Below, piece by piece: positions 1 through 64,000 of a stretch of DNA of 64,000 nt. A model generated the notes under the pieces. The model was not told the origin of the DNA and searched no databases. It saw nothing but the letters and a program-made list of their open reading frames with translations. Position numbers and translations under genes: made by a program. Source of the stretch: a virus; IMG/VR virus record IMGVR_UViG_3300042549_009011, positions 32,001 to 96,000 of that record; one strand, written 5' to 3'. Numbering within the stretch: position 1 is the first letter of the stretch; each line of letters begins with the position of its first letter.

Positions 1-2
1 GA

Positions 3-242
3 ATCGAAGCTCTTGCCAAAGATCTTAACGGATCAAGACAAAACAGACTTAAAGAAAAAGGCGAAGGTGGCGGAAGTATTTTAGCTCTAGTCGAAGCTTT
101 CCAAGAAAAAGAAGAAAGAGGTAGGATGGTTTTAATGGCAGAATTGCAAAATAAACTAATCGAAGAAGAAGCCGACAGACTAGAATCTATGGAAGAATTA
201 AAAGCAAGAATTTTAGGTATATCCAAACACGAATTACTATAA
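3..242 (+). CDS. 5'-truncated hypothetical helical protein upstream of the packaging genes (possibly small terminase-like)
   Basis: Open frame from position 3 (IEALAKDLNG...ILGISKHELL) to TAA at 240-242; charged helical sequence; position just upstream of the TerL region. Confidence 0.5.
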   Translation: MEALAKDLNGSRQNRLKEKGEGGGSILALVEAFQEKEERGRMVLMAELQNKLIEEEADRLESMEELKARILGISKHELL

Positions 243-243
243 T

Positions 244-1188
244 ATGGAAAACAAGTTTACATGTTTAGAGTGTGATAAAAATTTTGATAGCAAACGTTCT
301 CTTCACGCTCATTTAAAAGCCCACTTCGATCACATGGGCGATTATTATACAAAATTTTATATAAAAAAAGATTTATTGACTGGAGAACAGATTCCTTTTT
401 TAAATTATGAGCAATACATCAACCAAGATTTTATCTGTCACGAAAATTTCAAACAATGGTTGTCCAAAGAAGAAATCGGTAAAGTAAAAAAATATATTTT
501 AGAAAGAGCATCCAAAAGGTTTGAAGAAAAAAATGTTAAAATATCTCCACCTAATCTTTTCTATACGCTTTCTCATATGGCTGACATAGAAGACTGCAAA
601 AGAATCTTTGGTTCTTATTGCGATTTTTTAGAGCAGATGAAATTAGAAAAATGGTTTAATAAAAATTTACCAAAAGACTTTTGGGAAAACGAATGTTCTG
701 ATCTTGAGATACTAATTGACACAAGAGAACAACAACCGCTGAATTTTCCAAAATATATAGACTGCAAATTAGATTTTGGAGACTATACTGCTGGTGGAGA
801 AAAATATTCTAAGACTTTTGTTGACAGGAAGGCTGTTGGGGATTTCTGTTCAACTTTTTCTGGAGGTATAGAACGTTTTAAAAGAGAAATGGATAGATGT
901 GTAGAATTTAATTCCTACATGTTTATTGTTGTTGAGTCTAGTGTTGATAAAATCAATTCAGACAATAAAAAATTTGTAAAGAACTTATCTTATGTTTGGC
1001 ATAACGTAAAACAGGTAATGCTAGAGTATCCAAACAACGTACAATTTGTTTTTGCTCACTCAAGAAAGGGCGCTCAAAAAATCATACCAAAAATTCTTTT
1101 CTATGGAGATTCTATTTGGAACACTGATGTTAACTTTTTTTTAGAAAGGAGAATAAATGGCTTGGTTAAAGGGCAAACAGAAAACTAG
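244..1188 (+). CDS. C2H2 zinc finger fused to an ERCC4/XPF-like nuclease domain
   Basis: N-terminal FTCLECDKNFDSKRSLHAHLKAH (C-x2-C-x12-H-x3-H); C-terminal IDTREQ, GDY and VDRKxxxD, matching ERCC4 motifs with ERK changed to DRK. Confidence 0.8.
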   Translation: MENKFTCLECDKNFDSKRSLHAHLKAHFDHMGDYYTKFYIKKDLLTGEQIPFLNYEQYINQDFICHENFKQWLSKEEIGKVKKYILERASKRFEEKNVKISPPNLFYTLSHMADIEDCKRIFGSYCDFLEQMKLEKWFNKNLPKDFWENECSDLEILIDTREQQPLNFPKYIDCKLDFGDYTAGGEKYSKTFVDRKAVGDFCSTFSGGIERFKREMDRCVEFNSYMFIVVESSVDKINSDNKKFVKNLSYVWHNVKQVMLEYPNNVQFVFAHSRKGAQKIIPKILFYGDSIWNTDVNFFLERRINGLVKGQTEN

Positions 1189-3055
1189 GATGGAATTCGC
1201 ATCTAAAGAGTTAAATAAAAAACTCTTAGAGATGGACGAACAATTATCAGAAGAAGATGCGAGGTATTATTTATATTTGTTTTTAAGAAACAATATTTCT
1301 TTTGCCGCAGAATTGTTTTTAGGCATTAAGCTATTCCCATTCCAAGCTTTAGCTATTAAGGGAATGATGATTTCCGATTATTCTATGTTTGTATTTTCAA
1401 GGGGTATGTCTAAAACATACTCTACTGCTGTTTATATTCTGCTTGAGTGCATTCTTAGCCCCAAAGCTAATATTGGAGTTATTGCTGGATCTTTTAGACA
1501 GGCTAAAATGATTTTCCAAAAAATGGAAGATATTTTGGGTAAGCCAGAAGCTAAACTAGCTAAAGATTGTGGTATAAAAATTACAAAAGGCACAGATATG
1601 TGGACTCTTACTGTAGGCAAAGGTAGAGCTATCGCATTACCATTGGCAAATGGCGAGCGTCTTCGTGGTTTCAGATTTAATAGAATTGTTCTGGACGAGT
1701 TCATCACTATTCCAGAAAAGATTTTCACAGAAGTTATTCTTCCGTTCCTTGGCGTTATTGAAAACCCAGTAGAAAGAGAAGAGATGTATCAGCTTGAAGA
1801 TAAGCTGATAAAATCAGGCATGATGAGAGAAGAAGAAAGATACGTTTGGCCCAACAACAAACTAATTATTCTTTCTTCTCCTTCATTTAAGTTTGAATAC
1901 ATGTATAAGCTATTTAAAAAATATGAAGCACTTATTTTCAAAGAAGATGACTCTCAAATTGAAGAAGAAGATGATGAAGATCTAAGTGACAATGCTTATA
2001 GATTAATAATGCAATTAAGTTATGACTGTGCGCCAAAAAGATTATACGACCAAAACTTATTAAAACAAGCAAAGGCAACCATGTCTGAAATGCAGTTCAT
2101 GAGAGAGTTTGGCGCTCAGTTTGTTGACGAAAGCGATGGATATTTTAGGCTTTCTAAAATGGCTGCTTGCACTATTATGGATGGAGAGTTTCCAGCGGTT
2201 GAGATTGCAGGTAATTCATCAGACGAGTATATTATTTCTTTCGACCCCAACTGGGCTGGCAATTCTAGTGCTGACCATTTTGCAATGCATGTATTCAAGG
2301 TGGATAGAGAGTCAGAAAAGGGATGCTTAGTTCATTCTTATGCAATTGCTGGAGTTGATTTAAAAGAGCATATGTTTTATTTCCATTATTTATTAACTCA
2401 TTTCAATATAGTTGGTATTTGCGGAGACTATAACGGGGGCGTTCAATTTATACAATCTTGTAACGAAAGTAAATTATTTCAGGATTCTAAAATATTTATT
2501 AACGTTATGGAAGTCGATTTCGACAAACCAGAACTGTATTTAGATGACCTTAGAGAGTTTAAGAATCAATATAATAGAAAAGAAAAAAAATATTGTATTC
2601 TTAGAAAACCATCTTCAAACTGGATTAGGGAAGCAAACGAAATGTTACAGGCAGCAATCGACCACAAAAGAATTCTTTTTGGCGCTCGCGCTTTAGACTC
2701 TCATTTCGAAGAACAGAGAAAGAAAAACATACCAATAGATAATTTGAAATGGGATTTGGGCATCCAAAGATCTTCTCAAGGAGCTATGATGATTGATTTC
2801 ATAGATCATCAAAAAAGTATAATCGAACTTACAAAGTCGGAATGTGCCAATATCGAAGTTGCATCTAATCCGCAAGGAAGTCAGTCATTTCAACTTCCTC
2901 AAAACTTTCGAAGACAAAAAGGACCAAATAGAGCAAGAAAAGATTCTTATTCTGCTTTGGTTTTAGGCAATTGGTTTTTAAAAATATTTTTCGATGCACA
3001 AAATACCAAGGAAGTAAAAAAACAAACTAGCACTTTTACTCCTTTTATAATTTGA
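1157..3055 (+). CDS. terL: Terminase large subunit
   Basis: Adenine-binding LFPFQ, Walker A SRGMSKT, LRG...IVLDE Walker B, REFGAQF linker, nuclease acidic motifs (SFDP, RKDSYSAL); directly upstream of portal. Confidence 0.9.
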   Translation: MAWLKGKQKTRMEFASKELNKKLLEMDEQLSEEDARYYLYLFLRNNISFAAELFLGIKLFPFQALAIKGMMISDYSMFVFSRGMSKTYSTAVYILLECILSPKANIGVIAGSFRQAKMIFQKMEDILGKPEAKLAKDCGIKITKGTDMWTLTVGKGRAIALPLANGERLRGFRFNRIVLDEFITIPEKIFTEVILPFLGVIENPVEREEMYQLEDKLIKSGMMREEERYVWPNNKLIILSSPSFKFEYMYKLFKKYEALIFKEDDSQIEEEDDEDLSDNAYRLIMQLSYDCAPKRLYDQNLLKQAKATMSEMQFMREFGAQFVDESDGYFRLSKMAACTIMDGEFPAVEIAGNSSDEYIISFDPNWAGNSSADHFAMHVFKVDRESEKGCLVHSYAIAGVDLKEHMFYFHYLLTHFNIVGICGDYNGGVQFIQSCNESKLFQDSKIFINVMEVDFDKPELYLDDLREFKNQYNRKEKKYCILRKPSSNWIREANEMLQAAIDHKRILFGARALDSHFEEQRKKNIPIDNLKWDLGIQRSSQGAMMIDFIDHQKSIIELTKSECANIEVASNPQGSQSFQLPQNFRRQKGPNRARKDSYSALVLGNWFLKIFFDAQNTKEVKKQTSTFTPFII

Positions 3056-3083
3056 AAGTTTAAAAGTCAACTTTATAAAGTTA

Positions 3084-3089
3084 GTGTAA
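3084..3089 (+). promoter_or_regulatory. GTGTAA putative late promoter (portal)
   Basis: 9 nt before ATG 3099. Confidence 0.7.
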
Positions 3090-3098
3090 CATTTATAT

Positions 3099-5132
3099 AT
3101 GTCGGAAAAACGCAAATATCAAAAAAGATCAGATTATTGGAGTAAGTTTCAAAAGGCAGAAAGCTCTTCTTTAGAATTGTTTTCAAAACCGACAGATTTT
3201 TCTCCAGAGCTTATTGGCGAAAGTTATTACGAATCCAATGCAAGTTGTGGCACAAAAATAGGTACAGAGTATAGAAAAAATTCTGTTTCCAAAAACCCAA
3301 CCAAAGATAGGTTTAAAAATATCTATGATGGAGTTTTGCCTTACGATTATTCTGCTGACTTTGTGGATGTTCATGATGCAATCGAACTTTGTCAAAAAGC
3401 TTATTTCAATATTCCAGCATTCAGAAGCACTGTTGATCTTTTATCAGAATTTGCGGATTCAGATATTTACTTGGAAGGTGGAAATGGTAAATCGAGAGCA
3501 TTTATTGAAGCTTGGTTTAGAAGAATAAAAATTCATGACGTAAAAGCCCAATATTTTAGAGAATACTACAGATCTGGTAACGTTTTCTTTTATACGCTTG
3601 AGTCGAAAATAAAAAACTCAGCAGAAAGCTTGATAGAATCTTACGGCGCTGTAAATACACGTTCTGAAATTCCTATTAAATATGTTCTTCTTAACCCTGT
3701 AGATATTGGAGCGAAAGGAGCTATTTCTTTTGGAGATTTTGAATATGTAAAAATTTTAACACCATTTGAAGTTGCAAGATTAAAAAATCCAAACAATCAA
3801 TATGAAAAAGAATTGAGGACTTCTTTACCTAAAGATGTTCTTGAAGGAATTGACAGAGGTGCAAGAAATACCTCAGATAAGATTTACTTAAAAATAGATT
3901 CAAAATCTTTAAATCCTATTTTTGCAAAAAAACAAGATTACGAACCTCTTTCCATTCCAGCATTATTTGCTGTTTTGGACGACATGAATAAAAAGATTGA
4001 ACTTAAAAAAATAGATCAAGCTATAGCACGTTCTATTGAAAATGTTGTTCTACTTGTAACGATGGGTGCAGAGCCAGATAAAGGAGGAATAAATGATAAG
4101 AATATTAGGGCGATGCAAGAGATTTTTAAAAACCAAAGCGTTGGCAGAGTATTAGTTTCCGACTATACCACAAAAGCTGAATTCGTTATTCCTGATCTCA
4201 AAAAGGTTATGGGCAAGGAGAAATACGAAATTTTAAATAAAGATATCGAAGAAGGTTTGCAAAACATTTTAATTGGAGAAAGCAAATATGCAGACACAAA
4301 ATTAAAATTAAAGATTTTCATGAATCGTTTGGAAGAATCAAGAAACCTTTTCTTAAAAGAATTTCTTCAACCAGAAATTAAAAGAATTTGCAAAAGTCTT
4401 GGTATGCGTTCTTTTCCAACAGTTAAGTTTGTGAAAACTGATACTTTAGATGATTCTGATTTACAGAAACTTGTTACTCGTATGATGGAATTAGGTTTAC
4501 TTACTCCAGAGCAAGGTCTTAAAACTATCAGAACTGGTATCTTCCCAAATGAAACTGATCTTGTTCCAGCACAAAAAGATTATTTGGAAAATAGAAAAGA
4601 GGGCTACTATATGCCTTTGGTTAATAGCATTAATCTTCATAAAGAAGACGATGAAGCTAAACAACAAAATTTTGAAAACAAAATGGTTGTTGAACAAAAG
4701 AAAACTACAAGTGATTTAGCAAAAAATACAATTACTCCTTCTCCAGTAGGTACTCCAAAAACAGCTACGTCTTCGCCTTCTTCTGGAGGAAGACCACTAG
4801 GTAAATCTAATGCTACATTCTCAAAGAAAAGCATTCTTTCTACAACAAAAGAAATAAATGAATTTGAGCTTAAAACATTTGCAGCCTTTTCTGAAAAATA
4901 CGGAGTTGAGAAAATGGAAAAAGACAAAGAGTTAATCTCTAGAGTTTCAGAATCAATTATTGTTGCAAAGGAAAAAGAAGAATGGGATGAGACTTTATCT
5001 AAAATTGTTGAAGATTTTGATCACTTGTCTGAATTAAATATTTCTACAGAAGTGCTTGATGTTGGAGCAAAACATCAATTAGATGATCTTGCCGCAGCAA
5101 TTTTATATCACTCTACTAAAAATTCTGTGTAA
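3099..5132 (+). CDS. Portal protein
   Basis: 677 aa directly after TerL; portal-like helical N-terminal region (AFRSTVDLLSEF, FREYYRSGNVF); canonical gene order. Confidence 0.75.
   Translation: MSEKRKYQKRSDYWSKFQKAESSSLELFSKPTDFSPELIGESYYESNASCGTKIGTEYRKNSVSKNPTKDRFKNIYDGVLPYDYSADFVDVHDAIELCQKAYFNIPAFRSTVDLLSEFADSDIYLEGGNGKSRAFIEAWFRRIKIHDVKAQYFREYYRSGNVFFYTLESKIKNSAESLIESYGAVNTRSEIPIKYVLLNPVDIGAKGAISFGDFEYVKILTPFEVARLKNPNNQYEKELRTSLPKDVLEGIDRGARNTSDKIYLKIDSKSLNPIFAKKQDYEPLSIPALFAVLDDMNKKIELKKIDQAIARSIENVVLLVTMGAEPDKGGINDKNIRAMQEIFKNQSVGRVLVSDYTTKAEFVIPDLKKVMGKEKYEILNKDIEEGLQNILIGESKYADTKLKLKIFMNRLEESRNLFLKEFLQPEIKRICKSLGMRSFPTVKFVKTDTLDDSDLQKLVTRMMELGLLTPEQGLKTIRTGIFPNETDLVPAQKDYLENRKEGYYMPLVNSINLHKEDDEAKQQNFENKMVVEQKKTTSDLAKNTITPSPVGTPKTATSSPSSGGRPLGKSNATFSKKSILSTTKEINEFELKTFAAFSEKYGVEKMEKDKELISRVSESIIVAKEKEEWDETLSKIVEDFDHLSELNISTEVLDVGAKHQLDDLAAAILYHSTKNSV
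5127..5132 (+). promoter_or_regulatory. GTGTAA putative late promoter (protease)
   Basis: 9 nt before ATG 5142; formed by the last codon and stop of the portal gene. Confidence 0.7.
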
Positions 5133-5141
5133 CAAGAGCAT

Positions 5142-6776
5142 ATGTCCAAAAAAGAAACCTTTGAAGATTTTTTAAAATCAGAATTTTCAGGCTCGATCAG
5201 AGTTATAACTGATACTGAATTTGATGATTTTGGTGTTTCCAAAGGATCTTTTGTTGCAAAAGCTAAATCTCTTCTTCCAGATGATTTTGATCCTTCTCAA
5301 AATATGGATATTCTTCCAGTTGTTTTCAATTTAGCCAAGGTTAATGAATTCAATAAAAATGGTGATGGAATATCTACAGCAGATGCTATTAACATGGTTA
5401 AAAGATTTGCTAACAAGCCAATAAATATTGAACATAAAAAAGCTAAAATTGTTGGACATATAATCAATGCTTCCTTTTCAGACAAAGAGCCAGATTTTAA
5501 AGAAAACGATATAGAGTCATTTAAAGATAGAACAGATCCTTTTTTTATTAATGCTGCTGGAGTTATTTATGGTCATATTTATCCGAAGTTATCTTCTTTG
5601 ATATCTGAGTCTTCTGACGAAGAGAATGAAACATATCAGTCAATATCGACAAGTTGGGAATTGGCTTTTAAAGATTGGGCGGTAGCCAAAGGTTCTTTGA
5701 AATTAGAAGATTGCGAAATCATTTCTGATAAAGAAGAAATGCTAAAATATAAAAAATATATTAAAAAGTTTGGTGGTAAGGGAGTTGACGAAAAAGGAAT
5801 TCCTATAAATAGACTTATTGTTGGAAACACAATTCCACTAGGTGGAGCATTAACTTATAATCCAGCAGCAGGAGTCAAAGGTGTTTATTTATTAGATGAA
5901 GAACTCACTAATGAACAAGACGACAACGAAGAAGAAAACGAAGACGAAAACGAAAGTAAGGAAATTCAAGAAGATCAATTTGAAGAAAATGAAGAAAATA
6001 ATTCATCTAATTTAAATTTAATTAATGAAAAAAATTCCCTAATTACAAAAAACATTGTAAAGATTAAAAAATTCAAGGATATATTAAATATGAACGATAA
6101 ACAATTCGAACAATTTCTTCAAAAGATGGAGCAAAGCATTGCTTCAGTAACTGGAGAAGAAAGTCAAGCAAAATCCATTGGTGTAATTTTTAAAGACGCT
6201 TTGCTTGAGCAAGGAGAGTCTTGGAAGTCACAAGTCCAAGCAGAAAAAGAAGCAAAAGAAAAGCTTAAAACCGAAATGGAAGAGCTTAAAGCCTCCTTCG
6301 AAGATTCGAAAAAAGAACTTGATGCAATCAAAGCAGAAATGGAAACAAAAGCTGCTGTTGAACTTTTCAATTCTCGCATGAATTTCCTTGAAGACAAATT
6401 TGAATTTTCCGAAAAAGAACTTGAATTTGTTGTTGCCGAAGTCAAAGGACTTGGCTCAGAAGAAGTAAATTTTGAAACCTATAAAGAAAAAGTATCTACT
6501 CTTTTCTCACATAAATTAAAAGAAGTAATCGCCTCTCAGAAAAAAGAGGTGGAAGCAAAAATCGAAGAAGAAGTTGCAAAACGCCTTTCTGAAAAAACAG
6601 AAACTTCTAATGCTTCCGTAGTAGACGAAGAAAAAGTAGAAGCTACAGATGAAGAAAAAGACTTGGAAACCGAAGAAGCAAAAGCTAACGTTATTAATAA
6701 TAACGCCCAGTCAAGCACAGAGGAGTCCTTGATTCAAAAACTAAAGCAGAGTTTTTCTGTCGAAGTGACCAACTAA
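5142..6776 (+). CDS. Prohead protease fused to C-terminal scaffold coiled coil
   Basis: NKNGDG, KPINIEH and SISTSWEL protease-like motifs, then an acidic linker and an E/K-rich coiled coil; lies between portal and capsid genes. Confidence 0.75.
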   Translation: MSKKETFEDFLKSEFSGSIRVITDTEFDDFGVSKGSFVAKAKSLLPDDFDPSQNMDILPVVFNLAKVNEFNKNGDGISTADAINMVKRFANKPINIEHKKAKIVGHIINASFSDKEPDFKENDIESFKDRTDPFFINAAGVIYGHIYPKLSSLISESSDEENETYQSISTSWELAFKDWAVAKGSLKLEDCEIISDKEEMLKYKKYIKKFGGKGVDEKGIPINRLIVGNTIPLGGALTYNPAAGVKGVYLLDEELTNEQDDNEEENEDENESKEIQEDQFEENEENNSSNLNLINEKNSLITKNIVKIKKFKDILNMNDKQFEQFLQKMEQSIASVTGEESQAKSIGVIFKDALLEQGESWKSQVQAEKEAKEKLKTEMEELKASFEDSKKELDAIKAEMETKAAVELFNSRMNFLEDKFEFSEKELEFVVAEVKGLGSEEVNFETYKEKVSTLFSHKLKEVIASQKKEVEAKIEEEVAKRLSEKTETSNASVVDEEKVEATDEEKDLETEEAKANVINNNAQSSTEESLIQKLKQSFSVEVTN

Positions 6777-6794
6777 TAAAAAAATATAAATATT

Positions 6795-7412
6795 ATGTCC
6801 AATACAATTACAAGAATGCTACCATTCCGTCAGATCAACGAGAACGATGTTATCAACATGTTTTCTCTTGATACTATCACAGGAGAGGCTGGATCACTTG
6901 TCAAGATTAGCTCTGCCAACCTTGATTTAGATCCTGTTAATCTTATCGAACGTGCCGATTCACTCGGTTTCCAAAACTATTTGGGTAATGCTTCGTCATT
7001 ATATCCAGAAGTTCCTTATAAAGTAACGAAAGTTGCGAACACTGGAGAGCGCCCAATTGGTATTCTCTTGAAAGATGTTCGTTCAGTTGATGAAAACGGT
7101 GAGAATCTTCAATATTATCCACGCAAGAAAGAAGAACTTCAATGCGTTCTCTCTGGAGAAGCTGTGCCTATCGCTACTCGCGGTATCTTTATGCTTAACT
7201 CAAGAGCGCTTGCTGGTGGACTCGCTCCTGCAATCAACTCTTATGCAATTCCTTCTGCAAACGGAACTTTGACAGGTGTTGCCGCAGCTTCCGCAACAGC
7301 AACTCAAAAAGAGTATGCAGTTGGTAAATTCATCGCAACTGGTTCTCGCGCATCTCAACAAGATACCGACGAATACGCTGGTGTGTATGCAGTCCTTAAA
7401 CTTGAACTCTAA
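6795..7412 (+). CDS. Head decoration / minor capsid protein
   Basis: Immediately upstream of the major capsid gene; PIGILL...VPIATRG beta-rich pattern; high-expression codon bias (CGT/CGC, AAC). Confidence 0.6.
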   Translation: MSNTITRMLPFRQINENDVINMFSLDTITGEAGSLVKISSANLDLDPVNLIERADSLGFQNYLGNASSLYPEVPYKVTKVANTGERPIGILLKDVRSVDENGENLQYYPRKKEELQCVLSGEAVPIATRGIFMLNSRALAGGLAPAINSYAIPSANGTLTGVAAASATATQKEYAVGKFIATGSRASQQDTDEYAGVYAVLKLEL

Positions 7413-7426
7413 TAAGAAACAGATAA

Positions 7427-8569
7427 ATGAAAATTACTATTAACAGAACAGAAGACCAACTTGCTTTGGTAAAGGCAATGGGAAGCAACAACCGCGAAGA
7501 GGCTTACGAGGCTCAAGCTGCGGTTGCTGAACTCATGAGTCCAGTCATCAACGAGGTAATCAATAACGCGCAATCTATTGGAAATCTTTTCTCCACCATG
7601 ACTTTTGGTGCAGATGATAATCCTTCGATTCCTCTCGACTTGTTTTATGATATCACTGATGAAGATTTCATCACTGTATATTCACAGCAAGTAGCTGGTG
7701 GACTTCCTTACAGCCAAGTATTCCCTGCACACAACGAACTCAAGTTCTCTACCTACACTCTTGACAGTGCTTTCGCATTCGACAAGAAGTATGTTCGTAA
7801 GAGCCGCTTGGATGTTGTCAGTAAAACATTTACTCGTATGGCACAAGAGATTCTCCTTAAACAAGAGAAAACAGCATTCAACGTTCTTGCCGCTGCACTT
7901 GTCCGTGGTAACACCAAAATTGGTGCTGGTTCTTCTGCTTTCGGCAACCACATCATTGGTTCAACTACTGAAAACCAATTCACATTGGACGACTTCAATC
8001 GTCTCATCACTCGTTGCAAACGCATCAGTGCTTCCTTCTCTGGAGGAACTCCTGTTGGTGGAGCAAAAGTTGGTGTTACCGATATGATGGTTTCTCCAGA
8101 AATGATCCAAGAACTTCGTGCAATGGCTTATCAGCCAATCAACACTCGTCAAGCACCTTCTGGTGTCTCTTCGATTGCAGGAACAGAAGAATTCCGTAAT
8201 CAGCTTTATTCTGCTGCTGGACTTCCTTCTTTCTATGGAATCAACATGATTGAGATTCTTGAGCTTGGCGTAGGTCAACGCTTCAACAAAATCTTTGATG
8301 CTGTTGTAACTGCAAACGGTGCTACCGTCATTGGTGGTGGTAACTCTGGTACGTTCGTACAAGCAGACGACGAAATCCTTATCGGTATCGACCGTTCACG
8401 TGAGTCATTGGTTCGCCCAGTGGTTCTTGATGAAGATTCTTCAGCAGAATTCTCCATCATGGTTGACGACCAGTTCACCGTTCGCCAAAACAAAGTTGGC
8501 TACTACGGTAAACTTGAAGAAGGTAGAGTTTGCCTTGACGACCGTGCTTTAGTAGGTATTGTTGTCTAA
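7427..8569 (+). CDS. Major capsid protein (HK97-like, inferred)
   Basis: 380 aa; follows protease/scaffold and decoration genes; strong codon bias; followed by a strong terminator. Confidence 0.8.
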   Translation: MKITINRTEDQLALVKAMGSNNREEAYEAQAAVAELMSPVINEVINNAQSIGNLFSTMTFGADDNPSIPLDLFYDITDEDFITVYSQQVAGGLPYSQVFPAHNELKFSTYTLDSAFAFDKKYVRKSRLDVVSKTFTRMAQEILLKQEKTAFNVLAAALVRGNTKIGAGSSAFGNHIIGSTTENQFTLDDFNRLITRCKRISASFSGGTPVGGAKVGVTDMMVSPEMIQELRAMAYQPINTRQAPSGVSSIAGTEEFRNQLYSAAGLPSFYGINMIEILELGVGQRFNKIFDAVVTANGATVIGGGNSGTFVQADDEILIGIDRSRESLVRPVVLDEDSSAEFSIMVDDQFTVRQNKVGYYGKLEEGRVCLDDRALVGIVV

Positions 8570-8585
8570 TTCATGAAATAAAATT

Positions 8586-8619
8586 AGAGCCGCTCCGAAA
8601 GGGGTGGCTCTTTTTTTTT
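8586..8619 (+). terminator. Rho-independent terminator after the major capsid gene
   Basis: AGAGCCGCTCC-GAAA-GGGGTGGCTCT followed by a T run. Confidence 0.9.
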
Positions 8620-8650
8620 GATTTTTTTAATTTAGAATATATCATTATAT

Positions 8651-9088
8651 ATGAACAATCAATTTGATCCAGCTAAATACGAAGAAGAAATCTTAAAACA
8701 CGAAAAAAAATCTCCATCTAAAAATTTAGATATTTCTACTTTTGAAGAATTCGAAGTAACTGATGGCAAAAATAGGGACGAAGAAGATATTCAAAAAATT
8801 AAAGATTTAGAAGAAGTTCTTGGTCTTAGACAATTTAACCCTTATGGTACTTTAAATAGAGATATTTTTGAAGAGAAAATTGGAGATATGACAATGACTG
8901 ATATGCAAAATTTAGCCATGCAAATCGGCTTTCCTCCAAGTAGAGATAGACATGCTTTAAAAAAAGGATTGAAGAAAAGTTTTGATACTTTTTTGAAACA
9001 ACATAGTGTTGGAGCAGTCTTTCAACCTCAACCACTTTTTGATCAGAATTCCCCAAATTACAAAGAGACTGTAAGATTATTTGAATGA
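8651..9088 (+). CDS. Hypothetical protein (head module)
   Basis: 145-aa ORF between the capsid terminator and the neck genes. Confidence 0.5.
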   Translation: MNNQFDPAKYEEEILKHEKKSPSKNLDISTFEEFEVTDGKNRDEEDIQKIKDLEEVLGLRQFNPYGTLNRDIFEEKIGDMTMTDMQNLAMQIGFPPSRDRHALKKGLKKSFDTFLKQHSVGAVFQPQPLFDQNSPNYKETVRLFE

Positions 9089-9588
9089 ATGATTTTGGTA
9101 ATTTAGCTTATAAGATTGTTAAATATGAATTCAAGGAAGATGTTTCTCGTTTTCCTATTTCGTATGTATCTGGATGGCTAGAAACAAATCTAGGAGAATT
9201 AAATGGTCTTATCCATGAAGAGTATTCTATTAATGAAAGTGGGAATATTTCTCCTTGTCCTCTTTCTAATATAGAAGAAAATATTTTCTCTTACTTGTAC
9301 CAAATTAATTATTATGATAAAGCAGCAAGAGAATCTTTGAGGGGTATTGTTTGGAGCAATAACAGCGGCGTTGTTGATGATTGGACTTCTATCAAAGAAG
9401 GAGACTCATCTATACAAAGACAAAGCAAAAATTCAATTTCTAGAACTTATATGGAAATCTCTAAGGAGACAAGGAAAAGACTTAATGATTTAATATATCA
9501 ATATAACTCAACAAAATCTTATCCGTTACAAGTTGCTGGCGATGATGGTTATTATTATGAAATTTACAACAATCACTATGACAGATAA
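9085..9588 (+). CDS. Putative head-tail adaptor
   Basis: Size and position; helical N-terminus followed by SIKEGDSSI beta-hairpin typical of adaptors. Confidence 0.5.
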   Translation: MNDFGNLAYKIVKYEFKEDVSRFPISYVSGWLETNLGELNGLIHEEYSINESGNISPCPLSNIEENIFSYLYQINYYDKAARESLRGIVWSNNSGVVDDWTSIKEGDSSIQRQSKNSISRTYMEISKETRKRLNDLIYQYNSTKSYPLQVAGDDGYYYEIYNNHYDR

Positions 9589-10022
9589 TGGCATCATTAA
9601 TTTCCAACGCGCAAAAATCATCAATTGATTCTGCTTTAAGTCTTTTGCACGATACCTTTAGTATCGAAATTTATGCTTATATAGAAAAATCAGAAAGCGT
9701 AGTATCTGATTTAAATTATAATGCGGTTTATGGATCTTCAAAGAATCAGAGCATCGCTTCTTTCAATAAAACTTTAATCAAAGAGGCTATACAAGCCAGA
9801 GTTAAATTTTTCACCAATCAAGAAGAAAATACTTTACCAGCAAATTTATCAGAATCAAAAGGTTTAGTTCGCATAAAGATTTCTAAAGAGGATTACGAAA
9901 AAATTAAAATTTGCACAAAAATTCAAATTAGAGAAGCTTTTTACACTGTTGATGGTGATGCTGATATTGAGGGAATATTTTCTGATAATTATTATACCAT
10001 TTATTTGAGGCGTGAAAACTAA
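9588..10022 (+). CDS. Putative head closure / stopper protein
   Basis: 144 aa beta-rich ORF ending YYTIYLRREN; TAATG-coupled to the adaptor gene. Confidence 0.45.
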   Translation: MASLISNAQKSSIDSALSLLHDTFSIEIYAYIEKSESVVSDLNYNAVYGSSKNQSIASFNKTLIKEAIQARVKFFTNQEENTLPANLSESKGLVRIKISKEDYEKIKICTKIQIREAFYTVDGDADIEGIFSDNYYTIYLRREN

Positions 10023-10638
10023 TTTCTTAAAAGCATCTCAGTTAAAAGTCACATTAAATAAAAAACAATTTCAAAAAGAAGTTTTTGTTGGTGGCGCAAG
10101 CGTTATTACCAGCAAGCTTAGACCAATAATTCAAGAAAGAATTAACGAAGCTCAAAAAGAAATGGTTGAAGAGTTTGAGACTCACCCAGTATCTGTTGAG
10201 ATTTCAGGAGGCAACAACTCAAGCAATACAAGCGGTCTTTTAGGTGGTTATGGAAATCTCTTTTCTTTTATTGGTTTTGAAGACGGACAAACTCCAATTT
10301 CAGAGCTTTCAAATATATTGAAAAAAAATATACCTTTCAAAATAAGAAGAGTAAATGCAAATGGTGGTTATTCAGTGCTTGTTCAAGCCCCTTCAAAAAA
10401 AGAATTAGAAAGCATAGCCCAAGTTTCTTGGATGGGGGGTAGAAGTTGGTTAGATGGAATTGAAAGAAGTATAGCTGGTTTAAACAGATATTTATATGAT
10501 CCACAATATTCTTTAAAGAATTCCAGATCTGGAACTGGTTCTCAGACACAAAACGACATTAGAAGTGTAAGACAAGTAAGAAGCCCATATCTTTCTAAAA
10601 TACTTTCTAATTTTAAAAATAGACTCAATAGACTTTGA
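10012..10638 (+). CDS. Putative neck / tail completion protein
   Basis: Basic protein with C-terminal PYLSKIL motif; canonical position between stopper and tail terminator. Confidence 0.4.
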   Translation: MKTNFLKASQLKVTLNKKQFQKEVFVGGASVITSKLRPIIQERINEAQKEMVEEFETHPVSVEISGGNNSSNTSGLLGGYGNLFSFIGFEDGQTPISELSNILKKNIPFKIRRVNANGGYSVLVQAPSKKELESIAQVSWMGGRSWLDGIERSIAGLNRYLYDPQYSLKNSRSGTGSQTQNDIRSVRQVRSPYLSKILSNFKNRLNRL

Positions 10639-11483
10639 AAGCGCAATTTGATCAACAATTAATATCTAGTTTCTACCTTTGGTTTGAAAATCAACTATTG
10701 GCTGATTCTGTTCTTGCTTATCAGACTGGCGTGGCAAACAGCTACCAATATATTGATGCATTTGACGTTCCAGATAACTTTGTGGCATATCAGGGCAAAT
10801 ACAGGCAATTAGTGGCAGACTACGATGTTTCTGTACCTAATTCTGGATTCTTTATAAACAACACATTTATTTCTGGTGGGCAGTCTGGCTTTTATACCGA
10901 TTACAATAATGGAAGAATTATTCTTCCTGCTGCATCTGGACAAAGCTTAAATATTACTTCTACTTCTACAGTAAAAGAAATCAATACTTATTTATCTAAT
11001 GATAGTCCAGAACAAATTCTTATTGAAAGCGATTTCATGGTTAATGGAGAGACTATTCCAAATTTATATAGCCAAAAGAAAAAACTTGATGAAAATATTT
11101 ATATGTTGCCAGCTTGTTTTGTTTTTCCTATAGAATCAGAAAATAAAGAGTTTTCCTTTGGTGGAGAAGAAGAAACTAAAAGTAGAATTAGGGTAATGGT
11201 TTTGGCAGAAGATAATTATACCTTAGATGGAATACTTTCAGTATTTAGAGACTCAGCTAGAAAATGCATTCCAATTATTGATTATGAAGATTTTCCTTAT
11301 GGAGCTTTCTTTTCGATTAAATCATTTCCTTATAGATATTCTCAACTTTCTCAAACATCAATAAAAAAATCTTTTATTGAAAAAACTATGGCTTCTAGAA
11401 TTGCTGCTGGTATACCAGATACTAAAACATTTAGGATTGGATTTTTAGATTTTGATATATCAACTTATCGTTTCCCAAGATAG
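10635..11483 (+). CDS. Putative tail terminator
   Basis: Directly upstream of the tail tube gene; LPACFV motif; Ser/Thr-Gly-rich N-terminal half. Confidence 0.45.
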   Translation: MKAQFDQQLISSFYLWFENQLLADSVLAYQTGVANSYQYIDAFDVPDNFVAYQGKYRQLVADYDVSVPNSGFFINNTFISGGQSGFYTDYNNGRIILPAASGQSLNITSTSTVKEINTYLSNDSPEQILIESDFMVNGETIPNLYSQKKKLDENIYMLPACFVFPIESENKEFSFGGEEETKSRIRVMVLAEDNYTLDGILSVFRDSARKCIPIIDYEDFPYGAFFSIKSFPYRYSQLSQTSIKKSFIEKTMASRIAAGIPDTKTFRIGFLDFDISTYRFPR

Positions 11484-11490
11484 AACGCTT

Positions 11491-11496
11491 GTGTAA
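11491..11496 (+). promoter_or_regulatory. GTGTAA putative late promoter (tail tube)
   Basis: Intergenic, 20 nt before ATG 11517. Confidence 0.65.
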
Positions 11497-11516
11497 TTAA
11501 AAAAAACTAAAAAAAT

Positions 11517-12716
11517 ATGGCTCGCACACGAATTATTTCCCAAAGTAAAGCTCTTTTTGTATCTCCAACAGGGCTTCTTGCAACAAATTATGGCTATGCA
11601 TCTAATACTGGTGCTTTAGCTCCTCAACAACTTCATAGAATTGATACATTTTCATTTGATGTTGACTTGGCTGGAGGAAGACAAGATATCCGTGAATTCG
11701 GTCAGCTTGCTCGTATCGGAACAATTAGAGTTGGAGAAATTACTCCAACTATTTCGTTAGGTTATTATCTTGGTGATGGAGCAAACGAACACAACCTTGG
11801 ATTCAATATTGCAGGTATCAACGGTGCTGGTACAGTTTCGCAATTAATCTCTGGTATTCTTACCCAAGACCCAATTAAAAAAGAAAAAAACTTGTACCTT
11901 TTAACAACTCAAGAAGGAACAGATGCTTTCGCTGCATCTTCTTATACTCCTGCTGCTCGTTCTGGACATGATGTTATTGGATTTGGTAACGCTACTCTTT
12001 CTAATTATTCTTTGAGCCTCGCTGTTGGAGAAATCCCACGTGTGGATGTAGAACTTGAGTGCGGTAATATTCGTTTCTACACTGGAACAAGTTCTGGTAA
12101 TTCTTGTGTAAATCCTGCTCTTATTAGAGAAACTGCTGCTCAACTTGATACTGGTAGATTTGTTATCACTGGCGCAAATACTGGTTTAACTTCAATTGAC
12201 GTTCTACGTCCATCAGACGTAACCGTTTCATTTACCAATAATGCTGCTGGTATCGGCGGTGTTGCTCTTAGCGGTGTCCAAATTCAAAGCGCAACTATTG
12301 AAGTTCCACTTAGTCGTGAAACTCTTGAAAAACTTGGAAGTGAGCTTCCTTATTCAAAACCTCTTGAGTTCCCAATCAATGTTACTTGCAGTATTAATGG
12401 TCTTATCACAGACTTCACAGAAGGTGCGCTTCAAACAATCCTTACTGGATGTGCTGGAGAGTCTAACAATGACATCACGATTAGTGTTGCAAACCGTTGC
12501 GACAGTAGCGATGAAGTTATTCGCTATGTATTCAAGAATGCAGTTCTTGATAGCCAAAACTTCTCTATCGGTCTTGATGACAATGAAACAGTTGATTTGA
12601 CATTCTCTGCTCAAATCGCAGGAGCTACTACCACAAATGCGGGTGTATTCCTTAGCGGTTCCTTCGATGGAGTTGGAATTACTGGAAGAGATAACGAATA
12701 TCCTCGTTTCTTCTAA
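11517..12716 (+). CDS. Major tail tube protein
   Basis: High-expression codon bias, own terminator, beta-rich sequence with tube-like motifs (FSFDVD...REFGQL; SATIEVPLSRETLEKLG). Confidence 0.75.
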   Translation: MARTRIISQSKALFVSPTGLLATNYGYASNTGALAPQQLHRIDTFSFDVDLAGGRQDIREFGQLARIGTIRVGEITPTISLGYYLGDGANEHNLGFNIAGINGAGTVSQLISGILTQDPIKKEKNLYLLTTQEGTDAFAASSYTPAARSGHDVIGFGNATLSNYSLSLAVGEIPRVDVELECGNIRFYTGTSSGNSCVNPALIRETAAQLDTGRFVITGANTGLTSIDVLRPSDVTVSFTNNAAGIGGVALSGVQIQSATIEVPLSRETLEKLGSELPYSKPLEFPINVTCSINGLITDFTEGALQTILTGCAGESNNDITISVANRCDSSDEVIRYVFKNAVLDSQNFSIGLDDNETVDLTFSAQIAGATTTNAGVFLSGSFDGVGITGRDNEYPRFF

Positions 12717-12731
12717 TTAGCTTAAAAGTTC

Positions 12732-12764
12732 AAGGGTGGCTGGGAAACCAGTCACCCTTTTTTT
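12732..12764 (+). terminator. Rho-independent terminator after the tail tube gene
   Basis: AAGGGTGGCTGG-GAAA-CCAGTCACCCTT followed by a T run. Confidence 0.9.
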
Positions 12765-12770
12765 GTGTAA
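12765..12770 (+). promoter_or_regulatory. GTGTAA putative late promoter
   Basis: Directly after a terminator, 8 nt before ATG 12779. Confidence 0.7.
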
Positions 12771-12778
12771 GATATTGC

Positions 12779-13624
12779 ATGAGCGTTGAAAGAGTAACTT
12801 ATGCAGATTCAAGAGTCTACGTAAATAATATTTTGCTTACTGGCATATCTAGTTGCGAGATTAACGCAACTAGAGAATTCGAATCTTTAAGTTCTCTACT
12901 TTCTTTAAATACAGTAGATAAAATATTAAAATCAGATCAAAAACCACAAGTAACTCTTTCTTGGATTGTTGGAGAAGAATCAAGCGATCCATTCTTTGAT
13001 TTTGAAACTAATGGAATTTTATCTGTTGACAGCTTCACTATTAAAAAAAGAGATATTTTAGGCACTTTAGAAGCAACGGGATGTTTTCTCACTTCTTATT
13101 CTGTAGATGCCTCTGTTGGTTCTTTAATTACTGCAAATGCATCATACGAAGCACTTGGTTACGAATTCACCGATGATGGGAAATTAAATATAGCCGACCA
13201 AACATCAGATTATTATAGAGCTTTTGTGCCTTCTTCAATACAGTTAAGTTCAAACTTTTCAGAAGGAGATATATTCTCATTCCCTATACAAAGTTTTCAA
13301 ATATCAGTTCCGATACAAAGAAAAACAATTAAAAAAGTTGGCGATTTAAATGCTCAGTATAGATATCCAGTATTCCCAGCAGAAGCATCCATATCTTTTT
13401 CTGCAATCAAAAATGAAATTACTGGATTGGATTTCTCTAAAATAGTTTTAGAAAAAGGAAATTTTCAAATAGAAATGTTGGGTTGTGACAATCCATCAAA
13501 AACTTACGTATTAGATAATTGTTCTTTAAATAGTGTTTCTGAATCCATAAGCACTGACGAAAAGGCATTAATTAATTTTGAGTATTCTTCGACTATAATT
13601 GGCAATTCTTTTTTATATTATTAA
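12779..13624 (+). CDS. Minor tail tube-like paralog
   Basis: IQSFQISVPIQRKTIKKVG...PVFPAEASISF aligns with IQSATIEVPLSRETLEKLG...PLEFPINVTCSI in 11517..12716. Confidence 0.6.
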   Translation: MSVERVTYADSRVYVNNILLTGISSCEINATREFESLSSLLSLNTVDKILKSDQKPQVTLSWIVGEESSDPFFDFETNGILSVDSFTIKKRDILGTLEATGCFLTSYSVDASVGSLITANASYEALGYEFTDDGKLNIADQTSDYYRAFVPSSIQLSSNFSEGDIFSFPIQSFQISVPIQRKTIKKVGDLNAQYRYPVFPAEASISFSAIKNEITGLDFSKIVLEKGNFQIEMLGCDNPSKTYVLDNCSLNSVSESISTDEKALINFEYSSTIIGNSFLYY

Positions 13625-13627
13625 TAC

Positions 13628-14092
13628 ATGAAAATCATTTCTCCAATAGAAGAATATTATAGCCTAAAGTTCAATGCGAATATTTTAGTTGATGTTCCAG
13701 ATTCTGGTTTTTCTTTTTATTTTGGCAAAACTGGAGTTTCTGGTTCTTTTTCTACTGGTTTTGGTTTTTATGGTAGTGGGGGAATGATTTTCGATAATTC
13801 TGGAAATTTCTTTGGCGGTTATCATAGCGGTAGGCAAAATCAGATAGAGGGAAATTTATTTGGAAGAAGACTATCTTATTTTTACAATGGATCTTTAATT
13901 AATAACAATTTACCTTCTCAAAAATTTTTCAATGCAGTAGAGTTTGATAAACACAGAAATAGTCAACTAATCTTAGATATTAATTACTTCCAAAAAGAAG
14001 ATACTTATATAAACGTTTATGCAAGTGGGCAAATGGTTCTTTTAGAAAACAATATTCCGATACAAATTCCAGAACAATACGCAAACGATTAA
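13628..14092 (+). CDS. Small Ser/Thr-Gly-rich putative virion protein
   Basis: In tail module; aromatic- and Gly-rich; 8 [ST]G dipeptides in 154 aa. Confidence 0.45.
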   Translation: MKIISPIEEYYSLKFNANILVDVPDSGFSFYFGKTGVSGSFSTGFGFYGSGGMIFDNSGNFFGGYHSGRQNQIEGNLFGRRLSYFYNGSLINNNLPSQKFFNAVEFDKHRNSQLILDINYFQKEDTYINVYASGQMVLLENNIPIQIPEQYAND

Positions 14093-14120
14093 TTGAATTT
14101 TTTAAAAAATTATTTATAAT
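14093..14120 (+). promoter_or_regulatory. Sigma70-type promoter candidate
   Basis: TTGAAT-N16-TATAAT upstream of 14139. Confidence 0.5.
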
Positions 14121-14138
14121 CTACATATAATATAAAGT

Positions 14139-15008
14139 ATGAAAGAAATCTATAGTTTTAATGTCGAAAGAGAAATAGAGTCCTCAAAGCCAGTCATCAA
14201 AAAAACAAAAAATGGCACAATTGAGTCTTTTGAAAAAACAATCAAAAAAGTTAATCATAGAGTGGTATTTTTGAAGCCATCAATGTCTAAAATTGAAGAG
14301 GCAGAATTCTTTTATGGTCAAAAGTTTAACGAGTATATCAATTCTGGCTTTCTTACAAAAGCGATGCTTAACAAGAAGATGGGCGATATTGGAGGTCTTT
14401 CTTCTAAAGTTACGGTAGAGTCTTTACAAAAAGCAATCGTAGACAACATTGAAGCCTCAAGAGTAATTGAATTTTATGGTTCTTCTAAAGATTTAACAGA
14501 AGAACAGCAGAATAAATTAGATGAAGCAAAATTAACTTTTTCCTCAACAAAGAGCCAAGTTACAGATTACGAGCAAGCAATTCGTTCTCAATTTTCACAA
14601 ACAGCAGATGTTAAGTCTGAACAAAAACTTATTGAGTGGCTTATCTTCCACCTTGCTTTTTACGAGGAAGATGTTGATGGCAAAAAAGAATTATTTCCAA
14701 TTTTCGAAGGAGACTCCTTTGAGGATAAAAGATATATGTATTTGGAACTTTGCGAAAAAATTGAGGATATAGAAAATCATAACTTATATAAAGTAAAAGC
14801 TATTTTCGATAAGTCTTTTGAAACTCTTGCTCGCGTTGCCAGTATTTGGTATAATAAAATTGCAGAAAATCAAGAAGATATTGACAAGGCTCTTAAAGAA
14901 ATGTTCTCAAACCAAAGTTCAGATGTTGAAAAACAAAACGAAGATTTAAGTTCTGATAAAGAAGAATCCGTAACAGATGGACAAGAAGGAACAGATAAAG
15001 AAGGCTGA
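14139..15008 (+). CDS. Putative tail assembly chaperone
   Basis: Helical, acidic protein between tail tube and tape measure genes. Confidence 0.45.
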   Translation: MKEIYSFNVEREIESSKPVIKKTKNGTIESFEKTIKKVNHRVVFLKPSMSKIEEAEFFYGQKFNEYINSGFLTKAMLNKKMGDIGGLSSKVTVESLQKAIVDNIEASRVIEFYGSSKDLTEEQQNKLDEAKLTFSSTKSQVTDYEQAIRSQFSQTADVKSEQKLIEWLIFHLAFYEEDVDGKKELFPIFEGDSFEDKRYMYLELCEKIEDIENHNLYKVKAIFDKSFETLARVASIWYNKIAENQEDIDKALKEMFSNQSSDVEKQNEDLSSDKEESVTDGQEGTDKEG

Positions 15009-15858
15009 AATAGTTCTTCTTGATATTCTTCGTGGTTACAGCATACTGCAAGCTGAAGAAAAGTGTTTATATTTTAAACACTTTTCTTTGTTGGACTCTT
15101 TAGTATTTGAAGAGGAGTATCACTTATCTTTGGCTTCAGCCAAAAAGTCTGGAATTAAAGATGAGAAGCAAATTATTGATGATGCTGTAAAAAGCAAAAA
15201 ATGGTCTATTCAAAAAGAAGAGCAAATCAAATCTTTAATTTGGACTATAAATAAATTATCCGCTGCTACAAAAAAAATCTCTGATCCTTACCAAAAAAGA
15301 AGTGCCGAAAATAGCGTTAAAGAAAGACAAGAAGAATTACATAAGCTAGAAAAAAATAGATCAGAAATATGCTCTTTTAGTGCAGAATCTTTTGCTCAAA
15401 ATAAGAAGATCAAAAAGATAATAAGCTCTTGTTTATATGAAGATTTAGAGTTTAAAGACAAGATAGATTCAGACTCGATAACATATTATTATAATTCTAT
15501 TTTCTTTGATAAAATATCAGAATTAAATAATCAAAATATTATTTTAACCGCAGCATATAATACTTCTTTTTTTGAAGTATTTTGTTTGAATTATAGAACT
15601 CCACATATTATTTTAAAGAACTCTGGTATGGATATGACTGTCTTTCAGAAAAATTTATTAGTTTATGCAAATGCCTTATTAAATAAGCTAAAAAATACAA
15701 ATATTCCAGAAGCAATAATAGAAGATCCTATCAAAGTTCTTAATTATAAAGAGCAAGAAAACGATAATGGTAAAAAGACAAGCATAGGAACAGAAGACTT
15801 AAAAGAAAAAATGGCTAAAAATGGCGGCAAATTAAATCCAGAAGATTTAATTACTTAG
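14977..15858 (+). CDS. Putative tail assembly chaperone 2
   Basis: Directly upstream of the tape measure gene; helical. Confidence 0.45.
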   Translation: MDKKEQIKKAEIVLLDILRGYSILQAEEKCLYFKHFSLLDSLVFEEEYHLSLASAKKSGIKDEKQIIDDAVKSKKWSIQKEEQIKSLIWTINKLSAATKKISDPYQKRSAENSVKERQEELHKLEKNRSEICSFSAESFAQNKKIKKIISSCLYEDLEFKDKIDSDSITYYYNSIFFDKISELNNQNIILTAAYNTSFFEVFCLNYRTPHIILKNSGMDMTVFQKNLLVYANALLNKLKNTNIPEAIIEDPIKVLNYKEQENDNGKKTSIGTEDLKEKMAKNGGKLNPEDLIT

Positions 15859-15863
15859 TGTAA
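15858..15863 (+). promoter_or_regulatory. GTGTAA putative late promoter (tape measure)
   Basis: 9 nt before ATG 15873. Confidence 0.7.
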
Positions 15864-15872
15864 ATAAAGTAA

Positions 15873-18800
15873 ATGGCTAAAAGCGCAATAGATGTAAGTT
15901 TAAACATGACTCTGAATGCTCAGAGTTTAAACGCTGCTACAAAAGAGGTAAGACAATCTCTTGGTAGAATAACTGGCAATGCATCTGAATTCCAAAAATC
16001 TCTTGATGCTTCTACTGCGCGTGTTTTCGCTTTCGGAGCTTCTACTTTTGTTATTGAAGGAGTAAAACAAGCATTTAGTGCTTTAGTATCAACTACTATT
16101 GAAGTTGAAAAAAGGCTTATTGAAATTAAATCTATTTTTGGTGGAACTGCTAATGAGTTTAATCAATTTAGAGAGTCTATTTTCCAAGTTGCGAAAAATA
16201 CTGGTCAATCTTTTTCTGTTGTAGCTGATGCGGCAGCAGAATTTGCTCGTCAAGGTCTTGATGCGGCAGAGACAGCAAAAAGACTAGAGGCTGCTCTTAT
16301 TTTAACAAGAGTGTCTGGTCTTGATTCAGTTAAGGCTGTTAGCGCTTTAACGGCTGCAATTAACGGATTTAGTTCTGCTGGATTAAGTGCTGCACAGATT
16401 ACGAATAAATTGATTGCAGTTGATACAAAGTTTGCCGTTTCTGCGAAAGACTTGGCAGAAGGATTTAGTCGTGCTGGTTCTACAGCAGAAGATGCTGGCG
16501 TTAGCTTTGACGAGCTTCTAGGCATCATTACAGCGGTTCAGCAAACGACTTCCCGTGGTGGCGCTGTTATTGGTAACGCCTTAAAATCAATTTTCACAAG
16601 ATTAAGCAGAAGCTCTACAATTGAAGACCTTCAAGGTCTTGGTGTTGCTATTGATTCTTCTCAAACTGGTATCCAAAAACTACAAGCACTTTCTAATGCT
16701 TTGGATCAAATTAGCGATCCATCAAAAGCTTCTCAAATCAAAGAGCTTGCTGGTGGTGTTTATCAAATCAACATTGTTAGTGCGGCTCTTAAAGATTTAT
16801 CAAAAGAAACCTCTATCTTCTCACGTGCTACCGCTATTTCTGCTGGAGCGACAAATGAGGCTTTGCAAAAAAATAATGATTTAAATAAATCGTTAGCTGC
16901 TCAATTAAATTCTTTAGTTATAGGTTTTACTAATTTAGCAGAAAAAATTGGACAAATTACATTTGCACCATTGCTTGGTACTCTTGCTGGATTAGCAACT
17001 AAAGTATCAGATTTCTTTAACGAAGCTTTAGACCCAGAAAAAGGAAATGCATTTGTTCAAGGTTTATTAAAAAGTATTGGATCATTTTTAAGTGGCCCTG
17101 GGCTTGTCCTTATTACTACAGCTTTTTTAAAGATTATAACTCTTGTAGCTAGATATGCAAAAGAAGGATTTGCTTCTATTTTATCTATTGGCACACAAAC
17201 AGAAAAATTAAAAAGCATTCAAGAAGGTCTTGTTAATAGTTTAATTAATGATAAGAAATTTAGAGAAGACATTCTAAGCTCCACTTTAACTTTAGAGCAA
17301 AAACAAAAAGCAGTTGGAGATGCTATTGCTAGAGAAAATGCTTTGTTAAGAGAACAACAAGCAATTCTAACTACTTTATCTAAACAAGCGTTAAATCTTG
17401 GAGTATCTGGATTTAGTAAGGAAAAAGGATTTACAGGAAAATCTGGTAAGCCTATTGCAGCAAGAGGTTATATTCCAAATTACGCGGCTTCCGCTCAAGA
17501 GACAATGATGGAAACATCTGCGGCTAGAGAGCATGGATATAAAGCAGGAAAGGTTTATAATACAAGATTATATGATGGAACTGGAGGTTCTTTTAAATCT
17601 ACCGTAAATAGCGCGGAGACAATCAAAACAGTAAGAGGTCCAAATGGTAAATTAGGCACTTATGTTATTCCTCCTAATGGTTTTGCTGGTAAAGGATTTG
17701 TTCCTAATTATGTAGGACCAGCAGCCGCGATTAGAGCGGCTGGTATTAAATCGCTTAATGATTTAGAAAAATATAGGGTAGCTGGAAAGAACTCGTTTCA
17801 GATAGGTGGAACAATAATTCCTCTTTCTCAAGCTAAAAATGTTTTAGGTAGAACTTCAACTCAAGAAACAAACGCAAGAGGTCAAGAAAGACTTATTATG
17901 GATGGCGGTCAATTTGGCATGCTTATACCAAACATTAAAGCTCTAGGATCTGTCAATCAGTTTCTAGGAACATTAGACACTTCAAAAGGAAAAGTCCCAT
18001 ATAATTTAAGTAACTTAGCTATTAGAGGTCCACAAGTACCCAATGCAGTTGATCAAGCGGCAAATCCAGATGATGAAAAATTAAAAGAGAGTATTTATAA
18101 AACTGTTTCTAATAAAGCTGCTAGTTTCGCTAATCTTTTAAGAGGTCAAAAAGTTTCTTCTTCTGATATAAGATCTTCTTTAGAGCAAAATAGTGGAGCT
18201 ATTGGAGCTTTAAATTCAGCAGTAGGAGCAGCTTTTGAATCTGCCGTTTTATCTGCATATCCATCTCAATTTTTTGATAAACAGGCAAATAAAATTGGTG
18301 GAGACTTTGATTTAAGAAATCCATCAGAAGACGTAAGAACTTTATTTGCTTTAGACGCAGCAAGAACAAAGTTAGATTTCAAAGCATCTGATTCAAAGTT
18401 CTCTAAAGATAGTATGGCTAAAAAGATTTATAATGAAAATTATAAAAACAAAGTGCCTTCTACTTTAGGAAAAAGAGGTGCTGCTAGTGGTTTTATTCCT
18501 AATTTTGCTGTTGATCTTAACAAGTCTCAAGATTATGTTAAAAATCAAAGAAAGAGAAACTTTAAAGCTTCAACATATAGAAAAGCTACTGGAACAATAG
18601 GTTCTTTGTTTAAATCATTACCAGAGAAATTTTTTGCTGACGGTGTTCTAGGGGATGGAGCGCAGGGACTAGAGACAAATGGTATATTTAATTTAATTAA
18701 ACAAAATGCATTATACGGTGCATCGTTTGCTGGTCCAAAAGCAATAAAATTTGTAACTGAGGCTGAAAAATATGGATTAAAAGTAGAAAAATCTTTAAAA

Positions 18801-21800
18801 GACAAACTCGCAAAATTAGTTGTTAAGGGAGCTTCAAAAATGAAGGGATTTGCTGGAGGCTTCCTCCCCAACTTCGCCAATCCACTACAAGATGCCTTGG
18901 GTCGCGAAATGGCTGCTGGTGTTCCTGCTTCACAAATTTATGTTGATTCTTCTGCAAGACTTCGTAATTCTAACAATCCTATGGGATTGATGGTGGCAAA
19001 CTCTATTGACGAGCCAAAAGGCGGTTATCAAGGAATCAATAGAGCCGTTAAAGAAGGAAAAAATCCTAGAAAATATGGTGCTGCTGGTGGATTTGTTCCA
19101 AATTATGCGAAGGGAGGTTCGGGATTATCTGGTGGTATTGGTAATTTACAGATTGCATTTTTTGCATTATCTACCGTTTCAAATACTCTTTTGGCTTCGA
19201 ATAACGAATTAAATGATACTATACAAAAAGTTATTACAGGACTTTCTACATTACTTATTTTACAATCTTTAGCTTCGCCATTAAAAGGTGTGGTTGGTAC
19301 ATTTACAAAGTTTCCAAAATTATTTTCTTCATTAGGGAAAAATATTTCGAAATTTGGATTACTAAAAGCTCCAATTGCAGCGCTTTCAGCACCGCTATTA
19401 GGTTTGGTAGCAGTCGCAGGTACACTTTTAGCTATTGGAATTACTTTCAAAACTCTTCAAAGTAAAATTAATAAAAGCTTAGAAGAATCTCTAAACATCA
19501 ATAAACGAGTTGCCTCAGAAAGAAAAAAAAGAATATCAGAAGGAGAAATTGCTTTGCGAGGAACTGGTGCATCAGATACATCTGGAATTGTAGAAAGATC
19601 AAATCAAGAAGTAGATAGAGTAAAAAAATTAAATGATTTGCAAGTTGAGCTTGATAAAACTGGAAGCGGTTTTATTGATAGCTTTTTAGAATCAGGCATC
19701 CTTTTTACTGATATTAAATTCGATGCAACCGCTTCTACTCAAGCAAAACGAAAAGAAATTCAAAAGAAAATAGAAGAATTAGAAAAACAAGGAGAAGAAA
19801 CTTGGGGACAATATTCTAATGATATTGATGCAATTAAAAAAGCACAAATAAAATTACAAAAAAATAACGAACAAGTTCAACAAATAGCATTACAGAAAAC
19901 ATCTTCTGGAAGATATGCTTCCAGTATTTTGGGTGTTGCTAGTCAGTTAAAAACAGACAAATCTTCTTTAGAGGCTAAAAGATCTGGCTTGACAGAAGAA
20001 TTACAAACTTCAAAGAAATCTGCTACAAAAGACGAAACTGTTGAAGAGAAAAACAAACGATTAAAAAATGAATCTAGAATAAAAGAAGAAATTTCTTCTT
20101 TAGACAAGGATATTAAAGCTACTTCAAGCGCTTTGGCAGATAGCTTTAATCAATTTAATCAAGTTATAGAATACTCTTCGGAAAATTATGACAAAGCATT
20201 TGAAGATGCTATATCTTCTTTTAAAAAATCTGCTTCTTTGTTATCTTCTACTTTAGAAGAAACTGCAAAATTTCTAATGCAAAGAGGTCAATCTTTAGAT
20301 ATCGCTTCTTCATTAACACCAGCTTCTGGAAAGTCTTCAGAAATTTTAGCCAAACAACTTCAAATAGCTTCTGGAAAAAATCAAGCACAAACATCTAGAA
20401 ATGAATTCAAACAATCTATACTTGATTTTGGAAAAAATTTAAATAATTTAGATGTATTAAAAGTATCAAATGCCCCTCAAGAAGAAAGGGAAAGACAAAT
20501 AGCAGAATTTAAGAGTTTAAACGCAAGAATAAAACCAGATTCAACAGTTGGAGAAGACGGATTGACTGTAAAGCAAAGATCTGAAGTAGAGAGAAGTTTC
20601 GCTAGTAATAAAGCTAGTGCTGAAGGTTTTTCTTTGCTGCAAGGATCAGAGGATATTAAAAAATTAGAAAAAGATTTAACAACTGGAAAATTTGACCAAA
20701 ATATTTTTAATGACTTTTTCTCAGGAGGAGAAAAGGCTTTAAAAGATACTCTACAAAAATCATTTTCTTCTGTAGATTTCGAAAAAGATCAAGGAAAAGA
20801 ATTGTTTAATAAAGCCAAAGAAAGCGCCATCGCTTATAGAGACAACTTAATAAAAGGATATACTGAAGCAAGAAATATACAAACTCAAATTAATAATGAT
20901 ATCAAGGCTAATGGTTTAGAATTAGTTGCGGCACAAAAACAAGCTCTTTCAGAATTGCCTAATGTATTAAAACAAATAAGGGAAGGTGAAAAAGTAGATC
21001 CAACTGCTTTATTCAATAAGTTTCAGGAAGCAGCTAAATTATTAAAAACAGGAGATCCTAAAGATGCTAGAAAAGCTAATGAAATTTTAGCATCAACAAG
21101 TGGAGAATCAGAAAGATTTAAAGCTCTTTTTGGGCAACAAGCTTTAGAGGGAATTCAACAAAGATCTGGATTAACACCAGATATTATATCAAAATCTGTT
21201 AGCACAGCAAGTTTAGATAAAATAGATTATAGCAGTATTGAAGATATTATTAGGACAAAATTTTCAGTTGGATCAGATGAAGCTTTAAGAAGCTTGAATA
21301 AAGTTAAAGTAGATCCAACAAAATTACAAGATTTCCTTAATACTATTAATAGAATTACTTCTGGTGGAAGTGCAAAATTAAAAGAAGCTGGAGCAGATAT
21401 AACTGGAAGTTTAGGGGGACTTTCTAAAGGGAAAATTGGTGCGCCAAGTGTTAGAGAAGTAAATCAATCATTAAGAAGCGAATTATCTTCTGCTTCAAAA
21501 GAACAACTGGTTGGGCTTGATAGCACTTTAAAAGCTTTTGTTAAAGATAGCAGTAATGTAGAAATATTTAAAAAGCTAGAAGAACAACTTAAACAAACAT
21601 TAGGTGCAGAAAAAGGATCTAAATTTGCTTCTGCATACAAAGATGCAACTAAACAAGGAGAATTTACTGGCGAAGATGCAGAAGTCAGCAAATTAACCGA
21701 AAAAAGAAACCAGTTAGCGGTTGAAATAGATGCAGTAAATAAACAAGTCCAAGATTTTAAAACAGCATTCGATAAAACAAAAATCACAGCTTCAATAGAT

Positions 21801-21929
21801 CAATTGGCTGAAGTTGTTAATTCAGCGTCTGCAAATATAATAAGCTTTTCAGAATTGACTAGAAAAATAGATCAGATAGGAACTATTCTTAATAACAATC
21901 CACTGTTTGGAACAGCAGTAAGTCAATAA
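15873..21929 (+). CDS. Tape measure protein with an internal repeat-delimited cassette region
   Basis: 2018 aa; TP901-like N-terminal domain (AAAEFARQG, GVSFDELLG, IGNALKSIFTRL); hydrophobic segments; long coiled coil. Confidence 0.9.
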   Translation: MAKSAIDVSLNMTLNAQSLNAATKEVRQSLGRITGNASEFQKSLDASTARVFAFGASTFVIEGVKQAFSALVSTTIEVEKRLIEIKSIFGGTANEFNQFRESIFQVAKNTGQSFSVVADAAAEFARQGLDAAETAKRLEAALILTRVSGLDSVKAVSALTAAINGFSSAGLSAAQITNKLIAVDTKFAVSAKDLAEGFSRAGSTAEDAGVSFDELLGIITAVQQTTSRGGAVIGNALKSIFTRLSRSSTIEDLQGLGVAIDSSQTGIQKLQALSNALDQISDPSKASQIKELAGGVYQINIVSAALKDLSKETSIFSRATAISAGATNEALQKNNDLNKSLAAQLNSLVIGFTNLAEKIGQITFAPLLGTLAGLATKVSDFFNEALDPEKGNAFVQGLLKSIGSFLSGPGLVLITTAFLKIITLVARYAKEGFASILSIGTQTEKLKSIQEGLVNSLINDKKFREDILSSTLTLEQKQKAVGDAIARENALLREQQAILTTLSKQALNLGVSGFSKEKGFTGKSGKPIAARGYIPNYAASAQETMMETSAAREHGYKAGKVYNTRLYDGTGGSFKSTVNSAETIKTVRGPNGKLGTYVIPPNGFAGKGFVPNYVGPAAAIRAAGIKSLNDLEKYRVAGKNSFQIGGTIIPLSQAKNVLGRTSTQETNARGQERLIMDGGQFGMLIPNIKALGSVNQFLGTLDTSKGKVPYNLSNLAIRGPQVPNAVDQAANPDDEKLKESIYKTVSNKAASFANLLRGQKVSSSDIRSSLEQNSGAIGALNSAVGAAFESAVLSAYPSQFFDKQANKIGGDFDLRNPSEDVRTLFALDAARTKLDFKASDSKFSKDSMAKKIYNENYKNKVPSTLGKRGAASGFIPNFAVDLNKSQDYVKNQRKRNFKASTYRKATGTIGSLFKSLPEKFFADGVLGDGAQGLETNGIFNLIKQNALYGASFAGPKAIKFVTEAEKYGLKVEKSLKDKLAKLVVKGASKMKGFAGGFLPNFANPLQDALGREMAAGVPASQIYVDSSARLRNSNNPMGLMVANSIDEPKGGYQGINRAVKEGKNPRKYGAAGGFVPNYAKGGSGLSGGIGNLQIAFFALSTVSNTLLASNNELNDTIQKVITGLSTLLILQSLASPLKGVVGTFTKFPKLFSSLGKNISKFGLLKAPIAALSAPLLGLVAVAGTLLAIGITFKTLQSKINKSLEESLNINKRVASERKKRISEGEIALRGTGASDTSGIVERSNQEVDRVKKLNDLQVELDKTGSGFIDSFLESGILFTDIKFDATASTQAKRKEIQKKIEELEKQGEETWGQYSNDIDAIKKAQIKLQKNNEQVQQIALQKTSSGRYASSILGVASQLKTDKSSLEAKRSGLTEELQTSKKSATKDETVEEKNKRLKNESRIKEEISSLDKDIKATSSALADSFNQFNQVIEYSSENYDKAFEDAISSFKKSASLLSSTLEETAKFLMQRGQSLDIASSLTPASGKSSEILAKQLQIASGKNQAQTSRNEFKQSILDFGKNLNNLDVLKVSNAPQEERERQIAEFKSLNARIKPDSTVGEDGLTVKQRSEVERSFASNKASAEGFSLLQGSEDIKKLEKDLTTGKFDQNIFNDFFSGGEKALKDTLQKSFSSVDFEKDQGKELFNKAKESAIAYRDNLIKGYTEARNIQTQINNDIKANGLELVAAQKQALSELPNVLKQIREGEKVDPTALFNKFQEAAKLLKTGDPKDARKANEILASTSGESERFKALFGQQALEGIQQRSGLTPDIISKSVSTASLDKIDYSSIEDIIRTKFSVGSDEALRSLNKVKVDPTKLQDFLNTINRITSGGSAKLKEAGADITGSLGGLSKGKIGAPSVREVNQSLRSELSSASKEQLVGLDSTLKAFVKDSSNVEIFKKLEEQLKQTLGAEKGSKFASAYKDATKQGEFTGEDAEVSKLTEKRNQLAVEIDAVNKQVQDFKTAFDKTKITASIDQLAEVVNSASANIISFSELTRKIDQIGTILNNNPLFGTAVSQ
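17457..19109 (+). repeat. Five degenerate A-x-G-[FY]-[IVL]-P-N-[FY]-[AV] peptide repeats in the tape measure protein
   Basis: AARGYIPNYA 17457, AGKGFVPNYV 17685, AASGFIPNFA 18480, FAGGFLPNFA 18849, AAGGFVPNYA 19080. Confidence 0.9.
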
Positions 21930-21940
21930 AATATTTTTAA

Positions 21941-23446
21941 ATGAGCTTAATAATAAACAAAGTATCATCATGCTCCACTCAGATAAATTATTCTTATCTT
22001 GATTCTGATTTTATATTTGGTTATGAAGTTGTCGGTAACTATACAGTAGAATTTGCCGATATAACATTGACTGATAATGACGGCGTTCTTTACTCAGGTA
22101 TAGATGCTTTAAGAATTGCATATCAACAACCTAATCTTACTGCTAGAATAGGATCAGATGAATTTTTAAATGGAAGATTAACAAGTCAATCTTTTGAACA
22201 ATCAACTTTAGCAGGTTCTTCAAGTTGTTCTATAACAATAGAAGAATCCAAAAGATTAGATAATTATGCTGGTAATGAATTTGCTGAAAATATTCCAAGC
22301 CCACATTTAATATCTTCTTTTCAAGAAAATTTTTCTTTTTCTAGATCTGGAGATAGTTATTCTTCAACAAGAAATGCGTCTATAACTTATAGGCAAGATA
22401 TTGGAAATCAATTTTTAAATAACGCTAAACTTTTTTTAAGCAATGTTTATAGATATCTTAGACCAAATTTTGGCTACCATACAGATGGGATATCTGAAAA
22501 TGGAAGATTCGATGAAAACTTCAGACCACTTATATCTGAAACAATTGATTTATTAAATTTAACTGTTTCTATTCAAGAAACAGTTCAAACTTCTTTTATA
22601 GAAGATTTTTTTTCTAAAAAAGTTACTTATACAGAAGAAATTGGAGAAGACGGATTTACTTCAAAAAATTATTCAGTTGAAATAAAAGCTTTAAGAGAAC
22701 CTCTGGAGGGAAAAGCGTTAGATGCATCTAAAATTGTTTTGGATGATATATTAAATGAAAATTTTGCTGATTTTAAAAATCCAATAGAAATTGGGAAAGG
22801 AATAAATAGAGACGGCGCAATAATAACTTTAACTATTCTATTTTCTAATGATCCTAAATTAAATTCAGATAATACAAATTCTTATAATGTTACAAAGTCA
22901 AAAAATGGAAATTTCTATGAATATTCCATAACAATTGAAGCCCAGTCAACTGGAAAAAGCAAAGAGTCTAAATTAGCAAATTTAAAAAGTTTTTGGCAAG
23001 GTCTAGCTGGGACATATATAACAAAAATAGAAAGCTTATTTACTTCTGTTGGCGCTATATATTTAAAAAGTAGAGATTATTCTTTTTCTTCAAAAGAGCC
23101 AAAAATAACAGAAACAGTAATTTATACACAAGACGATTCTTACGATTCAAGCGGAGATATTTTAAAAGACGAATCTTCTGTAAGTACAAAAAACGCATTA
23201 GATAGACATAGAATTTTTGTGAGTCCAGAAACAAAAGGAGAAGTTATCGAAGTAGCTTCAAGTTTAAAAGCAGCAGGAAGCGAAACTTTTTCAAGGAATG
23301 TTATCACAAAAATGTATGTTGGTATTGATGGATTAATAGCAATTTTAAATACAGAAGAAAATCAAGACAAAATATCAAGTGATGTAATTACTGCGAATAT
23401 TGAATGTGTAGGAAGTCGTGTAATTACATATAGCACAACTCAATAA
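21941..23446 (+). CDS. Putative tail tip / distal tail protein
   Basis: Directly after the tape measure gene; Ser/Thr-rich beta-strand repeats. Confidence 0.45.
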   Translation: MSLIINKVSSCSTQINYSYLDSDFIFGYEVVGNYTVEFADITLTDNDGVLYSGIDALRIAYQQPNLTARIGSDEFLNGRLTSQSFEQSTLAGSSSCSITIEESKRLDNYAGNEFAENIPSPHLISSFQENFSFSRSGDSYSSTRNASITYRQDIGNQFLNNAKLFLSNVYRYLRPNFGYHTDGISENGRFDENFRPLISETIDLLNLTVSIQETVQTSFIEDFFSKKVTYTEEIGEDGFTSKNYSVEIKALREPLEGKALDASKIVLDDILNENFADFKNPIEIGKGINRDGAIITLTILFSNDPKLNSDNTNSYNVTKSKNGNFYEYSITIEAQSTGKSKESKLANLKSFWQGLAGTYITKIESLFTSVGAIYLKSRDYSFSSKEPKITETVIYTQDDSYDSSGDILKDESSVSTKNALDRHRIFVSPETKGEVIEVASSLKAAGSETFSRNVITKMYVGIDGLIAILNTEENQDKISSDVITANIECVGSRVITYSTTQ

Positions 23447-24990
23447 TGAGCATATCATATGATACATATTTTTTTCCAGCACCACTTCCATCTGTAGTAA
23501 TTTCAGATGAACCAATTTATATTGCTGGTAAATTAGACCATACAAAACAAAAAATACAATTAATTGGTACGATAACTGGGTCTAATTTAAATAGCTTGTC
23601 TGAAGCGAAAAAAGAAATGGAAATAGGTTTATTGAATCCGTTTGAGTCATTAGACTTAAATGGAGAAAGTTTTGATATTTGTAGACCTCTTAGTATAAAT
23701 TTTTCTGATAGCGATTTAACTACCTTACTGCCTTATTCGGTAGAATTTGAAGCTTTTGATGAAAAAGGTTTTACAGAATTTTATGGCATTTCAGATCCTA
23801 CAGATTCTTGGTCTTATTCCGAACAAGATGGCAGAATAATTTCTGCAACTCATACAGTTTCGGCAAGAGGCGTTAAAGTAGATGGAAATGATTCTTTACA
23901 AAATGCAAGAACTTTTGTAAATTCAAGACTTAATGGTTTTGAAAACTATAGTATAATAAATCCAGATATTTCAGAATCTTATATAAGAGAAAAAACTGAA
24001 GAAATAAATAGATTCCAAAATATTTACTCTGTAACAGAAGTTTATACGCTTTCGTCAAGTAGATCTTCGCAGCCAGAAAACAGTTTAGTAACCGTTACAA
24101 CACAAATAAATTATTCAAAAAATTCAGAATCTTCCGTAACTGTAAGTGGTAATATAATAGGTTCTGTTGGAGGAACTTTAGTAAATAAATCTATGTTTAC
24201 CGCTTCACAAGCTAAAAATCAAGCCATAAAAAGTATTGAAGAATCAAGATCTTTAAGAGAAGCGGATTTGTATGAAATTTTACAAAAAGGACCAAGCTCC
24301 TCTTCTTTCGAAATAAATGAAGTAGACAATTCTTTGACTTTTTCTTATACCTTTTCTGATGCATTTTTCAACGAAGACGATGAAGCAGAACATATTTATA
24401 CTGTAAATATTTCTGCATCTAAAGATTCTGCATTAATAAACGTATCAATAAATGGAGAAATTAGATATAAGGGAATAGAAAATATTTATAGTGGAGAAGA
24501 CATAGAAGATTCTCCAAGATATTTGGCAATTTTAGCAAAATTTGAATCAATTAATCCATATGATTTTGCGGTGCAAGAATATGTTAATTTTTATTCTGTA
24601 GTTCAGGATTTTGATGGTAATAGTTATTTAGACCCAGAACCTTTATCAGAAAGTATTACAAAAAACCCATTTGAACCAAGTATATCATATTCTTATAGTT
24701 ATTCAAATAAAGCAAATTTTAATTTAAAAAATTTAACTCTGGAATATACGGATGAAAAACCTATAATTAGAATAGATTTAGTCGAAACATTGGGTGGTTT
24801 CCAAGAAAATAGAACAAGTATTTTAGGCAAAAAAACTGTTACTGCATCAGCAAATGAACCAGATTCTTCTCTAAACGGTTTAAAATCTCGTATTGAAAGT
24901 TATTTGCCACCATATTGTTTTATTTTTGAAGAATCTTCTTCAGAATCTCCTACATCAATATCAGCAGCAAAAAGTGTTTACTATGTATAA
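23446..24990 (+). CDS. Putative tail tip protein
   Basis: TAATG-coupled to the previous gene; similar beta-rich composition. Confidence 0.45.
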   Translation: MSISYDTYFFPAPLPSVVISDEPIYIAGKLDHTKQKIQLIGTITGSNLNSLSEAKKEMEIGLLNPFESLDLNGESFDICRPLSINFSDSDLTTLLPYSVEFEAFDEKGFTEFYGISDPTDSWSYSEQDGRIISATHTVSARGVKVDGNDSLQNARTFVNSRLNGFENYSIINPDISESYIREKTEEINRFQNIYSVTEVYTLSSSRSSQPENSLVTVTTQINYSKNSESSVTVSGNIIGSVGGTLVNKSMFTASQAKNQAIKSIEESRSLREADLYEILQKGPSSSSFEINEVDNSLTFSYTFSDAFFNEDDEAEHIYTVNISASKDSALINVSINGEIRYKGIENIYSGEDIEDSPRYLAILAKFESINPYDFAVQEYVNFYSVVQDFDGNSYLDPEPLSESITKNPFEPSISYSYSYSNKANFNLKNLTLEYTDEKPIIRIDLVETLGGFQENRTSILGKKTVTASANEPDSSLNGLKSRIESYLPPYCFIFEESSSESPTSISAAKSVYYV

Positions 24991-24993
24991 TAT

Positions 24994-26337
24994 ATGTTAA
25001 AAGAATCCATAACATACAAACTAAATGAATTAGCTATTGATAAAAATAGGCTATTGGTTTGTTATGATTTTAATAAAGATAATACTTTTTCTGCTACAAG
25101 CGGATCTAATAATCAATCTTATATAAAGAACTTATCAATCACTGGAGATAGTGGATTTTATCACGCTGCTGTAATTGGAGCTACAGGATCAACAAGCGCT
25201 TTAGCATTAAGTAGTGTCACTGGTTCTAGCGGATTTTTACAAGGTAATAAAGCAGACTTTACAAAAAAAGTAGCAAAAATTTCTGGTTCTTCAAATATAG
25301 ATTTGAGAAATTGCTCATATTTGATGACTATTGATTCTGAGTTATCAGATGATGGAGTTATTATCGGATGCTATTCCAAAGAAGCACAAACAATAAATGG
25401 CATAGAATATACTTATTCAAGTGGATTTAACTATGGACAAAATTATCGTGGACAAGATTTTATAAAATCTAAAAATCAAAATGGAGAATATTGTTTTACA
25501 AAAAGTGAAGATGATCCAACTAAAAGAAGAGTAGTTGGAATAACTTTTAATAATAGCCAAGCAACTTTACATAGATTTGACTATCTTAACGACAATGTTA
25601 AGTCCCAATCTTTTTCTTGCTCTCCTACAGATATTGCAAATACAAGTAATTTTTATTTAGGTTCAGCAATAGATTATTTTAGAGGGCAAGAAGGAGATAA
25701 ATTATTTAGTGGCAAACTTGAAAACTTCTTAATTTTATCTGGATATTTTTTCGAAAATACTCTTTATGAAATTAGTAAGTCCCTTATTTCTGACTATCAG
25801 TTTAATAGTGGAACAGTTACAACAACTGGTATATTTTCTGGATACCAAACTGAAGTCGTTTATAAAACAGGAATAACTGGTTCTTATTTACAAATTACTG
25901 GATATAATTATGTACAAAGTGGAATACCAATATTCACACAATTGCCAGTTTTTACTGGATTAATTTCTGCAAAAGAAGGGCAAAGAATATGGTTGAATTA
26001 TGAAGATTATATTGAAAGCGTAGGATATTTAGATTCTGGTAATTCAAATTATTACTTGCCTACTGGAGAAGATGCACAATCTACTCTTGGTTTAAGAAAT
26101 TCTTCTGGACTTTTTTCTGGTTTTACTGTTTCTGGATCTTTTAATTATAATACAGTTGCCGTGCCATTATATCAGACAATATATTTGACTGGCGTAACAA
26201 ACGAGGTTTCTGGAGTAATAAATTATGAAATTTATAAAACTGGATACATAACAGGAGCCGCTTCTTCTGGAATTTCTTTTTCAGATGATTTTAGCGGTTT
26301 TCAAAAAAACTTAATTTACTACTTAGGACATAGATAA
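24994..26337 (+). CDS. Virion protein with LamG/concanavalin-like N-terminal domain and [ST]G-rich C-terminus
   Basis: LLVCYDFN...NFYLGS...FSGKLENFLI fits the LamG-like pattern; 29 [ST]G dipeptides counted by hand. Confidence 0.55.
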   Translation: MLKESITYKLNELAIDKNRLLVCYDFNKDNTFSATSGSNNQSYIKNLSITGDSGFYHAAVIGATGSTSALALSSVTGSSGFLQGNKADFTKKVAKISGSSNIDLRNCSYLMTIDSELSDDGVIIGCYSKEAQTINGIEYTYSSGFNYGQNYRGQDFIKSKNQNGEYCFTKSEDDPTKRRVVGITFNNSQATLHRFDYLNDNVKSQSFSCSPTDIANTSNFYLGSAIDYFRGQEGDKLFSGKLENFLILSGYFFENTLYEISKSLISDYQFNSGTVTTTGIFSGYQTEVVYKTGITGSYLQITGYNYVQSGIPIFTQLPVFTGLISAKEGQRIWLNYEDYIESVGYLDSGNSNYYLPTGEDAQSTLGLRNSSGLFSGFTVSGSFNYNTVAVPLYQTIYLTGVTNEVSGVINYEIYKTGYITGAASSGISFSDDFSGFQKNLIYYLGHR

Positions 26338-27110
26338 TGTTTGAATTCTCTTTTAAAACTGGTTCAGGAATTTCTGGTTTATATTCTCCATTTGTTGAGG
26401 AGAATATAAAAACTCAGTTTGATGGCGGTTTGTTTTTAAATTCTGATTTGATAACTGGCAAAAACGTATCTGTTTTAAGCGTAAATGGGCAAACTTTAGC
26501 GGAGCAGTTAGCTACGGAAATAAATTTAGGATCATTAAATTTATACTTAAATAGTGGAGACTATTATACAAAAGGCAGTAATAATTATAAAACAGTAAGT
26601 TTTTCTGATAATATTGATTTTAATTTATTTAGGAAAACAAATTTTTTCTTTAGAATAAAAAGTGATCCAAGAGAAATAGCTTTAGGATCTGGAATTTCTT
26701 CAATTCAAATGCAGAATAATTTATCTGGTTCTTTAGTTTCGAAATTTCCAGAAAGAGCTAATTCATATACAGGATTATCTTCTTTTGATTACTATTTAAA
26801 CGGTCAAAAGATATATTCTGGAATAAGCGGCTCTTATACAATAAGCGGTTCTAGTTTCATATATAATGATTCTATGACTGGCAAGATATTTGCAATACCA
26901 AAAAATCAAAATACAAAAACTTATACTGGACAAAATCCAGATGTTTATGATCAAAATTTTGTAGAAACAACTGTTTATGGCTATGCAAATGGACTCTCTT
27001 TAGATAAATCTAATTGGCTAGAGCTATATACTGGTGTAAAATACATTACCACTGGTATTGCTGCAATAATTTTTGAAGAACCAAAAGAAAATCAAACAAT
27101 TAATATTTAA
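26337..27110 (+). CDS. [ST]G-rich virion protein
   Basis: Repeated xNGQ beta motifs (VNGQ, LNGQ, ANGL); 15 [ST]G dipeptides. Confidence 0.5.
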   Translation: MFEFSFKTGSGISGLYSPFVEENIKTQFDGGLFLNSDLITGKNVSVLSVNGQTLAEQLATEINLGSLNLYLNSGDYYTKGSNNYKTVSFSDNIDFNLFRKTNFFFRIKSDPREIALGSGISSIQMQNNLSGSLVSKFPERANSYTGLSSFDYYLNGQKIYSGISGSYTISGSSFIYNDSMTGKIFAIPKNQNTKTYTGQNPDVYDQNFVETTVYGYANGLSLDKSNWLELYTGVKYITTGIAAIIFEEPKENQTINI

Positions 27111-29443
27111 TGATTAAGTCTCTAGATATAAACTATGGTTTCAATGGAGAAGTTTCTACAGCATCTCTAATTCGTAGCGATTCTACGATAGCTTGCTCTG
27201 CAACAGCAGAAGGATCTGTAGAATTTAATATACAACAATTATTAAAAGATTATGCTTTGTATAAAACAACAAAAACAAATAGCGCTGGATTTAAAGAAAT
27301 ATCAGAGGAATGGGTTGATAAACAAGCTCAAAGATTAGAAGCTATTCCAGTGCTTGTAAGAGGTATAACCGCATCTCCATTTGCTGAACCATTTTCTTAT
27401 CAGGGAAGGCTATATAATTTTGCAGAAGTTGATAAAAAAATAGTTGATATTGGTGAGCAGTCAAAAACTGAACCAGAATTAAGAGATGATTCAATATTGA
27501 TTCTTGGAAAAACTATTTCTGTATTATCAACAAGTTATAAAAATGATAATTATTTTGATTTTTATAGCAAAGGTAATCTCATAGGTTCAACACCATTAAG
27601 AAGCAAATGGCCCCAAGAAGCAAAAGATGCAATGTCAAATTTAGAAATTGATGCTTCTTTAAAATTTGGTTATACTTTAGAAGATTTAAAAAAAGGAATA
27701 GAGATTTGTGGATACACAGTAGAAGATTATCCAGATTCTAGTTTAGGAGGAGATTTTAGTTTAATTGAAACAGGAGGATCTTTAAAAGATTGTATTTCTG
27801 CTGTGGCTTCTATGTATGGTGTTTATTGGAGTTGTAGAGGTAATAAAATATCTTTTTATACAAGATCAGAGATAGAAACAATTAATAATAATATTGAGGA
27901 TCTTACAGATTCATCAGATGAAACAATTATATCATCTAGTTATTCTACAGATATTTATAATAAATCTAAAATTTCAGTAATAAATGGATCTGCATCTGAA
28001 ACGTTTTCTGGTGGCGGATCAAATTTTCAAATTGGCGCTGTAAATAGAAGCTTAACTTTTAAATATATTGATATTAGATTTTATTTAAAAAATAAAGAGC
28101 TAATTCCAATAGGTCCATTTTATAGTTCTATAATATTTTCACAAAATGAAAATCTTTTTGATTATATATTTTTAATGTTTATATTTAATAAAAAAGAAGA
28201 AGCAAGAAAATATAAAGCAATAGATAAATATATAGATGATAATGATATAGAATTACAAAAGCAACCTTTTGCATGGAAAAATAACGCATCTCCTATTAAA
28301 AAAATATTATCTGAGATAGCTCCATTAGATCAAACTTTTTATGACATGAGAAAAAAGGGGAAAGATGAAGTTATAGATCTTCCATCACATTCTAAAATTT
28401 ATAGTGCGACAAAATCAGTTTGCGATTTTCTTGGTAATACATATATCTCAAGACCCGTTTCTAAAAGACAATCTCAATATTATGAAATAACACCAAAAGA
28501 ATCTCTTTCTGTTAGTAGAGCATATCCATCTTCAACGAAAGTTACAGAAGTGGATGAGCTTAATAGTTTTATTGTAGCTTTGAAATCTCTTATTGAAGAA
28601 GATATATCAGATGAATTAAGTAATTATTCATTATATGATTTAGCTGCCAAAATTCATTTAGAAAAAGATCAAACTTTTACTATAAGTAAAAATAATTCTT
28701 TTATTTATATTGCAAAAAAACAATTTATAGAAACATCCAATTCGCCTGAAAAAAATGAAGATGCGCCACCTGAAGCAAACGTACTTCAAGCTGCTAAAGA
28801 TGCTATAGATAATTTGGTTAAAGAACAAAAAGGAGTCCCAAATTTTCCACTTGAGGCTGACTCTATTAAATTATTGCCTTGTTCTGACGCAAGAAATGGG
28901 TTTGTAAGCAATATAGCAGCAACATCTACCGCTTTAGTAGAAAAAATATTAAAAATAGCTGATTCTCCAATAGTAATGAAATGCATCAAAGTAAGAGAAC
29001 CAGAAACATCTGAATCTGATGATGGTGACGAAGAAAAAAGAATAAAAGAACTTTTAGGCTCAAATGAAATAAAATCTTTTACTGTTGTTCCAAATTTAGG
29101 AGGAGAATTATCTCCAGTAGAAATTGCTACATTTGACTGCAACTTAGATGAAGAAAATTTTACAAGATTAAATTTACCTTCATTAAATCCAGCTTCTTAT
29201 GTTCAAAGATCTTCTACAGTTACTTATTTCGGTTTTAAAGAACCAGATGAAGAAGATCCATCGCTGTCTAATTACACTTTGAATTTTTCAGACTCTTCTA
29301 CAACAACTTCTATAACAAGATCTACAAAAGAAATACTTGGAATTGACAAGGGCATAGTTATGGGATCTTATATGTCTTCTAATAATAAAAACTCAACAAA
29401 ATTTTTAAGAGCAAGACAGAAAAATGCTTTGAGAATAAATTAA
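27110..29443 (+). CDS. Putative baseplate hub / tail tip protein
   Basis: GSLKDCISAVASMYGVYWSC resembles hub/Tal segments; last gene of the tail operon. Confidence 0.45.
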   Translation: MIKSLDINYGFNGEVSTASLIRSDSTIACSATAEGSVEFNIQQLLKDYALYKTTKTNSAGFKEISEEWVDKQAQRLEAIPVLVRGITASPFAEPFSYQGRLYNFAEVDKKIVDIGEQSKTEPELRDDSILILGKTISVLSTSYKNDNYFDFYSKGNLIGSTPLRSKWPQEAKDAMSNLEIDASLKFGYTLEDLKKGIEICGYTVEDYPDSSLGGDFSLIETGGSLKDCISAVASMYGVYWSCRGNKISFYTRSEIETINNNIEDLTDSSDETIISSSYSTDIYNKSKISVINGSASETFSGGGSNFQIGAVNRSLTFKYIDIRFYLKNKELIPIGPFYSSIIFSQNENLFDYIFLMFIFNKKEEARKYKAIDKYIDDNDIELQKQPFAWKNNASPIKKILSEIAPLDQTFYDMRKKGKDEVIDLPSHSKIYSATKSVCDFLGNTYISRPVSKRQSQYYEITPKESLSVSRAYPSSTKVTEVDELNSFIVALKSLIEEDISDELSNYSLYDLAAKIHLEKDQTFTISKNNSFIYIAKKQFIETSNSPEKNEDAPPEANVLQAAKDAIDNLVKEQKGVPNFPLEADSIKLLPCSDARNGFVSNIAATSTALVEKILKIADSPIVMKCIKVREPETSESDDGDEEKRIKELLGSNEIKSFTVVPNLGGELSPVEIATFDCNLDEENFTRLNLPSLNPASYVQRSSTVTYFGFKEPDEEDPSLSNYTLNFSDSSTTTSITRSTKEILGIDKGIVMGSYMSSNNKNSTKFLRARQKNALRIN

Positions 29444-30204
29444 ACCTTAGACAAAAGGGCAATTAATTTTCTGCATTCTTTTGGATTTATATCTGAATAT
29501 TGACTCCAATTTTTTGCTTCTTCATTTTTATAAGCACCAGATTTCCATTGTTCTCTAAGCCAAGAGACAAAATTTTCAAAAGAATTAATTGCTTTTTCTT
29601 TTGCTATCTTTTCAAGAGTTCCTTGCGGCGTTAAGACAGTTAAATCTTTTTCGTTTTCAGAAGAATCTATAGATAGAGATTTTTCTGATTTGTCAATTTC
29701 ATCGTCTCCAACAACATTGATATTTAAAAAGTTTCTTACGCAACGCACAAAAGATCTATTGCAGGCAATGGTTTCTAGAAATTTTTGACAAAATTTATCA
29801 GTATTTTCTAATGTAGCATTCGCATAATCTTCAAAAAAGATTTCCTGCATATTGCTCTCATAATTTCCGATCCAATTAATTCTGCAACTAGCTACTACAT
29901 GATCTTTGTCGCCAGAAATTTGATAAGTAACCGAACTGTATCCTCTAAGCCTAGCTACATCTTTAACTCCACCCAAAAGAATTAAAAGCTGCTTATCTGT
30001 TAAGCCTTCGATAGATTTTGGAACATCTTTCTTCCTTGAGAAGAACCAATCTTTATTTGGGTAAAGAAATTCTTGTTTTACCATTGAACGCCAGTTTACA
30101 GTTCCATCTTCATTAAAGATGTAATTCACTCCTGATAAAAGCCCTAATTCATCTCTACGGCATTTTACGGAACTCTCTGCTCTGGAATCTGTTTCAATAT
30201 TCAT
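29440..30204 (-). CDS. Putative Rad52/Sak-like single-strand annealing protein (start revised to ATG at 30204)
   Basis: VVASCRINW...ETIACNRSFVRCVRNFLNI resembles the Rad52-fold A-x-T-x-A-x2-R-A helix; a promoter sits 8 nt upstream of ATG 30204. Confidence 0.45.
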   Translation of the reverse strand: MNIETDSRAESSVKCRRDELGLLSGVNYIFNEDGTVNWRSMVKQEFLYPNKDWFFSRKKDVPKSIEGLTDKQLLILLGGVKDVARLRGYSSVTYQISGDKDHVVASCRINWIGNYESNMQEIFFEDYANATLENTDKFCQKFLETIACNRSFVRCVRNFLNINVVGDDEIDKSEKSLSIDSSENEKDLTVLTPQGTLEKIAKEKAINSFENFVSWLREQWKSGAYKNEEAKNWSQYSDINPKECRKLIALLSKV

Positions 30205-31316
30205 TATGACGTAGTATACAGGTAAACCCAATCTAAGTCAAGTAAAAAAAGATTATTCGAATTTATCGCTTCAAGATAAGAGCTAAATTGTTTGCTGCCA
30301 ATAAAAATTGTTTTATTAGATTTTAATTTAACATCTTTCTCATTAATGTTTGATATTTTTTTTGAGTTCTCTTTTATTAAAGAATTCATATCATGAAAAA
30401 TAATATCGTAATCAAAAAATATTCTTCTTTGTTGGGCGAGCTTGTCTTTAGAAACACACAAAAGATTTAAATGAATTCCCAATGATTTTACTTTCTTTAC
30501 GAAAATTTCATCAAATTCATTTGCTAAATAATTTATAGCACGAATACGTCGAGACAATAAAATTTCTTCAGAAATCGGATTTGACAAAGTTAATTCTACT
30601 GTATTATTTTTTATAATTTCATATAGAACTTCTTCATTGTGATGAATATCCATTCTTACATTTATTTTGTCATGAATAACAGAACAATGTTCATTAGGAA
30701 TTATTTCAACGCATTCGGTCTTATATCTATCTCCAATGAATAAAGTTTTGAATCTTTTTTTGTTTTTCAAACCCAATAGATTAAGAATTTTTTCAGCAAT
30801 TTTTTCTGGAAATATTTTATTTATTGTTTTAGGATTTTCATTTGCATCATAAGAAAATTTTTGATTACCAGAAATAGAAATAATAAATTCTGTTTTCTTT
30901 TTATCGAATTTCCAAGGACCAGAGTTTTTAGGATTAGTGTGCGAATAAATACCCAAAAGAGGTGTGTTTAAATCACCAGCCAAAGAACAATAAATAGAAT
31001 CAGTACCGATATGACATAAGGAATTTTTTATTATGAAAGCGGCTTGTTTTTTAGAGCAATACGCATGAAAATCACAATGATTTATTTTTTGCTTTTCATC
31101 TTGTAAAATTTGAACAATCTTTATATTTTTTTTATTTAATTGAGGTCTTAATAACTCTATTACTTCTTCCCAATAATCATAGGTAGTGGCATTTAAGCAA
31201 GCATGATTAATCGTTATATATTTTTCAAAAGGAATTGAAAAAAAAATATGATTGATAATTGGTTTACCAATTTTAACTCCACAAGATTTTGCGTATTCTT
31301 CTATAAGATGACTCAT
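30204..31316 (-). CDS. GT9 (heptosyltransferase-like) C-terminal domain protein
   Basis: AFIIKNSLCHIGTDS...AGDLNTPLLGIYSHTNP...GPW matches the GT9 C-terminal pattern. Confidence 0.65.
   Translation of the reverse strand: MSHLIEEYAKSCGVKIGKPIINHIFFSIPFEKYITINHACLNATTYDYWEEVIELLRPQLNKKNIKIVQILQDEKQKINHCDFHAYCSKKQAAFIIKNSLCHIGTDSIYCSLAGDLNTPLLGIYSHTNPKNSGPWKFDKKKTEFIISISGNQKFSYDANENPKTINKIFPEKIAEKILNLLGLKNKKRFKTLFIGDRYKTECVEIIPNEHCSVIHDKINVRMDIHHNEEVLYEIIKNNTVELTLSNPISEEILLSRRIRAINYLANEFDEIFVKKVKSLGIHLNLLCVSKDKLAQQRRIFFDYDIIFHDMNSLIKENSKKISNINEKDVKLKSNKTIFIGSKQFSSYLEAINSNNLFLLDLDWVYLYTTS
30213..30241 (-). promoter_or_regulatory. Sigma70-type promoter, near-leaderless
   Basis: TTGACT-N17-TATACT-N8-ATG on the minus strand. 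Confidence 0.7.
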
Positions 31317-31318
31317 TA

Positions 31319-33025
31319 TTATTCTAGTTCAAATTGGATTACATCTTCACCATTATGTAGATATGATAAAAATTTCTGAGTTGTAGCGTGGGGTAAAAAA
31401 GCGATTTTAAAATAACCATTATGATCTGCTCTTCCCTCCAATAAAAAGGAGCTATCTACTCCATTTTGATAAGGTATCAATTTATGGATATACGGATTAT
31501 CTTCGATTAGTTCGAAATATTCTGTTTTTGTTATGAAATAAATATTGTCTGTAGGATATGCTTTTTTAATATTTTCAATTAATCCGTTTATTAAATAAAT
31601 ATCTTTTTCTGATTCTGGTAAAACAACCGCAATTCTTTTACCAGCATCTTCTTTGTCAAGAAAATCTTCAAAGCTTAAAATTTGTTGCTCTGGTTGTTCG
31701 ATTTCTTCTTTTTGAATGAAATTATTTTTAGCTTCTAATATAACTTCTTTTAATCTTTTTACAATTTTTTCTACACAAAATTTTTCTTTGATATATTTTT
31801 GACCATTTTCTAAAAGAATATTTTTTTCATCATCTTTCATTTTGAAAACTTTTTCTAAGTTTTTTGCTATACTATCTGGACAAGTTGTTGCTTTGATGAA
31901 TTGAGTATTAGGTTCTCTATATTCTTTCCATTCTAAAGGAATTCCTCCTTGATATTCGTAGCATGAATCTGTGCCACATGAGTAATCTGTTACTAAAGTA
32001 ATTAAGCCAGCAGCTTTTGCCTCTTGAATTGGAAGTTCTTGCCCACCACTGGTAAATGGGTGGCAATAAACATCCATACAATTATATATTTCATTTAATT
32101 GATCTTCAGAAACTCCAAGAGCGCTAGTTTTCGTATGAACACAGCCAGTAGAACCACAAGCTGGACAATCCTTTTCTTCTCCTATATATTTGTATAGAAA
32201 GTAGTTTCCACATTTATGACAGATATAAGTAGCCAAGAAGTCATCCATGTTCATTTTCTTTTCATCAATAAATCTAAGAATATCCCAGCCATGTATTTTA
32301 TCTGACCAATCTGTATGTAAAAGCAATTTTGCTTTTGATTCTGGATTCTTTTCTTTAAAAATTCTGAAACCCTCTAAGATATTAGGTACAGATTTTCTTA
32401 ATTGATTTTTAAAAACAAAGCCAACAATAAATTCATCTGTTAATGAGAATTTTTGTCTTATTTCTAATCTATTTTCTAATGGTTTAAAATTAGAATAATC
32501 TACAGCCCCATGAAGAGTTTCAACATTCTTATGCCCCATTTTTCTTAACTCCTCTTCGGCAAAAGAAGCCCACACAAGAAATTTATCTGTATTGTCAGAA
32601 TAAAATCTAGCTTCTGGAAGAATTGGAATGCTATCAATTGTTGTCCAAATTATTTTTGGAATTTTATTCCACCAAGGTTTTTTTTCAAATTCTCTAAAAG
32701 CCCATATATCTTCAATTCCTAGATAAACATCTATTTCGTGATCTTGTATTATTTTGTCTATTGTATAATAACCGTAACCAGCAGCCTGTGATCTAGATGG
32801 ATCAGAGTTTATTTGACTAATAACAGATTGATCTACTGGTGCTGTTCCTTCACTAACCCAAGGAGTTCTTTTGTCAGATCCGTAGTAAACGCCATTTGCT
32901 GCTTCAATAATCTCTATATCTGGATCGTCAAAAAGCGATAGAAGAATATTTTTCATATTCTTGCCAAAGCCAGTAACCATTCTGCTATAGTTACTGTGTA
33001 CTAATACTTTTATTTTTTTAGACAT
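31319..33025 (-). CDS. GT4-family glycosyltransferase with zinc-ribbon insert and C-terminal GT9-N-like domain
   Basis: TGFG N-terminus; KNQLRKS; YNCMDVYCHPFTSGGQELPIQEAKAAG; CHKC...CPAC insert; KKAYP...DNPYI tail. Confidence 0.8.
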   Translation of the reverse strand: MSKKIKVLVHSNYSRMVTGFGKNMKNILLSLFDDPDIEIIEAANGVYYGSDKRTPWVSEGTAPVDQSVISQINSDPSRSQAAGYGYYTIDKIIQDHEIDVYLGIEDIWAFREFEKKPWWNKIPKIIWTTIDSIPILPEARFYSDNTDKFLVWASFAEEELRKMGHKNVETLHGAVDYSNFKPLENRLEIRQKFSLTDEFIVGFVFKNQLRKSVPNILEGFRIFKEKNPESKAKLLLHTDWSDKIHGWDILRFIDEKKMNMDDFLATYICHKCGNYFLYKYIGEEKDCPACGSTGCVHTKTSALGVSEDQLNEIYNCMDVYCHPFTSGGQELPIQEAKAAGLITLVTDYSCGTDSCYEYQGGIPLEWKEYREPNTQFIKATTCPDSIAKNLEKVFKMKDDEKNILLENGQKYIKEKFCVEKIVKRLKEVILEAKNNFIQKEEIEQPEQQILSFEDFLDKEDAGKRIAVVLPESEKDIYLINGLIENIKKAYPTDNIYFITKTEYFELIEDNPYIHKLIPYQNGVDSSFLLEGRADHNGYFKIAFLPHATTQKFLSYLHNGEDVIQFELE

Positions 33026-33609
33026 TAAAATGGAACGTCTTCTTCGTCTTCAATTTCTTCTTGTTTAGCCACTGACTCTTTTTCTTTATAAACAGGTCTG
33101 TCAGATTGATACTCTTTTTGTTTTTCTGCTTGGAAAAGTAAATCTCTAGAAATGAACTCTTTAAGTAGAATTGAAAGAACTTCTGTTTCGCCAGCCTCTA
33201 ATGCTAATTTAAAATTAGAAGAAGAGTTTTTTGAGATAGAAATACCAAATGCTGGAGATTTGTATGTCTCTTCTCCATTTTGGGTTTTGATTTTTTTCTC
33301 TTTATCCCAAGGTGTAAATTTAATAATCGTAGTATCTTCATTAAATTTGTGGAAGAATACAGATGGAATTCTTGTATTGAAAGAAGAAATAATTTCTCCA
33401 GCTTCATTAGCATTCATTTTAAAATTACCAGATTTGCTTGGATTCTTGGCATTCCCAGAAAAAGAACCTGTTTTTGTTTTTTCATTCCAGCCACTTTGAA
33501 GTATTGAGCTAATGTAAAGCGTTGGAGCGCCATCTTTGGCAACTCCTATGGAAAAATTCATCGCGCAGCCAGTATTTTTAGAATTTGGTTTGTAAATTTG
33601 ATATTTCAT
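33025..33609 (-). CDS. Putative single-stranded DNA-binding protein
   Basis: Acidic C-terminal tail EDEEDVPF resembling the SSB DDDIPF motif; beta-rich core. Confidence 0.55.
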   Translation of the reverse strand: MKYQIYKPNSKNTGCAMNFSIGVAKDGAPTLYISSILQSGWNEKTKTGSFSGNAKNPSKSGNFKMNANEAGEIISSFNTRIPSVFFHKFNEDTTIIKFTPWDKEKKIKTQNGEETYKSPAFGISISKNSSSNFKLALEAGETEVLSILLKEFISRDLLFQAEKQKEYQSDRPVYKEKESVAKQEEIEDEEDVPF

Positions 33610-33617
33610 GTTTTGAA

Positions 33618-33623
33618 GTGTAA
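33618..33623 (+). promoter_or_regulatory. GTGTAA putative late promoter (isolated fibre gene)
   Basis: Intergenic, 26 nt before ATG 33650. Confidence 0.6.
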
Positions 33624-33639
33624 TTCTTTTCAGATAACT

Positions 33640-33667
33640 ATTCTATCACATGTTTCATAAAATTCAA
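33640..33667 (-). promoter_or_regulatory. Sigma70-type promoter for the minus-strand operon
   Basis: TTGAAT-N16-TAGAAT with TGn extension; overlaps the start of 33650. Confidence 0.55.
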
Positions 33668-34672
33668 CCAGAACAAATACAATTACCCACTTTTTCAAGT
33701 CCAAGTGGTAGTATTAATTTTGAAGTTGGCTCAAATTTCGTATATGCGAATTTATCAAACGCGCTTACTGGTAATTTTTTTATTACTGGACAGCTTTTTA
33801 TAAATAACCAAAAAGTACAATTTTCCGATCCTTCTAATACTGTTGCATCTGGAACATCTAATTTTATACTTGGTGGTAAATTTAACAATATTCAAGGAAC
33901 TGGTAATGTAGTTCTCAATGGAATATATAATACACTTAATGGTAATAGCAACTCTGTTGTTAATGGGGAGTTTTGTGATTTTAGCGTAAATTCAATTAAA
34001 AATACTGTATTAGCTGGAGCTTATTGCTCTTTTCAATCTGGCGTTACTGGATCAGCAATATTAGGAGATACTAGATCTTACTCAAAACCAAGCTATGGAT
34101 CGAATACTCTTTCAATTTATTATGAGTCTGGAGCTTATTTTAATAATACTCCAGTAATATTAGATAACTCAGATATTTATCTTACATCTTCAGCTTCTGG
34201 AGTATTCTCTGGAGATTGTAGTTTCTTTGGGAATTTAAAGAAAGGTGGGCTTACAGTTGCAACTACTGGAGATATTTTTAGCGCAAACACTGGAATAAAA
34301 AATGATTTAGTTAATACTGGTATATATGCTGTTTCCGTAAAAACTGACCTTATAAATACTGGGGTATATGCTGTTTCAGTGAAAAATTCACTAGATATTT
34401 TAAGCGGTAACTCTTTATTAAAAACTGGAAGTCAAGTTGCCAGTGGGCAAAAAACATTTGCTCAAGATACAGTTTTTTCAGAATCAATCTTGATAAAAGG
34501 CAATTCTGGTATTCTTTCTGGAGTGAATGGATCAACAACACAAATCCCAATAGATTCTGGAGATTCAGTTGGGCAAAGAGGGTTAATTTCTTATTCTGGA
34601 GAATATTTATTCTTGAAAATATCAGATAATCCAAATCAATGGATTAGATTTTCTGGACAGTCATTCTGGTAA
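33650..34672 (+). CDS. Fibre/spike-like virion protein, [ST]G-rich
   Basis: Beta-helix/adhesin-like repeats (ILGGKFNNI, VLNGIYNTL, VVNGEFC); TGSQVASGQKTF fibre motif; C-terminal G..G.I.Y...YLF...W.R; 22 [ST]G; own GTGTAA motif. Confidence 0.6.
   Translation: MFHKIQPEQIQLPTFSSPSGSINFEVGSNFVYANLSNALTGNFFITGQLFINNQKVQFSDPSNTVASGTSNFILGGKFNNIQGTGNVVLNGIYNTLNGNSNSVVNGEFCDFSVNSIKNTVLAGAYCSFQSGVTGSAILGDTRSYSKPSYGSNTLSIYYESGAYFNNTPVILDNSDIYLTSSASGVFSGDCSFFGNLKKGGLTVATTGDIFSANTGIKNDLVNTGIYAVSVKTDLINTGVYAVSVKNSLDILSGNSLLKTGSQVASGQKTFAQDTVFSESILIKGNSGILSGVNGSTTQIPIDSGDSVGQRGLISYSGEYLFLKISDNPNQWIRFSGQSFW
34304..34387 (+). repeat. 42-nt (14-aa) tandem duplication in the fibre gene
   Basis: DLVNTGIYAVSVKT / DLINTGVYAVSVKN. 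Confidence 0.85.
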
Positions 34673-34675
34673 TAA

Positions 34676-35056
34676 TTAAAAGTCAACTTTTACTTTAGAA
34701 GTTTCAAAACTTTTCTTCTTATCTAGAAGATGTTTTTTGCCAACTTTTTTCTCATAATCAGAAAATACTTTTCTTTTAACTGGATCTTCTGTGCCAGTTT
34801 GCTGTGATCTTTTTTCAGAAAGTTCCGCTGAAAGATCCATTACTTCTCCAACTGTTCCATTTTTATTACCAGTTTTTCTTATGAAATCATTAGCAGAAAA
34901 TGGATCTATTTTTGTATCTATAGATGCTGTTGGAACAGTAAATACTCTTTTCCACTCAATACCTTGTTCGTCAAAGTATTCGTGTTTATCGTTCATTCCC
35001 TGAAGAACCTCTAAAACTTCATCTGTTTCTGGATTTTGATATAAGTATATAGGCAT
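34676..35056 (-). CDS. FmdB-like small protein lacking the zinc cysteines
   Basis: MPIYLY...E.LE..Q.M N-terminus typical of the FmdB family. Confidence 0.5.
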   Translation of the reverse strand: MPIYLYQNPETDEVLEVLQGMNDKHEYFDEQGIEWKRVFTVPTASIDTKIDPFSANDFIRKTGNKNGTVGEVMDLSAELSEKRSQQTGTEDPVKRKVFSDYEKKVGKKHLLDKKKSFETSKVKVDF

Positions 35057-36141
35057 TATTTTATTTTTTCTAGAATAGAATTTATTGTTTTTTCGTATGT
35101 AAATTCTTCTTGAAGCTTCAAGCCCTGTGTATTTTCTTGTTTTGCCACAAGCACAGCTTTATCCATAGCTTCTGAAATAGATTCTTGGCTAATATTGTAC
35201 ATATATCCTTGATTGAAAGGAAGTCCTTTTGCAAAAAATGCTCCATCGTAACATTCTATCTTTCCAGTAGGCTCAACTAATATACAATTATCTTTATTAG
35301 CCCAATCTTTATGAGCAGAGCAATTGCTTACAATAGACCACTTTCCAAGGGCTGTAGCGTTAAAAGCTGGTAGTCCCCAGCCTTCAGACGAGGAAAGCCC
35401 AGACAGGTCGATATCTATGGCATTAATGACCTCGTTTACTTCTGAGTTAGTTTTTAAATTTGGCAAAATATTTAAATTAGTCCATCTTCTTCCTCCAACT
35501 GTTTGATTTATGATTTTAGAAAAATCTTCTTGTGAAAAGAATGGATTGTTAACCAAGCAAGTTAATTGATATTTTGGATTATTGCCAAATTTATTTAGCC
35601 AAGTTTGAATTATTAATTGTGTATTCTTTCTTTTCTCAAATTTTCCAACTAAGCCAAAGTGGATAACATCTTTTCCAAGATATTCTTTATTTGTTTTATG
35701 GAAATCTTTATCAAAACCAATTGGAATGCTAGAGACATTTTGGCAACCAGCATTTAAAAAAGCGTTTTTAGCTTCTGAAGAAGAAAAGAAAACATGCTCT
35801 TGGCTATTAACAATAGAAATTTCTTCTTCTGTTGGTGAATCACATTCATAGAATGTATATAAAAATTGTTTTGGAGCGACTCTATTTTCCGCTCCGTTTA
35901 TGTGCCACAATTTTAAAGTTGGAATATCCTTATTTAATTTTTTATGTCTATTGTAAGCTGATGATTTAATCCATTCAATAAGTTCTGGATCTGCTTTATC
36001 AAAAGATTCAAAGTTCGCAGAATTTCCTTGAGGGAATAGTGAGATATCCATTCCAATTTTCCAAAATTCTCTTAGAAAATTAAAAGATACATTACCAAAG
36101 CTTAATGAGTTAATTGGGCAATCAAAGTGTAATTGTTTCAT
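35056..36141 (-). CDS. GT4-family glycosyltransferase (likely start ATG near 36140, MKQLHF)
   Basis: GKFEKRKN and SSSEGWGLPAFNATALG GT-B motifs. Confidence 0.8.
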   Translation of the reverse strand: MKQLHFDCPINSLSFGNVSFNFLREFWKIGMDISLFPQGNSANFESFDKADPELIEWIKSSAYNRHKKLNKDIPTLKLWHINGAENRVAPKQFLYTFYECDSPTEEEISIVNSQEHVFFSSSEAKNAFLNAGCQNVSSIPIGFDKDFHKTNKEYLGKDVIHFGLVGKFEKRKNTQLIIQTWLNKFGNNPKYQLTCLVNNPFFSQEDFSKIINQTVGGRRWTNLNILPNLKTNSEVNEVINAIDIDLSGLSSSEGWGLPAFNATALGKWSIVSNCSAHKDWANKDNCILVEPTGKIECYDGAFFAKGLPFNQGYMYNISQESISEAMDKAVLVAKQENTQGLKLQEEFTYEKTINSILEKIK

Positions 36142-36715
36142 TTTTTATTTTCTTTTGAAGTTGTTCTATTGTTTTATTGTGAATATCAATGCAGCCTTGA
36201 ATACTTAAATTTATTTTTTTAGCAATTTCTTTCCAAGGCTTTAATTTTTTTTCATTTGTTGAAAAGTATCTTTCTTTGAAGATTTCAGTGACTCTTTTAT
36301 CTTCGTGTTGTTCTATCAAAAAACAAACCTTTTTCAAAAACTCTCTTTTGGATGATGCTTCACAAGGTATTTCTTGATTTGATTCTTGCTCATATTCTAC
36401 ATCGTCAAAATTTACGAATTTAGAATTCTTCTTATTAATTGTTTTGTTTGTAAGACAATTGTATCTAGTTCTATTTGCTAGATAAGTAGAAAACTTACTT
36501 TTTGATTCATCATGTTCTAATGCAGCAGAATAGATATTAAAATCTTTATCCTTCATTAAATCATCAATTTGAGTTTCGGTTAAATGTTTTTGACCGTATC
36601 TTCGAATCATTTCGATATATATGCCAGAATGCCTAGATATTAATTCTAATAAAGAATTATTATCTTTATTCATTTTAATTTCTTTAATTAAATATTCGTC
36701 AGTTGTTTCACTCAT
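36122..36715 (-). CDS. Phage-encoded sigma70-family RNA polymerase sigma factor
   Basis: TDEYLI N-terminus; region 2 (DDL...AALEHDESKSKFSTYL); region 4 HTH (IFKERYF...PWKEIAKKINLSIQGC..IHNKTIEQLQK). Confidence 0.8.
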   Translation of the reverse strand: MSETTDEYLIKEIKMNKDNNSLLELISRHSGIYIEMIRRYGQKHLTETQIDDLMKDKDFNIYSAALEHDESKSKFSTYLANRTRYNCLTNKTINKKNSKFVNFDDVEYEQESNQEIPCEASSKREFLKKVCFLIEQHEDKRVTEIFKERYFSTNEKKLKPWKEIAKKINLSIQGCIDIHNKTIEQLQKKIKNETITL

Positions 36716-37314
36716 GAGAAAAATAATATGTTATTATAATAAAATTCTTCGCAAAGTTTTTTAGTTTTTTCTTTAAGATCAGAATCATCAACAGAATTTT
36801 CCCAAACAATTTGGAAATCAGAGTTCTTTTTAAGAATCGGATCATTTTGCTTTTCGTCACTATTAACTGGTTTAACAAAAACTTTTTTTCCGTTTTCTAC
36901 TTTATATCTTGAAACGTGAATAAGTTTTCCGTTTTGGTCTTTAAGCCAAAAAAGTTCATCTGTAGGTTGTTGAGCAAATCTAAGATCAGAAATAATTACA
37001 ACATCTGGATTTTGAATTTTAATTTTTTCTTGAACTTTATTAACCCAGTATCTTCCTTGAGTTTGCTCTCTTTTAGCTTGACCATAGGCTACAAGAAGTG
37101 GTCTGATCAATTCTTTGTCTTTACCATCTGCATTAAACGGATTGATGTTAAAGTTTTCAATTAAAAAAGAAGACATTTCTGATTTTAAATCTTCTGCGAA
37201 AGAAAGTCTCAAAACATTCAAACTTGGATTCATGTCTTTTATAACTGAAGCCAAACCATCTGAAATTGTGTCCTTACCTGCTCTTGCTACTCCTGATACT
37301 GCGATTATTTTCAT
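36712..37314 (-). CDS. Deoxynucleoside monophosphate kinase
   Basis: P-loop SGVARAGKDT; FAEDLK; RPLL..YG; VIISDLRF. Confidence 0.8.
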   Translation of the reverse strand: MKIIAVSGVARAGKDTISDGLASVIKDMNPSLNVLRLSFAEDLKSEMSSFLIENFNINPFNADGKDKELIRPLLVAYGQAKREQTQGRYWVNKVQEKIKIQNPDVVIISDLRFAQQPTDELFWLKDQNGKLIHVSRYKVENGKKVFVKPVNSDEKQNDPILKKNSDFQIVWENSVDDSDLKEKTKKLCEEFYYNNILFFS

Positions 37315-37319
37315 AGATA

Positions 37320-37850
37320 TTATTTTCCTGTGCTACCAAATCCACATTCTCCTCTTTTAGTTTCAGAGAATTTGCCAAGAATCAATTTTGGCACATAAGA
37401 AGGGCAGAATACAATCTGAGCAATCTTATCTCCTTTTTTGTAAATTTTATCAAAGTCAATTTTGACTACTAAATTTTCATAAATATACATTGGTTCAGAC
37501 TCTTTAATGTATTTAGCCATATCTAAATCTTTAGGTTGCCAAAGATAATTAAATCTTACTTTTATGCTTCCACGATAACCGTTGTCTATAACACCAACAG
37601 AGTTACAAAGTTGCAAATTGTAATTTGAAAGAGAAGATCTAGGATAAATCAAAGAATGAAATCCCTGTGGAGGTTCGATTTTTAAATCTACATCGTATTC
37701 TACATAATCAATAGATTCGTATAAAAAATCGTCATTGCTTATTTTTTCGCCAACAATTCTTGGCTCTGAAGAAGCGATCAAATCATAACCAACATCTTCG
37801 TCAGAAGGAGGAATTACGCTTTCTAGGTTAGAAACTATAACAGATTTCAT
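37320..37850 (-). CDS. dut: Trimeric dUTPase
   Basis: All five motifs: GYDL, PRSS, GVIDNGYRG, DKIAQ, RGECGFGSTG. Confidence 0.95.
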   Translation of the reverse strand: MKSVIVSNLESVIPPSDEDVGYDLIASSEPRIVGEKISNDDFLYESIDYVEYDVDLKIEPPQGFHSLIYPRSSLSNYNLQLCNSVGVIDNGYRGSIKVRFNYLWQPKDLDMAKYIKESEPMYIYENLVVKIDFDKIYKKGDKIAQIVFCPSYVPKLILGKFSETKRGECGFGSTGK

Positions 37851-37858
37851 TTAGCTGC

Positions 37859-37886
37859 ATTATAGATAAAAAAGAAATAAAGTCAA
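37859..37886 (-). promoter_or_regulatory. Sigma70-type promoter for the dut operon, near-leaderless
   Basis: TTGACT-N16-TATAAT-N8-ATG. Confidence 0.75.
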
Positions 37887-37921
37887 GATTAATTTTGTTT
37901 TAAAATAAAAATATTTTTTGC

Positions 37922-37950
37922 TTGACAATTTTTTTAAAAACCTGTATAAT
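37922..37950 (+). promoter_or_regulatory. Perfect-consensus sigma70 promoter
   Basis: TTGACA-N17-TATAAT, 314 nt before the next gene. Confidence 0.85.
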
Positions 37951-37956
37951 TGAAAT

Positions 37957-38120
37957 ACGTTCCTTCTACGAAAGAGGTTACGTCTCACGATAAGAATCGA
38001 GTTTCGAAAATGAATGAAATTAGAGTTCGATTTTCGAGAGTTCAGGTAAACCTTCACTCATTATTAATAATTACATTACGCTTCTATAAATATGGTAAAA
38101 ACAAAAAACGCTTGCGTAGG
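37957..38120 (+). ncRNA. Candidate structured non-coding RNA
   Basis: Downstream of a consensus promoter; hand-folded nested stems 37965-37973/38112-38120, 37974-37981/38046-38054 and 37984-38004/38023-38040. Confidence 0.4.
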
Positions 38121-38200
38121 TAAAAATATAAAAGATTGTTCGGAGTATTTAATAAAGATTTTGGGAAATTTTTGATTCGAAATTTAGTTAAAAAAAGAGC

Positions 38201-38229
38201 TTGCTTTTTCCAAAAAACAAACCTATGAT
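38201..38229 (+). promoter_or_regulatory. Sigma70-type promoter upstream of nrdB
   Basis: TTGCTT-N17-TATGAT. Confidence 0.5.
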
Positions 38230-38230
38230 G

Positions 38231-38236
38231 GTGTAA
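38231..38236 (+). promoter_or_regulatory. GTGTAA motif upstream of nrdB
   Basis: Intergenic, 28 nt before ATG 38265. Confidence 0.45.
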
Positions 38237-38264
38237 CTCTAACTACAAAAAGAGTTTTAAAAAA

Positions 38265-39251
38265 ATGAGTAATATATTTGAAAAGGGAAAGTATTTGGAT
38301 CAAGAATATCAGTTTTTGGATAAATACGTTGGGATAATGTATAGGAGCTTTTGGACTCCAGCTAAATACGAAAAGCTTATAAAAGAACAAGACGTTCCGT
38401 TTTTCTTCAATCAAATGGAAGAAATAGACAAAGAGACAATCAAAAGATGTATCCTTGCTGTGGCTTTGGTTGAAGATAAAGTTAAAGTTTTTTGGCCCAC
38501 CTTACACAATGATTTGCCACAAACGGTAATTGGAGATATTGCAGGAGTTTTCGGCATGAGCGAAACCACTCATAGACGTAGTTATCATTCTCTTCTTGAG
38601 AATTTAAAAATTAGTCCAGATGAAATTAATGATCACGAAGCCACAAGAGGCAGAATTAATTATCTTTCAAAATATCTTGAAACAGATCCAAAAATTATTG
38701 GTAAAAAAAGAATTCTTAAAAAACTTGTTTTGTTTACCTCTCTTGTTGAAAGAATAAGTCTTTTTACTCAATTTTATATTTTAATGTCTTACTCTAGATC
38801 GAATAGAGGTTTGAAAACAGTTTCTTCTTTACAGCAAAGCACTGCTCAAGAGGAATTAATCCATTATTCTTGTGGTCTTGATATTATCAATAAAATCAAA
38901 GAAGAATCTCCACAACTTTGGGATGATTATCTTATTGAGTTAATTGAAAAAAATATCAAAGAAGCTTACAAAGCAGAAAAAAAACTTATTGATTGGTTTT
39001 TTGAAAAAGGTGTTCCAAGTCACCTTACAAAAGGTGAAGTGGTCAACTTCTTAAATTTTAATTTTAATGAAGTTTGCAAAGATTTAAAGCTTGCAATTAA
39101 GTATCCATTTTGCCAAACTACTTATGAAGATAAGAACAAATGGATGATGGAAAAAATTACAACAGCTTGCGAGCCAGATTTTTTCGATACGCCAAGCGGT
39201 AATTATGCAGCAGAAGAAGAAGAGCTAGATTTAGACGAATTTGAATTTTAA
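38265..39251 (+). CDS. nrdB: Ribonucleotide reductase class I beta subunit (class Id-like)
   Basis: SFWTP; LVEDKVKVFW; SETTHRRSY; VERISLFTQF; QEELIH; C-terminal DFF...Y. Confidence 0.9.
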   Translation: MSNIFEKGKYLDQEYQFLDKYVGIMYRSFWTPAKYEKLIKEQDVPFFFNQMEEIDKETIKRCILAVALVEDKVKVFWPTLHNDLPQTVIGDIAGVFGMSETTHRRSYHSLLENLKISPDEINDHEATRGRINYLSKYLETDPKIIGKKRILKKLVLFTSLVERISLFTQFYILMSYSRSNRGLKTVSSLQQSTAQEELIHYSCGLDIINKIKEESPQLWDDYLIELIEKNIKEAYKAEKKLIDWFFEKGVPSHLTKGEVVNFLNFNFNEVCKDLKLAIKYPFCQTTYEDKNKWMMEKITTACEPDFFDTPSGNYAAEEEELDLDEFEF

Positions 39252-39255
39252 AAAT

Positions 39256-40938
39256 ATGAGTTACGGAGAAAAACAATTAGAGTTTATGAATAAAAAAAGA
39301 TATCTGAATAAGCTGTCTTTAGAAGAAAGAATTAATGAAATCAAATTAAAAGTAAAAGAATACGAAAGCGATTATTCAGAAGGTCTTGCAGATAGAATTG
39401 AAGATTATATCAAAAGACAAGTTTTAAGTCTGTCAACTCCTCAATGGTCTAATTTTGGAGTAACAAAACAAAATGGCACAACTCCATTGCCAGCATCGTG
39501 TTATATTGTTACTCCACAGAATAGCATTCAAGGAATTTATTATTCTATTGGTGAAACAGCCATGATGTCAAAACTTGGTGGAGGAGTTGGTGCAGATTTT
39601 ACAGAAATTTATGACAAAGGAACTCTTTTAGAAGAAGGTTTTTACACCAATTCAAAATTAGACTGGATGGAAGATTTGGTTCGCGCTGGGCAAAAAGTAA
39701 GTCAAGGAAATCAAAGAAGAGGTTATTCAGTTCCATTTATTAGCATCGACGATTCAGAATTTTGGGATCTAATGCAAAGAGTGGATAAAAATAATCCAGA
39801 TAAAAAAGATCCATTGGTATCTAATAATGTTGGAATTATTTTGCCAATTGGTTTTAGAGAAAAATTGAAAACAGATAAAGAAGCTAAGAAAAGATACATG
39901 AAATGTCTTTCTCTTAGAGAGTCAACTGGAAAATTGTATCTTGTTGATGTTGAGAACTGTAATAAAAACCAAAGTCCAGTTTATGAAAAACTTGGTCACC
40001 AAGTTTCCTCAACTAATATTTGCACAGAAGTTTTGACCCCAAAATATAAAGATAAAAGTTTCGTATGTGTTATTTGTGCTTTGAATTTAGTTCATTGGGA
40101 CGAGATTAAAAGTAATCCACAAATCATTAAAGATGCTTTGATATTCTTAGATATTTGTGTTTCTGAGTTCATCAAACTTACAGAAAACGTTCCTTTCATG
40201 GAAAAAGCTAGAAAATCAGCAATTGAAAAACGCGATATTGGGCTTGGCACACTTGGCTTTCATGAATATTTGCAAATGAACAATTGCGCTTTTGGAGATT
40301 TGAATAGTCGTTTCATCAATAAAGAAATTTATTCAACAATTAAAAAGTATTCGGATGAATATGCCTATGAAATAGGAGAAAAGCTTGGATCGCCTAAAAT
40401 GTGCCAAGAAGCAGAAATGACTCGTCGTAACGTATCTCTTATGGCAGTTGCGCCTAACAAATCAACTTCTTTCTTAATGGGAGAAACATCTTTAGGAATT
40501 GAACCATTTTTCAGTAATTATTTTGTAAAATCTTTAGCTGGAATCGAAACAACATTTAAAAATAAAAATCTCAAAAAACTTTTGCAAGAAAAAGATAAAG
40601 ATACAACTGAGGTTTGGGATTCGATTCTTAAAAATTTAGGATCTGTTCAACATTTGGACTTCTTAAATAAAGAAGAAAAAGCTATTTATAAAACAGCTAC
40701 AGAAATCTCCCCAAAAGATATGATTGATTTAGCTGGAGATAGACAAGTATATATTGATATGGCTCAAAGCCTCAATCTCTGGAATCGCCCAAATTATTCA
40801 AAACAAGATATTTATAATATTCATAAATATGCTTTTGAGAAAGGCATCAAAACTCTTTATTACTATTTCCCACAAGGACACGCTTCTATTGAGAAATCTG
40901 GAGAAAAATGGGACGATTGTGAATCATGTGCTGATTAA
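39256..40938 (+). CDS. nrdA: Ribonucleotide reductase class I alpha subunit, short, no ATP-cone (ATG start 39256)
   Basis: STPQWSN, PASCY, GGGVG, TNICTE, VCVI, RDIGLG, AVAPN, TLYY, C-terminal CESC. Confidence 0.95.
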   Translation: MSYGEKQLEFMNKKRYLNKLSLEERINEIKLKVKEYESDYSEGLADRIEDYIKRQVLSLSTPQWSNFGVTKQNGTTPLPASCYIVTPQNSIQGIYYSIGETAMMSKLGGGVGADFTEIYDKGTLLEEGFYTNSKLDWMEDLVRAGQKVSQGNQRRGYSVPFISIDDSEFWDLMQRVDKNNPDKKDPLVSNNVGIILPIGFREKLKTDKEAKKRYMKCLSLRESTGKLYLVDVENCNKNQSPVYEKLGHQVSSTNICTEVLTPKYKDKSFVCVICALNLVHWDEIKSNPQIIKDALIFLDICVSEFIKLTENVPFMEKARKSAIEKRDIGLGTLGFHEYLQMNNCAFGDLNSRFINKEIYSTIKKYSDEYAYEIGEKLGSPKMCQEAEMTRRNVSLMAVAPNKSTSFLMGETSLGIEPFFSNYFVKSLAGIETTFKNKNLKKLLQEKDKDTTEVWDSILKNLGSVQHLDFLNKEEKAIYKTATEISPKDMIDLAGDRQVYIDMAQSLNLWNRPNYSKQDIYNIHKYAFEKGIKTLYYYFPQGHASIEKSGEKWDDCESCAD

Positions 40939-40944
40939 TTTTTC

Positions 40945-40972
40945 TTGAAATCTATAAAACCTATGTTATAAT
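40945..40972 (+). promoter_or_regulatory. Sigma70-type promoter of the glycan cluster, leaderless
   Basis: TTGAAA-N16-(TGn)TATAAT-N7-TTG start. Confidence 0.7.
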
Positions 40973-40979
40973 GTAAGCA

Positions 40980-41681
40980 TTGAAACTTACAGTAATAACA
41001 TCAGTTTTTAATTCGGAATTCTTTTTAGATAGTTTTTTTGAAGATATTTTAAAACAAACCATCTTTCAAGATTGCGAATTCTTTTTCTTGGATGCAAATT
41101 CAAAAGATGATTCCAGAAAGAAGATTCTAAAATTAGTATCAGAATATGATAATATCCAATATTTTAATGTTGGAGATAAAAATATTTATAAAACTTGGAA
41201 CATAGGAGTCGTTCTCAGTAAAACCGAATTTTTAACAAATTGGAATACAGATGATCGCAGATTACCAGACTCATTAGAAAAACAATATAATTTTCTAATT
41301 GAAAATCCAGAAATTGATCTTTGCTATGGAGAAACTCTTTGGGTCGATACACCAAATTTAAAAACAGAAAAATGCAATCAATTAAATAGAACCCCATGCT
41401 TTGATGCAACTATGGAGTCAATGTTTCAATTTAATTCGCCGCATTGTTTACCCATGTGGAGAAAATCTATCCATAACAAATACGGACTATTTGATGAAAA
41501 TCTTTTTTCAGCAGGAGACTATGAAATGTGGCTAAGAGCATTATCTAAAGGATCTAAATTTGGAAGGTTGAATGATGTAGTAGGATCTTACTACAGAAAC
41601 CCAAAAGGCATTTCGTCTAATCCAGAAAACTTAGATCGGGCAGTTGAAGAAGTAATGGCTGTAAGAAAATTTTATTCATAA
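40980..41681 (+). CDS. GT2-family glycosyltransferase
   Basis: TVITSVFN, LDANSKD, WNIG, NTDD, GLFDE...GDYEMWLR. Confidence 0.9.
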   Translation: MKLTVITSVFNSEFFLDSFFEDILKQTIFQDCEFFFLDANSKDDSRKKILKLVSEYDNIQYFNVGDKNIYKTWNIGVVLSKTEFLTNWNTDDRRLPDSLEKQYNFLIENPEIDLCYGETLWVDTPNLKTEKCNQLNRTPCFDATMESMFQFNSPHCLPMWRKSIHNKYGLFDENLFSAGDYEMWLRALSKGSKFGRLNDVVGSYYRNPKGISSNPENLDRAVEEVMAVRKFYS

Positions 41682-42475
41682 TGAAACCTTTATTAATTTT
41701 ATCCTGCTCTGTTACAAAGAGTCATTTTAAAGAATTTTTATTACTTAGATATTCTGCCGAATTATTCCATGATTGTCAGTGGTATTTATCTTGCGATGAA
41801 TATTGTTATGATATTCTATCAAAAGATTTTGACTGTCATTGTGAAAATACAGAGATGCAAAATGGTAAAGTATTTGGTAATGAAGAAGAAATTTCTAACT
41901 TCTATAAAGTAATCGACGGCAAATTTGCCGCAGCTAAAAGAGCGATTGCTGATCATGGTCGAGTTTTAATGGTAGACTCAGATATAATTTTCTGTGGAGA
42001 ATTTGATGGAATATCACCAGATGTAGATGCAGCAATTTGTCCTCACTATCAATGGAATCCAGAAATGGATAAAGCTTGGGGCATATATAATGTTGGGTTT
42101 GTATATGTTAAAAATATTGCTTTCTTAAATGTTTGGAAACAAGAAACTAAAAGTGGTAGACATGAATTCGAACAAGTCCCTATGGAAGTAGTGGTTCACA
42201 ATACAGATTTTAGATGTCAGACTTTACCCATTAATCACAATATGGGTTGGTGGAGATTTAATAGCGATATTAAAAAACACAGGATTAATTCATTCAGTGT
42301 ATTTGGAGACAATATACTTTTCGATGGACATTTTGTTTCATCTTTCCATTTTCACTCTTTTGTTGAATGTGGGCATAGTAAACCATTGAAGAGTTTTCTT
42401 TTTGGATTCCTTTTGCCACAAACAGAATCTGGTAAAAAAATCATAGAAAAATACGAAGAACTAAAATCATGGTAG
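41681..42475 (+). CDS. GT-A fold glycosyltransferase (GT8/GT77-like)
   Basis: MVDSDI DxD motif; GIYNVGFV; FEQ; FHFH. Confidence 0.7.
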   Translation: MKPLLILSCSVTKSHFKEFLLLRYSAELFHDCQWYLSCDEYCYDILSKDFDCHCENTEMQNGKVFGNEEEISNFYKVIDGKFAAAKRAIADHGRVLMVDSDIIFCGEFDGISPDVDAAICPHYQWNPEMDKAWGIYNVGFVYVKNIAFLNVWKQETKSGRHEFEQVPMEVVVHNTDFRCQTLPINHNMGWWRFNSDIKKHRINSFSVFGDNILFDGHFVSSFHFHSFVECGHSKPLKSFLFGFLLPQTESGKKIIEKYEELKSW

Positions 42476-43077
42476 GAGCATTAGCACACATTTACGATAA
42501 ATCCAAACCAAAATGCAATGGCATCATTCATGTCGGTGGTCATTTCGGTCAAGAGATTCCTTTTTACTTAGATAAGATAACAAAAAATATTATAGTGTAT
42601 GAACCTCTACAAGCAAACTTTAAACAATTATTTGACAAGTTTGGCTATGTAGTTGATTGTCGCAAAAAGGCAGTTGGAAATTATAAAGGTAAAGTTAAAC
42701 TTCATGTTGAAACGGCTAATGCTGGTCAGTCTTCTTCGGTTCTTAAACCAAAAGAACATTTATCACAATATCCTACTATTACCTTCGACTCTGAAGAAGA
42801 GTGTGATATCGTCAAATTAGATGAAGATATCAACGGAGTCTTTGATACATTAGTTGTTGATGTTCAGGGTTATGAATTAGAAGTATTCAAAGGAGCGGCG
42901 AATCTTTTAAGAAAAGATATAAAATATGTTATCTGCGAAGTTAATTGCGTTGAAATGTATGAAGGCTGTGCTAAAGTAGAGGATTTAGATAAATTCTTTG
43001 AAGACTTTAACTTTAAAAGAATCATCACTTCTTGGGAAGGAGAAAATTGGGGAAACGCTTTGTATGCAAGATTTTGA
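42469..43077 (+). CDS. FkbM-family methyltransferase
   Basis: IHVGGHFGQE, YEP, SSS, VDVQGYELEVFKG, WGNALY. Confidence 0.9.
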   Translation: MVGALAHIYDKSKPKCNGIIHVGGHFGQEIPFYLDKITKNIIVYEPLQANFKQLFDKFGYVVDCRKKAVGNYKGKVKLHVETANAGQSSSVLKPKEHLSQYPTITFDSEEECDIVKLDEDINGVFDTLVVDVQGYELEVFKGAANLLRKDIKYVICEVNCVEMYEGCAKVEDLDKFFEDFNFKRIITSWEGENWGNALYARF

Positions 43078-43921
43078 CGAATATCAAATTCATTTGTTTA
43101 AAAAGTTTGAGCGTTTCAGAAAACCTTATTCTGGAGTTGCGTATCCACCATACCACAAAGGTATGTATTTAGAAGAATATTTCTTTAAGCAATTTTTATT
43201 GAATGGCAAAAGAACTAAACAATATTTAATACCAGTTTTTTGGACAAATTGTTACTTATCGGGAACAACAGAAGGATTACAACAGCTTTTAGATAGTCTT
43301 GATCCCGAACAGGAATATTTTTGTGTTAGCCAACACGATGATGCCATCATTGAAAATCTTCCTCCAAAAACAACTCATTTTAATGCTGGAGGCAATAAAT
43401 CTGGAATTCCAATACCATTAGTTTGTTCGCCAATTAATTATCCTAAAACAGACAAAAAAATATTTTGTTCATTCGTTGGATCTATAACTCATCCGATAAG
43501 AGTCAAAATGAACGATAAACTTCTTAACAAAAAGGGATTTGAAATTTTTAGTAAAAGCTGGACTCCAGAAGTAGATAGTTTTGAAAAAGATTTTTTCTTA
43601 AAGAAAACATCAGAAAGTCTTTTTTCTCTCTGTCCAAGAGGTTATGGGGCTTCTTCATTTCGTTTTTACGAAGCACTACAATTAGGTGCTGTTCCAGTAT
43701 TTATTTACGATAAGCCTTGGTTTCCATATGAAGACATGATTGATTGGGATTCTTTTTCTGTGAGAATTCATGAAAAAGATATAGATAAAATCCAAGAAAT
43801 TCTAATTGAATTTGCACCATTAGCTTTTAAAATGAATGAGAAAGGCAAGGAAATATATCAAAAATACTTTTCTTTAAACTCATTACCAAAACAAATTTAT
43901 AGAATTTTAAATGCACAATAA
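43064..43921 (+). CDS. Exostosin-like (GT47) glycosyltransferase (ATG 43064)
   Basis: SFVGS.THPIR; SLFSLCPRGYGASSFRFYEALQLGAVPV; PYEDMIDW. Confidence 0.85.
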   Translation: MQDFDEYQIHLFKKFERFRKPYSGVAYPPYHKGMYLEEYFFKQFLLNGKRTKQYLIPVFWTNCYLSGTTEGLQQLLDSLDPEQEYFCVSQHDDAIIENLPPKTTHFNAGGNKSGIPIPLVCSPINYPKTDKKIFCSFVGSITHPIRVKMNDKLLNKKGFEIFSKSWTPEVDSFEKDFFLKKTSESLFSLCPRGYGASSFRFYEALQLGAVPVFIYDKPWFPYEDMIDWDSFSVRIHEKDIDKIQEILIEFAPLAFKMNEKGKEIYQKYFSLNSLPKQIYRILNAQ

Positions 43922-44711
43922 TGTAAAAAATTTATTACTAGGAGATAGTCCTTGCTCTATAGGTAAAATTGGTGTTATAGAATTAATGCATTTTTATGAT
44001 GGTTATTATAATAATGAATTAATTTTAAGAGGAGAGACATTAGCCGTAAATGCAGGTATAAATATTAATTCTTTAGAAGAATATAATAGTTGGATAAAAG
44101 ATTTTGGAGATAGCATAAAAAATCTTGATTGTATATTATCATGGCAAAACAATGATAGTGAAAAACAAATTGTCAAAGAACTTTTTAAAGGAGAATTTAT
44201 CTCTGAAGATTTTCGAGATTTAGAACCATTTTCTCATGGCAAAGATGGTTGGCATTATCATCTTAAAGATAAAAAAGTTTTAGTTATATCTTCATTAAAA
44301 AATTCTATAGAAAAACAAATTCCAAATTTTGGGAAAATATGGGAAGGGGCAGAATTGGGTTCTTGTGAAGTTATCGAATCAAGAAACCCATATCAAATTA
44401 CAGGAGAAGATCCCTTCTTCTATAAAGATGAAATATGGAGAATAGCATCGCTAATTAGCAAAAAGAATTTCGATATTTGTATTATAGGTGCAGGAGGTTA
44501 TTCTTTGCCTCTATGTAATTTTGTCAAAAGTATTGGTAAAAAAGCGATTCATCTTGGCGGCGCTACACAAGTTTTATTTGGAATAAGAGGCAGTAGATTT
44601 GATAGAAACTTTAAATATGAAAATTGGTATGGTGGAGAAAACTTTATATATCCAGTTTCAAAAGATATTCCTAAAAAACATTACATGGTTGAAAATTCTT
44701 GTTATTGGTAA
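43911..44711 (+). CDS. GT-D / DUF1792-like glycosyltransferase
   Basis: LEPF...W...LKDKKVLVIS; FDICIIGAGGYSLPL...GKKAIHLGGATQVLFGI. Confidence 0.6.
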   Translation: MHNNVKNLLLGDSPCSIGKIGVIELMHFYDGYYNNELILRGETLAVNAGININSLEEYNSWIKDFGDSIKNLDCILSWQNNDSEKQIVKELFKGEFISEDFRDLEPFSHGKDGWHYHLKDKKVLVISSLKNSIEKQIPNFGKIWEGAELGSCEVIESRNPYQITGEDPFFYKDEIWRIASLISKKNFDICIIGAGGYSLPLCNFVKSIGKKAIHLGGATQVLFGIRGSRFDRNFKYENWYGGENFIYPVSKDIPKKHYMVENSCYW

Positions 44712-45455
44712 ATGAATAAATATTTATTAGTTATAGCTCGTTATCAAGACGAAAGACAAGAAATTTTTGAGAAATTTATTTCTCCAAAAAATAAAGACTA
44801 TTGTTTTAGACATGGAATAGAATATTTGCTTGTAGATAATTCTGTAGATCTTCCATTGGTTAGAGATAATCCAACTTGGTGGAAATTTACTCTTTTACAA
44901 AAAGCTATAGAAAGTGGCAATATAAAAGAAGGAGACATGTTTGTTCATTTTGATGCAGATATGGTTATATGTAAACCAGAGCATGAATATACAACTTCAA
45001 AAAGTTTTTCTTATGCAATTGATAATGGAAACACTCATTGCATGGGCAATTATTGCATGCGTATTAATCAATGGACATATGATCTTGTAAATAAAATTCT
45101 AGATGAGGATTTTTATCAAGAAAATAAACATAAGAAACATTGGCAAGAATTTAGAGAACAAGCAGCTTGGTATTCATTATGCGGAATAAAAAGCCATAGC
45201 TGGGAATCTTTTTTTGATTTACCTTATTATGGATTTCGTTCTGAAAAATCAACAACATGCGCTTATGATTATAAAGATTTATTAGAAAACGTGGAAGTAA
45301 AAACTCCAGAATGGAACACAACACTTTTATCAGAAGAATGTGACAACCCAATATCACAAATGCTAGAACAATATAATATTAACAAAACGTCGGCAAAAGA
45401 AACTATTATCCGACACTTTGCTGGTGGTCAACCTTGGAGAAAGGAATATTTTTAA
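44712..45455 (+). CDS. GT34 (MNN10/GMA12-like) glycosyltransferase
   Basis: KDYCFRHG; PTWWK; FDADMVI; EQAA; IRHFAG. Confidence 0.75.
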   Translation: MNKYLLVIARYQDERQEIFEKFISPKNKDYCFRHGIEYLLVDNSVDLPLVRDNPTWWKFTLLQKAIESGNIKEGDMFVHFDADMVICKPEHEYTTSKSFSYAIDNGNTHCMGNYCMRINQWTYDLVNKILDEDFYQENKHKKHWQEFREQAAWYSLCGIKSHSWESFFDLPYYGFRSEKSTTCAYDYKDLLENVEVKTPEWNTTLLSEECDNPISQMLEQYNINKTSAKETIIRHFAGGQPWRKEYF

Positions 45456-46207
45456 TGAGCAAATTAGCATTTATGATAACTTGTTTTGATGAAGTGAATG
45501 CAATTGATGTTGCTCTTACTTCTCTTAGGCATTTCTATCCAGAAGAAAAAGTTATTATTTTTTGTGAAGGTAATCAGGAAGACTTTTTGTATCTTAAAGA
45601 AAAATATAATACTAAAGTTTTTCAAGGATTAGATACACAAAGCCCTTTATTAAAACTTGATGAAAAAAATTACAAAGAAGAAGATTATGCAAAAGTGGAA
45701 AAAGCAATGCATGTTTTGTTGGACAGAATTTCTTTTACAGCAGAACAATCTAATTCAGAATATATATTGCTTCATTGTCCAGATACTCTTATTCGTGGCA
45801 ATATAGAAATACCAGAAGACTCTGGACTTTTAGGATCTTGTGTCAATAGATACTTTATACAAAGTATAAACAAAGTTTTACTTGAAAACGGAGGTATTGA
45901 AGTTTTTTACTTTGGTGCAGTTCCAGCAATTTTCAGTGTTAAAGATTTCAAAAAAGCAAAAGAGATTCTTTTAAATAATGTTGATCTAATAAGAAAGCTT
46001 GCCGAAGCATCTTGCTATTCTTTTTCTCATGATATTTTTATGTCAATACTTTTTTCCTTAATAGGTAAAAGAGAAGAATTTAATCCACAAATTATAGAGT
46101 GTGGCAGGAATACAAATTGGATAGAATCTGGCTGTCCAATTATCCATCAGTTTAGAACATTTTATCCAAAAAGAACAACAAAATATAAATCTCAAGAAAA
46201 TGATTAA
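45455..46207 (+). CDS. GT-A-like putative glycosyltransferase (ATG 45455)
   Basis: SLRHFYPE; YILLHCPD; HD; PIIH; within the cluster. Confidence 0.55.
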   Translation: MSKLAFMITCFDEVNAIDVALTSLRHFYPEEKVIIFCEGNQEDFLYLKEKYNTKVFQGLDTQSPLLKLDEKNYKEEDYAKVEKAMHVLLDRISFTAEQSNSEYILLHCPDTLIRGNIEIPEDSGLLGSCVNRYFIQSINKVLLENGGIEVFYFGAVPAIFSVKDFKKAKEILLNNVDLIRKLAEASCYSFSHDIFMSILFSLIGKREEFNPQIIECGRNTNWIESGCPIIHQFRTFYPKRTTKYKSQEND

Positions 46208-46787
46208 AGAAATTTTAAAAACAGCAATCGAAGGAACTAATGATTCCGACCGTCATTTAATGACAATTTTTTCCATAGCTTTAGCTACAGAAGGTAAGAC
46301 TTATATTGAACTCGGAGTAAGAGGAGGAACAACAACTATTCCAATTCTTGAAGCAGCTAAAATTAACGAAGGAACTCTGTATTCTGTCGATATAGATAAA
46401 TCTCCAGAAATTTCTTCAGATAATTGGATTTTCTCACAACGTGATGCAATTAAGTTTTTGCAAGATTGGGAGTTCTCTCAAATGCCAGCACCAGATTTTG
46501 TTTATATTGACGACTGGCATAGCTACGATCATGTTAAAAAAGAATTAGAGATTCTTGATAGAATAGTAACTCCTAACACTGTGATTCTTTTGCATGATTT
46601 AATGTATGGTAATACAGCACCATATTATCATTCTGACATAACACTCAAAGATGGGCAATGGGCTAATGGAGGACCCTATAGGGCTGTAGCAGAGCTTAAT
46701 CCTCAATTCTGGGAGTTCGCAACATTACCTTGGAGTCATGGGCTTACTATCCTAAGAAAAAAATATTCAAATAGAAAAACAGATTGA
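46200..46787 (+). CDS. Class I SAM methyltransferase (Methyltransf_24-like)
   Basis: IELGVRGGTT; SVDI; DFVYIDDWHSY; ILLHD; GLTIL. Confidence 0.85.
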   Translation: MIKEILKTAIEGTNDSDRHLMTIFSIALATEGKTYIELGVRGGTTTIPILEAAKINEGTLYSVDIDKSPEISSDNWIFSQRDAIKFLQDWEFSQMPAPDFVYIDDWHSYDHVKKELEILDRIVTPNTVILLHDLMYGNTAPYYHSDITLKDGQWANGGPYRAVAELNPQFWEFATLPWSHGLTILRKKYSNRKTD

Positions 46788-47611
46788 AGATTCTTGTTTT
46801 AGGTAGCGAAGGTCAAATTGGAAATCCAGTATGCGAATACTTGGAGAGAATGGGCTGTAAAGTGATTAGGTATGACATTAAAAGATCAAGTGCCGAAGAT
46901 TTAAGAGTTTACGATACTGCACTTCAAAATGAGTTATTTAAAAAGTGCGATTTTGTTTATTACTTCGCATCTGATGTTGGTGGAGCGAAATACCTAGAAA
47001 GCAATCAAGATTCTTTTGGATTCATAGAAGATAATATATTGATAATGCATAATACATTTCGTCTTCTAAAAAAATACAAGAAACCATTTATTTTCACCTC
47101 TTCACAAATGGCAGATCAATTTCATTCTACTTATGGAAATTTAAAATTAATTGGTGAAAAATTGACAAACTCATTAGGAGGAATATGCGTTCGTCTTTGG
47201 AATGTCTATGGCAAAGAAGAAGCTGGAGAAAAAAGTCATGTTATAACTGATTTTATTCATCAAGCACAAACACTTAATAAAATTACTTGCAGAACAGATG
47301 GAGAAGAAGAAAGACAATTTCTTCATGTAGATGATTTGTGTGAAGCATTATTTTATCTTACCGAAAATTACGAAAACATAAATAAATCAGAGCGTATTGA
47401 TATATCAAATTTTGAATGGACTAAAATCAAAGATCTTGCAAATATCTGTGCTGAATTATTTAATTGTGAAGTAGAGCTATCTGAAAGAAAAGACGAAACT
47501 CAAAGAAATTATAAAAATGACCCAAAGAAAAAAATACTTGAGTTTTGGCAACCAAAAATCAGTTTAAAGACAGGTGTAAAACAAATAGCAGAAAAATCTC
47601 ATGCAAAATAA
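46784..47611 (+). CDS. NAD-dependent nucleotide-sugar epimerase/reductase (extended SDR)
   Basis: LGSEGQIG; FTSS; YGNLK; RLWNVYG; DGEEERQFLHVDD. Confidence 0.9.
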   Translation: MKILVLGSEGQIGNPVCEYLERMGCKVIRYDIKRSSAEDLRVYDTALQNELFKKCDFVYYFASDVGGAKYLESNQDSFGFIEDNILIMHNTFRLLKKYKKPFIFTSSQMADQFHSTYGNLKLIGEKLTNSLGGICVRLWNVYGKEEAGEKSHVITDFIHQAQTLNKITCRTDGEEERQFLHVDDLCEALFYLTENYENINKSERIDISNFEWTKIKDLANICAELFNCEVELSERKDETQRNYKNDPKKKILEFWQPKISLKTGVKQIAEKSHAK

Positions 47612-48191
47612 AAAAATATATATTGAAGCTGGTGCAAACAATGGTATAGAACAATCTCGTTCTCTTTTCTTAGCAAAAGACCCTGATTATTTTGGTATTT
47701 TAATAGAACCTGATTTTGGAGCATTTTCCGAATGTCAAAAAAGTAGAGGGAGTAACGCAATTGTTATAAACTGTGCTTTAGTTAACAAAGAATATACAGG
47801 CGAAACTATTAAAATGTTTAAGCATAATTCAAGTCTAATGAATTCTTGTTTGAATCATAAATTAGAAAAGAACAGATATTCATCAGAGATAGAGTGTCAA
47901 GCAAGAACTCTGCAATCTATTTTAGATGAGTATAACATTAAAAAAGTAGATTATTTATTTTTAGACGTAGAAGGATTTGAACATCAAGTTTTAAATGGCA
48001 TAGATTTTTCAAAAACCGAATTTGATCATATAGAAGTAGAATCTCATTTCCCTTTCTTGCAAGTTTCCCCAGAACAAGACCAACAAAAATTTGTTGACTT
48101 CTTTGAGCCGAATGGTTATGTTTTGGTAGATTTAATAAAACAAGATGGATTGCCTAAGCTTATTTTCAAACCATCTAAACAAAATACTTGA
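47601..48191 (+). CDS. FkbM-family methyltransferase
   Basis: IEAGANNG; GILIEP; VDYLFLDVEGFE. Confidence 0.9.
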   Translation: MQNKKIYIEAGANNGIEQSRSLFLAKDPDYFGILIEPDFGAFSECQKSRGSNAIVINCALVNKEYTGETIKMFKHNSSLMNSCLNHKLEKNRYSSEIECQARTLQSILDEYNIKKVDYLFLDVEGFEHQVLNGIDFSKTEFDHIEVESHFPFLQVSPEQDQQKFVDFFEPNGYVLVDLIKQDGLPKLIFKPSKQNT

Positions 48192-48243
48192 GTTTTTCTT
48201 TTTTAATATTAATATAAAAAAGCAATTCTTAAACTTTTAAAAA

Positions 48244-49302
48244 ATGTCGAAAACAGCAATTATTACAGGTGCAAATGGGATGGACGCAAAAACTCTCACT
48301 CATTTTTTGCTCGCCAAAGATTACAAAGTAATTTTAACACACAGAAGAAATACTTTTTTTGATGAAACTTCTTTTGCTAAAATTTTTGAAGAAGATTTAA
48401 AACAAAATCCAAAAGCACAATTATTTTTTGAGGTTTGTGATATTTCGTGTCACGCAAGCGTAAGAGGTTGCATTCTTTCAAGTCTTGAAAAACACGGAGA
48501 GATTAATGAAATTTATTTGCTTGCTGCCAATTCTCATGTTGGCGAGTCTTTTCAAAACAAAGAATCTTCTATTATCACAAACGGACAAAGCGTTTATTAT
48601 TTCTTAGAGACTTTGAAAAACCTTTCCCCAAAAACAAGAACTTACTTTGCTGCTACAAGTGAGCTTGTGGGCGGCATAGATAATGGTAGGTTCGATGAAA
48701 CATGCCTTTGGAATCCACGCTCTCCTTATGCCATTGGTAAAGAATTGGGAGCTAGATGGGTAAACTTTTATAGAGACTCTTTAGACTCAAATATGTTTTC
48801 TTGTTTCGGTGTATTGTTCAACCATTCAAATACTTATAGAACAAAAGACTTTGCCATTAGAAAAATAACAAATACTGCTGCTAAAATTGCGGCAGGAAAA
48901 GAAAAAACTTTATCTCTTGGGCATTTAGATTGGGCTAGAGACGAACATTGGTCTGATTTTGGCTGTGAGGCTATGTGGAAAATGCTTCAACTTGAAACTC
49001 CAGATAATTTTGTCGTAGGAAACGGCGAATGTTTTTGGGGAGAGGAATTTGTTGAGAGCGCATTTTCCTATTTTAATTTAGACTGGAAAAAACATTTAGT
49101 TTTTGACGAATCTTTAAAAAGACCCAATGAAGTTGTCAGACTAATCTCAGATCCATCTAAGGCAGAAGAAAAACTTGGATGGAAGAAAAATAGAATTTCT
49201 TTCAAAAAACATATTGAGCTAATGTGTGAATATGACTATAACCTAGAAACTGGGCAAAAAACAATTCGCCCAGATGTTTTTAAAATTTCAGAAAATTCTT
49301 GA
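48244..49302 (+). CDS. gmd: GDP-mannose 4,6-dehydratase
   Basis: AIITGANG.D; LAANSHVGESF; ATSEL; PRSPYAIGK; LFNH; RKIT; LG.LD..RD; RPNEV. Confidence 0.9.
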   Translation: MSKTAIITGANGMDAKTLTHFLLAKDYKVILTHRRNTFFDETSFAKIFEEDLKQNPKAQLFFEVCDISCHASVRGCILSSLEKHGEINEIYLLAANSHVGESFQNKESSIITNGQSVYYFLETLKNLSPKTRTYFAATSELVGGIDNGRFDETCLWNPRSPYAIGKELGARWVNFYRDSLDSNMFSCFGVLFNHSNTYRTKDFAIRKITNTAAKIAAGKEKTLSLGHLDWARDEHWSDFGCEAMWKMLQLETPDNFVVGNGECFWGEEFVESAFSYFNLDWKKHLVFDESLKRPNEVVRLISDPSKAEEKLGWKKNRISFKKHIELMCEYDYNLETGQKTIRPDVFKISENS

Positions 49303-49338
49303 CTTTAAGTTCTTGAGGTGTTATACACATGTAGTATA

Positions 49339-49692
49339 ATGCCAGCAAAAATAAAAAAAGCGACTTTCTTTAAAGAGAAAAGAGATTTTATATCGAGAAT
49401 GCTTAATGGATCTAAACCATTAAACTATTCTTTGGATATGGTTGCTGCGAAAAAAGTCTTCGATCAATTCGATAATGATATCGAATTTTTATCCAAGGTA
49501 AAACCACCATTCAAAATGAATGGTAGTATTAAATATTTTATAACCGCTGAAGGCATGAAATATTTAAAAAAGAAATATAAAGAATTTAATTTTAAAGTTC
49601 CAGAACATGAAATTCCACTTGATTTAGGTGAGAAAGCTGGAGAAGATATAGAGGTGAAAAAACAAATAACAATTAGAGATTTTCTATCATGA
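49339..49692 (+). CDS. Hypothetical basic protein (likely start MPAKIKK)
   Basis: ORF directly before recA; ATG at 49339. Confidence 0.5.
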   Translation: MPAKIKKATFFKEKRDFISRMLNGSKPLNYSLDMVAAKKVFDQFDNDIEFLSKVKPPFKMNGSIKYFITAEGMKYLKKKYKEFNFKVPEHEIPLDLGEKAGEDIEVKKQITIRDFLS

Positions 49693-50852
49693 GTGCTAAA
49701 CAAAAAGTAAAACCAACAAATAACGAAGAAGAGGATACAAAGAAAAAATTGGATTCAAAAGCCTTTGCTACCCAATTCCTAAAATCAAATAAAGATTACC
49801 ATTACAACTTAGAGAAGGAAGTGGAAGAATATTTAATTTCAACAGGCTCTTTAATTCTAGACAGTAAAATCGGTGGAGGTCTTGGCTCTGGAGTTCACAG
49901 ATTCGTAGGCGTTACTGAAGGAGGAAAAACAAGTGCATCTCTTGAAGTAATGAAAAATATGATCAACAAATTTAAAGATGCAAAAGGTCTTTACATTAAA
50001 GCAGAAGGTCGTCTTTCTTCGAATGTTCAAGAAAGATCTGGATTAAAATTCATTAAAAATGCAGAAGATTGGGAAGTTGGAACATGTTTAATTCTTGAAT
50101 CAAATGTGTATGATGCTGTATTCGATTTCATTCGCGGAATCCTTAAAAATAATCCAAACAATGAAAAATATTGTATCATCATTGACTCTATGGACGGTCT
50201 TATTTCAAAAGGAGATTTGGACAAAACAACATCCGAAGCTGGTAAGGTTGCCGCAGGTGCGCTCTTAACTTCTGACTTCTTGAAAAGGGTTTCCTTGGGA
50301 ATGAGTAAATTCGGTCACTTGTGCATTATGACAGCACAACAAAGATCAAAAGTTAGTATTGATCCATATGCTAAAAAAGATACGAACAATACTACTGGCT
50401 CAAGTGGTGGCAATGCAGCGATGCATTATCCAGATTGGATTTTTGAATTCCAAAGGGTGTTTAAAGATGATAAAATTATGGATGATCCAAAAGCACCAAT
50501 TAGCCAAGATAATAAACTCTATGGTCATATGGCTAAAGTTTTGATTTGCAAATCAACAAATGAAACAACTGGAGAACTTGTAAAATATCCAATTAAGTAT
50601 GGAAGAAAAGATGGAACTTCTATTTGGGTAGAACGTGAGGTTGTAGATTTATTGCTGATGTGGGGTCTTTTCGAAAAGAAAGGTAGCTGGTTCAATACAG
50701 ATACAGATCTACTAGATCATATAAAAAGTAAAAATCTAGAAATGCCAGAAAAAATTCAAGGTATGAAAAATATTTACGCTCTTCTTGAAGGAGATAAAGA
50801 ACTTTATTTATGCCTTAAAGATTATGTTATTACGAACTTACTATCTGAATGA
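49689..50852 (+). CDS. recA: RecA/UvsX-like recombinase
   Basis: ISTGSLILD..IGGG; Walker A GVTEGGKT; IIDS; SGGNA..H; KKGSWF. Confidence 0.9.
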   Translation: MSAKQKVKPTNNEEEDTKKKLDSKAFATQFLKSNKDYHYNLEKEVEEYLISTGSLILDSKIGGGLGSGVHRFVGVTEGGKTSASLEVMKNMINKFKDAKGLYIKAEGRLSSNVQERSGLKFIKNAEDWEVGTCLILESNVYDAVFDFIRGILKNNPNNEKYCIIIDSMDGLISKGDLDKTTSEAGKVAAGALLTSDFLKRVSLGMSKFGHLCIMTAQQRSKVSIDPYAKKDTNNTTGSSGGNAAMHYPDWIFEFQRVFKDDKIMDDPKAPISQDNKLYGHMAKVLICKSTNETTGELVKYPIKYGRKDGTSIWVEREVVDLLLMWGLFEKKGSWFNTDTDLLDHIKSKNLEMPEKIQGMKNIYALLEGDKELYLCLKDYVITNLLSE

Positions 50853-51256
50853 TATTTTTCTCCACATCAGGAAAAGCTATAAAATTAAAAAAATCTTTTA
50901 ACTATTTAATTGATTGGGATGGAAAATGCAGAAGCAAATTTCAAGAAAAAGTAAAAGCTATGCTTTACGAACATTGGTTTGCCGATATCGTTTTCGAAGA
51001 ACTTCCAGTTATTGGCACAAGATTAACAATAGATTTTTATAACGCGAATAGAAAAATAGCATTAGAAGTTGATGGCAATCAACATTATAAATTCAATAAA
51101 CATTTTCACGGCAATAATAGATCAAAATTTTTAAGTCAATTACAGCGAGACGAGAAGAAGGAATATTTCTGCGAAATAAACAATATTAGACTTGTAAGAA
51201 TTTTAGAATCTGATACACTCAATGAACAGTTACTGAAAGAACTAGAACTTATCTAA
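50849..51256 (+). CDS. DUF559/Vsr-like endonuclease
   Basis: IDFY...IALEVDGNQH...RDEKK...NIRLVRI. Confidence 0.8.
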   Translation: MIFFSTSGKAIKLKKSFNYLIDWDGKCRSKFQEKVKAMLYEHWFADIVFEELPVIGTRLTIDFYNANRKIALEVDGNQHYKFNKHFHGNNRSKFLSQLQRDEKKEYFCEINNIRLVRILESDTLNEQLLKELELI

Positions 51257-51480
51257 TGAAAGAAGAATCAATCATATCAATACCAAACTCTATTTTATGC
51301 AAACTTTTTGATCATACAGGATCAGAATCTGGCAGCAATAGAGGTTTCTTTTTATTTTACATCAATTCAGATGGTACTCCAGTAGTAACGTCAAAGACGG
51401 AAAATGCATGTGTATCTCTTGCAATTAGAAAAGTTATGGAAATGTTCCTAGAAGAAAGCAATCTATTAGAAAACCAATGA
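51256..51480 (+). CDS. Hypothetical protein
   Basis: 74-aa ORF coupled to both neighbours (TAATG and ATGA overlaps). Confidence 0.6.
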   Translation: MKEESIISIPNSILCKLFDHTGSESGSNRGFFLFYINSDGTPVVTSKTENACVSLAIRKVMEMFLEESNLLENQ

Positions 51481-53021
51481 TTTACTCTTACGAATTAGAA
51501 AAAAAAGTCCTTAGTGGCTTACTACAGCATCAACACAAGTGGGCAGAAGTATCTACCCTTATTAAAGAAAATGATTTTTATAGTGAAGATTCAAAAGTCA
51601 ATATATCCATTTTTAAATTAATTAGAAATGCTCTAGACAATAAAGAAAGTATTGATGAAACAATTTTGGTGCAGAGACTTTTGCAATTAAAAGTTTCATT
51701 TCCAGATAGTATAGATATTACAGAATATGTTTACTCTCTTGCATTTTTTAAAATCTCAGAGGATGTGTTCTTCACTTCTTTAAAAGAACTTAAAAAGTTC
51801 ACAGCAAGAAGAGAGATATACAAATCTTGTAAAGAAGTAGCTTCTTTCGTTAAGAACGCAGATCCGAATTTAAAATACTCTGAAATTGTAGACAAGGCAG
51901 ATAAGCTTTATAACGATGGTATTCAAGGATTTGAATCTCTTGATCGTGGTGCAGTTAATTTGTTTGATTTGGCAGAACCAATGATTGAAGAAAGAGGTAA
52001 CAACCCAGTCACTGAGTTTGGTTTGATGGGTCCTCATAAAAGAATTAATGAGATTTATGGCTCTCTTTTTCGTGGCGGGAATATAGCAATTATTATTGCT
52101 AGGGCTAAAGTTGGTAAGACTTCATTTTGTTTAGACTACGCCACTAAGGTTTCGATGGCTAATAATAACACCCCTATTCTACATTTTGATAATGGAGAAA
52201 TGAGTGAAGAAGAACTTATTATGAGACAAATGTCAGCAATGACTGGACTCCCAATGTATCTTTTTGAAACTGGCAAGTGGAGAACTTCTACTTATAAAGG
52301 AATGTCTTCTAAACAAATTGTTGATTTAACAAGAGCTACATTTAAAAAACTCAAAGGAACACAATTCTTCTATGAAAACGTTGCTGGCATGAATGTTGAG
52401 GAAATGGTTTCTCTCTTGAAAAGACATTATTATTCAAAAGTTGGTCGCGGCAATAAAATGATTTTTAGCTTTGACTATATTAAGAGCGACTTTTCTAATG
52501 CTGGCAAAGGAGAAGGATGGATGTTGGTTGCTAAGATGATGGATAGATTTAAACAGTGTATTCATAGAGAGCTTTGTTTTGATGGAGAAAGACCTGTAGC
52601 TATGCTTAGTTCGGTTCAAGCCAACAGAGCAGGTATCACAACAAGAAGAGCAGTAGAAGATATTGTTGAAGATGAAAGTGTTATTTCTCTTTCTGACTCG
52701 ATTGTCCAATTCTGTTCTCACGCTTTCCTTCTCAGGAAGAAAGTTGCTGAAGAAATTCAAGCAGAAAACGGCAAATTTGGAACACACAAACTAATCAATC
52801 TTGCAGCAAGACATTTAGGTGAAGATGCGATGTCTCACCTTGAACCAGTCACAATGCCAGATGGTTCTAAGAAAGACAATTTCATTAACCTAGATTTCAA
52901 CAACTTTTCGATTATTGAAAAGGGAGATTTAAAAGACATGATTAGAGCGCAATCTGGAGAAGATATAAATTTGGCATCAGACGAATCAAATTCAACCATA
53001 CCAATGGTACTTAGACAATGA
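51477..53021 (+). CDS. dnaB: DnaB-like replicative helicase
   Basis: N-terminal E..VL..LL domain; Walker A ARAKVGKT; NGEMS; FDYI; VQANR. Confidence 0.9.
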   Translation: MIYSYELEKKVLSGLLQHQHKWAEVSTLIKENDFYSEDSKVNISIFKLIRNALDNKESIDETILVQRLLQLKVSFPDSIDITEYVYSLAFFKISEDVFFTSLKELKKFTARREIYKSCKEVASFVKNADPNLKYSEIVDKADKLYNDGIQGFESLDRGAVNLFDLAEPMIEERGNNPVTEFGLMGPHKRINEIYGSLFRGGNIAIIIARAKVGKTSFCLDYATKVSMANNNTPILHFDNGEMSEEELIMRQMSAMTGLPMYLFETGKWRTSTYKGMSSKQIVDLTRATFKKLKGTQFFYENVAGMNVEEMVSLLKRHYYSKVGRGNKMIFSFDYIKSDFSNAGKGEGWMLVAKMMDRFKQCIHRELCFDGERPVAMLSSVQANRAGITTRRAVEDIVEDESVISLSDSIVQFCSHAFLLRKKVAEEIQAENGKFGTHKLINLAARHLGEDAMSHLEPVTMPDGSKKDNFINLDFNNFSIIEKGDLKDMIRAQSGEDINLASDESNSTIPMVLRQ

Positions 53022-54073
53022 CAGATTACAAAACTATACTTGAGAACCTTGGATATAAGTTGATAGATAGAGGCTCTTTTTGGCAAACAACAGCAGTTTA
53101 TCGCGGAGGAGATAACCCAACCGCAGTTCAAGTGTATAAAAATACAGGGACTTGGAAAGATTATGTAGAAGATACAGAGTTTTTACCTTTCGAGGTTCTG
53201 CTAAAGAAAACATTGAATACCAGAGATGATCTCAAAATAAGAGAATTGCTTAAAGGTATAAAATCCAACATAGAACAAGAAACTAAACAAAAAAAACTTT
53301 TGAGCGAAGAAAAAACATATAATCCAACTTGTCTTAAAAAATTATTGCCTCATTATGACTTTTACTCTAAGCCTCCTCGATCAATAAGTCAGGAAACACT
53401 AAAAGACTACCAATGTGGACTCGCTAATAGCGGTAAACTTTATCAAAGAATAGTGTTTCCTATATTCAACAAAGATGGAAAAATTCATGGATTTTCTGGA
53501 AGAAAAATTTTAGATAAAAATGATTCACCGAAATGGCTTCATTTAGGTAAAAAAACAAACTGGTTCTATCCTTATTATTCTAATCCTAAAACAGAAAATG
53601 CTATAAAAGAAAAACGCTCCGTTTATCTCGTAGAATCAATTGGTGATTCTCTAGCTTTATATGATGCTGGCATCGAGAATAATTTAGTTTGTTTTGGAAC
53701 AGCAATATCTCCAAAATTTATTTCATATCTAAGTTCTTTAAATGTAGATAAAATTTATGTCTCATTAAACAATGACTTTCAAAGTGAAAGAAATCGTGGA
53801 TTCGAAGGCTCACTCAAAGTTATATTTAAACTATCTGAAATAATTGATTTTAAAAAGATTTATTTTGCACCTCCACATAAAAATGATTTTGGAGCGATGA
53901 ATAAAATAGATATAGATTCTTTTAATTCTCAGATAGAAAAGACAGATCATAAACTTTCTATTTCTAATATAATAGAATTTGGAAAACAAATTAATACAGA
54001 GACAAAACAGCCACCAGCATTTTCTAAAAATTTAAAAAATTTGTGCAAACTTTACAATTTCAATTATGGATGA
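53018..54073 (+). CDS. DnaG-like primase (TOPRIM)
   Basis: RIVFPI...GFSGR...PKW; VYLVESIGD; NND; NDFG. Confidence 0.8.
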   Translation: MTDYKTILENLGYKLIDRGSFWQTTAVYRGGDNPTAVQVYKNTGTWKDYVEDTEFLPFEVLLKKTLNTRDDLKIRELLKGIKSNIEQETKQKKLLSEEKTYNPTCLKKLLPHYDFYSKPPRSISQETLKDYQCGLANSGKLYQRIVFPIFNKDGKIHGFSGRKILDKNDSPKWLHLGKKTNWFYPYYSNPKTENAIKEKRSVYLVESIGDSLALYDAGIENNLVCFGTAISPKFISYLSSLNVDKIYVSLNNDFQSERNRGFEGSLKVIFKLSEIIDFKKIYFAPPHKNDFGAMNKIDIDSFNSQIEKTDHKLSISNIIEFGKQINTETKQPPAFSKNLKNLCKLYNFNYG

Positions 54074-55127
54074 AATAAAAAATATTCCATTATCTGCGTC
54101 AAGAATAAAAACTCTACAGACATGTAGCTGGTTATACTATTATAATTATGTTCTTAAACTTCCAGATAAATCAAACGAAGGATCTTTAAGAGGAAGTTGT
54201 GTTCACAATATATTTGAATGCTTGGGCAACCCAAGACATAAAAAACATTATAATATAATTGTCAAGAAACAAGATTCATTTGCTTCGTCTGTAGTAGAAA
54301 GATATGTTCGTAAATTTGCAAAAAAATATAAGATAGATGATTTTGAAAATATTGATTCTATGAATGCAATGATTTTGTCTGGATTAAATTATGATTTCTT
54401 CAGCAAAAAGCATGGTAAGCCAACCGAATCAATTAGTGAAAAAGATTTTGATATTTCTATAAGCGATGAAAACAAAAACTATAGAATACTTGGATTCATA
54501 GATAAATTATTTTTGTTTAAGAAAAAAAGCACGGCATTGATTAGAGATTTTAAATCTTCGAAATCAGTTTTTTCTGGCTATGAAATAACAGATAATATTC
54601 AGCATCTAATGTATTGTTTGGCGGTTAAACACCTCTATCCAGAATATGCCAAAAGAGATATGGAATTTCTTTTCTTAAAATTCGATCCAGAGAATGGTGG
54701 ACTTTTAGTAATGGAAGATGTTGAAGAAGACGAGCTTGAAGGCTTTGAATTTTTCTTGAGTGAAATACAAAAAGTTATCAATAAATTTGATAGCAAAACA
54801 GCAACATCTTCAATGGCTTACGATAAGGGTTATCCAAGCAAGGACGAAGGCTTCTGCGGCAGAGCAGTTTGCGGCAGAGCAGAATTTGCTGGTCAACTAA
54901 AAAAAGATGGAACTCCAATGTGGCATTGCAAAGCCAAATTTGCACAAAACTTTTGGCTTCTTAAAAATGAAAAAGGAGAAACGATTAAAAGCGCATTCTC
55001 AGATGATAAAAAATCTCTTGAAGAAATTATGGATAAATATCCAAATTCAAAAATAGAAAAATTCGCTTACGAAGGTTGTCCAAAATTTAATAAAAAAATG
55101 GTTGACAAATACGATGCTTTCTTGTAA
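54066..55127 (+). CDS. PD-(D/E)XK exonuclease (RecB/AddB/Cas4-like)
   Basis: LSASRI...C; GSCVH; E..F; GFIDKL; IRDFKS; Q..MY; several C-terminal Cys. Confidence 0.85.
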   Translation: MDEIKNIPLSASRIKTLQTCSWLYYYNYVLKLPDKSNEGSLRGSCVHNIFECLGNPRHKKHYNIIVKKQDSFASSVVERYVRKFAKKYKIDDFENIDSMNAMILSGLNYDFFSKKHGKPTESISEKDFDISISDENKNYRILGFIDKLFLFKKKSTALIRDFKSSKSVFSGYEITDNIQHLMYCLAVKHLYPEYAKRDMEFLFLKFDPENGGLLVMEDVEEDELEGFEFFLSEIQKVINKFDSKTATSSMAYDKGYPSKDEGFCGRAVCGRAEFAGQLKKDGTPMWHCKAKFAQNFWLLKNEKGETIKSAFSDDKKSLEEIMDKYPNSKIEKFAYEGCPKFNKKMVDKYDAFL

Positions 55128-55130
55128 GCT
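55102..55130 (+). promoter_or_regulatory. Sigma70-type promoter of the polymerase genes, leaderless
   Basis: TTGACA-N17-TAAGCT-N6-GTG start. Confidence 0.65.
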
Positions 55131-55136
55131 CAAATT

Positions 55137-55829
55137 GTGATACCATTATTCAAAACTCACGCCTCAATTGGTAAGAGTATTTTAAAAAATTCAGATATAC
55201 TCTCTTTTCAAAAAGATAGAGAATTAAAGCAAGTCGTTATGGTAGAAGATACCTTTTACGGCTTTAGAGAAATTAATCAAAAATTGATAGAGGCTAATAG
55301 TCAATTAATTTTTGGTATAAGATTATCTGTAGTCGAAAATAAAACTGACGAGCTATCTAGCAAGCTTATTTATTTTGCCAAAAATAACGAAGGAGCAAAG
55401 CAGATTAAAAATCTTTATACAAAAGCAAATTGCTCAGACTCTGGAAACTTAGTTTTAAATGAATTAAAACAAGAAGAGTATTCTGAAATAAAAGTCGGCG
55501 TTCCATTTTATGATTCATTTATATATCAGAATATTTTTAATTTTGGACTTTGCGATGTAAACATAAAAAGATTTGACCACTTCTTTTTTGAAGAAAAAAA
55601 TGATCATCCATTTGACGCAATAATTTCGCAACAGCTTAAAAGCTTTTGCAAAAAAACTGTTTTGTCAAAATCTATCTATTACAAGAACAGACAAGATGTT
55701 GAAGCTTTTCAGTTTTATAAAGCAGTATGTAATAGATCAGGCGGCAGGTCGCCAAATTTTGGTAATCCAAATATTGAACATTTTTGTTCTCCAGAATTTT
55801 GTTGGGAATCTTACTTAGAAAATAAATAA
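55137..55829 (+). CDS. Stand-alone PHP domain (N-terminal part of a split DnaE)
   Basis: FKTHASIGKSIL; MVED.FYGF; LIFGI; FAKNNEG...L align with the DnaE PHP region. Confidence 0.75.
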   Translation: MIPLFKTHASIGKSILKNSDILSFQKDRELKQVVMVEDTFYGFREINQKLIEANSQLIFGIRLSVVENKTDELSSKLIYFAKNNEGAKQIKNLYTKANCSDSGNLVLNELKQEEYSEIKVGVPFYDSFIYQNIFNFGLCDVNIKRFDHFFFEEKNDHPFDAIISQQLKSFCKKTVLSKSIYYKNRQDVEAFQFYKAVCNRSGGRSPNFGNPNIEHFCSPEFCWESYLENK

Positions 55830-56452
55830 TGCCTTTACCATATAATCAAAAATATATAACTTTCGATACAGAGACAAACGGATTAAATCTAGTTAATGTC
55901 AAGCCTTGGCAAATTGCTTGGACTCTTTCAGAAGGAAGCAAGATAACAAAAGTCTATGACGAATATATAGATTGGTCTGATTTGCATATCAGTGATGAAA
56001 TTGCAAAATTAACAGGATTCAATAAAAAAGAATATAATAGACGCAAAAAACCAGCAGAAGAGATTTTGGCAAAATTCAAAAAAGATTTATTTGATGAATC
56101 AAGAATTGTTATTGGTCAGAATCTAATAGGCTATGATGTTTATGTTGTGGCTTCTTGGCAAAAACATCTTGGAGAAACGCCAGACTATTCTTATATGTCT
56201 CGCATTTATGATACAAGACCTTTGGGCAAAGCTTATAAAGAAGGCATCAATCCACCTTCTGGCAATAAAGACTTTCTTAGCTGGCAATATAAAATTATGC
56301 ATGACAGAAGTTTAAAAGCTAAATCTTCACAACTTTATCAACTTAAAAATTTAGGTATTGACTTTGATGAATCAAAGCTTCATGATGGAGCTTACGATGT
56401 CGAAATGACATTTAAAATTTTCTTAGAACTTAAAAAAAGAATGAGCCTATAA
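55829..56452 (+). CDS. DnaQ-like DEDDh 3'-5' exonuclease
   Basis: FDTET; GQN..GYD; YDT; LHDGAYDV. Confidence 0.9.
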   Translation: MPLPYNQKYITFDTETNGLNLVNVKPWQIAWTLSEGSKITKVYDEYIDWSDLHISDEIAKLTGFNKKEYNRRKKPAEEILAKFKKDLFDESRIVIGQNLIGYDVYVVASWQKHLGETPDYSYMSRIYDTRPLGKAYKEGINPPSGNKDFLSWQYKIMHDRSLKAKSSQLYQLKNLGIDFDESKLHDGAYDVEMTFKIFLELKKRMSL

Positions 56453-59019
56453 TGTTTGAAGATTTCCAAATATATAATTGTCACGAACCTGCTGGAGTAG
56501 AACTTCCTAAGATTTCTTTAACTAAAGAAGAGCTTATTGATATTGATGCCAATTTGACAGAGCAAACATCTAGTATAGATGTTTTAAAAAGTCTTGTAAG
56601 AAAAGGTCTTAGAGACAAGGGAATAACCAAGCTCCCAAACAAAGAAGAATATTATAATCGTGCCAAATCAGAATTAGATATTTTTGAAGAACTTGGGTTT
56701 GTTGATTATGTTCTTTTAAACTGGGACATTATTGGTTTCTGCCACAAGAACGACATTCCAGTTGGCAATGCGAGGGGAAGTGCTGCTGGTAGCTTGGTGC
56801 TTTATTTATTGAGAGTGACTAACGTTGATCCAATAGAACATGGTCTTTTCTTTGAGAGATTCGTTTCTAAAAGTCGTGCTAAAAAAATCAAAGATGAAAA
56901 CGGCAAAGAATTTCTTGTAGGTAGTCTATTGCCAGATGTTGACTCTGATATTTCTTATGATCAGAGACAAAGAGTAATTAATTATATTGAAGAGAAGCAT
57001 GTTGGTAAAACTTCTAAAATTCTAACATTCAATACGTTCAGTGCGAAACTCTGCATTAGAGAATCTGTCAAATACTTCGAAGAAGCAAAAGAGGATGATG
57101 CAAACATAGTTAGCGATCTTATTCCTAAGAGTCACGGAGTTGTTTTCTCTTTGGAGAAGTCTAAACAAGAAAACGAAACATTTAAAAAATGGACAGAGCT
57201 TCATGAAAAGGCTTATGAAAACGCTTTAAAAATAGAAGACTTATATAAGAATACTGGAGTCCATCCTTCTGGTATTGCAATCTGTTCTAGAAACATCGAA
57301 GAGATAATGCCTATTCAAAAAACAAAAGACGGAGCATTAGTTTCTGGCTATGATATGAATGGAGTATCTGATTTGATGGTAAAATTCGATATCCTTGGAT
57401 TAAGAACTTTAACAATTGCACATAACACATGCAAAAAGATTGGTATAGATCTTTCTAACATAGATCACAAAGATCCATTTATTTATCAAGTATTCCAAAG
57501 TTTTGAACATCCAGTTGGATTGTTCCAAATTTCAGCAGAAACAAACTTTAAGGTTTGCCAAGAAGTTAAGCCAAATTGCTTGGGCGAGCTTTCTGACGTT
57601 ATAGCATTAGCTAGACCAGCGACTTTACAGTTTATATCGGAATATGTTCAACAGAAAAGGAATCCTCAAAAAATTGGAATTAACGATCAACTAGATGATC
57701 TATTACAAAATTCAAAGAACGTCATGCTTTATCAAGAAACGATGATGTTCGCTGCAAACAAAGTATTTGGTATGAGCCTAGAAGAAGCAGAAACTTTAAG
57801 AAGAGTTGTCGGTAAAAAGAAAATCGAAGAGATCCCAGCTTGGAAAGATAAAATTTATCAAGCAGCAGAAAATAAAAATTTAAGAAAAGAAGTTGCTGAC
57901 TATTTTTGGGCGTTCGTTGAAGCGGCAGGTAACTATTCATTTAACCTTTCTCACTCAATATCCTACGCTATTCTTGCAGCAAAAACAGTTTATCTAAAAT
58001 TCAAACATCCAAAAGAATTTTTCATATCCGTCTTGGAATCATCTCAATTCGAACCAGATCCTCTAACAACAGTAGCGGAAGTAAACCAAGAATTAAGAGA
58101 CTTCAATATCAAATTGCTACCACCTTCTCTTGAGAAATCTCAAATGAACTTTTCGGTAGAAGGAGACAACATAAGATACGGCTTGAATAGCATTAAAGGT
58201 ATTTCAGAAAAATCTTTAAACTCTTTGATTGATTTTAGAGGTAAAGAATTCAATAACAAATATGAAATTTTTACTGCCGCTAAACAATCTGGATTAAACA
58301 TATCAGTATTGTCTGCGTTGATTCAAGCTGGAGCAATGGAGGAGTCTGGTAAAGATAGAAGTAGAACTGTGTTAGAATGCCAAGCTTTCAATTTATTAAC
58401 AGATAGAGAAAAAAGAAATTTCTGTAAAATAGGAGAAAGATTTGGTTATGATATTCTTGATTCGATTTCTGAAGTTGTAGAGAAGAAGATTTTAGGAGAC
58501 GATAACAAGCTGATGATTTCAGAAAAAAGATTTGAAACATTTAAAAATAATTTCAAAAAATATAGAGAAATATATCAGCACAATAAAAAGTTTGAAAAAT
58601 TTGCAAACTGGTGGTATGAAACAACTTTGCTTGGCTACAGCTATTCTAATTGTTTGAAAGATTGTTTCGTTGACGAGTTTGGAGTAATGTCTAATACTTT
58701 AGAAATAAAAGACGTAGCAGATAGAGAGACTTTCAAAACAGCAGTTCAAGTTACTGACTTTTTTGTAAAAACTTCTGCGGCAGGTAATAAATATATGAAC
58801 ATTACAGGCACAGATGAAAAAGGTCTTGCAAAATTCTTATTTATGGATAATAGAAGAGAGTCGAAATTAACAGACTTCTTGGATAGCGGTAATAAAATAA
58901 ACAAAAACGATGTTTTAATATTAACTGGTAGCAAAAGCGGAGACGCACTGTTTGTCGAATCTATAAAAGTTATTGATACAAAAATTTACATGAAAACCAA
59001 AGATCTTAAAAATGACTAA
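56452..59019 (+). CDS. dnaE: DNA polymerase III alpha catalytic core, PHP-less
   Basis: GNARGSAAGSLV; LFFERF; PDVDSD; GVHPSG; KFDILGL; LYQE; YSFNLSH; IRYGLNSIKG. Confidence 0.95.
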   Translation: MFEDFQIYNCHEPAGVELPKISLTKEELIDIDANLTEQTSSIDVLKSLVRKGLRDKGITKLPNKEEYYNRAKSELDIFEELGFVDYVLLNWDIIGFCHKNDIPVGNARGSAAGSLVLYLLRVTNVDPIEHGLFFERFVSKSRAKKIKDENGKEFLVGSLLPDVDSDISYDQRQRVINYIEEKHVGKTSKILTFNTFSAKLCIRESVKYFEEAKEDDANIVSDLIPKSHGVVFSLEKSKQENETFKKWTELHEKAYENALKIEDLYKNTGVHPSGIAICSRNIEEIMPIQKTKDGALVSGYDMNGVSDLMVKFDILGLRTLTIAHNTCKKIGIDLSNIDHKDPFIYQVFQSFEHPVGLFQISAETNFKVCQEVKPNCLGELSDVIALARPATLQFISEYVQQKRNPQKIGINDQLDDLLQNSKNVMLYQETMMFAANKVFGMSLEEAETLRRVVGKKKIEEIPAWKDKIYQAAENKNLRKEVADYFWAFVEAAGNYSFNLSHSISYAILAAKTVYLKFKHPKEFFISVLESSQFEPDPLTTVAEVNQELRDFNIKLLPPSLEKSQMNFSVEGDNIRYGLNSIKGISEKSLNSLIDFRGKEFNNKYEIFTAAKQSGLNISVLSALIQAGAMEESGKDRSRTVLECQAFNLLTDREKRNFCKIGERFGYDILDSISEVVEKKILGDDNKLMISEKRFETFKNNFKKYREIYQHNKKFEKFANWWYETTLLGYSYSNCLKDCFVDEFGVMSNTLEIKDVADRETFKTAVQVTDFFVKTSAAGNKYMNITGTDEKGLAKFLFMDNRRESKLTDFLDSGNKINKNDVLILTGSKSGDALFVESIKVIDTKIYMKTKDLKND

Positions 59020-61327
59020 TCTTCCAATTACAAATCATCTTAAAAGCAACATCCATAAAGCAAAACAATTAGCTGAAAATTTGGGCAGAAATGGAGTTGA
59101 TCCAGATTTAATTCTCTATAGTATTTTAACATATCCTTCTTTGGGATCAGAAGAAATTTTTTCTAACATTTCGTTAGATATAAAATCATTACAAAATGCT
59201 TTAACAGAAGATATCTCTAAAAAGAAAAAAACTAAAATCATTTCTGATCATTTAACTCATAGAACAAAAGAATTATTTCTAAGAGCAGAAAATATTTGTT
59301 TGGAAAATTTTAAAATTGATTATATATGTTCTGAAGCTTTGCTGCTCTGTTTCTTTACAGAAGACTTCATGCCGAAGTGTTTTAAAAAATTTTTTAATAT
59401 TTCCAATGAAGTAGAGCTTTATTCACTAGAGGAAGTTCAAAAGCTATTTGCTTCTACGGCAATTCATATTAAAGATTACAAAGAAGAAAATGAATATGAA
59501 ATAGATTTAAATTTAGAAGAAGATGAAACTCTTCTATTCTTAGACATGTTCGAAGATAATGGAATCTTATCCGAATTTGCAGAAAATCTTAACTTAAAAG
59601 CGGCTCATGGAGCATTTGAGCAAATCGTTGATTTCGATGGTAAGATAAATGAGCTTACAGCTATTCTATGTAGAAAGAAAAAACCGAACGCTATTCTAGT
59701 TGGTGGCGGCGGTGTTGGTAAAAGCTCGATTGTGGAAAGCCTAGCTTTAATGATTGTTAATGGAGAAGCTCCAGAATTGTTAGCTAATAAAGTTATTTAT
59801 TCTTTAAACTTATCTTCTATGGTTGCTGGAACAATGTATAGAGGGCAATTTGAGGAAAGACTTAAAAACTTTGTAGATGAAATAAAAAAATACAACAATA
59901 TCATTCTGTTTATTGATGAAATTCACACTTTAGTTGGCGCTGGAGGAGGAGCTTCTTCTTCTCTTGAGGCTTCGAATGCACTCAAGCCAGAACTGGCAAG
60001 GGGAACGATATCCTGTATTGGGGCCACAACAATTAATGAATATACAGAAAGCATTAAAAAAGATGCAGCTTTAGATAGACGCTTTGAGAGAGTCTTGGTT
60101 AGAGAACCTTCTAAGTTTATTATGAAGCAGATTTTACCGACCATAGTATCTTACTATGAAGAATTTCATGGCGTTGAATACTCAAAAGATTTTACAGATA
60201 ATGTAGTTGAGTTTTGTGAGAAATTTCTTCCAAATAGATTTTATCCAGATAAAGCAGTTACTGTAATTGACCATTGTGGAGCGCAAGCAAAAGTAAACTT
60301 TTGGGAAAGAGATGATTCCATCAAAGAATCTCATCAAAATATTCTTTTTAAAATAAGTGAAAATGGAGAAATACCAGCAGAATTATTTGAAGATCTTAAT
60401 AAAAAATTAGAAAGCTGGGAAGAAAGGCTATCAAAAGAAACGCCAGTTGTAGAAATGCAGCATTTAAAGGACTATTTTGAGAAAAAGAAAAATCCATTAG
60501 CATCTTTTGAAATCTGTAAAGAAGTCTCTTCTTATATTAAGAAAGAATTTGTTGGTCAGAAAAAAGCAATCAAAGATTTCTTTGAGACGATCAACAAGGT
60601 TTCTATGGGTCTTGGCAAAAAGAACTCAAGCTCTTCTCCAGACAGTTATCTTTTTTATGGAGTGAAATCTTCTGGTAAAACATTATTTTCTAAAACCCTA
60701 AAAGATGGATTAGAGAAAAGTGGAGCATCAGTGATTTATTACAATGGATCTCAATTATCTGATAATTATGCTCAATACAAAATCATTTCTGAATTAAACA
60801 GAAACACCACGCTTTGCGAAAAAGTAGTAATGAATCCAAATTGCGTAATCATAGTAGATGACTTTAACAGCATACATCATGATTGCATTAATCTTTTTTC
60901 TCAAATTCTAAAAGAGGGAAGATTACAAATGAGTAATGGCGATATTGCAGATTTTTCAAACTGTAAATTCGTCTTTACTTGTGGAACGAATAATCAGAAG
61001 TCTATGGGCTTTAATTTAGAACAAAGCGAGTTAAATGCAGAAATCAACAAAGACATACTTGCTTTGATCGAAAAAAGCTTCTTACTGACAACTCCTAATA
61101 AAGTAGATCTTAGAAGAATTACATACAATAGACTCAAAGAAATAAAAACAAACTTGGGTTATCAAGATGTTGCTTTCAATTTTGATTTTAATTTAATTAA
61201 AAATATAGTCGATAAAGTTGACTGCAAAGACTGCTGCATTCAAGAGTTGAACTCTATTATTGAAAAAGATATAGTAAATAAAATATCTGAAAAATTACTA
61301 AAGGGAGAAGCCTTGTCATTCTTCTAA
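59012..61327 (+). CDS. ClpA/ClpC-family AAA+ unfoldase
   Basis: Clp N-domain; GGGGVGKS; AGTMYRGQFEERL; LFIDEIH; IGATT; DAALDRRF; PDKA; second ATPase GVKSSGKT; SMGF loop. Confidence 0.9.
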   Translation: MTNLPITNHLKSNIHKAKQLAENLGRNGVDPDLILYSILTYPSLGSEEIFSNISLDIKSLQNALTEDISKKKKTKIISDHLTHRTKELFLRAENICLENFKIDYICSEALLLCFFTEDFMPKCFKKFFNISNEVELYSLEEVQKLFASTAIHIKDYKEENEYEIDLNLEEDETLLFLDMFEDNGILSEFAENLNLKAAHGAFEQIVDFDGKINELTAILCRKKKPNAILVGGGGVGKSSIVESLALMIVNGEAPELLANKVIYSLNLSSMVAGTMYRGQFEERLKNFVDEIKKYNNIILFIDEIHTLVGAGGGASSSLEASNALKPELARGTISCIGATTINEYTESIKKDAALDRRFERVLVREPSKFIMKQILPTIVSYYEEFHGVEYSKDFTDNVVEFCEKFLPNRFYPDKAVTVIDHCGAQAKVNFWERDDSIKESHQNILFKISENGEIPAELFEDLNKKLESWEERLSKETPVVEMQHLKDYFEKKKNPLASFEICKEVSSYIKKEFVGQKKAIKDFFETINKVSMGLGKKNSSSSPDSYLFYGVKSSGKTLFSKTLKDGLEKSGASVIYYNGSQLSDNYAQYKIISELNRNTTLCEKVVMNPNCVIIVDDFNSIHHDCINLFSQILKEGRLQMSNGDIADFSNCKFVFTCGTNNQKSMGFNLEQSELNAEINKDILALIEKSFLLTTPNKVDLRRITYNRLKEIKTNLGYQDVAFNFDFNLIKNIVDKVDCKDCCIQELNSIIEKDIVNKISEKLLKGEALSFF

Positions 61328-61346
61328 AAATTAAAGAAATAAAGAT

Positions 61347-61377
61347 AAAAAAAGAGCGGGGCGAACCCCGCTCTTTT
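61347..61377. terminator. Bidirectional terminator between convergent genes
   Basis: A7-GAGCGGGG-CGAA-CCCCGCTC-T4. Confidence 0.9.
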
Positions 61378-61402
61378 AGTGTTTAGCTTTAATTAGCTAA
61401 TA

Positions 61403-61612
61403 TTAGCCAACATTAGCTGACTTGATGCTAGTTTTAGCAAGCTTACGCTCAACGCGCTTATTACGGTCATAGACGCGAATAAACGAGTTAGTTTCGCCCA
61501 AGAACTGAGCATTCATAACTTCTCCATTATTCGTATAAAGACCGAAGAAGCGACCTTTGGATTGACGAATAGAGTTAAGAGTTCCGATTTGTTGTTTAGT
61601 CATTTTTTTCAT
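61403..61612 (-). CDS. Small basic protein with its own promoter (start revised to 61612)
   Basis: MKKMTKQQIG...SANVG; CGT-rich codon bias; promoter 8 nt upstream. Confidence 0.65.
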   Translation of the reverse strand: MKKMTKQQIGTLNSIRQSKGRFFGLYTNNGEVMNAQFLGETNSFIRVYDRNKRVERKLAKTSIKSANVG

Positions 61613-61620
61613 GAGGCAAT

Positions 61621-61649
61621 ATATTAGCAAATAAATACGAAAAAGTCAA
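61621..61649 (-). promoter_or_regulatory. Sigma70-type promoter, near-leaderless
   Basis: TTGACT-N17-(TGn)TAATAT-N8-ATG. Confidence 0.7.
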
Positions 61650-61673
61650 GCGGAAAATATATATTTTTTTTCA

Positions 61674-61701
61674 TTGACTTTTTTTTTAATTATGTTAATA
61701 T
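61674..61701 (+). promoter_or_regulatory. Sigma70-type promoter, leaderless
   Basis: TTGACT-N16-(TGn)TAATAT-N7-ATG. Confidence 0.7.
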
Positions 61702-61708
61702 AAATCCA

Positions 61709-61885
61709 ATGAATAGCAAAAAAGCGAAGCAAATTAAAAAAGCTATTATTTCACCTGAAAATAAAAACAATCCAATTTTCAGAAGAATGTATAGAAGACA
61801 TAAAAAACTATATGCAAGAACTCCAGAACAGCAAAAACCAGTATTGCTTAAAGCAATTCAAGAAAAATTTAATTATGAGCGATAA
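61709..61885 (+). CDS. 58-aa basic protein missing from the ORF track
   Basis: MNSKKAKQIKKAIISPENKNNPIFRRMYRRHKKLYARTPEQQKPVLLKAIQEKFNYER*; ATG 7 nt after a -10 box; overlaps the next start. Confidence 0.7.
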   Translation: MNSKKAKQIKKAIISPENKNNPIFRRMYRRHKKLYARTPEQQKPVLLKAIQEKFNYER

Positions 61886-62078
61886 TAACAAAAAAGAAAA
61901 TGATTGGTCAAAGCGCGAAATTGGTGCTTTGTGGAAAAAAGAAAATGCTTCTCAAAGCTTCTACACTGGAAAGGTAACAGTTAAAGGTCAAGAACTAGAG
62001 ATTATCTGCTTTGCTAATAAGCATAAAACAGAAAGTAAGCATCCAGATATTAGAATCTATATTTCAGAACCAAAATAA
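61875..62078 (+). CDS. DUF736-like small protein (ATG 61875)
   Basis: EIGALWKK...YTG...N..K....HPDIRI. Confidence 0.6.
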   Translation: MSDNNKKENDWSKREIGALWKKENASQSFYTGKVTVKGQELEIICFANKHKTESKHPDIRIYISEPK

Positions 62079-62263
62079 TGACCCAAGAAAAAGAAGAATT
62101 AATTAAAACAAAGCTTATTCAAAAAATTCTTGAAGATGCAACTTTTGCTGATATCGTGAAAATTCTTCACGAATTAGCTAAAAGAGAAGCAGAAGAGGTT
62201 CTTTCTGAATTAAAAGACGAAGAAAAAGAAGGGCTTTATAAAGAACTCTTTGATAAAGAATAA
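62078..62263 (+). CDS. Hypothetical acidic helical protein
   Basis: TAATG-coupled 61-aa ORF. Confidence 0.55.
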   Translation: MTQEKEELIKTKLIQKILEDATFADIVKILHELAKREAEEVLSELKDEEKEGLYKELFDKE

Positions 62264-62289
62264 AATAAGCATTATTACTTAATCAAAAT

Positions 62290-62325
62290 AGCCCTCAACG
62301 TAACAAAAATGCGTTGAGGGCTTTT
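62290..62325 (+). terminator. 13-bp hairpin (terminator or operator) upstream of the HTH-methyltransferase
   Basis: AGCCCTCAACGTA-N7-TGCGTTGAGGGCT-TTT. Confidence 0.6.
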
Positions 62326-62339
62326 AATTTAAAAATTAT

Positions 62340-63092
62340 ATGAAATTTACTTGGGATACCAATAAAGAATCTGCCGCCGTTAAAATGAAATCTGAAGGTT
62401 TTACTTATTCGAAAATAGCGGAGATACTCGACACAACTGAAGTAAGCGTTAAGCATAAAATCAGGAGAATAAATCAGAGTAAAAATCAGGATAAGTATAA
62501 ACACACGAAAGAAAAATCAGAGCAAATAGATAAATTTGTTTCTGGTAAAAATAAGAAAATACTAGAAACACACGCTGGTTTTGGCAGCCTTACAGAAAAG
62601 TATAGTTTATTTGGCAATGTTTATTCTATAGAAATGGTTCAGGAAAGGGTTGATTTTGTCAATTCAAAGAAATTAAAAAATGTTGAATGCACCAAAGGAG
62701 ATTCTGAAAAAGAGATTCTTTCTTTATTATATAATAATAAAAAATTTGATGTGATTGATGTAGACCCCTATGGATTTCCTTCTAGGTATTTTCCAACTGT
62801 TTTTGGTCTTATAGATGATGGTGTTCTTTTTTTAACCTTTCCAGTGATGGGTGTTGCCCAAATAAACAAGATAACTATAGAACATTACAGAGTATTTTGG
62901 GACATAAATCTTTCTGACAAGGACTGCTATACAGATAAAATAGTTAAAAAGTTAAAAGACTATGCTTTTATGCAAAAAAGATCAATAGAAGTGTTGGAAA
63001 TCAAAAAAATAGATAGGATCTATAGGTTTGCGATAAAAGTAAAACAAGAATCTTTATTAAAAATTGTTGGCTTAGAAGTAAATAAAAAATAG
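62340..63092 (+). CDS. HTH-fused SAM-dependent methyltransferase
   Basis: N-terminal GFTYSKIAEILDTTEVSVKHKI HTH; LETHAGFG; GDS; FDVIDVDPYG. Confidence 0.75.
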   Translation: MKFTWDTNKESAAVKMKSEGFTYSKIAEILDTTEVSVKHKIRRINQSKNQDKYKHTKEKSEQIDKFVSGKNKKILETHAGFGSLTEKYSLFGNVYSIEMVQERVDFVNSKKLKNVECTKGDSEKEILSLLYNNKKFDVIDVDPYGFPSRYFPTVFGLIDDGVLFLTFPVMGVAQINKITIEHYRVFWDINLSDKDCYTDKIVKKLKDYAFMQKRSIEVLEIKKIDRIYRFAIKVKQESLLKIVGLEVNKK

Positions 63093-63107
63093 TTTTTTTT
63101 AAAAATG

Positions 63108-63113
63108 GTGTAA
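63108..63113 (+). promoter_or_regulatory. GTGTAA putative late promoter (holin-like gene)
   Basis: 8 nt before ATG 63122. Confidence 0.7.
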
Positions 63114-63121
63114 TTACCAAT

Positions 63122-63319
63122 ATGGAAACATTAAATTTAATTCTTGAATTTCTTAAAAATGAATCATCTCTTCCTATCATTGCTGGAGTTATTGCGACCT
63201 TTTCAGCAATTGCAGCCGTAACACCTACGCCAAAAGAGGGAACTAAATTAGCCGTTATCTACAAAATTGTAGATTTTCTAGCTTTGAATATTTTTAAAGC
63301 AAAAGATAAAGGTAAATAA
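63122..63319 (+). CDS. Holin-like small membrane protein
   Basis: Hydrophobic helix, then TPTPK, amphipathic helix and basic tail; late GTGTAA motif and own terminator. Confidence 0.55.
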   Translation: METLNLILEFLKNESSLPIIAGVIATFSAIAAVTPTPKEGTKLAVIYKIVDFLALNIFKAKDKGK

Positions 63320-63332
63320 TCAATAAAAAAAT

Positions 63333-63365
63333 AAAAAGCCGCTCCTTAACTGGGGCGGCTTTTTT
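63333..63365 (+). terminator. Rho-independent terminator
   Basis: AAAAAGCCGCTCC-TTAACT-GGGGCGGCTTTTTT. Confidence 0.9.
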
Positions 63366-63373
63366 GTGTTTCG

Positions 63374-63379
63374 GTGTAA
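63374..63379 (+). promoter_or_regulatory. GTGTAA putative late promoter
   Basis: After a terminator, 9 nt before ATG 63389. Confidence 0.7.
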
Positions 63380-63388
63380 ACAAGTTAA

Positions 63389-63736
63389 ATGCCAGCGCAA
63401 ACTTTAAATTTAAATATTGAAAAAGGTGTAGATTTTTCTGCTTCTTTTGTTTTACAGCGATCTGGTGGACAATATGTAGATTTATCAGATACAGGAATTT
63501 GTGTTAAAGCTGAGATAGTTGAATTCTACGGTCTTGCACCAATTACTGGTTTTACAATACAAGAAAATTTGCCAAGTGGAGTTACGTTGTCATTAAACGA
63601 ACAAGGCTCTTCTATTTTACCATTCGATAAAAGTTATTATGATATTGTTTTAAATACAAGCGGTAATACCGAAAGATTTTTTATGGGAGAAATCGCTTTA
63701 TCTCAAAATGCTACAATCAATACATCATGTATGTGA
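63389..63736 (+). CDS. Virion adaptor-like protein (BppU-N-like)
   Basis: LNIEKGVDF...VDLS...LSL....S..L...YYDIVL...GEI pattern. Confidence 0.55.
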   Translation: MPAQTLNLNIEKGVDFSASFVLQRSGGQYVDLSDTGICVKAEIVEFYGLAPITGFTIQENLPSGVTLSLNEQGSSILPFDKSYYDIVLNTSGNTERFFMGEIALSQNATINTSCM

Positions 63737-63834
63737 AAGCTGTATTAAAAACTGTTATAGATTTTTTTAACTTTAAAATACAACAACTGGGTAATAGTAT
63801 ATTATAACTAGAGCAGCAAATATTTTTATTTTTC

Positions 63835-64000
63835 ATGATTCCATTTAACTATAGAAAGTTCAATTATAAAGGCATTTCATTCCCAAGTGAAACACCCTTT
63901 TTCCCAACTGTTATTTCAGTTGGTGATGATGATGCAGTGGTCAGCTTCAACCAAGGTTATGTTTTTAATTTTAACGATATTGGTTTAGAAACAGGCGATG
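63835..64000 (+). CDS. 3'-truncated hypothetical protein
   Basis: MIPFNYRKFNYKGISFPSETPFFPTV... stays open to the window end. Confidence 0.5.
   Translation, partial: MIPFNYRKFNYKGISFPSETPFFPTVISVGDDDAVVSFNQGYVFNFNDIGLETGD

Follow-up and report, generated by a model that had tools for sequence, protein, structure and literature searches.

The tape measure protein (TMP) whose gene lies in the window, by which is meant the whole stretch of 64,000 nucleotides analysed here from the 147,748-bp (148 kb) genome of an uncultured phage, carries an array of four cassettes separated by five copies of a short junction peptide, and it is very probable that this array is a cassette rack in which the peptide marks the boundary of the unit. 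Taken as a whole, it is best explained as a processed, virion-delivered cassette rack (probability of about 0.6): a cargo rack of cassettes that would fold independently, fenced by the junction peptide, which would be cut after tail assembly or on ejection, freeing the cassettes in the manner of a viral polyprotein. No paper describing a junction-peptide cassette array in TMPs was found in the literature.

The gene and its setting are as follows.

12779..13624, + strand: candidate tail tube protein gene, 5′ of the TMP gene (weak match to PF18906 Phage_tube_2, E 6.9e-4, under the curated cut-off)
14139..15858, + strand: two overlapping ORFs of the ORF list, each of about 290 aa (14139-15008 and 14977-15858)
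15873..21929, + strand: TMP gene P0001, 2018 aa
16185..16754, + strand: PF10145 domain, aa 105-294 (Pfam E 2.4e-23)
17094..17150, + strand: hydrophobic TM-like segment before the array, aa 408-426 (Kyte-Doolittle 19-aa window, score 1.85)
19374..19430, + strand: hydrophobic TM-like segment after the array, aa 1168-1186 (Kyte-Doolittle score 2.15)
19623..21929, + strand: C-terminal region, aa 1251-2018, rich in charged and helix-forming residues

By its match to PF10145 (PhageMin_Tail; 83.5 bits against a curated cut-off of 33.2, E 2.4e-23), P0001 is a TMP of the TP901 family, and tape-measure families make up 12 of its 13 PHROG matches (best E 3.7e-49). The gene lies within a late structural module in the order terminase, capsid-like, tube-like, two overlapping ORFs, TMP and then large ORFs, the identities of the neighbours being weak, and this order is kept in the sibling locus L028, where the same overlapping pair is found 5′ of the TMP. 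That pair, which has no Pfam or PHROG match, sits where tail assembly chaperones lie, a role that we infer from position only. The C-terminal region, 51% identical to that of the sibling P0012, is presumed to be the ruler part. The C-terminal module of lambda gpH (PF09718, Tape_meas_lam_C) was also considered around the junctions and rejected, with no match in P0001 at E up to 1 nor in P0011, P0017 and P0025 at E up to 5, and language-model neighbours below threshold only (score 0.76-0.77).

Between the two TM-like segments lie the junction motifs and the cassettes.

17457..17486, + strand: junction motif 1, aa 529-538, AARGYIPNYA (disordered in the AF2 model, pLDDT <50)
17487..17684, + strand: cassette 1 (family 2), aa 539-604, the usual first "bookend", one helix and a four-stranded sheet
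17685..17714, + strand: junction motif 2, aa 605-614, AGKGFVPNYV (collinearity with the sibling L028 stops here)
17715..18479, + strand: cassette 2 (family 1), aa 615-869, alpha/beta domain (AF2 pLDDT ~90)
18480..18509, + strand: junction motif 3, aa 870-879, AASGFIPNFA (start, at aa 873, of the DNA block common to L027)
18510..18848, + strand: cassette 3 (family 7), aa 880-992, basic helical domain (AF2 pLDDT 80-88, pI 10.0)
18849..18878, + strand: junction motif 4, aa 993-1002, FAGGFLPNFA (G/C-ending codons)
18879..19079, + strand: cassette 4 (family 0), aa 1003-1069, the near-universal last "bookend", small alpha/beta domain (AF2 pLDDT 60-65)
19080..19109, + strand: junction motif 5, aa 1070-1079, AAGGFVPNYA (end, at aa 1079, of the DNA block common to L027)

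The five 10-aa motifs had been noticed from the sequence at the outset, and their starts (529, 605, 870, 993 and 1070), spacings (76, 265, 123 and 77 aa) and extent (nt 17457-19109) were re-derived exactly. The core G[FY][IVL]PN[FY][AV], with its G at residues 532, 608, 873, 996 and 1073, falls within the consensus A-[AS]-x-G-[FY]-[VI]-P-N-[FY]-A; shuffles of the P0001 protein give an expectation of 0.0006 matches against the five seen, and a search of all frames found the motif nowhere else in the genome. In the AF2 model all motif stretches have pLDDT <50, and the junction is thus predicted to be a disordered linear peptide. The inserts, on the other hand, are modelled as folded domains at pLDDT 80-94 for cassettes 1-3 and only 60-65 for cassette 4, which agrees with the earlier view of globular inserts flanked by hydrophobic regions.

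These four cassettes belong to four different families, each predicted to fold independently, and none of them matches a known fold or Pfam family; all are basic (pI 9.5-10.0). The first (pLDDT 76-88) is 89-91% identical to those of P0012 and P0003, and its family, found in 41 of 120 relatives, nearly always opens the array. The second bears the signature F788-E789 … D813 … D835-x-K837, and across families 1, 4 and 5 (21 sequences), which hhalign joins at 75-96% probability, F-[ED], D and [DE]-x-K show little or no variation, the alignment columns G, F, D and K being invariant. This E...D...DxK signature has the residue pattern of the PD-(D/E)xK nuclease superfamily, in which an acidic residue of a helix precedes D and (D/E)-x-K on successive strands, and cassette 2 may thus be nuclease-like. 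As to the restriction-endonuclease-like alpha-beta-beta-beta-alpha-beta core, Foldseek against PDB and BFVD and a wide VIA-align search matched the cassette to no nuclease (best Z 5.2, in a helical part), and a profile search of its families against PDB sequences returned nothing. The position of the third is occupied in the sibling L028 by a P-loop cassette (family 8). The fourth, which has no PDB or Pfam match, belongs to a family present, as a rule in last place, in 108 of 120 relatives; it is matched by blast in 215 of 232 proteins, the remaining 17 being without it, and its identity of 60-76% even across lineages with N-termini 40% identical makes it, by alignment, one of the most conserved segments of these TMPs. 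A loose E..A..G...Y...NS.[ED] pattern thought to be shared by the two short inserts did not hold, a profile-profile comparison of their families giving a probability of only 0.4%.

The relatives, giant TP901-family TMPs of 1.6-5.4 kaa (713 clusters at 50% identity, E <= 1e-3), include no cultured member that could be found, and no prophage copy among 185,579 species genomes. In 121 of these proteins there are 646 motif copies, with F or Y on both sides and N in 97% under a search pattern that fixed G and P and allowed N or S at the Asn position; with a relaxed pattern N is still present in 91-96%. Degeneracy is frequent in the copy that opens an array, where Ser replaces Asn in 16 of 220. Each protein has from 2 to 10 motif copies, and the 525 inter-motif segments group into 60 families, only a few of them related to one another according to hhalign, arranged in 89 architectures in 119 proteins. 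Family 6 is GNAT-like (Pfam E 1.7e-4), families 8 and 13 conserve a Walker A and family 12 an HExxH, cassettes with the latter being found in only about 10 of 120 TMPs. In the sequence, the N-terminal PF10145/hydrophobic part precedes the array and the C-terminal part follows it, the latter being where the lysozyme, SLT, GH19 and NlpC/P60 domains of the relatives are found, outside the array; a TM-like segment lies 5′ of the first motif in 92% of 174 complete relatives and, at the same threshold, downstream of the array in 58% and inside it in 3%. Relatives thus differ in how many repeats they have (2-10) and in what the inserts are (about 60 families) but keep the flanks, a comparison proposed with the original prediction, and clearly the inserts are neither invariant nor one continuous structural repeat.

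It could be argued that the inserts are structural spacers of the ruler or of a trans-envelope channel, their diversity being due to neutral drift or to adaptation to the host envelope, since no known enzyme fold was matched by any of the four cassettes of P0001 and cassettes 1 and 4 are conserved bookends and not variable cargo. Nevertheless, this is very improbable, given that the insert families are mostly non-homologous, that some bear catalytic-type signatures (Walker A, HExxH, GNAT, E...D...[DE]xK), and that the number of cassettes ranges from 1 to 9 among close relatives through clean indels. To this is added a case of exchange: cassette 3 has 92.3% nt and 93% aa identity to that of L027/P0007, yet the N-terminal 520 aa of the two proteins are only 40% identical, and a cassette 92% identical in nucleotides in TMPs otherwise so distant argues for a recent transfer under selection.

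The limits of such exchanges fall on the motif. Judged from the alignments cassette 3 is a recent exchange, within a DNA block common to the window and L027 that runs from motif 3 to motif 5 (aa 873-1079), in which cassette 4 has only 66% nt identity, while with the sibling L028 there is 81.5% nt identity across aa 1-614 and collinearity ends on motif 2. L004 and L005, as well as L012 and L019, differ by clean one-cassette indels, and a cassette with 92.5% nt identity occupies different array positions in L014 and L010. At the protein level, of 28,433 HSP ends (>=60% identity) 84% lie no more than 10 aa from a motif, where random positions give 14%, a statistic that is inflated because every HSP tends to run on through the conserved motif, so that the DNA examples are the cleaner evidence for the breakpoints. 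As far as homology at both levels can tell, cassettes come and go, change order and give way to others as whole units, the breakpoints lying on the junction peptide, and the proposal of exchangeable domains and a recombination junction is strongly supported.

The peptide might be without any biochemical role, a DNA-level shuffling signal that provides in-frame microhomology for recombination, or the scar of it. The breakpoints do lie at the DNA that codes for the motif; certain pairs of copies have as many as 26-30 nucleotides in common, and in blastn the copies of the window and L027 match motif to motif over 33-43 nt at 88% identity. But the 30 nt that encode the motif have a mean identity of 67% and a mean longest exact run of 8 nt, with every synonymous codon used at every position; the copies within a gene are no closer than those between genes (0.677 against 0.668); the amino acids stay fixed across lineages with N-terminal domains only 40% identical; and motif 4 keeps the peptide despite very different, G/C-ending codons (GC3 0.7, against 0.15 over the whole TMP gene). 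The motif codons vary synonymously, as first observed in the copies of the window, and hence it is the peptide, as had been suggested, that selection keeps; an exclusively DNA-level role is thus improbable, if marginally less so than that of spacers.

What the peptide does is a different question. It may be a cleavage site, a tentative reading at rather less than even odds that draws on a disordered inter-domain peptide and on the F-V-P common to the cut site of the T5 TMP. In phage T5, maturation of the TMP pb2 involves a cut after R1127 that yields pb2* and pb2C (Linares et al. 2023, PMC10038345), the sequence at the cut being N-S-F-V-P-R|A-E-G-G. In the TMP pb2, as in P0001, a functional domain comes after a hydrophobic stretch, and the pb2 site shares [small]-F-V-P with G-F-V-P-N-F-A, 3-4 residues that could be chance; however, pb2 has Arg where the junction motif has its near-invariant Asn, the residues that follow also differ, it has one site and no array in place of five motifs, and its domain is a cell-wall peptidase, whereas the wall hydrolases of this clade lie outside the array. 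For T5 and lambda, too, the enzyme behind the TMP cut has yet to be named (PMC12617516). That the junction is a cleavage signal triggered by assembly or ejection, through self-cleavage at the near-invariant Asn or through an unrecognised tail or host protease, is more doubtful.

Nearly as likely as a processing site is an uncut junction that acts as a docking or registration node, which is by itself rather unlikely: at each level the three copies in the TMP trimer would pack together, or would dock on the lumen of the tube, on the tail assembly chaperone or on some other common partner, keeping the chains in register with the folded beads strung along the ruler, and even after ejection the TMP would hold on to its cassettes. 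The conserved aromatic-aliphatic-Pro-Asn-aromatic core with its invariant G and P resembles a peptide that binds a pocket or forms a turn, the members of the clade share no universal protease, the TM-like segments on either side of the array suggest an anchored loop, and the basic charge of all four cassettes would suit an acidic lumen of the tail tube. On the other side, the AF2 monomer has no motif packing on cassettes or on other motifs, low pLDDT in a monomer being compatible with order in the trimer or in a partner-bound state; the degenerate first copies fit poorly with a uniform structural node; and cargo with different targets would be more useful if freed, as argued for polyvalent proteins (PMC5512222).

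In the polyvalent proteins, 2-15 unrelated domains are joined in one giant polypeptide that enters together with the DNA of the invading element; the paper on them (Iyer, Burroughs, Anand, de Souza, Aravind 2017, PMC5512222), which does not mention TMPs, proposed that these virion proteins are processed into separate units. P0001 resembles them in having several unrelated domains in one phage polypeptide, but the processing proposed for them depends on an embedded metallopeptidase domain, whereas P0001 has a repeated junction peptide, no HExxH and no peptidase Pfam match, and none of the typical polyvalent-protein domains were found by Pfam in this system. A precedent for delivery is gp96 of the Thermus phage P23-45, a 5002-aa TMP fused to a virion RNA polymerase that is active and transcribes the pre-early genes (Chaban et al. 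2024, PMC10770324). Both are giant TMPs with added domains, and the enzyme of gp96 acts in the host before phage gene expression, so that part of a TMP can serve as cytoplasmic cargo; that this polymerase is part of the TMP polypeptide is also in keeping with docking without cleavage. Even so, gp96 has a single N-terminal enzyme and no described junction peptide, as opposed to a motif-fenced, shuffled, mid-protein array. Finally, TP901-family TMPs with embedded peptidoglycan-hydrolase domains and the Sle1-type TMP-derived CIS effectors, which have exchangeable functional domains (PMC13277306), share with P0001 the PF10145 scaffold plus functional modules, but they carry one or two wall-degrading or C-terminal modules, while in this clade the hydrolases are apart from an array that has its own boundary peptide and bookend cassettes.

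Returning to the processed and delivered rack, P0001 would have as its cargo a nuclease-like and a basic helical domain, with a small bookend ahead of them and the universal bookend closing the array; the cargo of its relatives would include GNAT-like, P-loop, HExxH and other domains. As the cassettes of P0001 match no known fold or Pfam family, the term "cargo" rests on the relatives and on a sequence signature, and that they are delivered is somewhat favoured. From the TMPs of lambda, T5 and P23-45 we infer that this TMP is ejected; and since a TMP passes out of the tail before the DNA does, its cassettes would be the first to enter the host, already made as proteins. In related phages, modules are added, lost, relocated or swapped entire, exactly at the peptide, so that the tail probably brings into the host a set of proteins that can be customised. 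If cutting at the junction is true, the TMP would be a true polyprotein, releasing strain-specific, horizontally shuffled enzymes into the host ahead of the DNA, and the same chemistry would account for the unexplained maturation cuts of the T5 and lambda TMPs.

The middle of this phage's tape measure protein (TMP) is a fenced array of heterogeneous folded modules, here called cassettes, which recombine at the ten-residue peptide, or junction, that separates them. The source record, of 147,748 bp and 100% complete by CheckV, contributes its bases 32001-96000 as the window, whose G+C content is about 31%, and the features concerned are these:

Features of the TMP gene and its surroundings
14139-15858: two overlapping open reading frames of about 290 aa each, overlap at 14977-15008, directly upstream of the TMP gene
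15873-21929, plus strand: TMP gene, an open frame of 2018 aa
TMP aa 408-426 and aa 1168-1186: TM-like hydrophobic segments, before and after the array

Judged by its match to PF10145 (PhageMin_Tail; 83.5 bits, the cut-off being 33.2, aa 105-294), the protein belongs to the TP901 family of TMPs, and 12 of its 13 PHROG matches are to tape-measure families. The pattern G[FY][IVL]PN[FY][AV] occurs five times in it, with the glycine at residues 532, 608, 873, 996 and 1073, in exact agreement with the original prediction of five copies starting at residues 529, 605, 870, 993 and 1070 (nt 17457-19109); the mean expectation in the shuffled protein is 0.0006 matches, and the motif is found nowhere else in the whole genome, other frames included. 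The five copies (motifs 1-5) delimit four cassettes, all of them basic in the query (pI 9.5-10.0, window 17487-19079), the N-terminal domain having a pI of 5.9 and the C-terminal region one of 6.9. The likeness previously proposed for the two short inserts did not survive, since hhalign gives it a probability of 0.4%, that is, no detectable relationship. The slot just upstream of a TMP gene is usually occupied by tail assembly chaperones whose genes include a programmed frameshift; the pair of reading frames found there is twice the usual size for genes in that slot, has no Pfam or PHROG match, and presents no obvious slippery heptamer in its overlap when inspected by eye.

The best-supported result of the analysis is that exchange proceeds by whole cassettes and breaks at the junction, and it derives from comparing the query with the TMPs of a sibling phage (P0012, locus L028) and of a distant locus (P0007, locus L027).

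Identity of parts of the query TMP to other TMPs
N-terminal 520 aa: P0012 87%; P0007 40%
Cassette 1: P0012 89%; P0007 no match
Cassette 2: best other match P0002, 45%
Cassette 3: absent from P0012, where a family 8 P-loop cassette takes its place; P0007 93%
Cassette 4: P0007 69%

The sibling phage is syntenic with the window, with which it is collinear over 5800-17712 at 82-84% nt identity, and this collinearity ends at 17712, in codon 614, inside motif 2, after which the DNA similarity is patchy. The only long DNA match with the distant locus covers codons 873-1079, from motif 3 to motif 5, and within it cassette 3 stands at 92.3% nt and the neighboring cassette 4 at only 66% nt, so that cassette 3 alone was recently exchanged, between motifs 3 and 4. 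This single-cassette transfer has a datable look (92% nt inside, 66% next door, and an N-terminus at 40% aa), and in DNA the comparison of the window places breakpoints on motifs 2, 3, 4 and 5. Beyond the array, the structural module as a whole is collinear at 75-84% nt between window 5800-31984 and positions 5-26396 of L028, an ENA metagenome scaffold of 125,659 bp, the sole long break lying within the TMP, where it covers codons 615 to about 1600.

Other pairs of relatives repeat the pattern. Of L004 and L005 (87-90% nt), one has a complete cassette that the other lacks, the identity stopping and resuming on the motif; L012 and L019, whose flanks are 91% and 96% nt identical, likewise differ by one cassette bounded by the motif; and L014 and L010, with N-termini 64% identical, have in common a cassette at 92.5% nt that occupies different positions in their arrays (8-1-0 and 1-8-0, in the numbers of the cassette families described below). 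Of 28,433 HSP ends (HSPs of at least 60% identity), 84% lie no more than 10 residues from a motif, compared with 14% of random positions; the figure is inflated by the tendency of alignments to run through a conserved motif, and the cases seen in the DNA are cleaner as evidence.

It had also been claimed that the coding copies differ at synonymous sites and that it is the peptide, and not the DNA, that is selected, and both statements hold. No synonymous codon goes unused in 131 motif copies, which come from 25 genes (for the glycine, GGT 48, GGA 37, GGC 25, GGG 21; for the proline, CCT 73, CCA 35, CCG 13, CCC 10), the 30 coding nucleotides have a mean identity of 67% and a mean longest exact run of 8 nt, and two copies resemble each other no more when they share a gene than when they do not. 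Selection acts on the junction peptide itself and not on a DNA signal, and although the breakpoints do lie on the motif, these codon data make it highly improbable that it is purely a recombination signal. Motif 4 (window 18849-18878) is written almost wholly in codons ending in G or C (GGC TTC CTC CCC AAC TTC GCC; GC3 of 0.7 against 0.15 for the gene) and encodes the same peptide; this choice could reflect selection against recombination between neighboring copies within the gene, or a foreign origin. The matching copy in L027 has G/C-ending codons in part only.

Two AlphaFold2 monomer models, with family alignments as input, describe the modules thus:

Predicted structure of the query array
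aa 525-883, mean pLDDT 77, cassettes 1 and 2: cassette 1, one helix and four strands; cassette 2, an alpha/beta domain, pLDDT about 90
aa 866-1085, mean pLDDT 64, cassettes 3 and 4: cassette 3, a helical domain, pLDDT 80-88; cassette 4, a small alpha/beta domain, pLDDT 60-65

In both models all the motif stretches have a pLDDT below 50, so that the junction in the monomer would be a flexible linear peptide linking independent domains; in a TMP trimer, or bound to a partner, it may yet be ordered.

With residues 500-1100 of the TMP as query, a word-indexed database returned 351 proteins, and an exhaustive search 713 clusters (50% identity), of which 522 reach E <= 1e-10. The relatives listed are mostly giant (1.6-5.4 kaa, the shorter ones looking like fragments), and most of them carry PF10145. 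There is no relative among 50,697 cultured phage records, even with the most conserved cassette at E <= 1, nor among 185,579 prokaryote species represented by one genome each, hence no lysogenic copy was seen, and the clade is therefore known from metagenomes only. The best 120 relatives carry up to 10 motif copies per protein, mostly 2-10, and 646 copies give the consensus A-[AS]-[SG]-G-[FY]-[VI]-P-N-[FY]-A, obtained with a pattern that fixed G and P and allowed N or S, N being present in 97% of the copies; a relaxed pattern retains the asparagine in 91-96%. Within an array, the opening copy departs most from the consensus and the closing one favors Tyr after the Asn. Among 174 complete-looking TMPs a TM-like segment lies upstream of the array in 92%, inside it in 3% and downstream in 58%. 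Proteins of about 1600 aa that start at the last cassette could have been natural splits at the junction; the case checked, P0092 of locus L029, is an assembly artefact, explained by a scaffold gap of 100 N inside the array (L029 9833-9932). Several short contigs of relatives start some 20 aa before the last cassette, and the array seems to be a place where metagenome assemblies are interrupted, which is what co-occurring strains with different cassettes would be expected to cause.

When the inter-motif segments were clustered by all-against-all BLAST, 525 of them fell into 60 families, combined in 89 architectures among 119 proteins, that of the query being 2-1-7-0. The array is usually opened by family 2 (about 66 aa; 41 proteins) and closed by family 0 (about 67 aa; 108 proteins), which is one of the best-conserved parts of these TMPs; between these bookends the content is highly variable. 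Profile-profile comparison joins few families, into the super-families {1,4,5,14,20}, {15,27} and {8,13}, and the idea that the cassettes are diverged copies of one repeat or domain was rejected on that basis. Pfam matches are rare among them, and several bear enzyme signatures:

Signatures in cassette families
Family 6: GNAT acetyltransferase match, weak but consistent
Families 8 and 13: conserved Walker A loop
Family 12: conserved HExxH (e.g., L002 9128-9706, L004 9047-10006)
Family 28: faint nucleotidyltransferase matches
Families 1, 4 and 5: invariant G-x-x-F-[ED], D and [DE]-x-K columns

The last of these patterns would correspond to the classical PD-(D/E)xK nuclease signature, represented in cassette 2 of the query (255 aa, family 1) by E789, D813 and D835-x-K837. 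Searches by fold and profile (Foldseek against PDB, BFVD, VIA-align wide, PDB-sequence profiles) gave this putative nuclease no confirmation: Foldseek found no PDB match for either cassette model, BFVD none for the model of cassettes 1 and 2, VIA-align wide, applied to both models, reached no more than Z 5.2, under the tool's own quoted noise level, profile searches against PDB sequences found none for cassette 4 or the cassette 2 super-family, and the ESM Atlas offered only unnamed or sub-threshold neighbors of cassettes 2 and 4. The enzyme signatures, together with the recent transfer of a cassette, leave very little room for the inserts being structural spacers rather than cargo.

Cassette 4 (family 0, window 18879-19079, 67 aa) has about 25 invariant residues across lineages otherwise only 40% identical, largely polar ones (R, E, S, Q, Y, D, K, N, D-E-P, Q, R, E, N), and matches nothing in Pfam or PDB. 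It is missing from 17 of 232 proteins, and its role is probably central. Peptidoglycan hydrolases were considered as cargo and discarded: the lysozyme, SLT, GH19 and NlpC/P60 domains of the relatives all lie 700-1000 aa downstream, which sets the array apart from the familiar wall-degrading module.

The TMPs of lambda and T5 exit the tail ahead of the DNA and form a path across the envelope (PMC12617516, PMC10038345), and in Thermus phage P23-45 the TMP includes a virion RNA polymerase that is active and transcribes pre-early genes (PMC10770324). In view of these precedents the cassettes are best read as cargo that would reach the host first, and one may guess that they end up in the cytoplasm, with which the flanking TM-like segments and the presumed need of some cassettes for acetyl-CoA or NTPs would fit.

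As for the junction, we favor, at a probability of roughly 0.4, a processing site at which the TMP would be cut between cassettes. Three considerations favor it: (i) cleavage sites in viral polyproteins follow the pattern of a short, strictly conserved peptide placed in disordered linkers between unrelated domains; (ii) the release of units is predicted by the concept of polyvalent proteins (PMC5512222); (iii) and finally, T5 pb2, which has the sole mapped cut in a TMP, is cleaved after R1127, within N-S-F-V-P-R↓A (read from the T5 record), and has [small]-F-V-P in common with the motif, a resemblance that is suggestive only. Asparagine can cleave its own chain through a succinimide, as in some maturation cuts of virus capsids, and the near-invariant Asn of the motif would allow this. 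A cassette with the HExxH zinc-peptidase signature (family 12), present in about 10 of 120 related TMPs, could be the processing enzyme of its phages, or an effector. Against cleavage, the motif-bearing TMPs have no common protease, the T5 site has Arg where the motif has Asn, and no PF09718 match links these TMPs to the C-terminal module of lambda gpH, near whose glycine-rich C-terminal region [FY][IV]P is absent. The main rival is an uncut node for docking or registration in the TMP trimer, or for binding the tube or a chaperone, which we consider somewhat less likely than cleavage.

The recognized roles of TMPs are those of ruler and channel former, with one wall-degrading domain in some cases. 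In the literature no description was found of the junction peptide or of a motif-fenced cassette array in TMPs, a search with the motif strings returning only unrelated human proteomics papers; new here are the breakpoints fixed by comparison with the sibling phage, the transfer of a single cassette, the clade-wide statistics of architecture and the placing of the wall hydrolases outside the array. The query TMP resembles the polyvalent proteins in its way of working but falls outside them by their peptidase criterion, and the paper that defines them makes no mention of tape measure proteins (PMC5512222).

The junction supplies a simple sequence rule by which cassettes can be located and excised for testing, and it is a concrete candidate for the site and manner of TMP cleavage; both the catalysis of gpH cleavage and the exact site in lambda gpH were stated to be unknown in 2025 (PMC12617516). 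Natural in-frame cassettes in an ejected protein also suggest how phage tails, and injection devices that resemble them, might be loaded with cargo. In summary, the finding describes a new modularity: a clade of at least 713 clusters, all uncultivated, has in the middle of its TMPs a plug-in rack, with its own boundary peptide and bookends, whose cassettes travel between distantly related phages, and which, if the cassettes are delivered, would make up a large and still unexplored store of first-strike phage proteins, with anti-defence factors, nucleases, acetyltransferases and kinases as candidates.
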